A DNA stretch of 64,000 bases, taken from NCBI GenBank assembly GCA_964057225.1, contig OZ059894.1, positions 5,828,001 through 5,892,000 on the forward strand, given 5' to 3'. Position numbers and translations under genes: made by a program. The notes beneath the pieces were generated by a model. That model ran no database searches. It saw nothing but the letters and a program-made list of their open reading frames with translations, and had not been told where the DNA came from. The stretch is from Auanema rhodensis. Its lineage: Eukaryota; Animalia; Nematoda. Each line of letters begins with the position of its first letter. Within the stretch, counting starts at the first letter, position 1. Shown piece after piece: positions 1-64,000 of the stretch.

Positions 1-3000
1 AAATATGATTTCAGTCATTTATCTAAAATTGTTCATCGTCTAACGCTCTCTCTCGCCCTCTTTTCCAGCTTTATTCATCTATGGTCACAAGTGAACTGAC
101 TGACATATCGGTTTGCAGTCGATGGCTGACGCCTTAGCCACCAGCTAAGCACACTTTGTCCCCAAGGAAAACACTGAAGCTTTTAAAATCTCTGTTGCAA
201 ACCCGACCTTCTCTTGCTCTCTCTTTCTTTCTTTTTCTCTTTCTCTCTCTTCATTCTTGCCTTCTGCTTCTTCCAGCTTTCTCGTTCATTCTTCCTTATT
301 CTTTCAAGCACATACAAGTATCGAAGTAGTATGGAAGATTAGAGAAGAGAAGAAAAGTTTAGTCAATAGCTAGTCCCTTGACTATTTTACACTGAAATTC
401 AAATTTTTTATCAGTAATTCAAGCTTTCAAATCAATTCGAAAAAAACAAAAAATGAGAAGCTGTCAGTTCCTCGAGGAACATTGTCAAATGTTCCAGGCT
501 ACAAGAACGAACACACGAATGAATTGTTTAAGAGAGGAAGTACAGGTGTTCGCACTCGCGCTGAACACAATGCAGCCCTCTCTCATCCACCACTCTGCAC
601 ACGTCAGCTAATTTGAATATAGCTTAAATCTCCCCTTTTACTAAAATATACGAAAATTTATTGTTAGTATTAAGGAAATAACAGAAATATATGATGTGAA
701 AAGCATGGATGTTGGATACAACAGAAGAATAAATGTGGTTTAAACAAACTATCAGCATTATATAACCGAATTTTTGAATAAAACTAATGAAACACTGTTA
801 AATCAATCTTTTGAATGTTCAAAAGTTAATAAATAGTAGAATCATTTTAATAAAAATAGTTTATAAATTTAACAACATTTAAAAAACAATATGAAATAAA
901 ATAAAGGCTATGTAAAAAGATTTGACATCCACAAAACAATTATCTGACCGACTTTAGTTGAATTAAACAACTTTTCTTTCTCTCATTTCTTTTTTTATGA
1001 TAGTTGTGTTCAAATTTATTTGTTTACAACTGTTTTCTCGAACCTTTTTTCATAGCAAACATTTACCTCAAAACGTATGTTCTTTGGATCAATTATCAAT
1101 TATTAGTTTCAAAATTAATTATTTTAGTTAATACTGGAACAATTACAAACAAACAAACAAAACATAGCATACTCGTAACGCTTAAAAATCAAAGAAATTA
1201 CGAATTAGACAATGAAAAAGATAAAAGCGTGAAGTTGAAGACCCAGAGTGTAAGCGAACGAGGCGCGATATGGGGTACGAACACCTGGGGAGCTTTTGCA
1301 AATCATCGATGAATGACACGATTGTTTACGGAAAGTATTTCTTTTATTCTATAGAAAAGCATGAATCTGCTTCTGGTATGTATATTTTTAAAATGAAGGT
1401 AGCAGAGATATTTGGGAAAAACAAAAAAGAAAACCGAAAATTTCTTCGAATTATTATAAAAATTGTTTGAATAAGACAGAGAGTGAGGGTGTATTTAGCT
1501 CTCTCTCTATATCAGCGGTACTTTTCTCTTATTTCTCTCATTTTCATCTCTTCTTCTACTCCTCTTGTTCTATCTTCCCTGTGGTACTCTGGCTATGGTG
1601 GTAGTGGTGAAGGATGGACAGCTGCAGCTGCCCTGGTGCAAAGCCTACTGGCACACATACACAGAGACATACATACAACTGCAGGCGACAAACGGAAATT
1701 CGAGGAGCGTGCCCAAAGACATCGGACGATTCTGGGTGTGTCGTTTGAAGAAAAATGTTTATTATCTGACCGCCTAAGAAAATTTCCAAAAAAACGAAGA
1801 ACATGACGACAAAGTAAAGAACTTAACGAAGCCTGCAATGCCGAGCAGAAGAGCAAAAAATTTGTTTACTAGTTTACTTGACTATTCATTGGCATGGCGT
1901 TCTGCATTGTGCTAAATACCAGCTTATATTGAATATAATTTCATATTTTATGACTCAAAATAAAGAATATTTCAAATTTTAAGCTAAACATTATGAATTT
2001 TGAGCAGAAGGAAGTTTGAGAACTATGCTTTCTGATATACATATCGGTGATAACGTTTGAGGTTAAAAAGTCAGTCAAGAAATATTATAGAGAGCAATAA
2101 ATATAAAGAAGAATTCTGCCCAAATAGCCTAAAAGTAAAAACAAAATAAATGGCAAACATTTGTAATCGTAAAAGGAAAATTAAGTAGGAATTAAAGCAG
2201 CACCATGTCATGGGCCATTAACTCAAAAAATGAAAATAGTAATCATTCTATACAACGTAGTTTTTTTTAAGATTAATCTTATTAAGAATATTTATCAGAT
2301 AACATTTTTTTTTGATTAAATATGTTCCATATATATTATATTATTATATATGTTCAAATTTATTATTGAAAAATGTTTCTAAAAAGACAAAAATAACTGG
2401 ATTAATGCTTTAGAATTATTTTATTTTAATTATGAACTAAGGAAAGGTCAAATGAAAATGTAAACAGAATTCTTGAATAATTTAGTAGTCTTTGTTTCAA
2501 TTCAATTTAGATTATTAAGAAGTTCAATGTTTGTTAATGTTCAAACTGAGTATTATTTAAACTATAAATTCATGATTATTATATGAAAAAAAAACTTTTT
2601 TCTAGGAAATTAACCTTAAACAGCAATTTCCTTCATTTAGGAATTTTTGTCAATAAAGCTTAGAGTGAAAACAATAAAAAATATTTAGAAAATTAAATAG
2701 CAAATTATAAAAGAAAAGAAGAAATATTTTAAAAATTAAGTAGAAAAAGCTATGCTTAGCGTATCTATGTATGAATGTTATAAGCCATGTTGTGGACAAT
2801 GCTATAGAAGCTATGGCCTGGCATCGATCCAACTCTCTTTTCTCTCATTCATCAGAGAGGCTTGCCTGGCCTCTCTAACAAGACAATGTTCTTTTACTGG
2901 AGCTCTTGCCCTGATGCTGGTGGTGGACCAGTCCTTTTCCAGTCCACACTTCCCGTTTTGTGCTTTGAGCTTCAGAAATAAGGAAAAAGGCTGGCTCAAC

Positions 3001-5963
3001 TGAAACATATCATCAAAGAATATATGTGAAAAATTTTTCCTATCATGAAGCTCAATCAGTACAATTTGGTCCTTTTTTTCTTAAAACTAGCTTTAAGTGT
3101 TAATTGGATTTTTCCGCAGATTGTTGGAAATCAAACATGATGCCACCGATTTTCTTTGAGATTTGGGAGAGGTGTCTGAAGAATGAAAGAAAAACGTTCA
3201 AAAGATCTTCTGGTCAGTTCTATGCATTATATATTTTATATTTCATATGATGCTATAAATCAAAAATTGATATGTATATGAGTACTTGAACTAACTATTT
3301 CCTTATGGTATAGCAAAGTTTATGGAAAAATGGTAATGAGATAATGTGTAACGAAAATATCAAAAAATAAGAAAACTAATAGCTCAGAAACCTCAATATT
3401 ACCAAATAATTCAAAAATAGAAATAATTACTTCAAACTTTCAAATGAGTACTAAGAAATACCCGGAACCAGCTAGTATTTAGGTAAGATGCTTCATAACA
3501 CTCGAATGAAAAATTATATGAAATTTGAGAAACAATTTGATGATGGTACCAGAAAATAAGGCATTTCAAATACAAAATGAAGAGACTTGGTGTACTTTTA
3601 GTGAAGAAAGACGACACTGAGATAGATAGAAAAGAGGGATAAAAGAAGGAAAAGAGAAAATGAAGAAAAGCGTATGGACGAAGCCGATTGGATTACTTTG
3701 AGAACAATTAGACGATGATGTTATTAAATTATGTAGTCAAGCTTTTTCAAAAGAAATCTATTTATTCTATTATTTTAGAAACTGTATGAATAATTATGAA
3801 TTTTCGGGTTGAGATAAATCTATGAACAACGAAGGCTCAAAAATACTTCAGAATGCAAGAAGAACAGATTTTGCCACATTCTTTTGAAAGATGGTAATGC
3901 TATTAAAAAGGTTTAATGATATACACATATTGAGTTTAAAGGAAATAATTGAATAGAATTTTTTGTTGAAAAGAGGCTTCAGTAGTTTTTCTTAATTTTA
4001 AAGGTCGAACCGCTAAGACCAGAATGTTTTTCTAGCGACTTGCACGATATAATAGTACTTGCTGCAGCTTTGTAACGAACTGAGTAAAAAAATAAACTTT
4101 TTTTAAATTAGAAAGCAAGTCAAGAAAAAAATTTCTATTCATTTTGCCAACAAACATTTTTTTTATACTTGTTCTCTGTCTTCCTATTCCATCTCTTCGC
4201 CCTCTTCTCAGTACATAGAAATGTCTAGCTATTACATAATTTTGAATACGATTTAAGCAAATTTATAAAAAGAATTTTGACACATTGCGAACAAGTCTAT
4301 ACATATTGCTACTGAGCTTTTGAGCTGGTGTACTCCAGTTAAAAAATAGAGAGCAGATTTAAAACTTTATGAAATTATTTTTTAGTGAATATGAAAATAG
4401 TCTAAAAAGGAATTCATATATGTATATCGAAACAATTTAGCATAGAAGTTTTACGTTTTAGAAGCAAAGTACATGACATTAAATGGCTTTCTTGTATTGA
4501 ATATGAAGCGTAAAGTCTGCAACACGGGTTGAGAAAGAATTTGATGTTAGTACTTTAGAAGTCACTTTTAAGAGAAAAGTTTATAAAAAAGGAAACTTTT
4601 TGTTTATTCAACTTGGAAAGAAGCTTAATGTAAAGAGTCCAACAGAAAATATAACAGAAAATTGACGGCAAGAATTATAATATATGAAGAAGGAAAAGAA
4701 TTAGAAATATAAATGAAAAATACAAAGGTAAAGATGAAAATAACGATGATGATGTTAATGATTGAAAAAGTGTTGAAAGAATAGAAACATAAATGGATAG
4801 AGGGTACAAAGAAAGAGAGAATGTGTTCCTCGAAAACGGCAAAGGAAAGCAACAAGGAGAGAACGTATGTAGAGTAGATAAGTCTATAAAAATTTATGAC
4901 ATCTGTCAGCACGCAATGTGAAAGAGAAAAAGTCTTTTCGTTTTTTTTGGCTTCAAATAATGCTCATGAAAGAGAAGACAGAGAAAAAACATTTCGTTCT
5001 TGTGTGCTCCAGATTCTTATAGCCATTTCCCTTTGTCTTTATCGTGTTCTTATGCTTACGAACTTAAGTGAAAGGAAACAGATGCTGAAAAAACTTTTCA
5101 AACACATCAACAACAAAAATACACAATTCAAACTTTTATGTTTTGAATTTGTTTTTATTTTCTTTTTTAACTGATTTGAAGTTAGAATTTGGAGAAGTAT
5201 TAGTTTTCATGTTCGACGTTTGAATATCAAAATTCAAAAAAAATGTGAAAAAAAAATTTGTAAGGGGTTTCCTATGTTTAGGTTCAATAATGTTACTAGA
5301 AAACAAAACGATTCCTCTCTAATCGAAACTTCAGAAAAGAATACTCCGGAAAATTGATTTGAATAACGATGAATTGTAACTTTTATGGCAGCTGCTCAGC
5401 TATTTCTATTGCACTTGCGAACATTTTAGAACCGAAGCTGTAACCATGACATGAGTAGCTTTTCCGTCGCATTTAATACACAATTTACTAAACCATAGTG
5501 TTGATGAACATCAGAATTGTAGTATTTGTAAAAAAAATAAATAAAATGCTAAACTTTAATGTTCAATTTACTGTTTTTCTCTATCATTTTACTAGAGGAA
5601 AACCAAAAGTCATGAGAATCTCCGAAGAAATAAACATTAAATTGATGCAAGACATTGGACATCAGTTCAAAAGCGAGGATAAAACGACAATGCAGACAAT
5701 TCAAATACATTTAGAAGCTATAAAGCACTAAGAATTATATATTATAGTTCTCAGCAAATTATAATCACATTTTTTACAACAAGAAACAATGAAAGAAAAT
5801 GTAGGAAGTGAAGATTGTAGTAAAGGAACTTGAGGGCATATCTAAAAACCGTGACCTATTATGATGGATACAGCTGTCAGGTGACCATTGACCAATAGAT
5901 CTTCTGGCAATTGCACTGCTGGTCGTCGGCACATTTCTATTCAGCCGTTCATCCCAACTTCTT

Positions 5964-8690
5964 ATGATTATTCTGCTTGTCTTCATATATTTTTTTTCAA
6001 TTACAGGTAATAATTAAATAAAGTTTAGTCATATATATTAATATATATAATTCTTGCAAACGATTATCATTTGCTCAAGGCGATTTGACACAAAATCGTA
6101 AGTTCGAAATCGATAATTATGTAGATTATCGACTATTTTACGATTATCGGGGTTTCATAGTTCTCGAGGGTTCATGGGTTTTCAGCATAGTTCTCGAGGG
6201 TTCATGGGTTTTCAGCATAGTTTTCGAGGGTTCATGGGTTTTCAGCATAGTTCTCGAGCGACAATCGGTGTACTTCTTCGAAAATTTTTAAATTGAAAGA
6301 AGCCATTATCATCATTTTTGGGGACCGATATCTATGAAATATGCGTCGTATTTGTTTTTTATAATTAATTTCTAACGATTACAGAATTCAAGCTCAAAAA
6401 GTAAGCTTAAAAATTTGGTGTACGATTCATAAAAAACAATCAGATTATCGAATTTAGCTGAAATCGATTTGTTGATAATCATTTATAAGTATAATATATA
6501 TACAAAGTTATATAAGAATATAATATTTCTTAAACATTAATCAAAATTATACATTTTAGATGGCGTTATTCAATTACAGCGGCGTCTAGTCAATGGTAAT
6601 TTGAAATTTCAACGAGTATGCTATGTTCTTAATCACTAAAATATGTTGAAAAACATTTTCAGATTCAAAACTATACTGATGAGTTATTACCGAGAAGAAC
6701 AAAGGAAAAACAATTAGGATTAAACGTTTTAATGGTTGCTGATTATTCAGTGTATAATGGTATGATAATATTGTAGTTCTTTAAAAAATTTCAAAACTTG
6801 GTTCAAGCCTTTTTGGATATTTCTCGAGGAGATAAAAAAACGGCATCTATAAGAACTGATGAATACTTATCAGCCATTTTCCATCAGGTATTTTGAACAC
6901 AGAGTAGTGAATTAACATTAAATTTATTTAGGTTAAGCTTATATATGATGATATAGTAATTGCTGATCAAAAACTTGATTTAAAACTGATTCATAATCTT
7001 GTAACATTCAGGTTTTAATGATAAAAGGTATACATGTAATATTTATTTTAGATGGGATGACTGTCCTATGCTTGATGTTCCAAGCGTAAATAATGAAACG
7101 GATTTCAATATAACATCTTTAACTTATAATTTAACTTTAGAACAAGAACTTAATTACTTAGAGTAAGCTATTCTATTGATTGTTTTACAAAAAAAACAAA
7201 GACAGCTATTGCGTTGCCAGACAAAAAAAGTTTTGAGTTGATTTTAAAATGAAAAATGAAAAATTTAAACACCTTTCTAACTTTCTTTTGAAAACTTCTC
7301 ATTCAAAATTGAGCTCAAATACATAAAACAAAGAAAATAAAATATTAAAATAACGTAATTATCTATATAATTTCAATTATACATTTCTTTCAGTGTATCT
7401 CGTAGTATATCAGCAGAATTAGCTTTAAATAAAGTTAGTGACTGGCTATCACAACATAGTAATATGCTACCTGCTAATGATCATGCTTTTTTCGTTACAA
7501 AGTTTTTCTGTTAGAAATAAACTAAAATTCATTTTATTTTTTAGACTAGATTTGTATACGGAACATGCGGGTTCTGCAACTCAAGGCATGGCTTATGTTG
7601 GACATATTTGTAAAAAAGGTTTCGCATAGAGTTTGCTTGTATGCAAAAACTTGTTTTTAGATGAATCATTAAGCTTAATCGAAGATGTTGGAGGCACTGC
7701 AACTGCTCTGATTGCGGCTCATGAGCTTGCTCACAGGTATAAATGACAAGAATTAAATTGTTAAAGCTCAGTTTTCAACTTTAGTTTACAGTTTAGGAGC
7801 TTTTCATGACGATTCCCAGAACGATACAATCAATTGCAAAGCTAGCGATAATTTTATGATGTCTGCTAGAGGTGTATAAGTTATCCTTACTTATATTATT
7901 GGAACTTTTTTCAGTATCCGGAAGTGATAATGATGTTTTGTTTGCAAATAGTAGGAAGCTCAGTCAATGTAGTGTTGATTCAATTGAGAATACACTTCGG
8001 TTAGCTATATATATATTCATATCAATATTGTTTTGAAATACAGAACGAATGCAGCTAGTTGCGTATGGAAATCGAAAGATGAACAGACGAATGTAACAAA
8101 ATCTTTTGATAACGATTTGAAACCTGGCGAACAGTAAGGCCAATAGTTTTGTCTTGTTTATTCATACCTTCTGACATACTTAGAATTCCATTGTATCTAC
8201 AATGTCAAATATCATTTGGTCCACATTTTGGAGTATGTCCGGTTTGAAAAGAAAATATCTTCATTAAATTTAATTAAAATGCTTGATAGAACAAAGAATA
8301 TTTTCGCGGCTCTTCCATATGTCGACGAATTTGGTGTAAAAATCGAAACGAGAAACGATCAGCTCCATGTGTTACATTAGCTTATCTCCCAGCTTTAGAT
8401 GGCTCCGAATGCGGAAGAAACAGGGTCAATTTCGAGAAACATGATTTTAATAAATTTTTATTTTAGTGGTGTATGAGTGGTGAATGTGTTCTGAATCAGA
8501 AGAAGATGAGAGGTGATATCATTCTATTGAAATATAGCTTAACTATTTATCTCGAGTTTCAGATTGTCATGATCTCAACGCCAAAACTTGTTCAAAATAC
8601 TCAAAAATCAAGCTCCGGCATTACTGTAAATCAAAAGATTTCACAGACATTTGTTGTGCATCATGTGCTCGTTTGAAAGAATTGAATTGA
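5964..8690 (+). CDS. Secreted M12B (reprolysin/ADAMTS-like, MIG-17-type) zinc metalloprotease: signal peptide, catalytic domain, disintegrin-like/Cys-rich region, PLAC domain; no TSP1 repeats; ~16 exons
   Basis: GT-AG exons join in frame from ATG 5964 ([16 protein letters not shown], signal-like). Motifs: [12 protein letters not shown]; [11 protein letters not shown]; [10 protein letters not shown]; zinc motif HELAH/SLGAFHD (starts 7720, split by an intron); Met-turn FMMS; [12 protein letters not shown]; [26 protein letters not shown]; PLAC-like [17 protein letters not shown]; TGA at 8688-8690. Confidence 0.9.
6048..6492. mobile_element. Possible degenerate MITE-like insertion in intron 1 of the metalloprotease
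   Basis: Imperfect terminal inverted repeats: attcttgcaaacgattatca (~6050) against the reverse complement of tgataatcatttataagtat (~6473-6492), about 16/20 matches. Flanks are TA-rich, CGATTATC/GATAATC words recur inside, and it contains a 30-bp minisatellite. This intron is 553 nt against about 45 nt for most others in the gene. Confidence 0.35.
6156..6258. repeat. Minisatellite, 30-bp unit catagttctcgagggttcatgggttttcag, ~3.4 copies
   Basis: Units start at 6156, 6186, 6216 and 6246 (partial), with one substitution in copy 3. It explains the spurious ORF 6085..6291. Confidence 0.95.
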
Positions 8691-9013
8691 ATCCTAGATA
8701 TTGAAGATGTTTCATGTGAACAAAGAATTAAAAATATTTTTATCCATTTGAATTTTAAATTTTTACAGTATCCTACACTTCCCCAGTGTCAGAAAAAAAT
8801 AATTAGAGTTTTTCATTTAAAACGTTTCGATAATGATCTTTTATGTTATCATGAGATAAGTACAGAGCATAAATGGAATATTAATCTAATCACTGTGCTT
8901 GTTTGATCTGTGTCTCAAACCACAATATAATTTTGTTCTTGTTCTACAATTAATAGAAAAGATCCACTACAAAATAATTCATTGAAACAGTTTTGTATAA
9001 CTGATTTTTTAAA

Positions 9014-9020
9014 TTTTCAG
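9014..9020 (+). promoter_or_regulatory. Trans-splice acceptor (TTTTCAG) immediately before the hexosaminidase ATG
   Basis: The sequence reads aaattttcag|ATG at 9021, with no plausible upstream coding exon, 330 bp after the upstream same-strand stop codon. Confidence 0.6.
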
Positions 9021-12000
9021 ATGAAATTATTGTTGTTTCTTCTCCTATTAATCGGATGCAATGCATGGTATTATGGTCGTCCTCCTCCAGGAGCATCAAC
9101 TACGTATAGATTTTGATTGTACTTTATCTTTAATTATTATTAAAATCTTATAGTGGTGGAGTGTGGCCATTACCATTGAATCAAACAACAACTAAGATTG
9201 TACTTGGTATTAATCCACCACAATTCCAATTCCAATATGATGTAAGTTGTATTTACTTTCATTTTTAATTTGAAGTTTTATCAGAATACCTGTGATATTC
9301 TCAAACAAGCTGTCAAACGTTATACAAAACTTTCATTCACTGGATATGATGCTGTACGTTTTGGGATAAAGAACAGAAACTCAATATCTTGTTTTAGAAA
9401 ACTTTCCAATCTCTTAGCTCAAACCTTTTGAAATCTCTTACTATTAAATCTACAAGTGGTTGTACTACCGCTTACCCACAACTAGAAATGGATGAAAGTT
9501 GTTAGTTAGCATTTTTTTTTAAATTACGAGATATAAACTTGGATTCAAACTTCAGATAGTTTATCCATTGGATCTAATGGCCTAGCCACTTTAAGTGCTA
9601 ACCAAGTTTGGGGTGTTTTGAGAGGTTTAGAAACCTTCAGTCAGCTGATTTATTCACCAAAGAAAAATAGTGTAAGTATGCTGTAGTAAATTTATTCTGA
9701 GATGTATTATTTCCGTACTCTTTGATTTATTTTTAGTTTTCTATTATGTCAAATACAATTTATGATAAACCACGTTTCCCTCATCGTGGTGTTATGATTG
9801 ATTCATCAAGACATTTCCTTCCTGTTGGAGTACTTCTTCAGAATCTGGTAAGTTTTTACTGAAAAAATAAAAAATAAATAAATAAAATGAAGTTTATGTT
9901 TATCGTATCTTTATTTATTCATTATTTAAGGATATTATGGCCATGAACAAATTGAATGTTTTCCATTGGCACTTAGTTGATAGTGAATCCTTCCCATATC
10001 CATCACTGAAATACCCTAATCTCACACTACTAGTAAGTTAACATTTTTTCGAATAGATTTATTAAAGGAAAAAATGAATATCCAGTCGAGCAAATTTAAT
10101 TTTTTTTCAACAAAATTAAAAAAACATTCAGAGCTTCAATTAGTTTAACCCATATTTGTGAAACTTTAACGAAAGTTTAAGTGTATTTGACAGAAAAATT
10201 CAACTTAAACTATAGGAAAATCGTTTAAATAGTTACATATGTTATCGTTCTGTATCATATTTGCTTTCGTCATATCATGAGACTTTCCGAACAACACTAT
10301 CTTCTATTGCAGGGAGCATACACACCAGCTCATACTTATACAATCGCTGATATTAAGAAAGTTATCGAGTATGCTAGATTACGTGGAATTCGTGTAGTTC
10401 CTGAATTCGATACTCCTGGTAATCAATTTTAATTTCATTGAAACCAAAATGTTCTCTGAATCTTGAAAAACAAACGAAACTACTTATAGTTAGTGCTGTG
10501 TAGTCAGCTGAGCTATTTGGAAAAAAATACATTTATAGTTAGCATAACTAATAATAGACATTGATGCACATATAAGCAGAATAAAAATAACTGTAGATAT
10601 CATTTTTTAGAATGTTTTGCAACTTAAACTGATATTATTTGTTAAAAAAAATTAAAACAAATGTATGTCATTTGTATTTTAATGTAGAGCATGTTAAAAC
10701 ATTTAAAAATATTAATTATAGATGCTTTTTAGGACACACTGGATCTTGGGGACATGCTTTCCCTAAGCTTCTTAGTACGTGTTACAACTCTCACGGAGCT
10801 GTGAACCAATTATCCAACATTATTGATGCTTCATATGAACCTAACTATGATATTCTTTATAATATTTTTGAGGTAAAATTAATATTTGACAAAATAAATT
10901 TCAAAGAGATGATTTTATAGGAAGCCTTAGCTTTGTTCAAGGACAATCATTTCCATTTTGGTGGTGATGAAGTATACTATGATATGATCAATTGCTGGTA
11001 TTATTTTGAACAAACAGATTTTTTTTGAAAGTTCAAATAAATTAGGCAAAACAATCCTGAAGTTCGTCAGAGAATGCAGAAAATGGGATTCCAAACAAAT
11101 AATCAACTACTTAACTATTATTGGAACAGAATTTTCAAAATTGTAGATTCTGCTCGTCCTGGAACTAAAAAAATTGTTTGGCAAGAAGTTTTGGATCAAA
11201 ATGTGCCTGTAAGTTATTTCAAGATGAGATCATAGCTGATATTTTATTTTAAGGCTAAAGAAAGTATTGCTCATGTTTGGAAGGGTGATACCTATGCTGA
11301 AGCTTTAGATGAAATGGCTGCGGTAACTAAGGCTGGTCACTATGCTATCCTGTCTTCTTGTTGGTAACGTTTGATCAAAAATCAGATTTAAAACAAAAAA
11401 TATTTTTTCAAGGTACTTGAATTATATTAAATATGGAGCTGATTGGGGATATGTTAATAACGATGCTATGAGAGAGAGAGGATTGTACTACGAGTGTGAT
11501 CCAACCGATTTTATTGGAACAGACAAGCAAAAGGTTAGTCATTCATATGACAACAACTAAAATCATAACAAATATGATTTCAGTCACTTGTCCTTGGAGG
11601 AGAAATAGCTTTGTGGGGTGAATTTGTTGACAGTACTAACTTGATTCAACGTTTATGGTTAGCAGTGTTTTCAATTCTAAATTATTTTATTTTTGTTATT
11701 TTATTTATATACGATTATCTTTCTTATAATTTCAAAATTTTTCCAAGCAAGACATTAAGTACTGTTATCAAACAGCATTTGATAAAGGATTTTGTTATAG
11801 GCCACGTGGATCTGCTGTTGCTGAGCGTCTTTGGTCTGATTCTGATGCTACGTCATCAGCTGATGAAGCATGGCCACGTTTGCATGAGTTCAGGTATACT
11901 TTCCTCTGACAAAATAAAAGCAACTATTGAGCTGATTACAGATGTCGCATGCTTCGACGTGGATTCCCAGGTCAACCAATCAACAACCCAGACTATTGCC

Positions 12001-12035
12001 CAGAAGAATGGAATCCACCATATGAAGAATTGTAA
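9021..12035 (+). CDS. hex-1: Beta-N-acetylhexosaminidase, glycoside hydrolase family 20 (HEXA/HEXB-like)
   Basis: Signal peptide [15 protein letters not shown]; GGVWPLP; [14 protein letters not shown]; [20 protein letters not shown]; [18 protein letters not shown]; [18 protein letters not shown]; catalytic FHFGGDEV (~10951); WYLNYI; [13 protein letters not shown]; [13 protein letters not shown]; CRMLRRG; ends PPYEEL* at 12035. Confidence 0.93.
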
Positions 12036-15000
12036 TATAATGTATAAACATACTATTTGATTTTGAAAAAAAAACAAGAAAATAACTTTATTTGAACAAA
12101 TTTGATACAGAGATATCATAAATTATAATAAATACAAGACATAAGGTTTAATTACAGAAATTTTGTTGGTTAAAAAAAGAATTACACACATATCAGAATA
12201 TTTTCTATTTTTCAATAAGAATTTATGAAAAAAATTAAATTTGATTTTTTCGTAAATTTTTAAAAGCAATTGTTTTTATTAAAATTGTAAAAAATTAAAG
12301 AAAATATTTTTTAAATTCTCATCTTTGTTTTTGAATTGTTACTAAGATATAGCTGATCGGAGAAAACCAAAACCTATCTCAATAAAGAAGGAAGAAGCGC
12401 CTTTTAATTGTTTTTTAATTTTTGAGAATAAACATGAAACTGTATATGCACCCTCGGAAGAAATACAATATAATTTATAAATACATACATATATACATTG
12501 AATTCCTCATTATTCAAATTCATAATATCAGCTTGTAGTTCTATCAAGGATTATGCACTGAAATAAAATCTGTAATTTAGAAGAGAACAAACTAGTACAA
12601 CTAATAAATTAAACAAAACTATGAATTATTTTCTTCAGTTGAATGAAATGAAGTTGATACCCCCTTGTGTTTTTGTTTTTGGTCGTAAAGACCTTATCTT
12701 TTTTTTGAGTTTTTGACAAAAACTAACTTTTAAAGCCGTTGTGGTTTAGCCGTTAGAGCTTCTTAGAACAATCCGAGGTACTTAACAGGACAAAGACAGA
12801 AGAAAATGTTGACTAAATCTATTTATTAATAAAAAAAGTCCATATCCTTCTTTAGTGCCACTTCGAAACAATACATTTTCTTATTTGTTTCTAAAAATAA
12901 ACTTTTCCCATTTCTCTTATTTTGCAGAAAAAAATTGTTAAGAGTTCAAATAAATACTACCTTTCTTTCTTTCTTTTTCTATTTTCTAAATTTGGCGTAG
13001 CTCACAGACTTGTCTCCGTCATTATCCCACATCCTCAACTTCATCAGCAATTTAATAGAATAACTGAAGAAACCATTAGTAGATACTATGCCTTTAATAG
13101 TTGAATTATATCACTTGTTCATATGATATATATTATCTTTTTCCCACTTTATGCCATCAGTTGCAAAATTTCAATTGAAGTCTAATTATATTGAAAAATA
13201 TTGAAGACACAACAAACGATAATATACATTATTATATGTGCTTATGGTTTAAATGTGTTTGTCGTGTTGCCGTAGCAGCTACTGAATTTGAATTTTTCTC
13301 TTCCTATTTTCAATGTGAAATATATTTTTTGATGGCAAAATCAATGTATGAAAAAGTTTTTATGGTCATTGCTGAGCTGAATTCAGATGAGGCGCGATCA
13401 TGAATCTTAAGGAATGTTCAGGGAGCCAAATTCACTGCAAATGCAATTATCTCCCATGTTCAGACTCTAATCACCAAATTGCCATCCCTATAGGGATTCT
13501 TTCTTAACTAGTTTCAGAAGCATTAGACTTCATTCAAAAGTTTTTCCTCAAGATTTTTTATTCACTTCCTTCATATATTTATTCCTCTTTTCTCTTTCTT
13601 TCAATTTAATTTTGTAAAAGAAAGATGCACAAACTATGCTTCAAAGTCCACATATGTATAAAGGTAACTTTCTAATTCATTCTCAGTCCATCTCTCTATT
13701 TCAATGTCTTGTTCTATTTCTAGCTATTTCTCTTTTTCCATTACTTACGTAATGCTTTTCATTTCTTTTTAAATCTGTTTTCCTTCAATTTTCTTCCCGA
13801 TAGTTGTGATTTATCTTCAACTAGTTGATGCTTCTTATGAAATCCGTTTTTGATATATGCGATGAAGCTAATCAGGTAATGATCACTAAAGAATCAAGAC
13901 TATCTTTAATATTACACCATTGTTGAACAAAAATAATCGAAGCTCTATTGAATTTCCCTTTAATATTTTCGTACATTTCTTGGTTCTCTTGGAAAAAAAT
14001 GCAAATTCGTCTTCGAAATCATTACAGCTACCCCCTCCATACATACATATGCATTATAAGATTTGTCTACGACATTTCCATGCGTCTTTCGAACTTGACT
14101 ATGAGTTTTACTTTTCGTTTCACTTAATCCCATTTTTCACAATCATTTTTTCTTCCATTTTGCGTTCAGTTTGAGCTAGTTTCAAATTCTTTAACTTTGA
14201 ACTGATAGAAGGCAATATATTATGTTTTAAACAATTTATTGTTGTTCAAGTGAAGCGTCAATCTGTTTTGCATTTTATAAGCTAGACATCTGAACATATA
14301 TTTCAATGGAATTTTCTCTTTATTCGTTCAGAAGAACTTTTTCCACTACACTGATTTTTTGAAAAAAAAAAAGATTTATTCAAAGAGTAGAATATAGATG
14401 AAAGTCGGACATTTGTCGTTTTCTATATCTATACGCATTACCTACCAATCTCATCTTATGACTTTATGCCATCTTTTCTCCAAATATTGGCTGAAATTTT
14501 CAGGTTTTTTTCGAATAAATTGAATAAATTGCTCGTTGTTCTTTTAAGAATTGTGGTACGGAAAAAAACAAATCTGAATCTCTTTGCCGTCCGTTACTTG
14601 ATTATTTTCCATTTTTTCGAGCAAGTAAGTACTAGTTGTCATGTCCAGCTGATGAACTACTATACATATCTCTTTAACTATCAGTATATATATTCATTAT
14701 AATATATACTATATATATATTTTATACTAATTTGAACAGAATTTTTTTTTTTGTCTTTCTTGCTTCTATATTGTTTTCTTTATTTCATTACCTCTTCATG
14801 GGTTTTTATCTCCTGTGATGTATCGTTTGTTTTTTTAAATCGTTTGTGACTCTGATAAATCTATTCATTTCTTTTTTTTATTGAGACAACATGTCCATTA
14901 CATCCATAAAGCTAGCTTAGTAATAATTGTCTTATACGGACTTGTTTGTACCAGCTTAATTAGTCATATTTTCTCACATTTTCATATTTTGTCCCCACAT

Positions 15001-18000
15001 TTATTTGTGTTGATATTCATACGAAACAGAAAAGTTCATATTAGAACTACATAGACTTTAACAGAAATAGAAACATTGCTAGATATGAGCTACAAAGATG
15101 TTGTCCTCGTTTCGTATATATTATACAAATCTTCTTCTATGCGTATCCTTATTTTGAACTTATTTAATCACATCCCTAGACATACTTTCCCATCCATAAG
15201 GTCATTGGAGACAATGACATTTTTTTGTTTCAATCCATCGAAACTGAGGCTATAAATTTTTTTATAAACCCAACTGTTTTCGCTTCAAAAAAAATATTTT
15301 GGTTCATTTCCACGAGTTGCTCTAGCCGAAACTTCTACATGACATTTATCTACTTTTTGGATATTTCTTCTTTCATATACGCAAAGTACTTTGAATTGTA
15401 TCTCATATTTTTTTATTGAAAAGTTGCTTTCAATTTTATAAAATTAAAATTCATATATATATTTGCTTTATTTTATTTGTATAAATTACAGCACAAGTGA
15501 CCTATAATATTCTTGTTTTTCTAAATTGAATGACTTTATACAATTCAAATTTGAAAGAACTTATTTCTTCTAATTACTCACTTACTTCCTCATGTGTATG
15601 TGGCTATTCACCTTTTTCAATGAAACTTGTTTATGAAACTATTCAAACTTGTTGAATACAAGAAGATAAATTATGAAAAATTATAAATGTTCATTGGCAA
15701 TTATTTCTCATATGGTGTTTCTACTTATTTTAGTGTAACTGTTCAATAATCACTATTCTTGTTTGTCTATCCACAAGCATACGACACATTTTTAATAGCT
15801 GAATAATGATATTCCCATCCATAGTTTTTTATGGGAAAACCGTATATTTTGAACTGCAAACTAATACTTCTTTTTTCTAGCTTAAAGCTGAAAATTTGGC
15901 TAATTTTTGCCAGATTTCAAAATTCTCTATCTGTATTGTAAATATTTTGATTGTTTTTGCTCTGTTCTGTTCATCAGGCCATAAATAACTGAGTTTGTCA
16001 TTAGATACTTCAATATGCCAAAAAAAAAGTTTGAATGGATTCCAGAATTTTATTTCATTTATAAAAAAAATGAAGAGAGCTTCTATTAGTATATCACTAA
16101 TAACCCTTTCACTTCCTCTAATTTTCTCCCGATGACACAAAGAAAAATAACGTGAGAAGGAAAGAGGGTGTGGATGAGACATTTGTAGAAATTTTTCTAA
16201 ATGGTTTCTGAATTGACTTATTGGATTTAAGTAGTGAAAGCAGATAGAGCTAGAAAGACGAGGATGTATCTGAAGGTTTTGCTCTTTCCGAACAGCATTC
16301 AATGTTCCAGCAATTGGTTTGGCCTCGTAATCAAATTTACCTTGATCTCTTTCTGCTTAAAACGAGATAAAAGCTTTTTTTCTATTTCTTGTCATTCTTT
16401 CAGTTCGTATCGGTTAATGGATTCTTAGACAATCCGAAAAAGAAACAGACCTCAGGGAATTGTCTGAACTTCGGTCCTTATCTTGCTCTCATCCATGTCC
16501 GGACTCTCTTTTCTCTCATTTGTCTTTTGTTCTCTCATTGGAATCCGGAAATTCCTCAGAGTTTTAGCTCGTCTGCTTATTTCAGATTTTCTCCCAAAAA
16601 TCGCTTTTTCTCTAAAATTGAAGATTTTATGACGTTTATCAACGATAATACTCAATGATCATATCCTGTACTTGGCGTCCTTCAATTTAATTCCTAATTT
16701 ATGTTCTATTTACCATTTACTTTATTTAATTATTATCATCATATTGCATAATATTTAATAATGCAATTATTATAAATTGAAGCTTCAGTGAATCTTAATC
16801 AAAGAATTTATTTGAAATCACAGAAGTTATATAGTAATCAATCTGCTTGTTCTTTTCTTTTATCTCTTTTATCTTCATTAAACTTCTTGAACTATGTTGT
16901 ATATGTCTTTTGCTCTGCAATAACTTTACTTAATTTACTAAAATCTAAAGTTATGACTCAAATAGAAAATTTGAAGACCGGATTTCAAAGTTTGAATTTC
17001 ACGTCACTTATGATTATGCTGTCGTCAACAAGTTCATTTGAGTCATGCGAAAAGCAGTGAACGGTTGTATTTCAGTACGAGAGAGCTTCAACCACCCCCT
17101 GTTTCCCATGCTCGAACTCTCCATCTTGGTTTATAGCGTTGTGCTCACAGATCAAATTCTATTAGCCGTTTGCCAAGGAATCTTTTAAATCCCATGGTCC
17201 GGTCCAGAGGCTTATGAAAGCAGTTGTGAACCGGATATCCGCAAAAGTGAAAAATCAAACATTTGTCTCTCATACTTAGCTTTACAACTTCTCTTCATGC
17301 TCTTTTATACAATCAACCTTTTTTGGCTTCCTTAATAGTAATAAATTGCAAACTTCTTTTGTTCCGAAGTTGAGAAATTTTCAATGTTTGAACATTTTCT
17401 GAATAATAATTAAAGTTTTAGAGTAGAATAATGGTTATTTAGTTAGCATAAGGATAAATATATTAAATGAAAATAATATATTTTAGTTGTTTTCATTAAA
17501 GACTTTATGCCCTTCTTGTTCAGTTATCTATTCTTTTAAATTTTTTATTTCTTTTTACCATAAGATTTGAATTAATTGAAAAATGAAGAAATATGTTTGT
17601 TAAACAACCACATTTGCCATACTTCCAATATAGAATATTGGTAAGTGACAGGACTGAACTAGTATTCATATGACAAAATTGCTTCATCATTTACACATTC
17701 ATATAGAGCATCCACTTCACATCAGTATGTGAAATTGATGGTGCAAAAGTCGAATTGAACTTTTTGGGAGCTAAAACGTTGTGTCTTCAAATCTGCATGG
17801 CATGTCGCCTCAAGCAAAGTTTGGCTTCGAATGTTTCAGTCCATTAAGAAGAACTTCTTTTAGTTATGGCTTTGTTTGAATTTTCATGTTTTTCTATATA
17901 TTCCCAATGTAATTTATAGTATTTTTTCAAAAGTATTTGTATTTTCAAAAAAGAAAACATGAAACTAAGCGGGTGTTATCGAAACTTTAGTTTCAAATTT

Positions 18001-21000
18001 TTTTTTTCTATTCCAGATAAGATTCTTCAAATTTTATTTTAAATGAAGAAATTATTGCATGAGAAATATCTGGATTTGACTTGAATAATCCGAATATATT
18101 TCTTGAAATCAATTTGCTTTCTTCTTTTTAACTCAAGATAATTACTCTTCTTATTGTTTCGCTTTAGCTATAAACTCATGATGAAAAATTAATGAATTTT
18201 GTTTGTAAATCTCTCAACCCTTCAGCACATTAAAGAAAAAGAAATATTTACTTTTTTAAGTTTCCAGGGAGATTGTTCTAAGAGCTAAATCTACAAGTAT
18301 GTTTTCAAACAAATTTTAGTTCTTTACACATTTGATGTAAATATATTAGGAATATTTCATGAATACTTCATATCTATATGTGGGATTTTATGAATTTTTA
18401 AGATATTTTAGCAATCAAAAATGATATCTAATCATGTTGTTTCATCTTTTTAATTTTAATTGTAAAAGATTTTCTTATAAAAAATATCAAATTCATATAC
18501 TATTCAATGGAATCGGAGCATATTTTATCTATCACAAGTTCTGTGAATATGTATGAGTATATGTGTATACACAAACACATTGTATTTTTCTTTTTTTTTT
18601 TATAAGAAGATGTGATGCATGAGTTTGCTTGCATCTAGACAAATGTTTTAGTGTTTCACAAAAGTAAGAGTTCTTTGTAAATCTAAGTTTTATTTTCATA
18701 TAAGTTTCTTCAAATCTAGAAAATAATATATAATGAAATGAAAAAGATGAAAAATAGGTTGAACAGTGAAGTCGAAAGAATTCTTAGAATATGACAACAG
18801 AACACAGAGAATGAATTCCGAATATGGAAAGAGAGAAATGGAAAGCACACAAGATGAGACAAAAAGAGTCAGGATATAGGAAGGTACTAAACTCCACAGA
18901 ATTTTAAATATTGCATGAGTATCCAGCAATCCTAACTATATTCATTATAATCAACAACGTCACCACTAACATCAGTAGCAACCAACTTGCAGCTTTTAAC
19001 TTTGTAATATTTTTAGAAAGTACTAGTAGCGAATACACTATATTTTCCAAAATTGAAAATAAAAATCTTTTCAATATTTTTTTTCAACTTTTCTCATTTT
19101 TTTTCTATTTTTAGTATAATATTTTTATTTTTTAAGTTTTCAAATCAGTTTCAAAAATAACAGTTCAAAAAAATATCAAATTGATAAAGTTAAAAAACGA
19201 ACTTTTTCATAAATTTTTGTTTGTTTTTCAATCATTAATTCACATATTTTTTCTTTTTTTTATTCTATGAGTCCCACATGTGTTTGGAGGGACAAACAAT
19301 CTTTAAATTGTTTAAATTTAAATTTTTGTCTTGCACATCTTCGTTTCAAACGAATATTTTATTCCATCGTCTTTTAAATTTTTTTTGCAAACCATAGTAC
19401 CAGAGGGAAGTCACATAATTATTTCATATTAAAATATATTATTTAAAGAAGAAATATGATTTTTTTCTGTTTTTTACATTGCTTTTTGAATTGTTTTGTT
19501 TATTTAATCTTCAGATGATGACTACTGATGTTTCATTTTGCTTCACTCACTTTTAATCATGATTTACACTAGTTTTCTTGTTAAAATTATAATTCATTGT
19601 TTAGTATTGTTTCTTTTTAATTTGTCTATGTCTGTTTCTCTTTTATCATTCTTTCGTTGTTTTTTTGCTTCATCTACTTCTTTGTAGATTCTTCTGAGCA
19701 GCTTCTGTCTACTTGAAGTGCTAAGTACAGCAAAGTTTCTATTTAACCTTATTCATTGTATTTTCAGTTCTTTCGAATAAAAAGTTTCCTAATGAACCAT
19801 TTAAACGTTGAATTCATGATTGCCATCATCCGTGTTTTACTATATAAAACTATTTTTTATTTAAATATACAAGTTTTTTGATCCAATACAAATAGTTTTT
19901 TGAGAAGCTAAAAAAGGAAATTGAGCTCAAACATGCATATTTCTAGTTTTTACATTGCTCAAAAAACGTTTTCATTATATCTTCTTAATACTAATAACTA
20001 ATTACTAATTATTTTTCTTTAAATAAAACTACATTCTTAGTTTGTGATTAATTTTAAATGTTTCATTTCTTATATTATACACATTAGCTGCAAATATTTG
20101 ACGTTATTTTATCGTTCCTATTCATTACATATCATGATCCTTTTTTTGAAAATAAAACAGCTTCTGACTCTCTCTTTCCAAGAACGATATCTATTTATAT
20201 AAAATATATATTCCTATATAGTTTTTTTTCAAATATAGCTAACATGGAATCATTTATTCATTTCAGTATACCGACAGGAAATTCTCATAAATTTCCGGAA
20301 GATTCACTTCTCGTTGGCTGAACACCCATATCTTTTCCCTTAAGTTTCCTCCTTTTCCATACTTCATCATCTGAGCTAAGAACAACTTTATTTCATCGTT
20401 TCAATCTTCTTATACACTTCTTCTTTTATATTTCTTCTCTTTTTATCTTTTCCTCTCTATTTTTCTTCCAATATTTATTTAGCTTTTTTTAAAATCATTA
20501 TGTCTTATTTGGTAGTATATTTCACTCGGCCAACAGCGTAATTTTGAAGTAACACATCATTAGTTTGATTGAAGATGATGATAGCATCTATGATTTACAT
20601 CAATTCGAAAAAGAAAAGCTTTTTACTATATATAAAAATAGATTATTGCGATCACTATATGAAATAATATATGTATAATATGTATATATTTCTTTTCTTT
20701 TTCTTATACACAAATTATATCAATTATTAATTTTTTTATAATTTTTCCATATTTTAATAAGAAGAAAAAGATTTTAAAATTTTTTTGTAATACGTTGAAA
20801 CTCATTTTTGTACGGTAAAAGGATATTACTTTCAACTTCAAAAAGCAAATTATTTGGTTTTTGTATTAAAAACATTCTCATTTCACATATCTAATGAGAA
20901 ATTTTGATTTTATTTGACGAGAACATTCATTGTAAAGAAGGTTATGTACTATTAAGTGGCAGCAATTGGTGTTTGAGCTTATATTGTTTTATACCTTTTC

Positions 21001-23194
21001 ATATTTTATATTGTATTCAATCTATATTCCTCATAATTTTACATTACATACAACCAATTCTTCTATCTTTCTTTTCTTTTCTTCAACTTCCTTTTCATCT
21101 ATATTACCTCCTTCCTCTTACTTCATCTGTGAGCTTTCTTTTCCTCTTCTCGTTGAAGTTCTTTCCTGAAAATGAAACCACAAAAAACAATTAATGCTTT
21201 TGGCTACTCTTTGATCATGATTTTATTCAAATTCTCATTGGTTTAAGTAAAAGTCGATCATAATAGAACTTATCATGAAATGTGAAAGTTGGCATGTACT
21301 AGCTACACATTACGATCATTGGTGTGGCACCTAGCTAATGTTTGGATGATATTTCTTAGAGAAGTAGTTTTTTGCTTTCTAATGTCATAAATGTTTGATG
21401 TGATAACATGCTTCTCATCATTTCATGATCATCAACCCATACAACATCGACACATAGAGATACATTTGTTCTTTTCACATCTTTCGTTATTCTTTCTAAC
21501 TTCACCATCCAGTTCATCAAATACTTGTCGCTAACCCTCTTCACATATTTCCGTAACATCTAGAGCAACTTATATTGCCTCTTTCTTCATATCTCGTTAT
21601 CTCATCTTTGCCAAACAGTTATTTCACAAAACATATTGTTATTATTTGAAAAACGAGATCATGAATTGGCAGAGAAAATTGTGAAAATTAGATTTTCACC
21701 CAAAGAAATTCCTGCACAGCTCTAGATATTGCTCGTTTCTCCCTTCTTCTATTTTCAATACTCAGCCCATCATTCTCATTCAGCAACCCTGTCCGCTTGT
21801 CTATCTCTTTCTGATTGGAATAAAGGGACGTTTGGAGACAACGCTGACAACGAAAGGACGGCCCTACCGGATAAGCTAAACCATAGTATATGAAACATCT
21901 ATTCATATTTTACATCCAAATCATATAGTGATAACTAAACTGTATTTTTTTAATTATCTACTCTTTTAATTTTTCTAATTTTTTCTCAACTATCATAATC
22001 ATATCCGAACTTTTTTCGAACCATTTCATTTTTTAAGACAAAATATTATTACAGATAAAAATCTATTATTTCCATTGGAATGTATAATATTAATCGTTGT
22101 TATTTAAGAAAACAATTATTATACCGAAATCAGTTCTATCTTGCTTCGATATTTTATGCATTCATGTTAAATCATTCAAGCTTTAGGATTTGAGCTAATT
22201 GTTCATGTCAACGTTTTTTCATCAAACATATAGAGACATGCATACGTATAGATATATGCACCCAGGAAAAGGAATAGGAATATCGAGAGAAAGAAAAGCA
22301 AACGAGAGATAGAAAGAAGAAAGCATGAAAGAAAGGGGGATATTCAGAGGATTATACAAAAAATAGAAATATAATGCGTGTGAAAATACAATGAGGAACT
22401 TTAAGATTTACATGTTTTCTATAAAAATAATGAAGTAAAACTGTAAAATTATTATTGATATTATATATTTTATTTTTTCATATATTTTTTATTTTTCATG
22501 CTCAAATAATATTATCAATTTTTGAAAATAATTTGTACTTGTTTCTTGTTTCCGAACTTCATTCATATGCCTGAGCTCGAAATTTCCCACATACTTATGA
22601 TTTTAAATACGTTTTCTAGTTCTCTTTATTTCTCTATACTTCTCTATTGTTCTATTGATATGCTTTTGTCGTCTTATTTTAAAATTTCTTTTTGCTCGAA
22701 AATCAAGTTGTCATACTGCTAATAAGGATGAATCTGTGCTTACTCACAAATTTTTTTCTACTTTCCATGCTTTTTCATCCCCTGGCTCTACTTTTATACA
22801 TCCTATTCGTATGTACCTCCCCTTCTATCTTTTTCTTCTTGTTCCTTTCTTCAAAATCTCGCATGTATATCTCAAAAGCCTATTTTCTAATAATTTTTCT
22901 ACCAAAATCATTGTTCCACATATCATTGATTCAGAAAACTAATTTCAATTTATTAATTGCAGTTTCTTCCAAATTCTTCCAAAGTTTTAAATTACAGCTT
23001 CAATAACCTCCCCAATGTCCGGTTAAATTTTCTTGAAACGTTTTAAATTTCCCATGATTATGACATCTTTGCAAACCAATCTTGACTTTCAACTAAGAAT
23101 ATTTTTTCATTGTTGTCTTTACATCTTATTTCAACCTAAATGCACCGCCTGAGAAAAACATAATTTTCCTTTTTTCCAGATTTTCAATGCTATA

Positions 23195-26100
23195 ATGAAT
23201 AATTCATTGGTGGATTCTAAATCTACAGATCTATTACTTCCTGATTCAATTGATGAAGATCCATGCTCTTACTACCAACAACCATACCATCGTGAAAGAT
23301 TTGTACTCGTAGCCGTTATTGGAACATTTGTGGCTGTCATTAACATTATCGAAAATGTTTTCCTTAGTTGTATGTTATTCAGCAAGTAAGTCTAAATGAA
23401 TAAAATCTGTGTCTTGTTTAAAAAGGTACTGTAAAAGGGCGAAGAACTCAAGTTCTCCAAGTTTTCAAAAAAATTTGTATTGTATTTTCAGAAAATCGTA
23501 TCGATCATCTTATATGTTATATTTGGCTTTATTAGCCTTTTTTGATATTTTTATTGCTGGAGCTTATATACCGTTAATGAGTCTTAGTCATATTGTTGAC
23601 TATCTACATTCCATAACACTTCTTAGAGCTTGGCAAGTTGATTCAGGTTCTCAATCCCTAATTGAATAATAATTCAGGTTCACTTACATGATTCCTATGA
23701 TAACTATATCTCATATTGCTATGACAGCTTCTTCATTTCTAATGGTTGCTGCTAGTTTTGAAAGATACTGTGTAACAGTTCAGTCCAAACATACCAAGGT
23801 ACTAAGCTTTAAGCATTCGTTTGAATAATCTCAAGTTTTAATTTCAGTTTCTTAATCACCATCGTTGTAAAATTGCTGTTGGTAGTGTATTACTTGGTGT
23901 TCTAACGAAAGTAACTCATGGATTAGAGTTCAGCGTAGGTTTCATATACTTTAGAAACTTGAACATTTCTACATTTTCAAATCTATATCTTTCTATCTTT
24001 TCAATAAGAAAATAATAATGAAAATATTTTTTATTTGAAATGAAAATAGAATTATCTTTCTGCTTTATATATATGAACATATGTATGTTATATAAATGTA
24101 TTGAATACAATCAGTATATACATATTCTGTATATATTAAGTGTCTCTATCTTTCTCTCTCTTTCTCTTTTCCTCTTTATCTTTTTCTTTCTCTCTCAATT
24201 CCTCTCTTTTCACACTTTCTTAATTCTTGTAGAGCTCTATAAAGAGACCAATGAGAATATGAATATGCTTATACAATGATTAAGTCGTTGTTATAAGCTT
24301 TATAAGCTTATTTATATATACATATGTCTCTGATATAAAATATAAATGAATTTTATTTTTTGAAAAATCTTATTTTTCAGATAACTGTTCAAGAACAATG
24401 CATTGGTACAATGAACGAATATACTCTTGAACTATCTCCATTGGCTTTGAACGAAACATATGCAGCTTTTTGGAAAATATGGTTAGTCGTATAAGACATT
24501 TATGTTAAAATACTCAAATAGTAACTTTTAATTGCTTATAAATAAGAATTATTAGCATAAATTATGATAAAAATGAGTTTATTTTTAATAATTTATATTA
24601 TAAATGATATATAGTTATACATAGTTATATATCTTTATATAATATAATATTATCGCATAAACTTTGTCATAAAATAACTATTTGCTTACACAAGTTTTCA
24701 TATATGACACAACGATGAACGATAATGATGACCTTCATCAAGGAAATTGAAACTTTTGATTTATAGTTAACTACTGTCATTACTTTTTTCTCAATGACCA
24801 GTCACAATATATTGAAAAAAAAGTAGAAAAAAGTACTATTTAGAGTACTTTAAATGGATATTATATATATTTATTTTTCATTCCTTGTGCATATATTTAA
24901 AAAAATTCAAATTAAATTTATAAAATTTTATATTATACTATAACATAATAGTTTTACAGGATTCGTTCTGTATTGACCATATTATTGCCATTTACCTTAT
25001 TAGCTATCATGAATATTCGTATTGTGCTGGTAATACAACGAACTGAATTTCAATTTCTCAATGTTCAAAAGCTAAGTGAAGCCAAACGAAAGGTGAGCTA
25101 TCCAGAATATTCATAATATTTATATATTTTTTCGTTTAAAAAAATAAATAAACAAGAAGAAGCTTCCCTTGAAAAATATAGTTATGTTAAGACAAAAATT
25201 GAAAAAAATGACGAATGGAATTACTAAAGATAGAGAGAAACAAGAAAATGAAAAGGTTATTCAAATACTTTTTGTTGTTCTAATTAAAATAAAAATGGAA
25301 TAAGTAATTTTTTTTTGTTATAATTTGAACATAAATATGATTTTGTTACAAACAACATCTATATTTCATTGAAAATAATCCCTTATCTGGTGATGGTTTC
25401 TTACTTTCTCCCGTTCGTTTCAATTTGCTCTCATTCAATCTCCTTTTTGCTCTTTTTCTATACCATTTTTTTAGTTGGAAAACATGATAAAAAAAATTTC
25501 TACTTTAAAAATGAGGGATTCTCTTAGAAAGAAATAGATGAACGATTGATAGTTGCACGGTGATTCGCTGCTGCTCATGATGATGTTCTTTCAAATTCTC
25601 ATCGTTTTCCTTTTTCCTTGAAACCTATTTTTCATTTATTCCCTCAAGAGAATACCACAAAGCTATAACTTCTTCTTTTTTCTTCGTTCTCTCTATATAA
25701 CTATTATTTTGGTTTTTTCTTTTTTTTTTCAAATTTTCTCGATGTATTTGCTATTTTCTCTTTATGGTAGACACATAAAAAAATAAGAAGAGTAGAGACA
25801 GGGAAAAGGAAGTTTTATTCTCACCTCTTTCTATAAGCTTCGAAGCTATTTAGAACCATCCCATGGGATGCCCTGGACTCCTTTCCTTAAATATAGAGGA
25901 AATTCCGTTTGCAAACATTATGCCTGAGTCCAAATTCAAGCTGATCCGACAATTCGCCTAGGGACTTCAGCCAACAAAATATTAGAGTTATAAGTGTTGT
26001 TTAAGCTGTTATTGCAAATTGAAAACAGTGATGATTCGCTATGCTCCACTGTCATGTATTTCCTCATGTAATATTCTTGCGTCACACATGAATATACATA

Positions 26101-27712
26101 GTTTAACAGATGATCTCAGAATACCTTTCCTAATTGTCCTCAAAAAAGCCTTTTCCAGCAGAATTTTAATATATATATATTCCAGTATAGTATAGTATAT
26201 ATAATATCAATAATATATAAATAAATGAACTTATTCTCGTTTGTTCTATGAATATCATTCAAAGTTTGTCTTCCAGAGTCGTGTACGGGCAGCAACCAGG
26301 ACTTTGGTTTTTGTAGTATTTACTTATCTTCTCTCAAACGTGTTAAATGTCATAATTACAATATGGGAATACATAGATTATGATGGTTTAACTCAAGAAT
26401 TGGCAGCTTTTTATCTTATATCTGTTGATGTGGTGAGTGTTTTGAAATCAAGTTTGCTTGGGATTCCTCAAGATTATTGAGATCATATTTTTGTTTTTGA
26501 ATCCTGATCACAAGAAGAGAATACATGTGTATATCTAATCATCGTTTAGGTTTCATTGTTAACCATATTCGCAGGAGCATTACGTTTTCCAATCTACATG
26601 ACATGTCAGTCAGAATTGCGGAAAGAATTTATGTCGAAATTGAAGAAAATGTATTATTGGAGTCCGTATAAGGTAAATTATTGTTTTATTACTAGGTGAA
26701 GGATCAAAAGAATTTCAACGAATTCTTTCAGCTTTTTGATTCATATAAAAATCTTCTGAATTCTATTCTGTCGCTTTGCGTTTCAAACTTTTAATAATTC
26801 ATCCAACAAGAATATGAACAAAGTTTTGAAATCAAAATATTAAGAAAATCCGCAATGTTTTTATCATAAAACTTAATTGACTTTTAAAAAATGAACGACT
26901 TTCTCAGATTCTTCTGCCCACAACACCGAGGAAAAGTCGGTCGCAAGAACCTGAAGATCTTGAAAATTCCATTCTTGATCTTAATCAAATTCTTTAAGTA
27001 TGTCAATTGCATGATTTTAGCATGATACTATGCTATCTGTTTTAGTTATGAACAAAATTTATTATTTTTCAAATTTTTAGTTAAGTTGAAAAATATTTGA
27101 ATGCATTTGATGGGAATGATAGCTCGTGCAACATATTTCTTATTTGATTCTAAAACGCTTGTTTTGCTCTCAATTAAATGAGATGTGAGAGCAATTTTAG
27201 CATGTCCATCTTTTTTTCCCTATAAATCTTCTATACTATCAATTGCAACATGCAAATTTAATTTCTTATGTATGAATGTTACTATTTTCTTTTTAATTTT
27301 TTTCTTTTTTCTTCTTTTTTTTTCTATTTGGTAGATTTTTTCACCATTTCTCAGGTTGTTTTCAAAATATGAATAATATATGAAAACACAGAGAAATGTA
27401 TTTAAAATATTGAATGCTCAACGATTAGTTAGAGGTTAAGGTTTTACATTGCACTATACGCTTGTTTTTTTTAGTTTGTTTTTAATTTTTTGAATAATTT
27501 TGTATAAGAGCATTTCTTAATGTTAATTTCAGGGATATGATCCAGCTTCCAATGCTATTGAAGAATTGAAAAAAGCAACTCAAGATGATGGGCTTGAAGA
27601 AGCTGAAAGTCGATATCCCGGTCTTCTTGTTCACTTAAGTACCGTACTAATTAAAGCTGAAACCAATGATACTGTAATACGCAAAGAACAACAAACTGAT
27701 GTGTATTCATAG
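23195..27712 (+). CDS. Class A (rhodopsin-like) GPCR, nematode FMRFamide/peptide-receptor-like group; two possible C-termini
   Basis: Approximate exons: 23195-23385, 23492-23632, 23678-23798, 23848-23935, 24381-24481, 24960-25092, 26277-26432, 26550-26671, then 26908-26997 (stop) or 27533-27712. Seven hydrophobic segments; YLALLAFFD (TM2), AASFERYC (DRY equivalent), LLPFTLLAIMNIRIV (TM5), RVRAATRTLV (IL3/TM6), LRFPIY (TM7). Confidence 0.88.
25857..25870. promoter_or_regulatory. Perfect COE (UNC-3/EBF) consensus TCCCnnGGGA within a 14-bp palindrome in a GPCR intron
   Basis: catcccatgggatg is self-complementary and its core TCCCATGGGA matches the COE consensus. It lies in a GC-richer patch of the 1.2-kb intron. 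Confidence 0.4.
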
Positions 27713-28288
27713 ATTTATTTTTTCAATTACCTTTATATGAGATAATTATACATATCTAATGTCTTGTTAAGACATTCAGCAAGACATACTACAGGATCTC
27801 TAGTATTTTCTTTTTAATTCTCATTTATTTTAGAGAAAAGCAAGATTTCTCTCAAAAACACAGCTCAAAATATAAAATGTTTTTTATTTTCTCAAACAAT
27901 TAGCTTCTTAAAACCGATATTATCAATGCTGGTAAACGTATTCTTGTGCCATTATCTGTGTTGTGCATATATGTTTATATTAATAAAGATTTTAATATAT
28001 TAAAACTTGTTTTATAATTTTATATTTTTGATATACATAATAGTTTTATATTATTATTATTATTGATAATGATGATGATATATTGATATACATACATATG
28101 TACAGTAACACACAATTATTTGACACAATTAAAGCTCTGTGGTGAGAGCTAGAAAGAGTAGGGATAATGAAAAAATGAGATAAAAAATAATTGAAAAACC
28201 CAGAGATTCTTGAAAAGGAAAACAAAATCACAGAAAACAAATTTTTTCTCGTTATTATATATAAATCACATATCATAATTGTGTGCTC

Positions 28289-31200
28289 TCAGATATGAGC
28301 TTGTAATGATCGAAAATGATTAGAACTTCGCTCACAGTTTGTCTCTTCTTCCTGGATGTCGGTTAACCAATCTTCTGCAGTTTCATGATCATCATTGTGA
28401 AGGCTCTGGAATAAAAACTAACTTGTAACTTTTAATTTTAAAAAATTCTAAAATACCTTTGGATCGATAGATAGTCTAAACGTCATATCGACTAGAATTT
28501 TTCGTCGATTTTGCAAGAGAAATGCAAGCTCATCCTTTGCCCTTTTTGATCTGCCACAAAGCCAATCCTGCAACAAGAGATTATAATATTTATATTTGAG
28601 ATAATTAGTGCTCCAACATATTTTTCTTCTCATTTTCATTCTCTCAACATAATAAAAACAATTTCTTTCACAGTACCTGACTAGCAAACATTCCATTCAT
28701 ATTTGTTAAATTACTTCTTAAACTATTGGAAACGACCACGATACTCCAACGATCCAATTGATTCTGCTGTACCTAGAATTGTTAAATAATTTGTAACGAG
28801 TACAGAGAGGATTCTAACTTCCATAGGTAGAGACTTGTATCTCCACCGGAAGAAAGCACGCCCGGTAGCCTTTCGTATTCGAGCATCGGATACACAATAG
28901 ATTAATAAGCGCAAAGCACATCCCAGTATAGTTAACTGAAGTGCATACAATATAATAAAATATAACAAAAAGGATTTTCTTTTTTTTTCGAAATTAAATT
29001 ACGTATGTCCTTGCCAAAAAATGTCTTCGGTTATCAAAGCTTGCAGTTTGAGTCGCAAACTTAGTTTAAAAGTTGTAGATGAACTTACCAATAATGCTAC
29101 ATCGGATAATATTAAGAAATGATAATAATTTGTTTCAACTGTTTGAAGGTTAGCATATTCCCAAAAATTGACAGTAGTCGATAAGCAATTAGAGAATAGA
29201 TAACATCCGACAACAAGTACAAGTGTCCTAGTTGCAACTCGAACTCCTTTCTTATCGTTATAATGTTTTCGTATAGATCTGAATAAGAAACCATTTCTAT
29301 TCATATATTAGATTACATGTAGATATTCTGGGTTTTGCTTGAAATTTGAATAAGAGAAAACAATTTCATGAGCTAACTTTTTTTTGAAATGCCATCCACT
29401 ATAAGAAACGAACAAAACTTACGCTGATGTAACACTTCCACGTAATGATCGTTTCTTAATTGATTGTTCATATTCTTCTCTACGACGTATTTTTAATTGG
29501 GATACGATCCTTACATTACAGTATATCAACATCAAAAATGGAATGATTACAGTAATAGTTTTTCGGCCCCAAAATCGATATGCTGAGAACTCATCTACTA
29601 CACTATTTTGAATTGGGATATATCTGAAAATGTGCTAACTGTAATTGAAAACTGTTATTACTCTTCGTTTTTTTAAAAGTAAAAACAAGAAAATTCTATA
29701 ATAATTGAATTACCTTTCCAATTCTTGACAACTTGGTAAGTATGCTATTGATGTTTCAAAAAGTAATGTTCCTTTTATAATAGTTGCAGATAATAATAAA
29801 ACAATAAAAACTGATACTTTTTTCCTGACCATAAATACAAGAATGCTTTTCTAAAATGAACAAAATAATAAAAAAAATGTAATCTTTCTAAAATTAAATA
29901 TAAATTCTAAAAAAATAAAACTGAAAATTACCTGTGTCCCTTGTGGACAATTAGCAAATAATCGTTCAATACTTGCAACTACGAGTAAAAAATTACAGAT
30001 TGATTCACATATATGCTGAAAATACATAAGTAATTCAAAATTAATAGTTTGTTGGTAACACTACACGGAAATAGAAAAAAGTATTCTAATACTATATGTG
30101 GTTAAATATATGTTTCATATATATCGTACAAGCGCATTGAAAGTGTATTTCAAGATAAAAAATCAAAACGCAAAGATGAGAGAGTTCACGTTTTTCACGT
30201 AACCGTGTGACTTGTTCAGACTGCGTCATTTTTAAATTTTGATCGACGTGAAACGGTTGCTTGATTTTTAACTCAGAAATATATTGTTTTATTTATATTT
30301 TTTAAAACTTATATATATATATATATATAATCAAGAAAAAATAAAAAAAACATTTAATATATTCTCCTACCTTTATCACATATATATATTTGACATAGAT
30401 AGTCCATATGGTAATGAGAAATCCTATTCGAAAGTGATAAGCAATGATATTAACAGAAAATAGTAAAATATATGATGCCGAAACTGCAAATAATAATGCG
30501 TTAAATGAATTAAAAAATATAAATCTTAAAACATTACCAATTATATCAAAGAGAGCAAGTACTACCGGATTAGCATAATTCTGTCTTCTTAATCTTCTCG
30601 ATGTGGAAAAAACGTAAAGCAGAAGAAAATTACATAGAATAGATATCTGGAACAAAACAAATTTTTTAACCAAGAAATGAATAAAAATATATATATATTT
30701 GTCTTCAACTAGAAAATATGCTCGAGTTTATGTTTTGTCTGAAGTTTCATTATATTTTAAGCAGTTTAACGAAAACTAGTATAGTTCCTTGTTTAGCATG
30801 TCTTTTCCACTTTCTTTTCCAAAAATATATTGATTAATTATTTTTGAAAAGTTTATGAAAACATATATTCTTATGAATGTGTATATTCATTCATTCACGT
30901 GTTTTGAACTCAGAATTTGCTCTTGGATCTTGAAATATATTCATATACATACATACGTTCATATAAATTATAAAAAGCAAGCAACATCTAATGAATTAGC
31001 TTAATCCAAAAGGAAATATGGCAGATATTTGATGTTTGCATGTTATTAGCTAACTTAGATAAACGGTTCTACTACCTGGTTTGAAAAGAAATATGAGGAT
31101 AAAGATGAAAATGTACATATTTTTTAATGTTTAGTTATATTTATCTTATTTGGAAAAAGTTGAAAAAAACACAATTTATTTTTTATTTTTCATAATAAAT

Positions 31201-31435
31201 TCAGAGGTCAATAGACTTGATTGTCAAAAAATGAACTTGCTTTATACATGCTTTATCAAGAATTAAACGTCAATGTTGTTTTACGATTTTTTTACGACAT
31301 CAGAATTAAGCTACTTACTACAGCAACGAGAGTACCGATGACACCAACTAGAAATAATCTTGAAATATCTGAATTAGACGTTGGGGTTAACCGACAATCT
31401 TGAATAAAGCTGTCGTTTGGACGAAATAGATCCAT
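28289..31435 (-). CDS. Class A GPCR, paralog of the convergent + strand receptor; 11 exons
   Basis: ATG at 31435 (MDLFRPNDSF..LFLVGVIGTLVAV|gtaagt); PVVLALFD; VASIERLF; IIPFLMLIYCNVRIV; GVRVATRTLVLVVGCYLFSN; LRLLIYC. C-tail exons run to ...SLQAHI* (28289-28291). All introns are GT-AG and phase-compatible. Confidence 0.88.
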
Positions 31436-34400
31436 TGCATTCCTTAAATATCGTGATTTATAGAAGATATAAAATATTATTTCAAAGAAATAGGTAAGAA
31501 AAATCGGAGGAATATGCATAATAAGCACTAATCTACGTATAATATAAATTTATATCTTATCTTGGCTTACTGACGTCACATCAATAATTCTCATGGTGGA
31601 AATGAAAGTAATGAATTAAGTCTAAATACGGGAATTGAAAATATGAGCAAAAGATCAATGAAATCCAAGAAATTATATCGGAAACAGCAAGTGAAATAAG
31701 ACAAAAAATGCTTTGCATTTTTTGAAGAAATGTCTGATAGTCAGGTACGAGTCTGGTCTGAGCAGTGAAAAAGACATTGGCTGAAATATTATTATGTTGA
31801 GACTAGCAATGAAAAATATTTGAATTATAGGTTTTCAAAACCAAATTACTTTGATCTTTTCTTTTTTTTTCTTTGAAACCAAATAAGTGTCTTCTCCTCC
31901 TACCTTAGCTACATTCAGCAATAAACAGAAGCTTCATGTTTTCCCCATTACCAAAAATGTTTGTACAGTACCGAATAATAAAAAAACGTTCAAGAATTAG
32001 TAAGGACTGTTCTAAAATGTGAAAACTTTCTTTGTGAGCAGGAAAAAACAAAATTTGTTCATGGTTTGCTGTTCAATATACACCTGTTTTATCATATTTC
32101 AGCCAGCTAATCAATCATTTTGTATTATTTTAGAATAAAATGAAAGACAGAAGAAATACTTGCGAAGAGAAACGGAAGTTATTCTAAGAAAGTAGGAGAA
32201 AGGGGTTGGAAGCCGTGCATAGTAATCAACCTGTCAGTCTCTAACTAAGAAGAAATATTGATGTTCCGTTGAATCTGGTTCAGAAAAATTAAGAAAAAAT
32301 GCATTCAATTTGATTTATTGAGTCCAAAAAAGAACAAAAAAAGGTTCATTTTCGCACTAGTTGATAATATTGGTTGGCTTCTCATTGTGAGATAAATAAT
32401 AAGAAATCAAAATATAAAATAAAACATCAATTGGTGAAGAAATGCATCTGGAAGAAAATGAAAAAATCATTTATCAATCTTCAATTCAAAAGCAAAAAAT
32501 GGAAAAAAATTGACTTTCGGGTTTAATCTCAGAAAAGGGAGGAGCGTGAAGCTAACATAATAGTTGTAAGACATGCCACATTATCATTTGTGAATGTTAA
32601 ATCCATCTTTGGATTTTGTCTTTCTATCTCGCTGTTACCAGGACACAGAGTGTAAAGATTGAAAAAGGGAACAGATTAAACAGAAAGAATACAACGGAAA
32701 GTCCAAATGATATCGTCAGCTTTTTGAAGAGAAAAAACCTTTCAAGAACAAATTAATTATATATTCTCAACAATTTTTAAGATATACAATGAAAATGAAT
32801 AAAAATGTAAAAGTGAGCTATTATGGTGAAAGCTTTAAAATTCTGATTTACTACTTGATATAGGAATTGACAAATTGAAATTGAGTCAAATCTGAATAAT
32901 TATGTGTATCGGGATAAGAAGAGAAAGAGGGAAAAGACTATATACACATATGTATATAAGTATATACATACAGAGAGGGAACTAAAGAGTAAGACAAAAA
33001 GAGAGAGACAACCGGGAGCGTCAGAGAGGTAGAAGGGGCATGACACAGAAGGAGGCAAAGATAGGAAAAGAGAGATAAATCTAGATACGAAACACAAAAT
33101 CATTCGTTGTTCAATGAAAGTAATGAAAATTGATTGCAGAGTCGCAACCATTAGCCTTAGATTAGAACGTTTAGTATTTTGGCAAACGAAGAACACCGTT
33201 GATTATACATATATAGTTTAGTTAAAATCGAAAAAATGGATAAGCTGTTCGATAATGAATTAATATCAAGAAAATTCATGGTTATATTGTTCAAAAATTG
33301 ATCAAAATTAAAAAGGCTGTGAGTTTATCATAAATCAAACTATAAAAATTTTGCATAGCATACATATATGAATGAATATAGTTATAGAAAAAAAAATTAA
33401 AAAATGGAAAACCTTGTATGAAAAGCTCCAGCTTTAATCCTTATAGTAGATGATACACAGAGAATTAAGAAATCGAAAAATAAAGAGAAATTTTTTGAAG
33501 TTTTTCACATAAAATGAGTAATATTGAGTTGCAAAATATATATAAGATTATAACAGACAGACATATACACATATGCATACACATACAAACCAAAAAACCA
33601 TAAACGGAAGCTTTCATCAGAAATAACAACAAGATATTTAATCTTTTTTTTATAAAAAAAAGGATAATGAGATGATGGCTGTTTCATCTTTTATTTCCAT
33701 CTCCTCATCATAAAATATTTTTTTCATTTCTGTTAATTATTAATTCATATAAATACTTTACAAATCATCAATAAATATAAAAAAAAGCTAAATGCAGATT
33801 GTTTTGATTTTTAGAAAACATTTAGAAATTGTAATATAAAGTATTTAGACGAAAAGAGAAAAGAATAGAAAGAAGAAGATACATTTCAAGTTTTCTTCCA
33901 TCCAAAAAAACGAGAAAAAAGCTCAAAAATAAGATATAAGGTTAGTTAATTTGTTTTTTCTACTACAAAGGCGAGTCCAAGCCATATGCTGACCACAATA
34001 CCATTAGAAGGAGCTCTCACGCTTCTCTGGTATCAAATTTCTCAATAACAGAAGCTTGAAATTTACTATAATTATAGCCAAACACAGTGTGTCAGCAGTT
34101 AGTTATATGATATATTTATGTCTATTTAGGAATATAATTATTTTAAAAATAATTTGAATATTTTAAGAATTATGATTAGGTTATATACGTATTCTTGACG
34201 TGATAATTCAATCAAATACAGCATACAACAACTTTTAGGAATATGAGTAGCAATAAACTAAGATGAGATCTGAAGAAATATAGAGTATTGTACATATTTC
34301 TTATTAAAATATCATAGTTTCAATATAGATAGCTTAATGGAAATTTTGAGTTGAATCGTTGAATGAAATATACAAAGCATATTTCATATGCATAGTCATT

Positions 34401-35635
34401 TACATAATACCAACACTTCTTATGACTTTGAAACTATAAAGATTTGAAATTTCTTTCGAAAACATTCTAAACATTAAGAGAGCAAAAATATTTTAATGAA
34501 TTTTAAAAAAGATAGGAAACATACTGAATGGCCTATAAATTTATTAAAATTTTTGAAAAATATGTTTTATGATTTTTTGACCATACATATTTCCATATAT
34601 TCACATAATTCATAGAGTGAACAAAGAAAAAAAGATGGTTTAAATAACGAAAAAAACTATTATGTCATGCAAGCTCATAGAGGTAGATCTGTACCTGAGC
34701 TGGATAAAAGTTGAATAATGCTGAATTTAACTATAAGTAACCAAAAAACAATGTGTTGTTAAGTGTTACCAAGAGGACGTTTCTAGGATTGTCGTTAGGG
34801 ATGGTAATTGAAGGTGCATGTTATACTATGTATTTCCATGGAAATATCGGCTTATACAGCTTTCCCAGAATATATTAAGCTGTAAAATCGGAAACATGTC
34901 AGAATATTCTTTTATTTTCAACTATTCCTTTATTTTTTTTCATATTTTGTAACCAACACAAATTAAACTTTCGAATTGTTCTTTTCGTGTTTCTTCGGGT
35001 CTTTTTGGGTCTTTTTTTTCTGTTTTTTTTTTAACTTAAAAAGCTATAGATTCATACATGTATAGATATATGCATATAGTAGCTGAATGAATGTGTGTAG
35101 TATATATGTATATATACATAGATATCTATATTTTTGCAAGTATTTCAATTAAAAATGACGTAAAGAATATTTGAAATATCATATGATTCTAACTATTTTA
35201 TCAAAAGTTATATATGTATATTGTTAATAGTTATTATTATGATTGAAAATCTGATTTTTCAAGCGAATTGACAGATGTTAAGGAATTTCCATTATCGTGC
35301 TTTATCTAGAAAAATATTTTTTTTTTCGATTCACATAAAAGAACAGAAATCGGATAAAAATTAGTTAGAATTATAAAAACAAAAAAAAAGATTTGCAAGA
35401 AACAATCTATATTATATCTGAGAAAATGATAATTGTCAATTGTTCTAGGAAGAATACAGAACATACGATATTTTTCTTGTTGTAGTTCTCATGTTCAATA
35501 AACGTTTTCTGTGAACACAAAAGAGATGGAGAAGCTTGTACGTATGTGGTGAATATGTGTACATTAGAAAATGAAGGAAATTGATAAATCTTGTAGGATT
35601 AAAATGAGAAGCTTTCACTGAAATAAAGCAAAAAA

Positions 35636-35710
35636 ATACATATATATATATATATATGTATATGTATATGTATATATATATTTATATTTATATATATATA
35701 CATATATATA
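35636..35710. repeat. (TA)n/(TATG)n microsatellite; similar tracts at ~30310-30328 and 36195-36238
   Basis: Directly visible TA and TATG runs. Confidence 0.9.
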
Positions 35711-36506
35711 AATACCCATTCTCTATAAAATTGTAGTCTTAAGAAAGCGTAAATCCGGATTTTTCTTGAAAACTGATATCAGATTTCGGCCATGAGGTTG
35801 TAGCCGCTCATACATTTCTTCGTGGTTTTCATTCTTTCTTTTTTAGAAAAACATTTTGTTTATATACTGTGTAAGAAATAATTAATTGAATCATCTTAGG
35901 TAGTTATTAAACTATGACTACATACTATATGTGAATCATAAAGTTAAAAACTTGTACAGGTTAAACGATTTATAATTCAATATTACTCATGATATATCAA
36001 ATGATAAGCTTTATTAGTTATACTATATATCATGTATATTTATCTACATGTATACATCGATATTGAGTCAGAACTTGTAAACTGATTGAAATGACGAGGA
36101 CTTGGATAGAGTGCTAATTCCTTATCACATCCTTTCACTGAAAAGCCATTCATATCGGATTCGTAGTATTATTATTATTATTTCCATTATATTAATACAT
36201 AATACATAATACATAATATATATATATATATATATATAGAATATTTATATTCATACTAGTATATTAAAATTTAAACTTTTTTAGAATTAAAGAAAAAATT
36301 TAAAAAATTAATTCATTATTCAAAAAATTTTCCTTTATCAATATACTATATACATATACATAAGCATCATCTACATGCATTCACTATTTTTCCAATTTGT
36401 CTCTTGTTTACCTTACTTGGCTGGGTCACACACATAGGTCATCAAATCTTTAGGATGTACCTTTCAACAACCTCTCCCAATATTTGCTTTCTTTACTAGT
36501 GTATTG

Positions 36507-37113
36507 ATGAAGGCACATCAGTAAGAATTCTATTTTGTGAATGTTCGTTAATAAATGGCACTACTCTAAGATTTTCTGTTATTTCATAAGTAATTTTGGT
36601 TTATTTTCTGTTGTTTTATTAATATCTCTCATTGTTTTATTTTATATTCAACTATTTAGTGTAATGCCAAGTAGTTGTGCGGATGTGTTAATTTTTTTTC
36701 GTGTTCCTCAAGAAGATTTAGAAGTCTATCGTTATCAAACAAGTCTTATATATTTAACAGCTTTTCTTGCTTGCTTCTGTGTATTGTAAGTTTGAGAATT
36801 ACGTGTTTTTTTTAATTTATTAATTTGTCTCTGTTTCACAATAATTTGAGTTTAAACTAGAGCTTTTGTTTTCTCAAAGTTCATGAAAAACTGAAAAAAG
36901 GCGAAAGGCTAAAGTTCGTTTAAAATGATGAGAAATGACGTCAAGAAGCAAACTTGGATCGTTCACCGTGTTATTCTTAACAAAAGAACGATTTGTTCCA
37001 GATGGGTTAAAAAGTCCAAAAAACTGATCGAATATGAAAGAAATTTCAACTTTAATCGGTATTTCTTTGATGATGATATCATGACAGACTATTTTATTCC
37101 CGTTCAAATATAA
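36507..37113 (+). CDS. Small single-pass membrane protein (~57-112 aa depending on acceptor) or decaying pseudogene
   Basis: ATG AAG GCA CAT CA|gtaaga (36507-36520) joins exon 36660-36785 (..VMPSSCADVLIFFRVPQEDLEVYRYQTSLIYLTAFLACFCV|gtaagt). The 3' exon is uncertain: acceptor 36861 gives ..LAFVFSKFMKN*, acceptor 36915 gives ..FSFKMMRND..IPVQI*. No family recognised. Confidence 0.4.
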
Positions 37114-37590
37114 TTTGATCGGGCAAGTTCTTTCTTGAACTTCCTATTTTATGTTTTGGTTTTTTTAAAAAGAATTATGATAGCAAGAATTACATTATAA
37201 AAGTAATGAATGAAATACTCAATTTAATATGATAACTCAACCTCATGAACATATTATATAATTCTATATAAATAATATATGTATGACTCATATAATTTAT
37301 TTTTCTCATAGATCGGCAAATTGGATGAGCTTCAATTGAAATCTCAACGGAAATTGGCCAAATGAATAACAGTTCTCGACAAATTATGAACAATGACATC
37401 GATATTGCTGCGCCGATGACAGACAATGCGCTTGAAGACATTTAGATGACAAAAATGACTGATGTATATACATATATATATATATTAATGATGTTAAATA
37501 GTGTTATGACTGTTAAATTGTGTCTTTCAATTTATTTTTTTTCAAATAAAACCTGTTTACCAACTATCAGTCAATCAGTTGAGCCATCAT

Positions 37591-37596
37591 TATAAA
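37591..37596 (+). promoter_or_regulatory. Probable TATA box of Gly/Trp-rich secreted protein gene
   Basis: TATAAA lies 74 bp upstream of ATG 37665. Confidence 0.45.
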
Positions 37597-37664
37597 GGAA
37601 GTCATAAACTGCCCTGCTAATTATTTCTGTTCTATTTGTGTATCCAGGATAACTTAATTTTAAA

Positions 37665-38961
37665 ATGAAAACTATTTTTTTTCTACTTGCCGTCGCAACT
37701 CTAGCTTCAGCACAATTCGGTTGGGGAGGTAAGCAATTAACTGATGTTCGTAAAAATTATTTTGACTCAAAAACGAAAATTTCTTTTCCGAAAAATTATT
37801 TTTCCGAGAGAATCACATCCAATTTTTTTTACTACTTTTCAAGAAATAATATTTTTCAGGATTCGGATACAAACCTTGGGGTGGCCATCGTGAGTTTTGA
37901 TTTCAGTCTATCTTAATCTTTTCTACATTTCATCCATAGTTAATGTAAAATAGTCAAATTATTTTAGACGGATGGTATAGTGGAGGAGCAGATAGATACT
38001 GGGGCCGTGGATTTGGAGGATGGGACAGTCATCACAATGGTAGAGATGGATTTGGTCGCGGAAACTTTGACAATGAAAACACTGGATCAAATCGTGGAGA
38101 CAACGGAGGATTCGGTAGCCAACAAGGTGGTGGACGTGGTGGATTTGGAGGAAGCGGAGGAAACGGTGGTCGTGGTCCACAGGGACCTGGAGGACAGTCT
38201 GGAGGTTGGGACAGTCAAGGATCTCAGCAAGGTGGATGGAACAACCAAGGAGGATCCCAATCAGGATGGAATGACCAAGGAAGTTCTTCATCCGGAGGAT
38301 GGAATAGCCAAGGAGGTTCCCAATCTGGAGGAAGAAACGGTGGACGCCAAGGTTCCCAATCTGGAGGATGGAACAGTGGAAACCAAGGATCTCAAACTGG
38401 TGGATGGGGAGGAAGCCAAGGCTCTCAATCTGGAGGATGGAACAGTGGAAACCAAGGATCTCAAACTGGTGGATGGGGAGGAAGCCAAGGTTCTCAATCT
38501 GGAGGATGGACCAGTGGAAACCAAGGATCTCAAACTGGTGGATGGGGAGGAAGCCAAGGATCTCAAACTGGTGGATTGGGAAACGATGGAACTCAATCTG
38601 GAGGATGGGGTGGCCAAGGATCACCACGTAAGTTTCTCATTAATGAAATCATTAACCAATCACATGAATTACAGAAGATATGCGATCTGGAGGACGTAGA
38701 GGTTAGAAAATCATTTCTTAATTTCTTATTTTATCATTATGAATGATAGAAAGGTTAATCAAATTGTGAAAATATTTTTGGGGATACCTTTGTGTCGATG
38801 AAAACATAAGACATATGGCCTTGCTATTTGAAACGTAGTAGGGAAAAATTGATAACATTGCTTTCAAGAAGAAACAATTTTTGTAAAAAAGTTTTGAAAG
38901 TTCAAAAAATGCTTCACAATTTATTCTTTTATTTACAGGTGCTCCAGCTCCAATTCAATAG
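37665..38961 (+). CDS. Secreted Gly/Gln/Ser/Trp-rich low-complexity (prion-like, GGW-repeat) protein, ~258 aa
   Basis: Exons 37665-37728, 37860-37889, 37968-38627, 38939-38961. Signal peptide MKTIFFLLAVATLASA|QFGWGG; body consists of QGSQ[ST]GGW repeats; ends RAPAPIQ*. The true frame differs from ORF-track call 37980..38699. Confidence 0.88.
38348..38554 (+). repeat. Coding tandem repeat, 69-bp unit x3 (QGSQSGGWNSGN-QGSQTGGWGGS)
   Basis: Units start at 38348, 38417 and 38486, flanked by degenerate copies. Confidence 0.9.
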
Positions 38962-39833
38962 ACAGTCTACGCTCAGACTATGAATTTGTTGTAATTATTA
39001 TATTATTCTTGAAAAAAATGCAAGAATGAATAAATATTAATTTTTTTATTTAAATGTTTATTATAATGAAACGATTACAAAAAAGTAAAACTGAAAAACA
39101 TTATTTGAAAATATGCCAAAAATACATATGAGTTTACAAACATATATATATTCCTAAGACAGATGAATAAGTTACTTCCTTATTTCTTATTCGATTTTAT
39201 AACTATGCTAAAATTTTAAGTTTTTAATGATTTATTATTATAATAAATTATAAAATAAACAGTTAAACTATTTTACTTTTAATTAATTTTAGAAAACTGT
39301 ATTTATTCATTTCTAATCTTTGCCATGTGCTTCGAAACGATTGATGAGGTGATTGTTTTTACAGTCCAAAACTTGAAGAAAAATAGAAAATTAAAAAGTT
39401 TTATCTTATAACTTGAAAAAATATTTAAATAAAGTAATATTATTTCATATTTATGTGGTTAAAATATCCGGTTATTCTAATATACTAATCAAATTAATTT
39501 GAAAACGGGGTAGAGTTGCAATATGCGGTCTCGAAATCAAGATTTTGTTCAGAAAATGCTAGGTACTAGTGTCGTCATGTTACACCGTGACCTCTTCGTT
39601 AAGGAGCGTATGAAAAAGAGTGTGAAAGAAAGAAAGAAAAGGAGTGAAAATATGAGAGAGCGAGAGTTGAGAGAAAAAGAAAAAAAGAAAGAGAGTAGGA
39701 AATAGAAATAAAGCGTTGGGTATCAAGAAAAACGATGAAATAGAATGAAAAGTAGAAAGCAAGTTTTTAACCAAACTGTCTTGGAAGTTCTTTTAAAAGG
39801 AGAAGTGAGTCTGAAATTTTCTTTCAGAACAAA

Positions 39834-40590
39834 ATGAGATTTCTCCTTTTGTTGTTAGTTGTGATCTCCTTTGCCGCTGCGCAATTCGGTCCTCCACCTT
39901 TTGGTAAGTATTTATTAAAAGTAAACCATTTACTGTTTTTTTCTAATTTTTAAGGACCTCGTCCTGGTTTTGGTGGATCATCATTCCACCCTGCTGACTT
40001 CCGTTCTCAAGGGGGTTTTTCGACAAATAATGGAGGGTTCTCCGGCAACGGAGGAAACGTAGGAAACCGTGGTGGATTCGGAGGCAACTCTGGTGGATTC
40101 GGAGGCAACTCTGGTGGATTTGGAGGAAACTCTGGTGGATTTGGAGGAAGTTCTGGTGGATTTGGAGGAAGCTCTGGAGGACGTGGTGGAAGCTCTGATA
40201 ACTTCGGAGGACGTGGTGGATTCGGAGGAAGCTCTGGAGGACGTGGTGGAAGCTCTGATAACTTCGGAGGTCGTGGTGGTAGCTCGGGAGGAAACTTTGG
40301 AGGTCGTGGTGGAAGCTCAGACAATTTTGGAAACCGTGGTGGAAGCTCAGATAACTTCGGAGGTCGTGGTGGTAGCTCAGGAGGAAGCTTTGGAGGTCGT
40401 GGTGGAAACTCTGGAAGCTCAAATGGAGGCAGCTTCGGTGGACGTGGTGGCCCCCCTACCCCAAGTAATTAATTCATCTAATTTCAATTTTCAAAACTTT
40501 AAATAATATATTTCATTACATCTTATTTCAGGCCCTGGAATCGGTATTGCTCATCACGTTCTCACTGGTCTGTTCGGAACTGGCCGTTAA
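39834..40590 (+). CDS. Secreted glycine-rich protein (GGFGG/RGG repeats; GRSP-like), ~212 aa
   Basis: Starts tttcag|aacaaaATG. Exons 39834-39903, 39955-40464, 40532-40590. Signal MRFLLLLLVVISFAAA|QFGPPPFG; 21-bp GGFGG[NS]S repeats, then GGRGGSSDNF repeats; ends PSPGIGIAHHVLTGLFGTGR*. Confidence 0.88.
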
Positions 40591-41151
40591 ACAATTAATC
40601 CAAAAGTTGATTATTGTTTTATGATAATAAGCTATGTACCAATAAATAATTTAAATGTAATCTTAATGTTTCTACAGTATTTATTTCTTTTGCAAAATTT
40701 ATGAAAAAAAAATTATTTGGAAAGCAGTTCACATCAACATTCATAGGTAGGAGTGTATTGATAGAACAAGAAAATATAATTGAAATATTAGAATAAATTC
40801 GAAGTTTTTTAAGTTTCAACTCATTTTCCTTAATTCGAAAAATGAAAATTTTATAACATATTTGGTTAATTTTTTCTTTTTTTTTGTATTGAGAAATTGA
40901 ATGAAAATTTTTTCGAATCTTAGGTGAACAAGATAGGACGTAACATAGATATTGCTAATCTAACCGCAATCTCGTATTGCGTGATAATCGACGGAAGCTG
41001 AAATCTAGAAATTTAAATCTTTCTAGAAAGATTAAATGAGCTTATCCGCTTGCCTGTCTGGTTTACAGTGAAATAATTTTTTTAAAAAGAGGAACTAGTT
41101 AGGATAGTTTGACTCATTTTTGTTCATCTCACTTCTCATTGCCAAACGTTG

Positions 41152-41692
41152 ATGATGATGATGACGACGACGAAGAATCTAATGTTTTGTACTTTATTCA
41201 CAATTTTTATTCAAATTGATGGTCAAATGGTAAATAATAGCTTTTTCTGTTTTATTTTATCTTAAATAATTCAATTTCTTATTTCAAGAATCCTCTTATG
41301 ATGGGTGGTAATAGGTTGCCAATGACACCAGGAATGATTTCTCCTTATTCATCTCCATATTATCAAAATAATAATGGTCGATTAGGAGATATTTTACATG
41401 ATTTTATTGACGAAGCTTTAAGTTCGTGCACAAGCATTTTCTTGATAACAAACAATTGAAGTCAAACTTTTCAGTTTCCCTAACACGATCTCCTGAACGT
41501 AGGTTTCAAACATATCCATATTATGGTCGTCCTATGATCCCAGGTAAATTAAAATATAAATTTTTCAACTGCTTATCAAACATATTGTTATTGTTTTCAG
41601 GTAATCCTTTAGGTGTCAACCCAATGTTAGTTAATAGTTTTGGTGCCCCTCAATTTGGACCAAATCTGCCAGTTGGTATGCCCATATTTTAA
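41152..41692 (+). CDS. Small secreted Pro/Gly/Met/Asn-rich protein, ~123 aa
   Basis: Four phase-compatible exons (41152-41229, 41289-41421, 41475-41543, 41601-41692; 372 nt): MMMMTTTKNLMFCTLFTIFIQIDG|QMNPLMMGGNRLPMTPGMISPYSSPYY...PQFGPNLPVGMPIF*. Confidence 0.75.
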
Positions 41693-43946
41693 GTTAAAAA
41701 AAATGGAAATCTGGTCTCTATTCTCTACAGTTACTTCTTTCTAATATTTTATAATTCATAATTAATATATATATTTCTTATAATTATTATTTAATATTTG
41801 TATGTATATGTATGATTATCATATATTGTACATAGTTAAATGTTTTTTTTATCAAGCAACATCATATTATGATAAATGGTTTAATATCACAAAATGTAGT
41901 TTTTCAATTTATTTCCGAAATATACCATTAGTTTTCCTTTTCTACTCATAATAAAAAACGTTTTGACGATTTTTCTAACATGAATTGTTTTTTTTTATTT
42001 TCCTTATCCCGTTCTATTAGTCATTAATTTTATCATAATGACACCTTTTTGCAAATTTTTAATGAAATTTAAATTTTTTTATTAAATCGAATGCTGAAAG
42101 ATTGACCTCGAAAATATGTTCAATAAATTGGAAAAAGTTTCGACTATATAATTAGTTGATGACTGAAGAAAAAGATTAGATGTCACTTCGAATAGTCAAT
42201 ATGTTCTTAATTAATTCTTCTATCTTTTAAACTTCTAAATCTCTGATCTTTCATTGATCTTTCAGAATTAATTTTTCTCTTTTTTTTTATTCTTTTTTTT
42301 TCCAACTCTTAATTTCATTAGCAGTTCACATGTTTCTTCTTGTCTTAATTTCCATGTAAGTCTCACTTCACAACTAAACAACCTTACCGGCTTTTATTAT
42401 CGTCTTTCATTTCATGAAACATGATTCTCATCTATTTTAAAGATGAAATTCTCTTTATTTCTTTTTGATGATTCAATGTACACCTTATTATAACATCCAA
42501 ATACTCAAATAATGATAGTTATCTCAAATAAAAAAAACATTTTTCGTATTTTTTTTGTCCTAAACAAATTAACATTCGAGTATTATTGTGTTTCATCATC
42601 TGAAATAATTGTTGTTCAGTCAGTCAGGCATTCATCATGCTATCGGATTTATTTCTCTATTACATGATCCATTTGACTGAAATATAAAAGATATCTCTAT
42701 ATCTATACTTATACATATTAATTTAAAATATTAACTGTTTATTTAACTTTTATAAATTAATTTGTAATATAATTATATTTAGATATTTGTTTTTTAAATT
42801 TTCAAATATATGTTCTTACTGTTTGGACTTCTGTATTTCTTGTTCTTATATATTTACATCACGGACTATCACAGTCTCAACAAAGTTTTTTATACATTTT
42901 AATCTCTTTTTTTCCCAAACGTATACAAAAAATAAAAAAGTTACTACTTCATATGAACTTCTGCCTCAATATTTGTTATATTTAATATAAAAATTCGTCA
43001 TGAAAACCAGTTTATTTCTTTTAATCTTACATTTAACAGTATTTTCTTCATTCAATAGCTAGGTTCATCTCACAATAAACTTTTCTAAAAATGGGATTTA
43101 AGATATGTTTTCGAATTGAAAAAAAAATGAAAAAAATTCTCAAGCGAATCGTTATCGTCTCCATTCAACTTGTCCAACTACTTTTATCCTCATCAACACA
43201 ATGTCTGGTTAGAATCGATTTAACAAGAACAACTATATGAACATAAGCCAAATTACATTTCCAAATCGATGTCGGTGTTCTACCTGTTGATAGGTTACTA
43301 GTGACATTCACCTTTTTCTTGCTTTCATTGTGATGTACATCTCTATCTGAAACACTTGTCATGTTCTAAAATTGGAAATAAATATGATATCTTCATTTTC
43401 TACCTCCAACCTCTCTCTCTATGTTATTTTCTTATTCTATTTCTCTTTCTTTTTTCTCTTCTTTCTTTCTCTTTCTTTCATTTAATTTTATCAACAATCT
43501 TATCTCTCCAGTTTCTTATTGTCTCTCTTCTTTCCGCAATGTGAACATCTCCCTCTTTTACATATTGTAACATTGCTGTGTCAATGCTGATGTGCCTTCT
43601 GTATTAGGTTCGGAAGTCATCTGATAATCCATCTGCACAACCAAGGCATTTTGTCATTTTTGTTCATCACGATAGCAAGACCGTGTCAGGTTTTCACTTC
43701 GATCTTAACACCGTTTGATCGGTTTTTTGTTCATAAACACCACCTAGGCTATATTCCAGTAGAGGCCATCAGGCATCAACATACCACCCAGTTGATAGAT
43801 GAGACTGTAAGACTTGCGAATCTATCACCCTTCTCTTTTCTATATCTGCCTATCTGAGCTATTATTCTACTGATCATTCTAACCGCTTATTCTCAACTGT
43901 ATTCTCCACATTTCTTCATCTTTTGTGTATATTCTATAATGTGCCT

Positions 43947-46900
43947 ATGCCAATGTTAAGCCAGCCTTCCGATACTGAAAGCGAACACGACGACTTGGGA
44001 TCTATTCGACCTACTCTTAACGACGTAAGTAATATATAATTTCGATAAATAAAATATTTTCTTGCTAAACAAAAATCAGAAAGAAAAAGATAAAAATTTA
44101 TGGAAAAGGTTGAATGAAATTTATATCTTTTCATTTACAAAGACGAACAATTCAGTAAATATTTTTTTTTTTTCAAAAAAATGTTCTTTATATCAAGAAA
44201 CAGGATTAATTGTAGTAAAACATGAGAGAGACGAGCTATATACAAACTCTCGCCATTCTATGTATGCTTTTTTTCTCGTAAAGAAAACCAGTTATTGATG
44301 TACAATAAGAAAAAAAACCATTTAATATTTTAGCTTATCTTTTTGTCTTTTGCCGGAAGTTAATAAACAAAACAAACAGCTTTTTTTCTTTCTCTCAACC
44401 TCCGAATGCCTTATCTGTGCTTTCTTGTAATATATTCTTTGATTTATTTATTCAATCTATAAAAATCAATAAAAAAACTATTGCATGAAGACTCTTTTAA
44501 ATTTACAAAATTAAACTTTTACTGTTTCTTTTTCCGTTTTTTTTGGGGAAATACTGATCGGCTGATTGCCTTTCCTGAGTTAATGAGAATTCTACAGGGT
44601 ATTGATCACACGTCTCACAATCATGTTACACAGAAAGATTTAACCAAATAAAAAAGCAAAACGGTGAAGTTTTGTAAAAATGTGAAAAAACTCTCAGGTT
44701 TTGAACAAATCGCCAGTCTCAGCCAATCCTTCATATTGCACTTTCTCACACCAGTACTATACAAATTCATCTTAGTCTTCATCAGCTTCACGATGATCAA
44801 CCGTTAATAATGTTTCTTCAACTTTCTATTTCAAATACTTTTTGTTTTCTTTTCAATTGAAATTTCTGCTTTTCATTCTACTATCTCTGTTTTTCTTTCA
44901 TTCTCTCAGTTTTCCATTCTATCTGACGATCAACTTTCTTGTGGCAATTTGTATTATATTTCTTACCAATTTTCTACGCAATAAAAGTATTTTAAATAAA
45001 AAACAGAATCTATATAACTATTACTTTAATTTACAAAACTTTTATTGACAAAAAATAGCATTTTCCCTCTTACTTAGGTTGTTCTGGCCCTGACGTTACC
45101 ACCGAGTGCGTTAGCCCTCTGCGTTTGGATGCCTAAGCGACGTCGTGAGCGAATACTTGAAGTTACTAAAACTATCACTATCACTGAGATAGCTGATACG
45201 CTACCCCGAATTCTCCAAGATGGGGCTAAGGTTCGTTGAACTTTTTTTCTTGGTTTTCGATCTGCCATTTATCGCAACCGTACTTTAGCATACCGTAACG
45301 AATGTTGAGCTGGGCAATGGTCATCCAGTTACCGTACATATTAGTCAGACAACGGATCAATTCGAAGAATCAGAATGTCCGGAAAAATCAAAATTCTCCG
45401 AATATATAGATAACAAACCGTTGATTAATTGTGATGATGAAGATATTGTGGAGACGGTACATACAATAAATGAGAAGTTTATTCAGCTTCCTGATCTTAC
45501 TGGAAGCAGCATTGTTAAACAGCATGACGGTTTAGCTGATAATGTCATTGATATCAGCTTCCGTACCTCAAGTAATGACTTATAACTACTATATAGAAAT
45601 TGAATCATTTCAATTCAGAAAATCAGCTCAACAAATCTGCAACCAGCAAGAAATCAAATGTGTCAGCATATTTCAAGCCATCACGGTCATTAGATGTACT
45701 TCTATTATCACCCACAGATACAGGATTCTATACTTCTCCGAATAGGTCAGTGGCCATTATGCACTATTAGCTTTAGCTTCCATGATATGTCTTCAACCAG
45801 TTCCATATTTTTTCAGTCAAAATATTAAAAAAAATAATGAGAAAAGACATTGCTTCATATAGGAGAAAACTAAACAAAGAATAGCATTATTTTGTTTAAA
45901 AAAATTTTTTTTTACACTTACCATTCACATTTGAAATTTATAACCATAAATTTTTTTTTTTGGCTACATCAGACGAAAGTTTGGAAGAATGTAAGTTGAT
46001 TGATTGAAGCAAATAGACATGGTATTCATAACACCAATGTTCTTTTCTTCATGATCATTCATTTCAGTCAATACCATCCCATCCCCTCTCTCTTTCATAT
46101 CTTATAACATGCTGCTACGCATTTTCTCTGAACTATTCATCATTTAATTTTCTCATTTTTTAGGTGTAAAAATTTAATTTTTGACTTTAATTTCACTGTG
46201 ACTTTTAAAAAAGTTTTGAAGGAAAAAAGTTAAAGTTATTCTTAATTTAAATTAAAAACATATTATTCTCATTTGTCTCAAATATCTATATAATATTAAT
46301 TATTTTGCAAATTTTAGAATATTTGTTTCATTTTATTTTTATTTTATAGATCTGGTTTAGTGGATGGTACTGAAAGTGATGGAAGTATGATTATTCACAC
46401 AGATGATGAAAGAAGGCTTGACAGCGGTGTATCTTCTGTTAATGGCATTCAGATAAGAGGGTGAGCTTCAAGGTTTTTGATTCAATTTTCGTTTTTTTAT
46501 AAATGTGATAAAAAATAAAATGTATCAAATATATTTGAGGAATAACTCGTTGTCTGGAGGAAGAAGACGACTGGTTCCTCTAAGCTCTGATGACGATAAT
46601 GATGATTTGATTTATTTGCCTTCGATTCCGACGACGTCAGCTACACTGCCACGCTCATCACGAAAAAAGTAAACTTAGTATATAGTTCAGACAAAAACTA
46701 ATGTTTTATCTATTTATATCTGTATATGTACACAACACAACTATTAATTACCGTTGGTTTTTATTTATATTTTTCTTATAGAAAGCGATGCGGTAGACGA
46801 TATATTGTGACTTCGTTAACAAAGTCACAATCTAATCCGGCAATATATCATTCATACGTAAAATATCATCCTTGTTTACAGTATTGAAATTTAATATTTC

Positions 46901-49900
46901 AGAGGTTTCCTGAATCCAACAGAACTCAGCAAGAACAGAAAAGATCAGCAGAATATAATAATAGAACAAGATCTCATTCTGAACGGTATGGAGAGCAGGC
47001 ACAAGAAAATGGTAAATAATTGATAATCTTTTGAACAATATAATTTATTTTTTAGACAATACGCACCATAGATCTCATTTATATATCCAAAATTCTGCTA
47101 TGCCATCGCATACATATACGGTTACTTCAGTTACTGAAACGGTTCGAGAAGGTAATGAAAAAGTATTCAAACATTCAAATATATTTTAGTATCATTAACT
47201 ATAATCATAACAAATCGAAATATTAAAAAAACAATATAACTTCTACTGGTTGTTGTACTAATGATATACAACATTATAGGAAATGCAATCAGAAAGTTTA
47301 AATTATAATCAAACAATTGAATTTTTTCAGATCAAACAAAAGATGATCGTGATAAACATGATTTATCAATTCATAAGATAACCGTAGATTTAGAACTAGA
47401 TAGAGTTAATGATACCGAATCACGGATCAATGAGATTATACGGATTGAAAACGTAATTTTTCCAATTAATCACACAAATTTTTATAAATATTTAGGTTTG
47501 CGAAAATGATATTATTCCTCCAAACATGACATCAACTCCATTATCTACGTTAGAAAAAGCTAGAAAGCGCAGTTATAAAATGTAAAAACAATATTATAAA
47601 TCTTATAAAATTATAATTTTTAGAAATCATGGTGTTAGTATTGTTACAACAGATGAGAATATACAAGTTCAAGTTAGTAGCTCAGATGACTATCTGGTAT
47701 ACAATTTGTTTTATTACTATATAAATATGATTGAATTTAAGAAGGCTCCAAATGTTACACGCGGGTCACTATCACCAATTGTCGTTGTTAATCAGGATCG
47801 CTCCCGGAAGGGTAGCACTGACAACTTAGGTACATTTCCTAGAGAAGTTAGAAGAAAGAGTACGGTGACCGATATTGATTGGTTTGCAGCATTCAACATG
47901 AAGGTTTGTTAATGTTTTGTGACTTATTTTCGGAAATCAATTGATTAAGGAACCAATTACTCCAAGATCACCTAGAAGTCCATTACCTATTGATGTTTTG
48001 AAGGAGAGTGAGAACATAATTTTGGATAAACATTGTTATAACAGAAAGTAATATTACAGTTTACTAAGAACAGAACTAATTTGATTTTTACAGTGTTCCG
48101 TTATCCAAAATTACGGTTGAAGATATTTTTAGATGTAACAACTCAAGAAAACAGCAAGAGCATCCATGTTATTGTTCAGCATGCAAATTATCCAAAATGT
48201 CCGACGAGGTATCCCTTATATACATACTCAGCTTCAACCAAAATCTTAGGAACTCAAAGCCATACTTGAGAAAAAAATGAGAGCTACAAATGAACAACTA
48301 TATGTTTATCCAGAAGATAATACTCATGACGACAATCAGAGAACTACAACTTCTCACACCACAATTGAATTTCAGAACGGTAACAACGATAAAGCTACGT
48401 CATCTGTAGTACAGGATTATCTGAACCAAACAGCCCCAGAACAACCTCATCAACCGGATCCATCTCCTTTGGACATCTCAATGGATGATGTTTTCACAGA
48501 AGGCTCTGAGCCATCAACTTCTGGAAATCGTCACGCTATTGATTTGGACAAGTATGTTCAAAGGAGCCGTGATATGCAAGCTCATTCCGGAGAACAAGGA
48601 TTCACTACCTATGTCCAAAGAGAGGAGAAGCCTGATGTTTCAACACGAGTATCAACTTTGCCAGAAGCCGATGTTAGTGTTGATGACGTCTTCAATCCGA
48701 CACCACCAAAGAGAGTTCAACCTTCTTCTGATACCACAGTTCTCTTGAAGAAATCGCAACAACCTACTGTGTCTACTGAGAAACGGTCGATTGAACCAAC
48801 CTATCCAACTATTGAAACATCCACTCTTGACATCTCAATGGATGCTGTTTTCACAGAAGGCTCTGAGCCATCAACTTCTGGAAATCGTCACGCTATTGAT
48901 TTGGACAAGTATGTTCAAAGGAGCCGTGATATGCAAGCTCATTCCGGAGAACAAGGATTCACTACCTATGTCCAAAGAGAGGAGAAGCCTGATGTTTCAA
49001 CACGAGTATCAACTTTGCCAGAAGCCGATGTTAGTGTTGATGACGTCTTCAATCCGACACCACCAAAGAGAGTTCAACCTTCTTCTGATACCACAGTTCT
49101 CTTGAAGAAATCCCAACAACCTGCTGTGTCCACTGAGCATCGCCCGATTGAACCAACCTATCCAACTATTGAAACATCCACTCTTGACATCTCAATGGAT
49201 GATGTTTTCACAGAAGGCTCTGAGCCATCAACTTCTGGAAATCGTCACGCTATTGATTTGGACAAGTATGTTCAAAGGAGCCGTGATATGCAAGCTCATT
49301 CCGGAGAACAAGGATTCACTACCTATGTCCAAAGAGAGGAGAAGCCTGATGTTTCAACACGAGTATCAACTTTGCCAGAAGCCGATGTTAGTGTTGATGA
49401 CGTCTTCAATCCGACACCACCAAAGAGAGTTCAACCTTCTTCTGATACCACAGTTCTCTTGAAGAAATCGCAACAACCTACTGTGTCTACTGAGAAACGG
49501 TCGATTGAACCAACCTATCCAACTATTGAAACATCCACTCTTGACATCTCAATGGATGCTGTTTTCACAGAAGGCTCTGAGCCATCAACTTCTGGAAATC
49601 GTCACGCTATTGATTTGGACAAGTATGTTCAAAGGAGCCGTGATATGCAAGCTCATTCCGGAGAACAAGGATTCACTACCTATGTCCAAAGAGAGGAGAA
49701 GCCTGATGTTTCAACACGAGTATCAACTTTGCCAGAAGCCGATGTTAGTGTTGATGACGTCTTCAATCCGACACCACCAAAGAGAGTTCAACCTTCTTCT
49801 GATACCACAGTTCTCTTGAAGAAATCCCAACAACCTGCTGTGTCCACTGAGCATCGCCCGATTGAACCAACCTATCCAACTATTGAAACATCCACTCTTG

Positions 49901-52900
49901 ACATCTCAATGGATGATGTTTTCACAGAAGGCTCTGAGCCATCAACTTCTGGAAATCGTCACGCTATTGATTTGGACAAGTATGTTCAAAGGAGCCGTGA
50001 TATGCAAGCTCATTCCGGAGAACAAGGATTCACTACCTATATCCAAAAAGAGGAGAAGCCAGATGCTTCAACACGAGTATCAACTTTGCCAGAAGCCGAT
50101 GTTAGTGTTGATGACGTCTTCAATCCAACACCACCGAAGAGAGTTCAATCTTCTTCTGATACCACAGTTCTCTTGAAGAAATCCCAACAACCTGCTGTGT
50201 CCACTGAGCATCGCCCGATTGAACCAACCTATCCAACTATTGAAACATCCACTTTTGACATCTCAATGGATGATGTTTTCACAGAAGGCTCTGAGCCATC
50301 AACTTCTGGAAATCGTCACGCTATTGATTTGGACAAGTATGTTCAAAGGAGCCGTGATATGCAAGCTCATTCCGGAGAACAAGGATTCACTACCTATGTC
50401 CAAAGAGAGGAGAAGCCTGATGTTTCAACACGAGTATCAACTTTGCCAGAAGCCGATGTTAGTGTTGATGACGTCTTCAATCCAACACCACCGAAGAGAG
50501 TTCAACCTTCTTCTGATACCACAGTTCTCTTGAAGAAATCCCAACAACCTGCTGTGTCCACTGAGCATCGCCCGATTGAACCAACCTATCCAATTATTGA
50601 AACATCCACTCTTGACATCTCAATGGATGATGTTTTCACAGAAGGCTCTGAGCCATCAACTTCTGGAAATCGTCACGCTATTGATTTGGACAAGTATGTT
50701 CAAAGGAGCCGTGATATGCAAGCTCATTCCGGAGAACAAGGATTCAATACCTATGTCCAAAAGGAGGAGAAGCCAGATGCTTCAACACGAGTATCAACTT
50801 TGTCAGAAGCCGATGTTAGTGTTGATGACGTCTTCAATCCGACACCACCAAAGAGAGTTCAACCTTCTTCTGATACCACAGTTCTCTTGAAGAAATCCCA
50901 ACAACCTGCTGTGTCCACTGAGCATCCCACATTTGAACCAACCTATCCTACTGCTGAAACATCCACTCTTGACATCTCAATGGATGATGTTTTCACAGAA
51001 GGTTCTGAGCCATCAACTTCTGGAAATCGTCACGCTATTGATTTGGACAAGTATGTTCAAAGGAGCCGTGATATGCAAGCTCATTCCGGAGAACAAGGAT
51101 TCACTACCTATATCCAAAAGGAGGAGAAGCCAGATGCTTCAACACGAGTATCAACTTCGCCAGAAGCCGATGTTAGTGTTGATGACGTCTTCAATCCAAC
51201 ACCACCGAAGAGAGTTCAACCTTCTTCTGATACCACAGTTCTCTTGAAGAAATTCCAACAACCTGCTGTGTCCACTGAGCATCGCCCGATTGAACCAACC
51301 TATCCAACTATTGAAACATCCACTCTTGACATCTCAATGGATGATGTTTTCACAGAAGGCTCTGAGCCATCAACTTCTGGAAATCGTCACGCTATTGATT
51401 TGGACAAGTATGTTCAAAGGAGCCGTGATATGCAAGCTCATTCCGGAGAACAAGGATTCACTACCTATGTCCAAAGAGAGGAGAAGCCTGATGTTTCAAC
51501 ACGAGTATCAACTTTGCCAGAAGCCGATGTTAGTGTTGATGACGTCTTCAATCCGACACCACCAAAAAGAGTTCAATCTTCTTCTGATACCACAGTTCTC
51601 TTGAAGAAATCCCAACAACCTGCTGTGTCCACTGAGCATCGCCCGATTGAACCAACCTATCCAACTATTGAAACATCCACTCTTGACATATCAATGGATG
51701 ATGTTTTCACAGAAGGCTCTGAGCCATCAACTTCTGGAAATCGTCACGCTATTGATTTGGACAAGTATGTTCAAAGAAGCCGTGATATGCAAGCTCATTC
51801 CGGAGAACAAGGATTCAATACCTATGTCCAAAAGGAGGAGAAGCCAGATGCTTCAACACGAGTATCAACTTTGTCAGAAGCCGATGTTAGTGTTGATGAC
51901 GTCTTCAATCCGACACCACCAAAGAGAGTTCAACCTTCTTCTGATACCACAGTTCTCTTGAAGAAATCCCAACAACCTGCTGTGTCCACTGAGCATCGCC
52001 CGATTGAACCAACCTATCCAATTATTGAAACATCCACTCTTGACATCTCAATGGATGATGTTTTCACAGAAGGCTCTGAGCCATCAACTTCTGGAAATCG
52101 TCACGCTATTGATTTGGACAAGTATGTTCAAAGGAGCCGTGATATGCAAGCTCATTCCGGAGAACAAGGATTCACTACCTATGTCCAAAGAGAGGAGAAG
52201 CCTGATGTTTCAACACGAGTATCAACTTTGCCAGAAGCCGATGTTAGTGTTGATGACGTCTTCAATCCGACAACACCAAAAAGAGTTCAATCTTCTTCTG
52301 ATACCACAGTTCTCTTGAAGAAATCCCAACAACCTGCTGTGTCCCCTGAGCATCGCCCGATTGAACCAACCTATCCAACTATTGAAACATCCACTCTTGA
52401 CATATCAATGGATGATGTTTTCACAGAAGGCTCTGAGCCATCAACTTCTGGAAATCGTCACGCTATTGATTTGGACAAGTATGTTCAAAGGAGCCGTGAT
52501 ATGCAAGCTCATTCCGGAGAACAAGGATTCAATACCTATGTCCAAAAGGAGGAGAAGCCAGATGCTTCAACACGAGTATCAACTTTGTCAGAAGCCGATG
52601 TTAGTGTTGATGACGTCTTCAATCCGACACCACCAAAGAGAGTTCAACCTTCTTCTGATACCACAGTTCTCTTGAAGAAATCCCAACAACCTGCTGTGTC
52701 CACTGAGCATCCCACATTTGAACCAACCTATCCTACTGCTGAAACATCCACTCTTGACATCTCAATGGATGATGTTTTCACAGAAGGTTCTGAGCCATCA
52801 ACTTCTGGAAATCGTCACGCTATTGATTTGGACAAGTATGTTCAAAGGAGCCGTGATATGCAAGCTCATTCCGGAGAACAAGGATTCACTACCTATGTCC

Positions 52901-55900
52901 AAAGAGAGGAGAAGCCTGATGTTTCAACACGAGTATCAACTTTGCCAGAAGCCGATGTTAGTGTTGATGACGTCTTCAATCCGACACCACCAAAGAGAGT
53001 TCAACCTTCTTCTGATACCACAGTTCTCTTGAAGAAATCCCAACAACCTGCTGTGTCCACTGAGCATCGCCCGATTGAACCAACCTATCCAACTATTGAA
53101 ACATCCACTCTTGACATATCAATGGATGATGTTTTCACAGAAGGCTCTGAGCCATCAACTTCTGGAAATCGTCACGCTATTGATTTGGACAAGTATGTTC
53201 AAAGGAGCCGTGATATGCAAGCTCATTCCGGAGAACAAGGATTCAATACCTATGTCCAAAAGGAGGAGAAGCCAGATGCTTCAACACGAGTATCAACTTT
53301 GTCAGAAGCCGATGTTAGTGTTGATGACGTCTTCAATCCGACACCACCAAAGAGAGTTCAACCTTCTTCTGATACCACAGTTCTCTTGAAGAAATCCCAA
53401 CAACCTGCTGTGTCCACTGAGCATCCCACATTTGAACCAACCTATCCTACTGCTGAAACATCCACTCTTGACATCTCAATGGATGATGTTTTCACAGAAG
53501 GCTCTGAGCCATCAACTTCTGGAAATCGTCACGCTATTGATTTGGACAAGTATGTTCAAAGGAGCCGTGATATGCAAGCTCATTCCGGAGAACAAGGATT
53601 CACTACCTATGTCCAAAAGGAGGAGAAGCCAGATGCTTCAACACGAGTATCAACTCTGCCAGAAGCCGATGTTAGTGTTGATGACGTCTTCAATCCGACA
53701 CCACCAAAGAGAGTTCAATCTTCTTCTGATACCACAGTTCTCTTGAAGAAATCCCAACAACCTGCTGTGTCCACTGAGCATCGCCCGATTGAACCAACCT
53801 ATCCAACTATTGAAACATCCACTCTTGACATCTCAATGGATGATGTTTTCACAGAAGGCTCTGAGCCATCAACTCCTGGAAATCGTCACGCTATTGATTT
53901 GGACAAGTATGTTCAAAGAAGCCGTGATATGCAAGCTCATTCCGGAGAACAAGGATTCACTACCTATGTCCAAAGAGAGGAGAAGCCTGATGTTTCAACA
54001 CGAGTATCAACTTTGCCAGAAGCTGATGTTAGTGTTGATGACGTCTTCAATCCAACACCACAGAAGAGAGTTCAACCTTATTCTGATACCACAGTTCTCA
54101 GAAAGAAATCGCAACAACCTACTGTGTCTACTGAGAAACGGTCGATTGAACCAACCTATCCAACTATTGAAACATCCACTCTTGACATCTCAATGGATGA
54201 TGTTTTCACAGAAGGCTCTGAGCCATCAACTTCTGAAAATCGTCACGCTATTGATTTGGACAAGTATGTTCAAAGAAGCCGTGATATGCAAGCTCATTCC
54301 GGAGAACAAGGATTCACTACCTATGTCCAAAGAGAGGAGAAGCCTGATGCTTCAACTCGAGTATCAACTTTGCCAGAAGCCGATGTTAGTGTTGATGACG
54401 TCTTCAATCCAACACCACCGAAGAGAGTTCAACCTTCTTCTGATACCACAGTTCTCTTGAAGAAATCCCAACAACCTGCTGTGTCCACGGAGCATCGCCC
54501 GATTGAACCAACCTATCCAATTATTGAAACATCCACTCTTGACATCTCAATGGATGATGTTTTCACAGAAGGCTCTGAGCCATCAACTTCTGGAAATCGT
54601 CACGCTATAGATTTGGACAAGTATGTTCAAAGAAGCCGTGATATGCAAGCTCATTCCGGAGAACAAGGATTCACTACCTATGTCCAAAGAGAGGAGAAGC
54701 CTGATGCTTCAACTCGAGTATCAACTTTGCCAGAAGCCGATGTTAGTGTTGATGACGTCTTCAATCCAACACCACCGAAGAGAGTTCAACCTTCTTCTGA
54801 TACCACAGTTCTCTTGAAGAAATCCCAACAACCTGCTGTGTCCACTGAGCATCGCCCGATTGAACCAACCTATCCTACTGCTGAAACATCCACTCTTGAC
54901 ATCTCAATGGATGATGTTTTCACAGAAGGCTCTGAGCCATCAACTTCTGGAAATCGTCACGCTATAGATTTGGACAAGTATGTTCAAAGAAGCCGTGATA
55001 TGCAAGCTCATTCCGGAGAACAAGGATTCACTACCTATGTCCAAAGAGAGGAGAAGCCTGATGTTTCAACACGAGTATCAACTTTGCCAGAAGCCGATGT
55101 TAGTGTTGATGACGTCTTCAATCCGACACCACCGAAGACAGTTCAACCTTCTTCTGATACCACAGTTCTCTTGAAGAAATCCCAACAACCTGCTGTGTCC
55201 ACTGAGCATCGCCCGATTGAACCAACATATCCAATTATTGAAACATCCACTCTTGACATCTCAATGGATGATGTTTTCACAGAAGGCTCTGAGCCATCAA
55301 CTTCTGGAAATCGTCACGCTATAGATTTGGACAAGTATGTTCAAAGAAGCCGTGATATGCAAGCTCATTCCGGAGAACAAGGATTCACTACCTATGTCCA
55401 AAGAGAGGAGAAGCCTGATGTTTCAACACGAGTATCAACTTTGCCAGAAGCTGATGTTAGTGTTGATGACGTCTTCAATCCAACACCACCGAAGAGAGTT
55501 CAACCTTCTTCTGATACCACAGTTCTCTTGAAGAAATCGCAACAACCTACTGTGTCTACTGAGAAACGGTCGATTGAACCAACCTATCCAACTATTGAAA
55601 CATCCACTCTTGACATCTCAATGGATGCTGTTTTCACAGAAGGCTCTGAGCCATCAACTTCTGGAAATCGTCACGCTATAGATTTAGACAAGTTTGTTCA
55701 AAGGAGCCGTGATATGCAAGCTCATTCCGGAGAACAAGGTTTCACTACCTATGTCCAAAGAGAGGAGAAGCCTGATGCTTCAACTCGAGTATCAACTTTG
55801 CCAGAAGCCGATGTTAGTGTTGATGACGTCTTCAATCCGACACCACCAAAGAGAGTTCAATCTTCTTCTGATACCACAGTTCTCTTGAAAAAATCCCAAC

Positions 55901-58900
55901 AACCTGCTGTGTCCACTGAGCATCGCCCGATTGAACCAACCTATCTAACTATTAAAACATCCACTCTTGACATCTCAATGGATGATGTTTTCACAGAAGG
56001 CTCTGAGCCATCAACTTCTGGAAATCGTCACGCAATAGATTTGGACAAGTATGTTCAAAGAAGCCGTGATATGCAAGCTCATTCCGGAGAACAAGGATTC
56101 ACTACCTATGTCCAAAAGGAGGAGAAGCCAGATGCTTCAACACGAGTATCAACTTTGCCAGAAGCCGATGTTAGTGTTGATGACGTTTTCAATCCAACAC
56201 CACAGAAGAGAGTTCAACCTTGTTCTGATACCACAGTTCCCTGGAAGAAATCCCAACAACCTGCTGTGTCCACTGAGCATCGCCCGATTGAACCAACCTA
56301 TCCAACTGCTGAAACATCCACTCTTGACATCTCAATGGATGATGTTTTCACAGAAGGCTCTGAGCCATCAACTTCTGGAAATCGTCACGCAATAGATTTG
56401 AACAAGTATGTTCAAAGAAGCCGTGATATGCAAGCTCATTCCGGAGAACAAGGATTCACTACCTATGTCCAAAGAGAGGAGAAGCCTGATGTTTCAACAC
56501 GAGTATCAACTTTGCCAGAAGCTGATGTTAGTGTTGATGACGTCTTCAATCCAACACCACCGAAGAGAGTTCCACCTTCTTCTGATACCACAGTTCTCTT
56601 GAAGAAATCTCAACAACCTGCTGTGTCCACTGAGCATCGCCCGATTGAACCAACCTATCCAACTGCTGAAACATCCACTCTTGACATCTCAATGGATGAT
56701 CTTTTCACAGAAGGCTCTGAGCCATCAACTTCTGGAAATCGTCACGCAATAGATTTGGACAAGTATGTTCAAAGAAGCCGTGATATGCAAGCTCATTCCG
56801 GAGAACAAGGTTTCACTACCTATGTCCAAAAGGAGGAGAAGCCAGATGCTTCAACACGAGTATCAACTTTGCCAGAAACTGATGTTAGTGTTGATGACGT
56901 CTTCAATCCGACACCACCAAAGAGAGTTCAATCTTCTTCTGATACCACAGTTCTCTTGAAGAAATCCCAACAACCTGCTGTGTCCACTGAGCATCGCCCG
57001 ATTGAACCAACCTATCCAACTGCTGAAACATCCACTCTTGATATCTCAATGGATGATGTTTTCACAGAAGGCTCTGAGCCATCAACTTCTGGAAATCGTC
57101 ACGCTATAGATTTAGACAAGTATGTTCAAAGAAGCCGTGATATGCAAGCTCATTCCGGAGAACAAGGATTCACTTCCTATGTCCAAAGAGAGGAGAAGCC
57201 TGATGTTTCAACACGAGTATCAACTTTGCCAGAAGCCGATGTTAGTGTTGATGACGTCTTCAATCCAACACCACCAAAGAGAGTTCAACCTTCTTCTGAT
57301 ACCACAGTTCTCTTGAAGAAATCCCAACAGCCTGCTGTGTCCACTCAGCATCCCACATTTGAACCAACCTATCCTACTGCTGAAACATCCACTCTTGACA
57401 TCTCAATGGATGATGTTTTCACAGAAGGCTCTGAGCCATCAACTTCTGGAAATCGTCACGCTATTGATTTGGACAAGTATGTTCAAAGAAGCCGTGATAT
57501 GCAAGCTCATTCCGGAGAACAAGGATTCACTACCTATGTCCAAAGAGAGGAGAAGCCTGATGTTTCAACACGAGTATCAACTTTGCCAGAAGCCGATGTT
57601 AGTGTTGATGACGTCTTCAATCCAACACCACCAAAGAGAGTTCAACCTTCTTCTGATACCACAGTTCTCTTGAAGAAATCCCAACAGCCTGCTGTGTCCA
57701 CTCAGCATCCCACATTTGAACCAACCTATCCTACTGCTGAAACATCCACTCTTGACATCTCAATGGATGATGTTTTCACAGAAGGCTCTGAGCCATCAAC
57801 TTCTGGAAATCGTCACGCTATAGATCTAGACAAGTATGTTCAAAGGAGCCGTGATATGCAAGCTCATTCCGGAGAACAAGGTTTCACTACCTATGTCCAA
57901 AGAGAGGAGAAGCCTGATGTTTCAACACGAGTATCAACTTTGCCAGAAGCCGATGTTAGTGTTGATGACGTTTTCAATCCAACACCACCAAAGAGAGTTC
58001 AACCTTCTTCTGATACCACAGTTCTCTTGAAGAAATCCCAACAACCTGCTGTGTCCACTGAGCATCCCACATTTGAACCAACCTATCCTACTGCTGAAAC
58101 ATCCACTCTTGACATCTCAATGGATGATGTTTTCACAGAAGGCTCTGAGCCATCAACTTCTGAAAATCGTCACGCTATAGATTTAGACAAGTATGTTCAA
58201 AGGAGCCGTGATATGCAAGCTCATTCCGGAGAACGAGGTTTCACTACCTATGTCCAAAGAGAGGAGAAGCCTGATGTTTCGACACGAGTATCAACTTTGC
58301 CAGAAGCTGATGTTAGTGTTGATGACGTCTTCAATCCAACACCACCGAAGAGAGTTCAACCTTCTTCTGAGACTATAGTTTTTTCGAAGGAACCCACTGA
58401 GATTGTCGTTGATGACATTTTTAGTCCGATCGCACCCCAAGCTCTCGATGTTACTTCTGATTCTTTCGGGTTTGATGTAGTTGATAAAACAGAAATGAAA
58501 AAGTTATCACTCCCAACTCCTCCCAACTCACCTATTGGATCTCCGAAAAATATTTCTTTCGAGTTGTCAACAGTACGAGATAATACTACTGATGCTTCTG
58601 TTGGTTCACTTTCTGACAAAAACGATTTTGTATTATTATCTGATGGTTTGTTTTGTTTAATTTTTCTTATTGTTCATTAGCAATTTTTCAGAAAATTCGG
58701 AGAATAGATTACGATCACGTTCTGTTACCTCACTGAATCGTAAAAAAGTTTTCACAGTCACTTTTTCTTCCGAGTCTTCGGATCATTCGCCGGCTGGGAT
58801 TGAAAATACGGATCATGAAAGACCAGAAGCCACAAGAAAAATTAGAAAACCACCCCCTCCGGTAGATAGAACAAGCTTGTTCGATGTATTTCATCTTAAT

Positions 58901-61900
58901 TCGGAGAACCAAACTGTACGACCATCAGCTAGTTCTGGTCATATGTTGAATACCCCAAGTATTCATTCAGTGGAAGAAAAGTTGTATCTTGATGACTCTT
59001 TAGAAAGTTATAACTCTTTGCAAACTACTCCACACATAATGAGTTATGAATATCAGCCTATTATTACTGAAATTCATGCAACATCGCTTACAGTTTCATT
59101 AGATGAGTTAAATGAGAATCTTAAGAAAACTGACAGAATAATAAAAGATTCTCATGTTATACCATCAACTGCATATGAAGAAGTCAAAAATGGAAATGGT
59201 TATAATAGTCGTAGAGCTTCTCGATATTCTATTCGCACTGATGAATTAGACGTAGATGATATCATGCCCATTCCACCGCCTCGCAAACAAACACCGTTTT
59301 CAACAAACTTTTCCGATTATTACAACGATCTCAAATCTCCACCAAGAACACCATTAAAAATAAAAAGAAGGTAAGTAATTTTTTTCATTTTTCAATAATT
59401 TATTGCGTTTTTAGAAGCATAGATTTCTTCTATGAAGAACCATTTGAAATGCCAATAGAAGAAGAAGTAGATGTTGAAGATTTCGTTGACGAAATTCTTA
59501 ATCAATCTCTGGATGAAGCAGCATTTTATGCATCGTCAAAACATTTACCGTCCAGAAATAAAGGTTTCATTTTGCCTATATCATAGTTATTAATCTTTGT
59601 TTAGCTCTGCGTTCGACAGATACTTCTATCGATCGTAAACAATCGGAAACAACCAATTCAGAAACAGTAAATTATGAGATCGGAACTAGTTCTGATCCAC
59701 CATCGTATGAGCAAAGCCAAAAAGATGAACATTTGTTCATTTCGTCAGCAAATAGGTTTGTTAATATGAAAACTTTGATTTTTTACGATTTAGTGGTTTC
59801 AGAGATTCGTTATATGAAGCTGTTCTAGCTTATCCAAATTCTGATATAATAACAATCAAAGATTCTAGACAGTTAGTGTCAGTAGTCTCAATTTTATTAT
59901 TGAAAAATATTTAGAACATTCATCGAACCCTCAGAGGAAGTTGATTATAGCTCTGAAGGAAAACCTCATACTTACATCAGTGAAGCTACAGTAGTTATGA
60001 AAGAAAGTACACCGCCGGACAGCTACTATGTTCGTCTCGTGTTTCCTGAAAATCAAAAAGATGAGAAAGTAAGACCATTTTCAATTTATTTATTTTATTA
60101 CAAAACAGGTTCTCATTTTTCAAAATTTATACTTTTTTTGTATTTAAAAACCGAAACACTTTAAAAAAGTTATATAAAAAACTATATTTCAGTTCTCATC
60201 AAAAGTCTAGTTTCTCTTTTTAATTTGTTGACAATTTTTTTAAAACAACAATTTGGAACAAAAAAGTTATTTTTCTTTCTTTAATTCGGATACTTATTGC
60301 AGCAAATATCAATAACACAACAAACTTCTGATATAATATCGACTGAAACAACTGAATCTTATCAATTTAATGAGCGCAACTCTGAGGTCAAAACAAATGA
60401 TATAAAACACTTTGTTGAAAAGGTAGTTATACAAACTTAACATGACTAAATAATATAATTAATTATTCTTTTTTTTTATTTTCTTAATTGTTCTCTCACT
60501 TGATTAGCAGAATCTAAATCAATACATATAGTTAATGTATTTTCAGATGATTCCTCAACAGAAAGACGATGAATTTTTGGAAATTGAATCTAACTCTGAG
60601 TATTTCATTATTCACGGAAAATATTCTATGATCATTCATAAAGTAATAATTTAAATATAATTCATCATATATTTTAATTAATTTCAGACTGAACCATTAG
60701 GAGAAATGCTTTCTAAAATACAGACTAGTAGCTTAGATTTTACTGTAACTCCGAAGCTTCGAAGAATTTTGAGACAATGTCTCCAGAACAAAATTTCTGG
60801 AAACACTGGTATATAATAAACAAACTTTGTTTTTTTCATTTTCTGATTTTAGGAACAGATATATCCTCGAGAGCACTCCATATGCTTGATCGGCCTGATC
60901 CAGCATATGAAGTATACTATGAAATGGCATCCAATCGCTACAGCCCGACCAATATTATGGTTAGAAAACTAGAACTTAATTCATATACTAAGTTTGTATT
61001 TTGCAGGGTAATATCAATTTTTGCACAGCCGAGATTATGATTTGTAAGCCATTGTTACGAGACAGACTTTCCAAAAGTATGAACATAGTGGAAGATCATA
61101 TGTTCCATTATGGCCCAGGAGGTGGATATGATGAGTACGTTCTTTCAAAAATACTTCTTTATAACTTTCAAATTACAGAGTTAAAGATGTTTTCTTACAA
61201 TACCTTAAGAAGTTCATGAATGCAAGTCATGTTTTACGTCAAAATTTGACGTTTGTTGGATCCGGAAATACAGCTTATGATCTCATCAGTCATTGCATAT
61301 TTGAAGCGGATGGTTAGAGAAATTTCATTTCAAATCAAATGTAACTATTTCAGATGTTCTGCTTATTAATACACCCACATATGCAAGAGTTTTTGTTAAC
61401 TGTGAAGAGCGTGCTTCATGTCGAGTTGAGCCTGTGCCGGTATAAAGCATTTTTCGAAAATATTATTTGTTTTTTATTTCAGATGGATTTGAGTAAACTG
61501 GAAATTGATATTTCGTCATTTGAAAAAGTTTTAACAGAGCAATCAGAAAAGGTTTGATTGATTCTAAAATTTATTTGTATCAATAATTATGATAACTACT
61601 TTAAGGGTAGTAATGTACGGGGAGTTGTTCTCATCAATCCCAGTAACCCACTTGGAATTACTTTCCCTAAACAGCAAGTTTTAGAATTAGGCAATTGGGC
61701 TGCTAGGTATTTGTTTTCTTTTTAGTTATAACTTTAGAAATTATGTTTATAGACATGATTTAACACTTATCGTGGATGAATCGTTTTCGGGTTCCAATCA
61801 TGGTTCAAGAGAATGTGAGTCCTTCCTATCATATCAACATGAACTCAATAATCCATCTAAAGCCGCATGGTTCTGGAGCTTATCCAAGGTGATATTCAAT

Positions 61901-62646
61901 AAATAATATATTCTTAGTTTGAAACTTTTTTTTCTAGGACTTTGGCTTACCTGGCGTTAAGATCAGTGTAATCCATACACCAAACCAATATTTGAAAGAA
62001 GCACTATCGACCTTGGGATTAATTTTCCCTGTTTCCTCACTGGCTGAAGATTTCGCTTCAAATCTTTTATCTGATTTTGGTTAGTGAAATATTTGATCGA
62101 TTAATATAAGTTTTTAACATTTTCAGATTTTGTTTCAAATTTCCATGAAACTAAAAATCAGCGCATTCACTCACATTACAAATTTGTAATTAGAAATCTA
62201 GAAGCACTAAATCTCAACTATATTACAGCTACTTCCGGATTTTTTGTTCTTGTTGATTTCAGACAGGTAATAGTAGAAATTGTTTTTTTATATTTATATG
62301 TTATACCTATATATTCTTACTTTTAGAAATTAAATGCTCCTACTTTTGAAGAGGAAACAAAGTTATGGCACAAACTAATTTCTCATGGATTATACCTGAC
62401 AAGAGGGAAAGATATGAGATGTTCTGAACCAGGATGGATGCGTCTTGTCTTTGGTTGCGATAAAGAACAAGTCGAAGAAGGTAAACAGTTATTTTTCTTC
62501 TGTTAACCAGAAAAAAATCCTTAATACTTTAATAATTTTAAAAAATCGTTCATGTTTTATCTATTAGTTTTATCTTTTCAGGAATCAGAAGGCTACATAG
62601 CGTTTTTGGTTCAACCACATCTGTGCTTGGCTCTATTGAGTACTAG
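43947..62646 (+). CDS. Giant (~5000 aa, ~36 exons) disordered repeat protein with C-terminal class I/II PLP aminotransferase (ACC synthase/ACCS-like) domain
   Basis: A continuous phase-compatible GT-AG exon chain runs from 43947 (start codon tentative) through 45078, 45289, 45619, 46350 and on to 48133, the giant exon 48250-58645, then 58692-59370 and on to TAG 62644-62646. ACS-family motifs: GNINFCTAE (61007), INPSNPLG (~61633), LIVDESF (~61766), WSLSK|DFGLPG (PLP Lys codon 61886-61888), GFFVLVDF, EPGWMRLVF. From memory the architecture resembles C. elegans T04F3.1; not verified. Confidence 0.85.
48472..58369 (+). repeat. Coding tandem array: 357-bp (119-aa) unit, ~27.7 copies, within one 10,396-nt exon
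   Basis: The ATG of DISMDDVF recurs at 48481+357n for n=0..27 (last at 58120), so there are no net indels. The reading frame is uninterrupted and the array is visibly more GC-rich than the flanks. Confidence 0.98.
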
Positions 62647-63381
62647 ATTGGAGATAAATATTAGAATTAATTATTATTTTAATAGTGTAAAATAAAATGT
62701 TCATATTCGTTCATATTTGTATTACCTTTAAGTTATCGTTCTCCTTCATGTTCTATCATTTTTCATAGTTTTCATATACATATATCCACACAAAATGAAG
62801 AATTTTCTAGCACATGGCATTCATCTTTTCATACAAAAAGTGCAATTTGGAGAAAAAAATTGATTATAAATCTTCATTTTTAATTCAAACATAACTAATT
62901 CAAATATAAATTGTTTCCTGAATATTTCGTCCTTATTCATTGGGCTGCGAAACGTTGACCACTGAAGTATGAGAGAGAAAAAAAGAGAAAGAAATTTTTG
63001 AAAGTTGCACTGATATTATACATTAATTATCTAGTTGGGAATTGAATTTAAATATTTTTCAGCTTTATTTATATATAATCTTAATTGAATCTATATTTTG
63101 TATCGTATTGTCTATACAAATTTAAATTTTAAAAAATAAGAAGAAAAAAATATTCATACCAGTAACAAATTAAAAATATTATTGCCTTTTAACCATACTG
63201 TAATAATCGAAAAAAATTCCTAATTTAAAAAATATAAAACATGACAATAATAGAGAAACTATGTTTTAGATAAAGTTTCTAAAACGAATTAAGCTTGAAT
63301 GCAAACTAAGATGTGAAGAGCGCATTGATGGCACTTGGCTCATTCAATGATTCAATTCAATGATTCTTATTGTTCCGATTT

Positions 63382-63575
63382 CTATTGCTTACGGGCACAA
63401 ACCATGAACATGCCATTGATTTCATACATTATACATTTTTTATCGTCTTCAACTTGTAGACCAGCTGCTTCCAGAGCTTCAAGCATGGTCTCTCGAGTGA
63501 TGAAGAGACAACTGAATCTGCGGCCACCAAAAGAGCACCACGTTTCTTCGAGGATTCCGCCCATTATGAAAAATC
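63382..63575 (-). CDS. Last coding exon of an NNMT/PNMT/TEMT-family amine N-methyltransferase (anmt-like); the rest of the gene lies beyond the window
   Basis: Minus-strand acceptor tttcag|GA TTT TTC ATA ATG GGC GGA gives GFFIMGGILEETWCSFGGRRFSCLFITRETMLEALEAAGLQVE...MFMVCARKQ*, which matches the NNMT C-terminal pattern. Confidence 0.8.
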
Positions 63576-64000
63576 CTGAAATTTTAAAGTTAAGAAAATT
63601 AAATGATTAGTGTCAAATGCAACCGGTTAATTATCTCACATATCTTCAAAATGAATCATTTTGTTCACGTGTATTTTCACGTCCCTCTTACTATTCATCA
63701 GTATCATATGCTAATTTATGTTGAGCTACGATTTGTTTAAGACTTCAGATTTTTTTAAAGAGCGTTAAGAAGTTGTAAACACATAACAATAAGCAAAATT
63801 CTATTTGTTTTAGTTTTTTCGTTTTTCACAAAATCTTGTATGTGAGAGTCAGATGTTCATCTGTGACATATGTTGTTGGAAAGTGTATCTTCTTCTGCAA
63901 TTTTTTTCCGCATTTGACGTCATTCTTGTGAGATATGGCTGGGGAATGTACTCAAAGCATTCAATTGCCATGAATTCAAAGCGAATGATCGTTTAAAAAC

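Follow-up and report, generated by a model that had tools for sequence, protein, structure and literature searches.

The locus described here raises two questions: whether a long run of DDVF motifs in the nematode Auanema rhodensis is a real coding array, and why such a motif would be multiplied in front of an enzyme domain. The window is the whole stretch of DNA that was analysed (64,000 nucleotides), and all positions refer to it. The gene contains the following features:

47742..47903, + strand, predicted upstream coding exon (…SPIVVVNQ…TVTDIDWFAAFNMK), from homology, start position guessed
47950..48047, + strand, predicted upstream exon (EPITPRSPRSPLPIDVLKESE…), from homology and an in-frame GT..AG join with a 46-nt intron
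48094..48208, + strand, predicted upstream exon with an ancestral motif copy KITVEDIF (48110-48130), then CYCSAC, from homology
48250..58645, + strand, giant exon of 10,396 nt with an uninterrupted reading frame
48472..58467, + strand, tandem array of 28 units of 357 bp (119 aa), unit 28 degenerate in its 3' part
58399..58422, + strand, degenerate motif copy EIVVDDIF directly after the array, aligning with 'DNSIDDIC' of Auanema sp. JU1783
58692..59370, + strand, disordered-arm exon with RLRSRSVTS (RxRxxS), SLFDVF, RRASRYS and ELDVDDIM (59243-59266), both junctions in RNA contigs
59415..59563, + strand, exon with the conserved island EVDVEDFVDEILNQSLDEAAF, RNA junctions, kept in orthologues
59605..60808, + strand, six exons (59605-59755, 59803-59871, 59915-60068, 60303-60422, 60547-60642, 60688-60808), from RNA junctions and orthologue alignment
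60853..62646, + strand, ACC-synthase-like PLP domain in 11 exons, the last including the stop
60853-60959, 61007-61134, 61179-61312, 61354-61439, 61483-61551, 61606-61706, + strand, PLP exons 1-6
61753-61888, 61938-62079, 62127-62266, 62327-62480, 62582-62646, + strand, PLP exons 7-11
62647..62798, + strand, 3' UTR; RNA contigs stop at 62796-62798

Tandem Repeats Finder reported a single array at 48472-58370 (period 357, 27.7 copies, 96% matches, 0% indels), contained in one open frame (48277-58680, + strand). Our own count gave 28 in-frame units spaced exactly 119 aa apart, with a unit-to-unit identity of about 96%. Each unit contains, in order, motif A ((L)DISMDDVF), a predicted helix (IDLDKYVQRSRDM), an RVST site (RxxT), motif B (DVSVDDVF) and a variable Pro/Ser/Thr spacer. 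The distance is 66 aa from A to B and 53 aa from B to the next A. The array contains 52 DDVF, three DAVF (units 2, 4 and 21), one DDLF (unit 24) and one DDIF, together with 25 occurrences of TPPK. The unit number, the DDVF, DAVF and DDLF tallies and the two spacings claimed in the earlier note were all reproduced by this recount, and the degenerate flanking copies EIVVDDIF and ELDVDDIM lie where it had placed them. Fifty-two DDVF cores are far above chance, yet they are not 52 independent observations. As the units are recent copies, the independent evidence consists of the two motifs per unit and of the orthologues.

The units are rich in S, T, P, D and E. In an AF2 model of two units the mean pLDDT is 47.9, and the only helices are short ones at VDDVF and IDLDKY…. 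In both Auanema species pLDDT stays below 50 over the arm and helices appear only at the motif cores and IDxDKY, and residues 1-597 of the orthologue arm are below 50 throughout. These models are of low confidence with a shallow or absent MSA, and the predicted disorder is suggestive and supportive only. Several Pfam families matched the repeat (TraI_middle, Csx1_HEPN and others), but these matches were rejected, being sums of weak repeated matches in which no stretch passes alone.

The encoded protein is at least 4,389 aa long, or about 4,520 aa counting the three upstream exons predicted from homology. Positions 47772-47903 in the first of these gave tblastn matches to the Angiostrongylus and Dictyocaulus orthologues (E 3e-6 and 4e-7); a GT donor is present and the frame joins the next exon. 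The second aligns with 'NMKEP…VDVLKEAE' of strongylid orthologues. The third aligns with 'KINIDDVFCENSE…KCPCSACN' in Angiostrongylus and 'TINMNDIFC…KCSCSACN' in Dictyocaulus, with GT..AG joins in frame. The 5' acceptor of the giant exon (TCTTAG/G) is likewise predicted, from frame and homology, and its 3' donor (58645/58646) is present in RNA contigs from three runs. Spliced 3.2-kb RNA contigs from the same number of runs span 58317 to 62798, from unit 28 to the stop, and join the last unit in frame to the PLP domain across 19 introns, all GT..AG; junctions within the PLP domain were either listed or uniquely deduced from contig coordinates. The six exons before that domain encode a linker with TDTSIDRK and YVRLVFP islands and a conserved pre-domain (EYFIIHGKYSMIIHK…LDFTVTPKL), and the C-terminus (…GSIEY) is as in the orthologue. 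Because spliced RNA links the last unit to the PLP domain in frame, the fusion of the giant exon to an ACCS-like enzyme, as first proposed from the DNA, is real.

The C-terminal ~430 aa match PF00155, the profile of the class I/II aminotransferase fold. The A. rhodensis exons gave E values of 3e-4 and 6.5e-3, only the former reaching Pfam's curated cutoff, and the orthologues (59% identical) gave 1e-40 to 3e-29. The top six PDB matches of the JU1783 orthologue are ACC synthases (E 7e-33 to 1e-30), with the next class at 3.5e-18, and the closest solved structures are the plant enzymes 1IAX, 7DLY and 1B8G. In common with animal ACCS and plant ACC synthase, the protein has the Schiff-base lysine in SxSK, NPxNPLG with its Asn, an Asp that binds PLP and the carboxylate-binding arginine in GWxR, and the catalytic signature is intact in sequence (WSLSK, NPSNPLG, VDESF, GWMRLVF). 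The DESF here, compared with DExY of the ACS active site, presumably replaces the PLP-stacking and hydrogen-bonding Tyr by Phe. Among 81 PLP-domain residues invariant in the orthologues, 80 are kept; the exception is an Ile at the Asn of FCTAEN, found in A. rhodensis alone. Animal ACCS homologues are orphan enzymes. Unlike plant ACS enzymes, the proteins discussed here have a disordered N-terminal arm of 600-4,000 aa with conserved SLiM islands.

The 28-unit copy number comes from one assembly, and mis-assembly could have inflated it or created the array itself. Units 1-2 and 3-4 are exact 714-bp duplicates, of a type that assemblers can make, and the assembly of the related Auanema sp. JU1783 left its own array unresolved, with 8,690 N in 10 kb. 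Against this, an independent DNA run (X9) gave a summed word depth over the repeat 60-130x that of the flanks, and a variant found in two assembled units has about twice the single-copy depth; summed Logan contig depths over-count and were not taken as quantitative copy number. Repeat-unit contigs also occur in three RNA runs, and the relative has an array too. An assembly artefact is thus very improbable. In RNA, the word depth of the repeat is only 0.4-2.3x that of single-copy exons, so that RNA assemblies under-represent the array at least 10-fold relative to DNA. Most of the array may be absent from most transcripts, or the libraries may be strongly 3'-biased; inclusion of all 28 units in the mRNA, and with it the full expression that had been supposed, is only putative.

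The same under-representation would fit an essentially neutral and recent expansion, in which unequal crossing-over in a tolerant disordered region multiplied the units, the motif count is incidental and the array is perhaps largely untranslated. The units differ on average by 14 per 357 bp, and units 1 and 3, 2 and 4, and 12 and 14 are identical, which includes a two-unit duplicate. Since the units are so alike and 357 is 3 x 119, the open frame itself needs no selection. Motif A has two non-synonymous variants, and the motif-breaking D->A change was itself amplified to three units. The DVSVDDVFNP segment has zero non-synonymous changes across the array. Within the array, variation in the motifs is only slightly lower than elsewhere (about 5 variants expected over the 16 motif codons, 2 seen; not significant). 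The array as a whole has 29 synonymous and 40 non-synonymous variants, and its pN/pS of about 0.42, lower in the A..B segment, argues against neutrality.

Evidence on this point also comes from JU1783, which shows that the array had been wrongly supposed to be specific to A. rhodensis. This species has its own array of ~116-aa units, upstream of a truncated gene model, and these units are 93-97% identical to each other. Between the species, only 35 of 116 aa of the unit are identical (~30%), of which the A..B segment contributes 29/72 and the B-to-A spacer 6/44; such a spacer, nearly free to evolve, is also what neutral turnover would leave. Both motif A (LDISxDDVF) and the motif B pattern have nevertheless outlasted ~70% unit divergence. 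The rest of the protein is 59% identical, and an array of the same architecture at this distance indicates that the array has persisted or recurred. TPPK, by contrast, does not hold as a conserved feature, as JU1783 units have DETKPQ at that place. A neutral origin also sits poorly with independent multiplication of the motif in C. brenneri (a duplicated block) and C. angaria (3-5 copies), and we consider it quite unlikely. As judged by sequence comparison, both Auanema arrays appear to show concerted evolution with selection on the motifs.

Orthologues outside Auanema indicate that the motif is older than its expansion, in agreement with the earlier note. Protein searches seeded with P0001 and P0013 yielded four informative orthologues and did not retrieve C. 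elegans T04F3.1. The tail of the giant ORF had no match among proteins of 1.9-6 kaa, a collection without a full-length model of this gene. In a literature search, T04F3.1 was mentioned once, incidentally, and DDVF in nematodes was not found. In the Caenorhabditis, Angiostrongylus and Dictyocaulus orthologues, 2-5 copies of phi-x-phi-[DE][DE][VI]F occur in otherwise diverged disordered N-terminal arms; [DE][DE][VI]F-type motifs are kept in five orthologues. Against shuffled arms, the a-priori pattern [DE][DE][VI]F gave P <0.0002 and 0.0002 in two Caenorhabditis and 0.003 in Angiostrongylus, and P ~0.1 in two orthologues with one strict copy each. An extended pattern gave P <=0.0002 in 5/5 orthologues, but it is post hoc, picked after seeing the data. 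In the orthologue alignment the motif ranks with the best-conserved islands of the arm, and the A-to-B distance is 63-67 aa in Auanema and both strongylids. The motif Phe is kept in every orthologue copy. Motif A of Auanema and Caenorhabditis retains the Val, and I or L takes its position in motif B of every JU1783 unit (EELF) and in strongylids (DEIF, DDIF, NDIF). VVIDEVF in the Caenorhabditis PLP domain also fits the motif regex; it was taken as a buried structural beta-strand and not as a SLiM.

Our preferred reading, which we consider probable, is that this is a real coding array in which an old, conserved and functional SLiM module has been multiplied, and that the arm is most likely a multivalent docking tether. 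The amplified unit would correspond to an old module made up of motif A (phi-S-phi-DDVF), a short helix, RxxS/T and motif B (phi-x-phi-[DE][DE]-phi-F). The functional SLiM would be its acidic-hydrophobic core, phi-[DE][DE]-phi-F, which has a weak tendency to form helix and is conserved in 2-5 copies across clade V nematodes. Within the Auanema lineage, this module would have been multiplied to ~28-30 copies (~56 motifs), kept alike by concerted evolution through unequal crossing-over or gene conversion. Many weak motif-partner contacts could then add up and concentrate a partner beside the PLP domain, or the enzyme beside a partner. Binding of a protein partner by the motif and the importance of valency are both inferred. 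The arrays resemble concertedly evolving disordered 'sticker-spacer' coding arrays, in which the units of one species are almost the same but those of different species have diverged, with short conserved motifs and freely evolving Pro/Ser/Thr spacers between them. They differ from other concerted coding arrays in that their repeat is joined to an enzyme of metabolic type and the specific repeated motif is older than the array and unamplified in other genera. Docking of the motif in cis on the PLP domain gave no signal either way in an AF2 model of the full JU1783 orthologue (mean pLDDT 38).

Among candidate partners, a preference for the DDVF sequence is documented for RSK alone, which the earlier note had proposed and which would be a narrower form of the tether reading. 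Each DDVF would occupy the KAKLGM pocket (alphaG-alphaH) in the N-terminal kinase domain of the nematode RSK, RSKN-1, the RxxS/T and RxRxxS sites would be phosphorylated, and the 56-fold array would cluster or sequester RSK. The RSK motif has been defined as D/E-D/E-V-F (PMC8812568; PMC11984722), with buried V and F and flanking acids, and the KAKLGM loop is reported to be conserved from C. elegans to human (PMC8812568). The array cores conform to this definition, with 52 exact D-D-V-F cores in an acidic region predicted to be disordered. The RSK2-binding peptide of ORF45 (VIDMSAPDDVFAEDTPSPPAT; PMC8789800) is similar to both motif A (LDISMDDVFTEG) and motif B (DVSVDDVFNPTPP) at more than the four residues of the core, and ORF45 56-76 shares the upstream phi-D-phi-S element and the downstream acid and TP..PP. 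A core VF motif alone binds RSK weakly (~20 uM; PMC8789800), so multivalency would matter. VF docking also raises the phosphorylation of neighbouring K/RxxS/T sites, and basophilic sites lie close by, as in 'VF-dependent substrates' of RSK: RVST precedes motif B by no more than ~12 residues in each of the 28 units, its JU1783 counterpart is RRQSS or RKSS, and the RxRSRS and RRAS sites downstream of the array are conserved in JU1783 too.

Other evidence points away from RSK. The RxxS/T site is not conserved in Caenorhabditis or strongylid orthologues, and the I or L tolerated in strongylids and in JU1783 replaces a Val that is buried in the RSK motif. A longer motif, or another one, is hinted at by the conserved phi-x-phi upstream and by the predicted helix. 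Base rates are also low: among 222 human proteins that bear the motif, at least one model predicts RSK docking for 67, and known interactors number ~12 (PMC11984722). Known carriers (TMEV L, KSHV ORF45, Yersinia YopM, SPRED2, GAB3, SOS1 and BMF; PMC8812568, PMC8789800, PMC11984722) have one or two motifs, compared with ~56 in tandem here, and the host protein here is a PLP enzyme and not a RAS-ERK pathway component. Docking of RSKN-1 is therefore a doubtful, if specific, explanation. Equally tentative, and in our view unlikely, is the broader proposal of a ~56-valent docking and substrate platform for nematode RSK or another phi-x-phi-DD-V-F reader, tethered to the orphan PLP enzyme. SIM, clathrin box, LIR, PP2A-B56 LxxIxE, PAM2, FFAT, AP-2 and gamma-ear acidic-Phe motifs and pLxIS were compared by eye, and by this comparison none appears to fit every copy.

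The motif-enzyme pairing has been kept across clade V nematodes, Caenorhabditis among them, and a docking motif kept over the whole clade offers a concrete route to the partners of ACCS in C. elegans relatives. The Auanema arrays appear to preserve one SLiM while the surrounding sequence turns over under concerted evolution. With a valency of 2 to ~56 between genera, these genes provide a clean natural system in which to ask if the number of motifs is important. DDVF docking, so far described for vertebrate hosts and their pathogens, would extend to an endogenous invertebrate client if RSK proves to be the partner. Should the platform for RSK or a similar reader prove true, this protein would be the first such client of the DDVF pocket, and its range from 2 to 56 motifs would be a natural valency-tuning experiment.

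A single array was detected by Tandem Repeats Finder at 48472-58370, with a period of 357, 27.7 copies, 96% matches and no indels. An uninterrupted open frame on the + strand (48277-58680) encloses the whole array, and its translation contains 28 units spaced by exactly 119 aa, each with a motif A (typically LDISMDDVF) and a motif B (typically DVSVDDVF). The motif tally comprises 52 DDVF, one DDIF and 25 TPPK, with variants of the form DAVF (units 2, 4 and 21) and DDLF (unit 24), and degenerate copies lie outside the array (EIVVDDIF, 58399-58422; ELDVDDIM, 59243-59266). This recount of units, motifs and flanking copies agrees with the earlier note in every countable detail. The 52 DDVF motifs do not represent 52 independent events, because the units are nearly identical, differing on average at 14 of 357 bases, and some are fully identical (1 and 3, 2 and 4, 12 and 14). 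The array is young or undergoing homogenisation. Variants within the array in the window include 29 synonymous and 40 non-synonymous changes (pN/pS ~0.42); none of the latter falls in DVSVDDVFNP, and most are located in the spacer. Another frame of the + strand contains 16 ORFs that start with TTG and are 104 aa long, 357 bp apart, between 48791 and 57673, and one of 223 aa across two units. These are one alternative-frame stretch recurring with the array and not independent genes.

Three RNA runs from this organism gave spliced contigs of ~3.2 kb that map to 58317-62798. All listed joints in these contigs have GT..AG ends, and none of these joints was found in the DNA run. Fifteen listed junctions were placed on GT/AG, and the rest were deduced uniquely from contig coordinates and reading frame. 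The giant exon ends at 58645 and is followed by 19 further exons joined in frame; the predicted product terminates with …GIRRLHSVFGSTTSVLGSIEY at 62646. These contigs run from the last unit through to the stop, and the proposed fusion of the giant exon to an ACC-synthase-like (ACCS-like) enzyme is thereby confirmed. The contigs begin at 58317 in all three runs, 30 nt left of the unit-28-specific base 58347; this position was rejected as a transcript 5' end, being the break expected at a repeat boundary with k=31. The features of the gene are as follows.

Exons and candidate exons of the array gene
45129-45236, + strand, possible further 5' exon (by eye)
46780-47186, + strand, possible further 5' exon (by eye)
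47742-47903, + strand, predicted upstream exon, in-frame GT..AG join, strongylid N-terminal similarity
47950-48047, + strand, predicted upstream exon, in-frame GT..AG join, strongylid N-terminal similarity
48094-48208, + strand, predicted upstream exon with KITVEDIF then CYCSAC, in-frame GT..AG join, strongylid N-terminal similarity
48250-58645, + strand, giant exon with the array
60853-62646, + strand, exons encoding the PLP domain

The protein predicted from the internal ATG at 48277 has 4,389 aa. This ATG was rejected as the gene start, since three predicted exons lie upstream in frame and match strongylid orthologues; a partial model starting at 47742 gives 4,523 aa. The predicted upstream introns are 46, 46 and 41 nt long with GT..AG ends, the last leading into the acceptor at 48250. 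KITVEDIF…CYCSAC corresponds to the Angiostrongylus sequence KINIDDVFC…CPCSAC. By eye, 'MPKRRRERILEVTKTITITE' in the candidate 5' exons resembles the Dictyocaulus start 'MPSEHGEQVLEVTKTVTV', and 'RRYIVTSLTKSQS' and 'HTYTVTSVTETVRE' resemble 'HKYIITSLSQSHETVR'; tblastn did not report the candidates at 45129-45236 and 46780-47186.

The exons at 60853-62646 specify an aminotransferase fold of class I/II. PF00155 was matched on exon fragments, and with an E value of 1e-40 on an orthologue 59% identical to the window protein. The nearest solved structures are plant ACC synthases (E 7e-33 to 1e-30; next class, 3.5e-18). NPSNPLG, VDESF, WSLSK and GWMRLVF are all present, and 80 of the 81 residues invariant in five orthologues are retained. 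The sole exception is the Asn of FCTAEN, replaced by Ile (FCTAEIM, 61016-61039), where the RNA contigs agree with the window. The label of ACCS-like PLP enzyme is correct. The strand with the cofactor-binding Asp reads VVIDEVF in two Caenorhabditis orthologues (P0013, 830-836; P0014, 752-758), which matches the short linear motif (SLiM) regular expression and calls for caution in motif scans; the window counterpart is LIVDESF.

In the DNA run, the summed word depth of the last unit (58100-58453) is 12,000-25,700 vs ~200 in the flanks, a ratio of 60-130x. In the three RNA runs, the last unit reaches 8-71 vs 22-57 for the single-copy spliced contig (0.4-2.3x). Summed contig depths over-count, but DNA and RNA runs were measured by the same method, and the contrast, at least 10- to 50-fold, is therefore real. 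The low array depth in RNA may reflect strong 3' bias of the libraries on an mRNA that is at least 13.6 kb long. Alternatively, an internal start or splicing within the repeat may leave most transcripts without the bulk of the array, or the animals used for RNA may have had fewer units. Transcription of repeat-unit sequence is shown, as is the continuity of the last unit with the exons of the PLP domain.

When one PLP exon was searched against 1.8 billion representatives, long-armed orthologues were retrieved from Auanema sp. JU1783, Angiostrongylus costaricensis and Dictyocaulus viviparus; those of Caenorhabditis angaria and C. brenneri came from further searches. Their N-terminal arms align poorly, yet all five contain the motif.

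Motif copies in the orthologue arms
C. brenneri: DISMDDVF twice, DISMDEIF
C. angaria: ISIDDVF, LNLEDVF, VSLDDVF
Angiostrongylus: INIDDVF and ISLDEIF, 67 aa apart
Dictyocaulus: INMNDIF and FTLDEVF, 66 aa apart
JU1783: ISLDDVF and ITMEELF, 63 aa apart

Compared with 5,000 shuffles per arm, the pattern chosen a priori, [DE][DE][VI]F, is enriched in three species (P<0.0002, 0.0002 and 0.003), with P ~0.1 in the two where a single strict copy is present. The longer pattern phi-x-phi-[DEN][DE][VIL]F (phi, hydrophobic), picked after the data were seen, gives P<=0.0002 in all five. The motif is also one of the most conserved islands in the arm. It therefore predates the array and is under selection, as had been proposed. 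In C. brenneri (P0014, 1-240), a ~186-aa block (…DEKIRRGIAEFEKSKQEK…ISMDDVFN) is present twice, an independent duplication bearing the motif in another genus.

Expansion is not private to the window species. The annotated JU1783 protein CAI4224826.1 begins within a repeat unit, and in the 10 kb upstream of it, islands of sequence alternate with scaffold gaps (8,690 N in total; locus L001 1-10330, CALQYR020007247.1 111864-122193). There are at least five further islands, all of which carry the same module without a change of phase. The JU1783 array is unassembled and its gene model truncated. The JU1783 unit is ~116 aa (A to B, 63 aa; B to A, 53 aa). Its islands are 93-97% identical to one another in DNA, and the last unit, adjoining unique sequence, is more diverged. 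Between the two species, units share 35 of 116 aa, with 29 of 72 in the A-to-B segment and 6 of 44 in the B-to-A spacer. LDISxDDVF, IDxDKYxQRxR, GFxT and an R-x-S-[ST]-phi-P-[DE]-A stretch are kept; motif B keeps its pattern (DVSVDDVF vs NITIEELF). As judged from these comparisons, the arrays undergo concerted evolution, with the motifs as the retained element.

The arm is rich in S, T, P, D and E. AF2 modelling of two array units with no alignment gave a mean pLDDT of 47.9, with only short helices at VDDVF and IDLDKYVQRSRDM. The JU1783 orthologue, modelled with a five-sequence alignment, has pLDDT <50 over residues 1-597, with helices at LDDVF, DFDKYIQRGRE and MEELFD. Both models are weak; in agreement with the composition, they suggest a disordered arm whose motif-sized elements could fold on binding.

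The premise that an acidic-VF motif binds the RSK N-terminal kinase domain holds in the literature (PMC8812568; PMC8789800). D/E-D/E-V-F occupies the KAKLGM (alphaG-alphaH) pocket, a loop reported to be conserved from C. elegans to human (PMC8812568). In KSHV ORF45, V65 and F66 are buried and D63, D64 and D69 form salt bridges; the core alone binds at ~20 uM, and an N-terminal extension increases affinity (PMC8789800). A VF motif beside a K/RxxS/T site can speed phosphorylation of that site several-thousand-fold. The array has the exact DDVF core, and the resemblance of the ORF45 peptide VIDMSAPDDVFAEDTPSPPAT to its LDISMDDVFTEG and DVSVDDVFNPTPP extends past those four residues. An RxxS/T site (RVST) lies within ~12 residues upstream of motif B in 28 of 28 units and is kept in JU1783 as RRQSS or RKSS, and RxRSRS and RRAS sites downstream of the array are conserved. 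An RSK scaffold is a plausible candidate function. However, the human base rate is low, with 67 of 222 motif proteins predicted by any model to dock and ~12 known partners (PMC11984722). At the position of the buried Val, every JU1783 motif B has Leu and several strongylid copies have Ile, and conservation of the phi-x-phi pattern upstream points to a longer motif. We consider RSK docking by the array motifs unlikely.

A second open frame on the + strand (37980-40506) is repeat-rich and very acidic, with repeats such as DLKLVDGEEAK.LNLEDGTVETK and LVDLEE..VD, and sits in a local GC rise (0.34-0.36 vs ~0.29). It is probably a repetitive coding exon of a neighbouring gene.

Collectively, the RNA contigs and orthologues support the structural claims made for the array gene, namely the enzyme fusion, the age of the motif and its being the selected element. 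The locus is a SLiM module, tandemly amplified and concertedly evolving, on an orphan PLP enzyme, and it is a variation on known kinds of system rather than a new kind.
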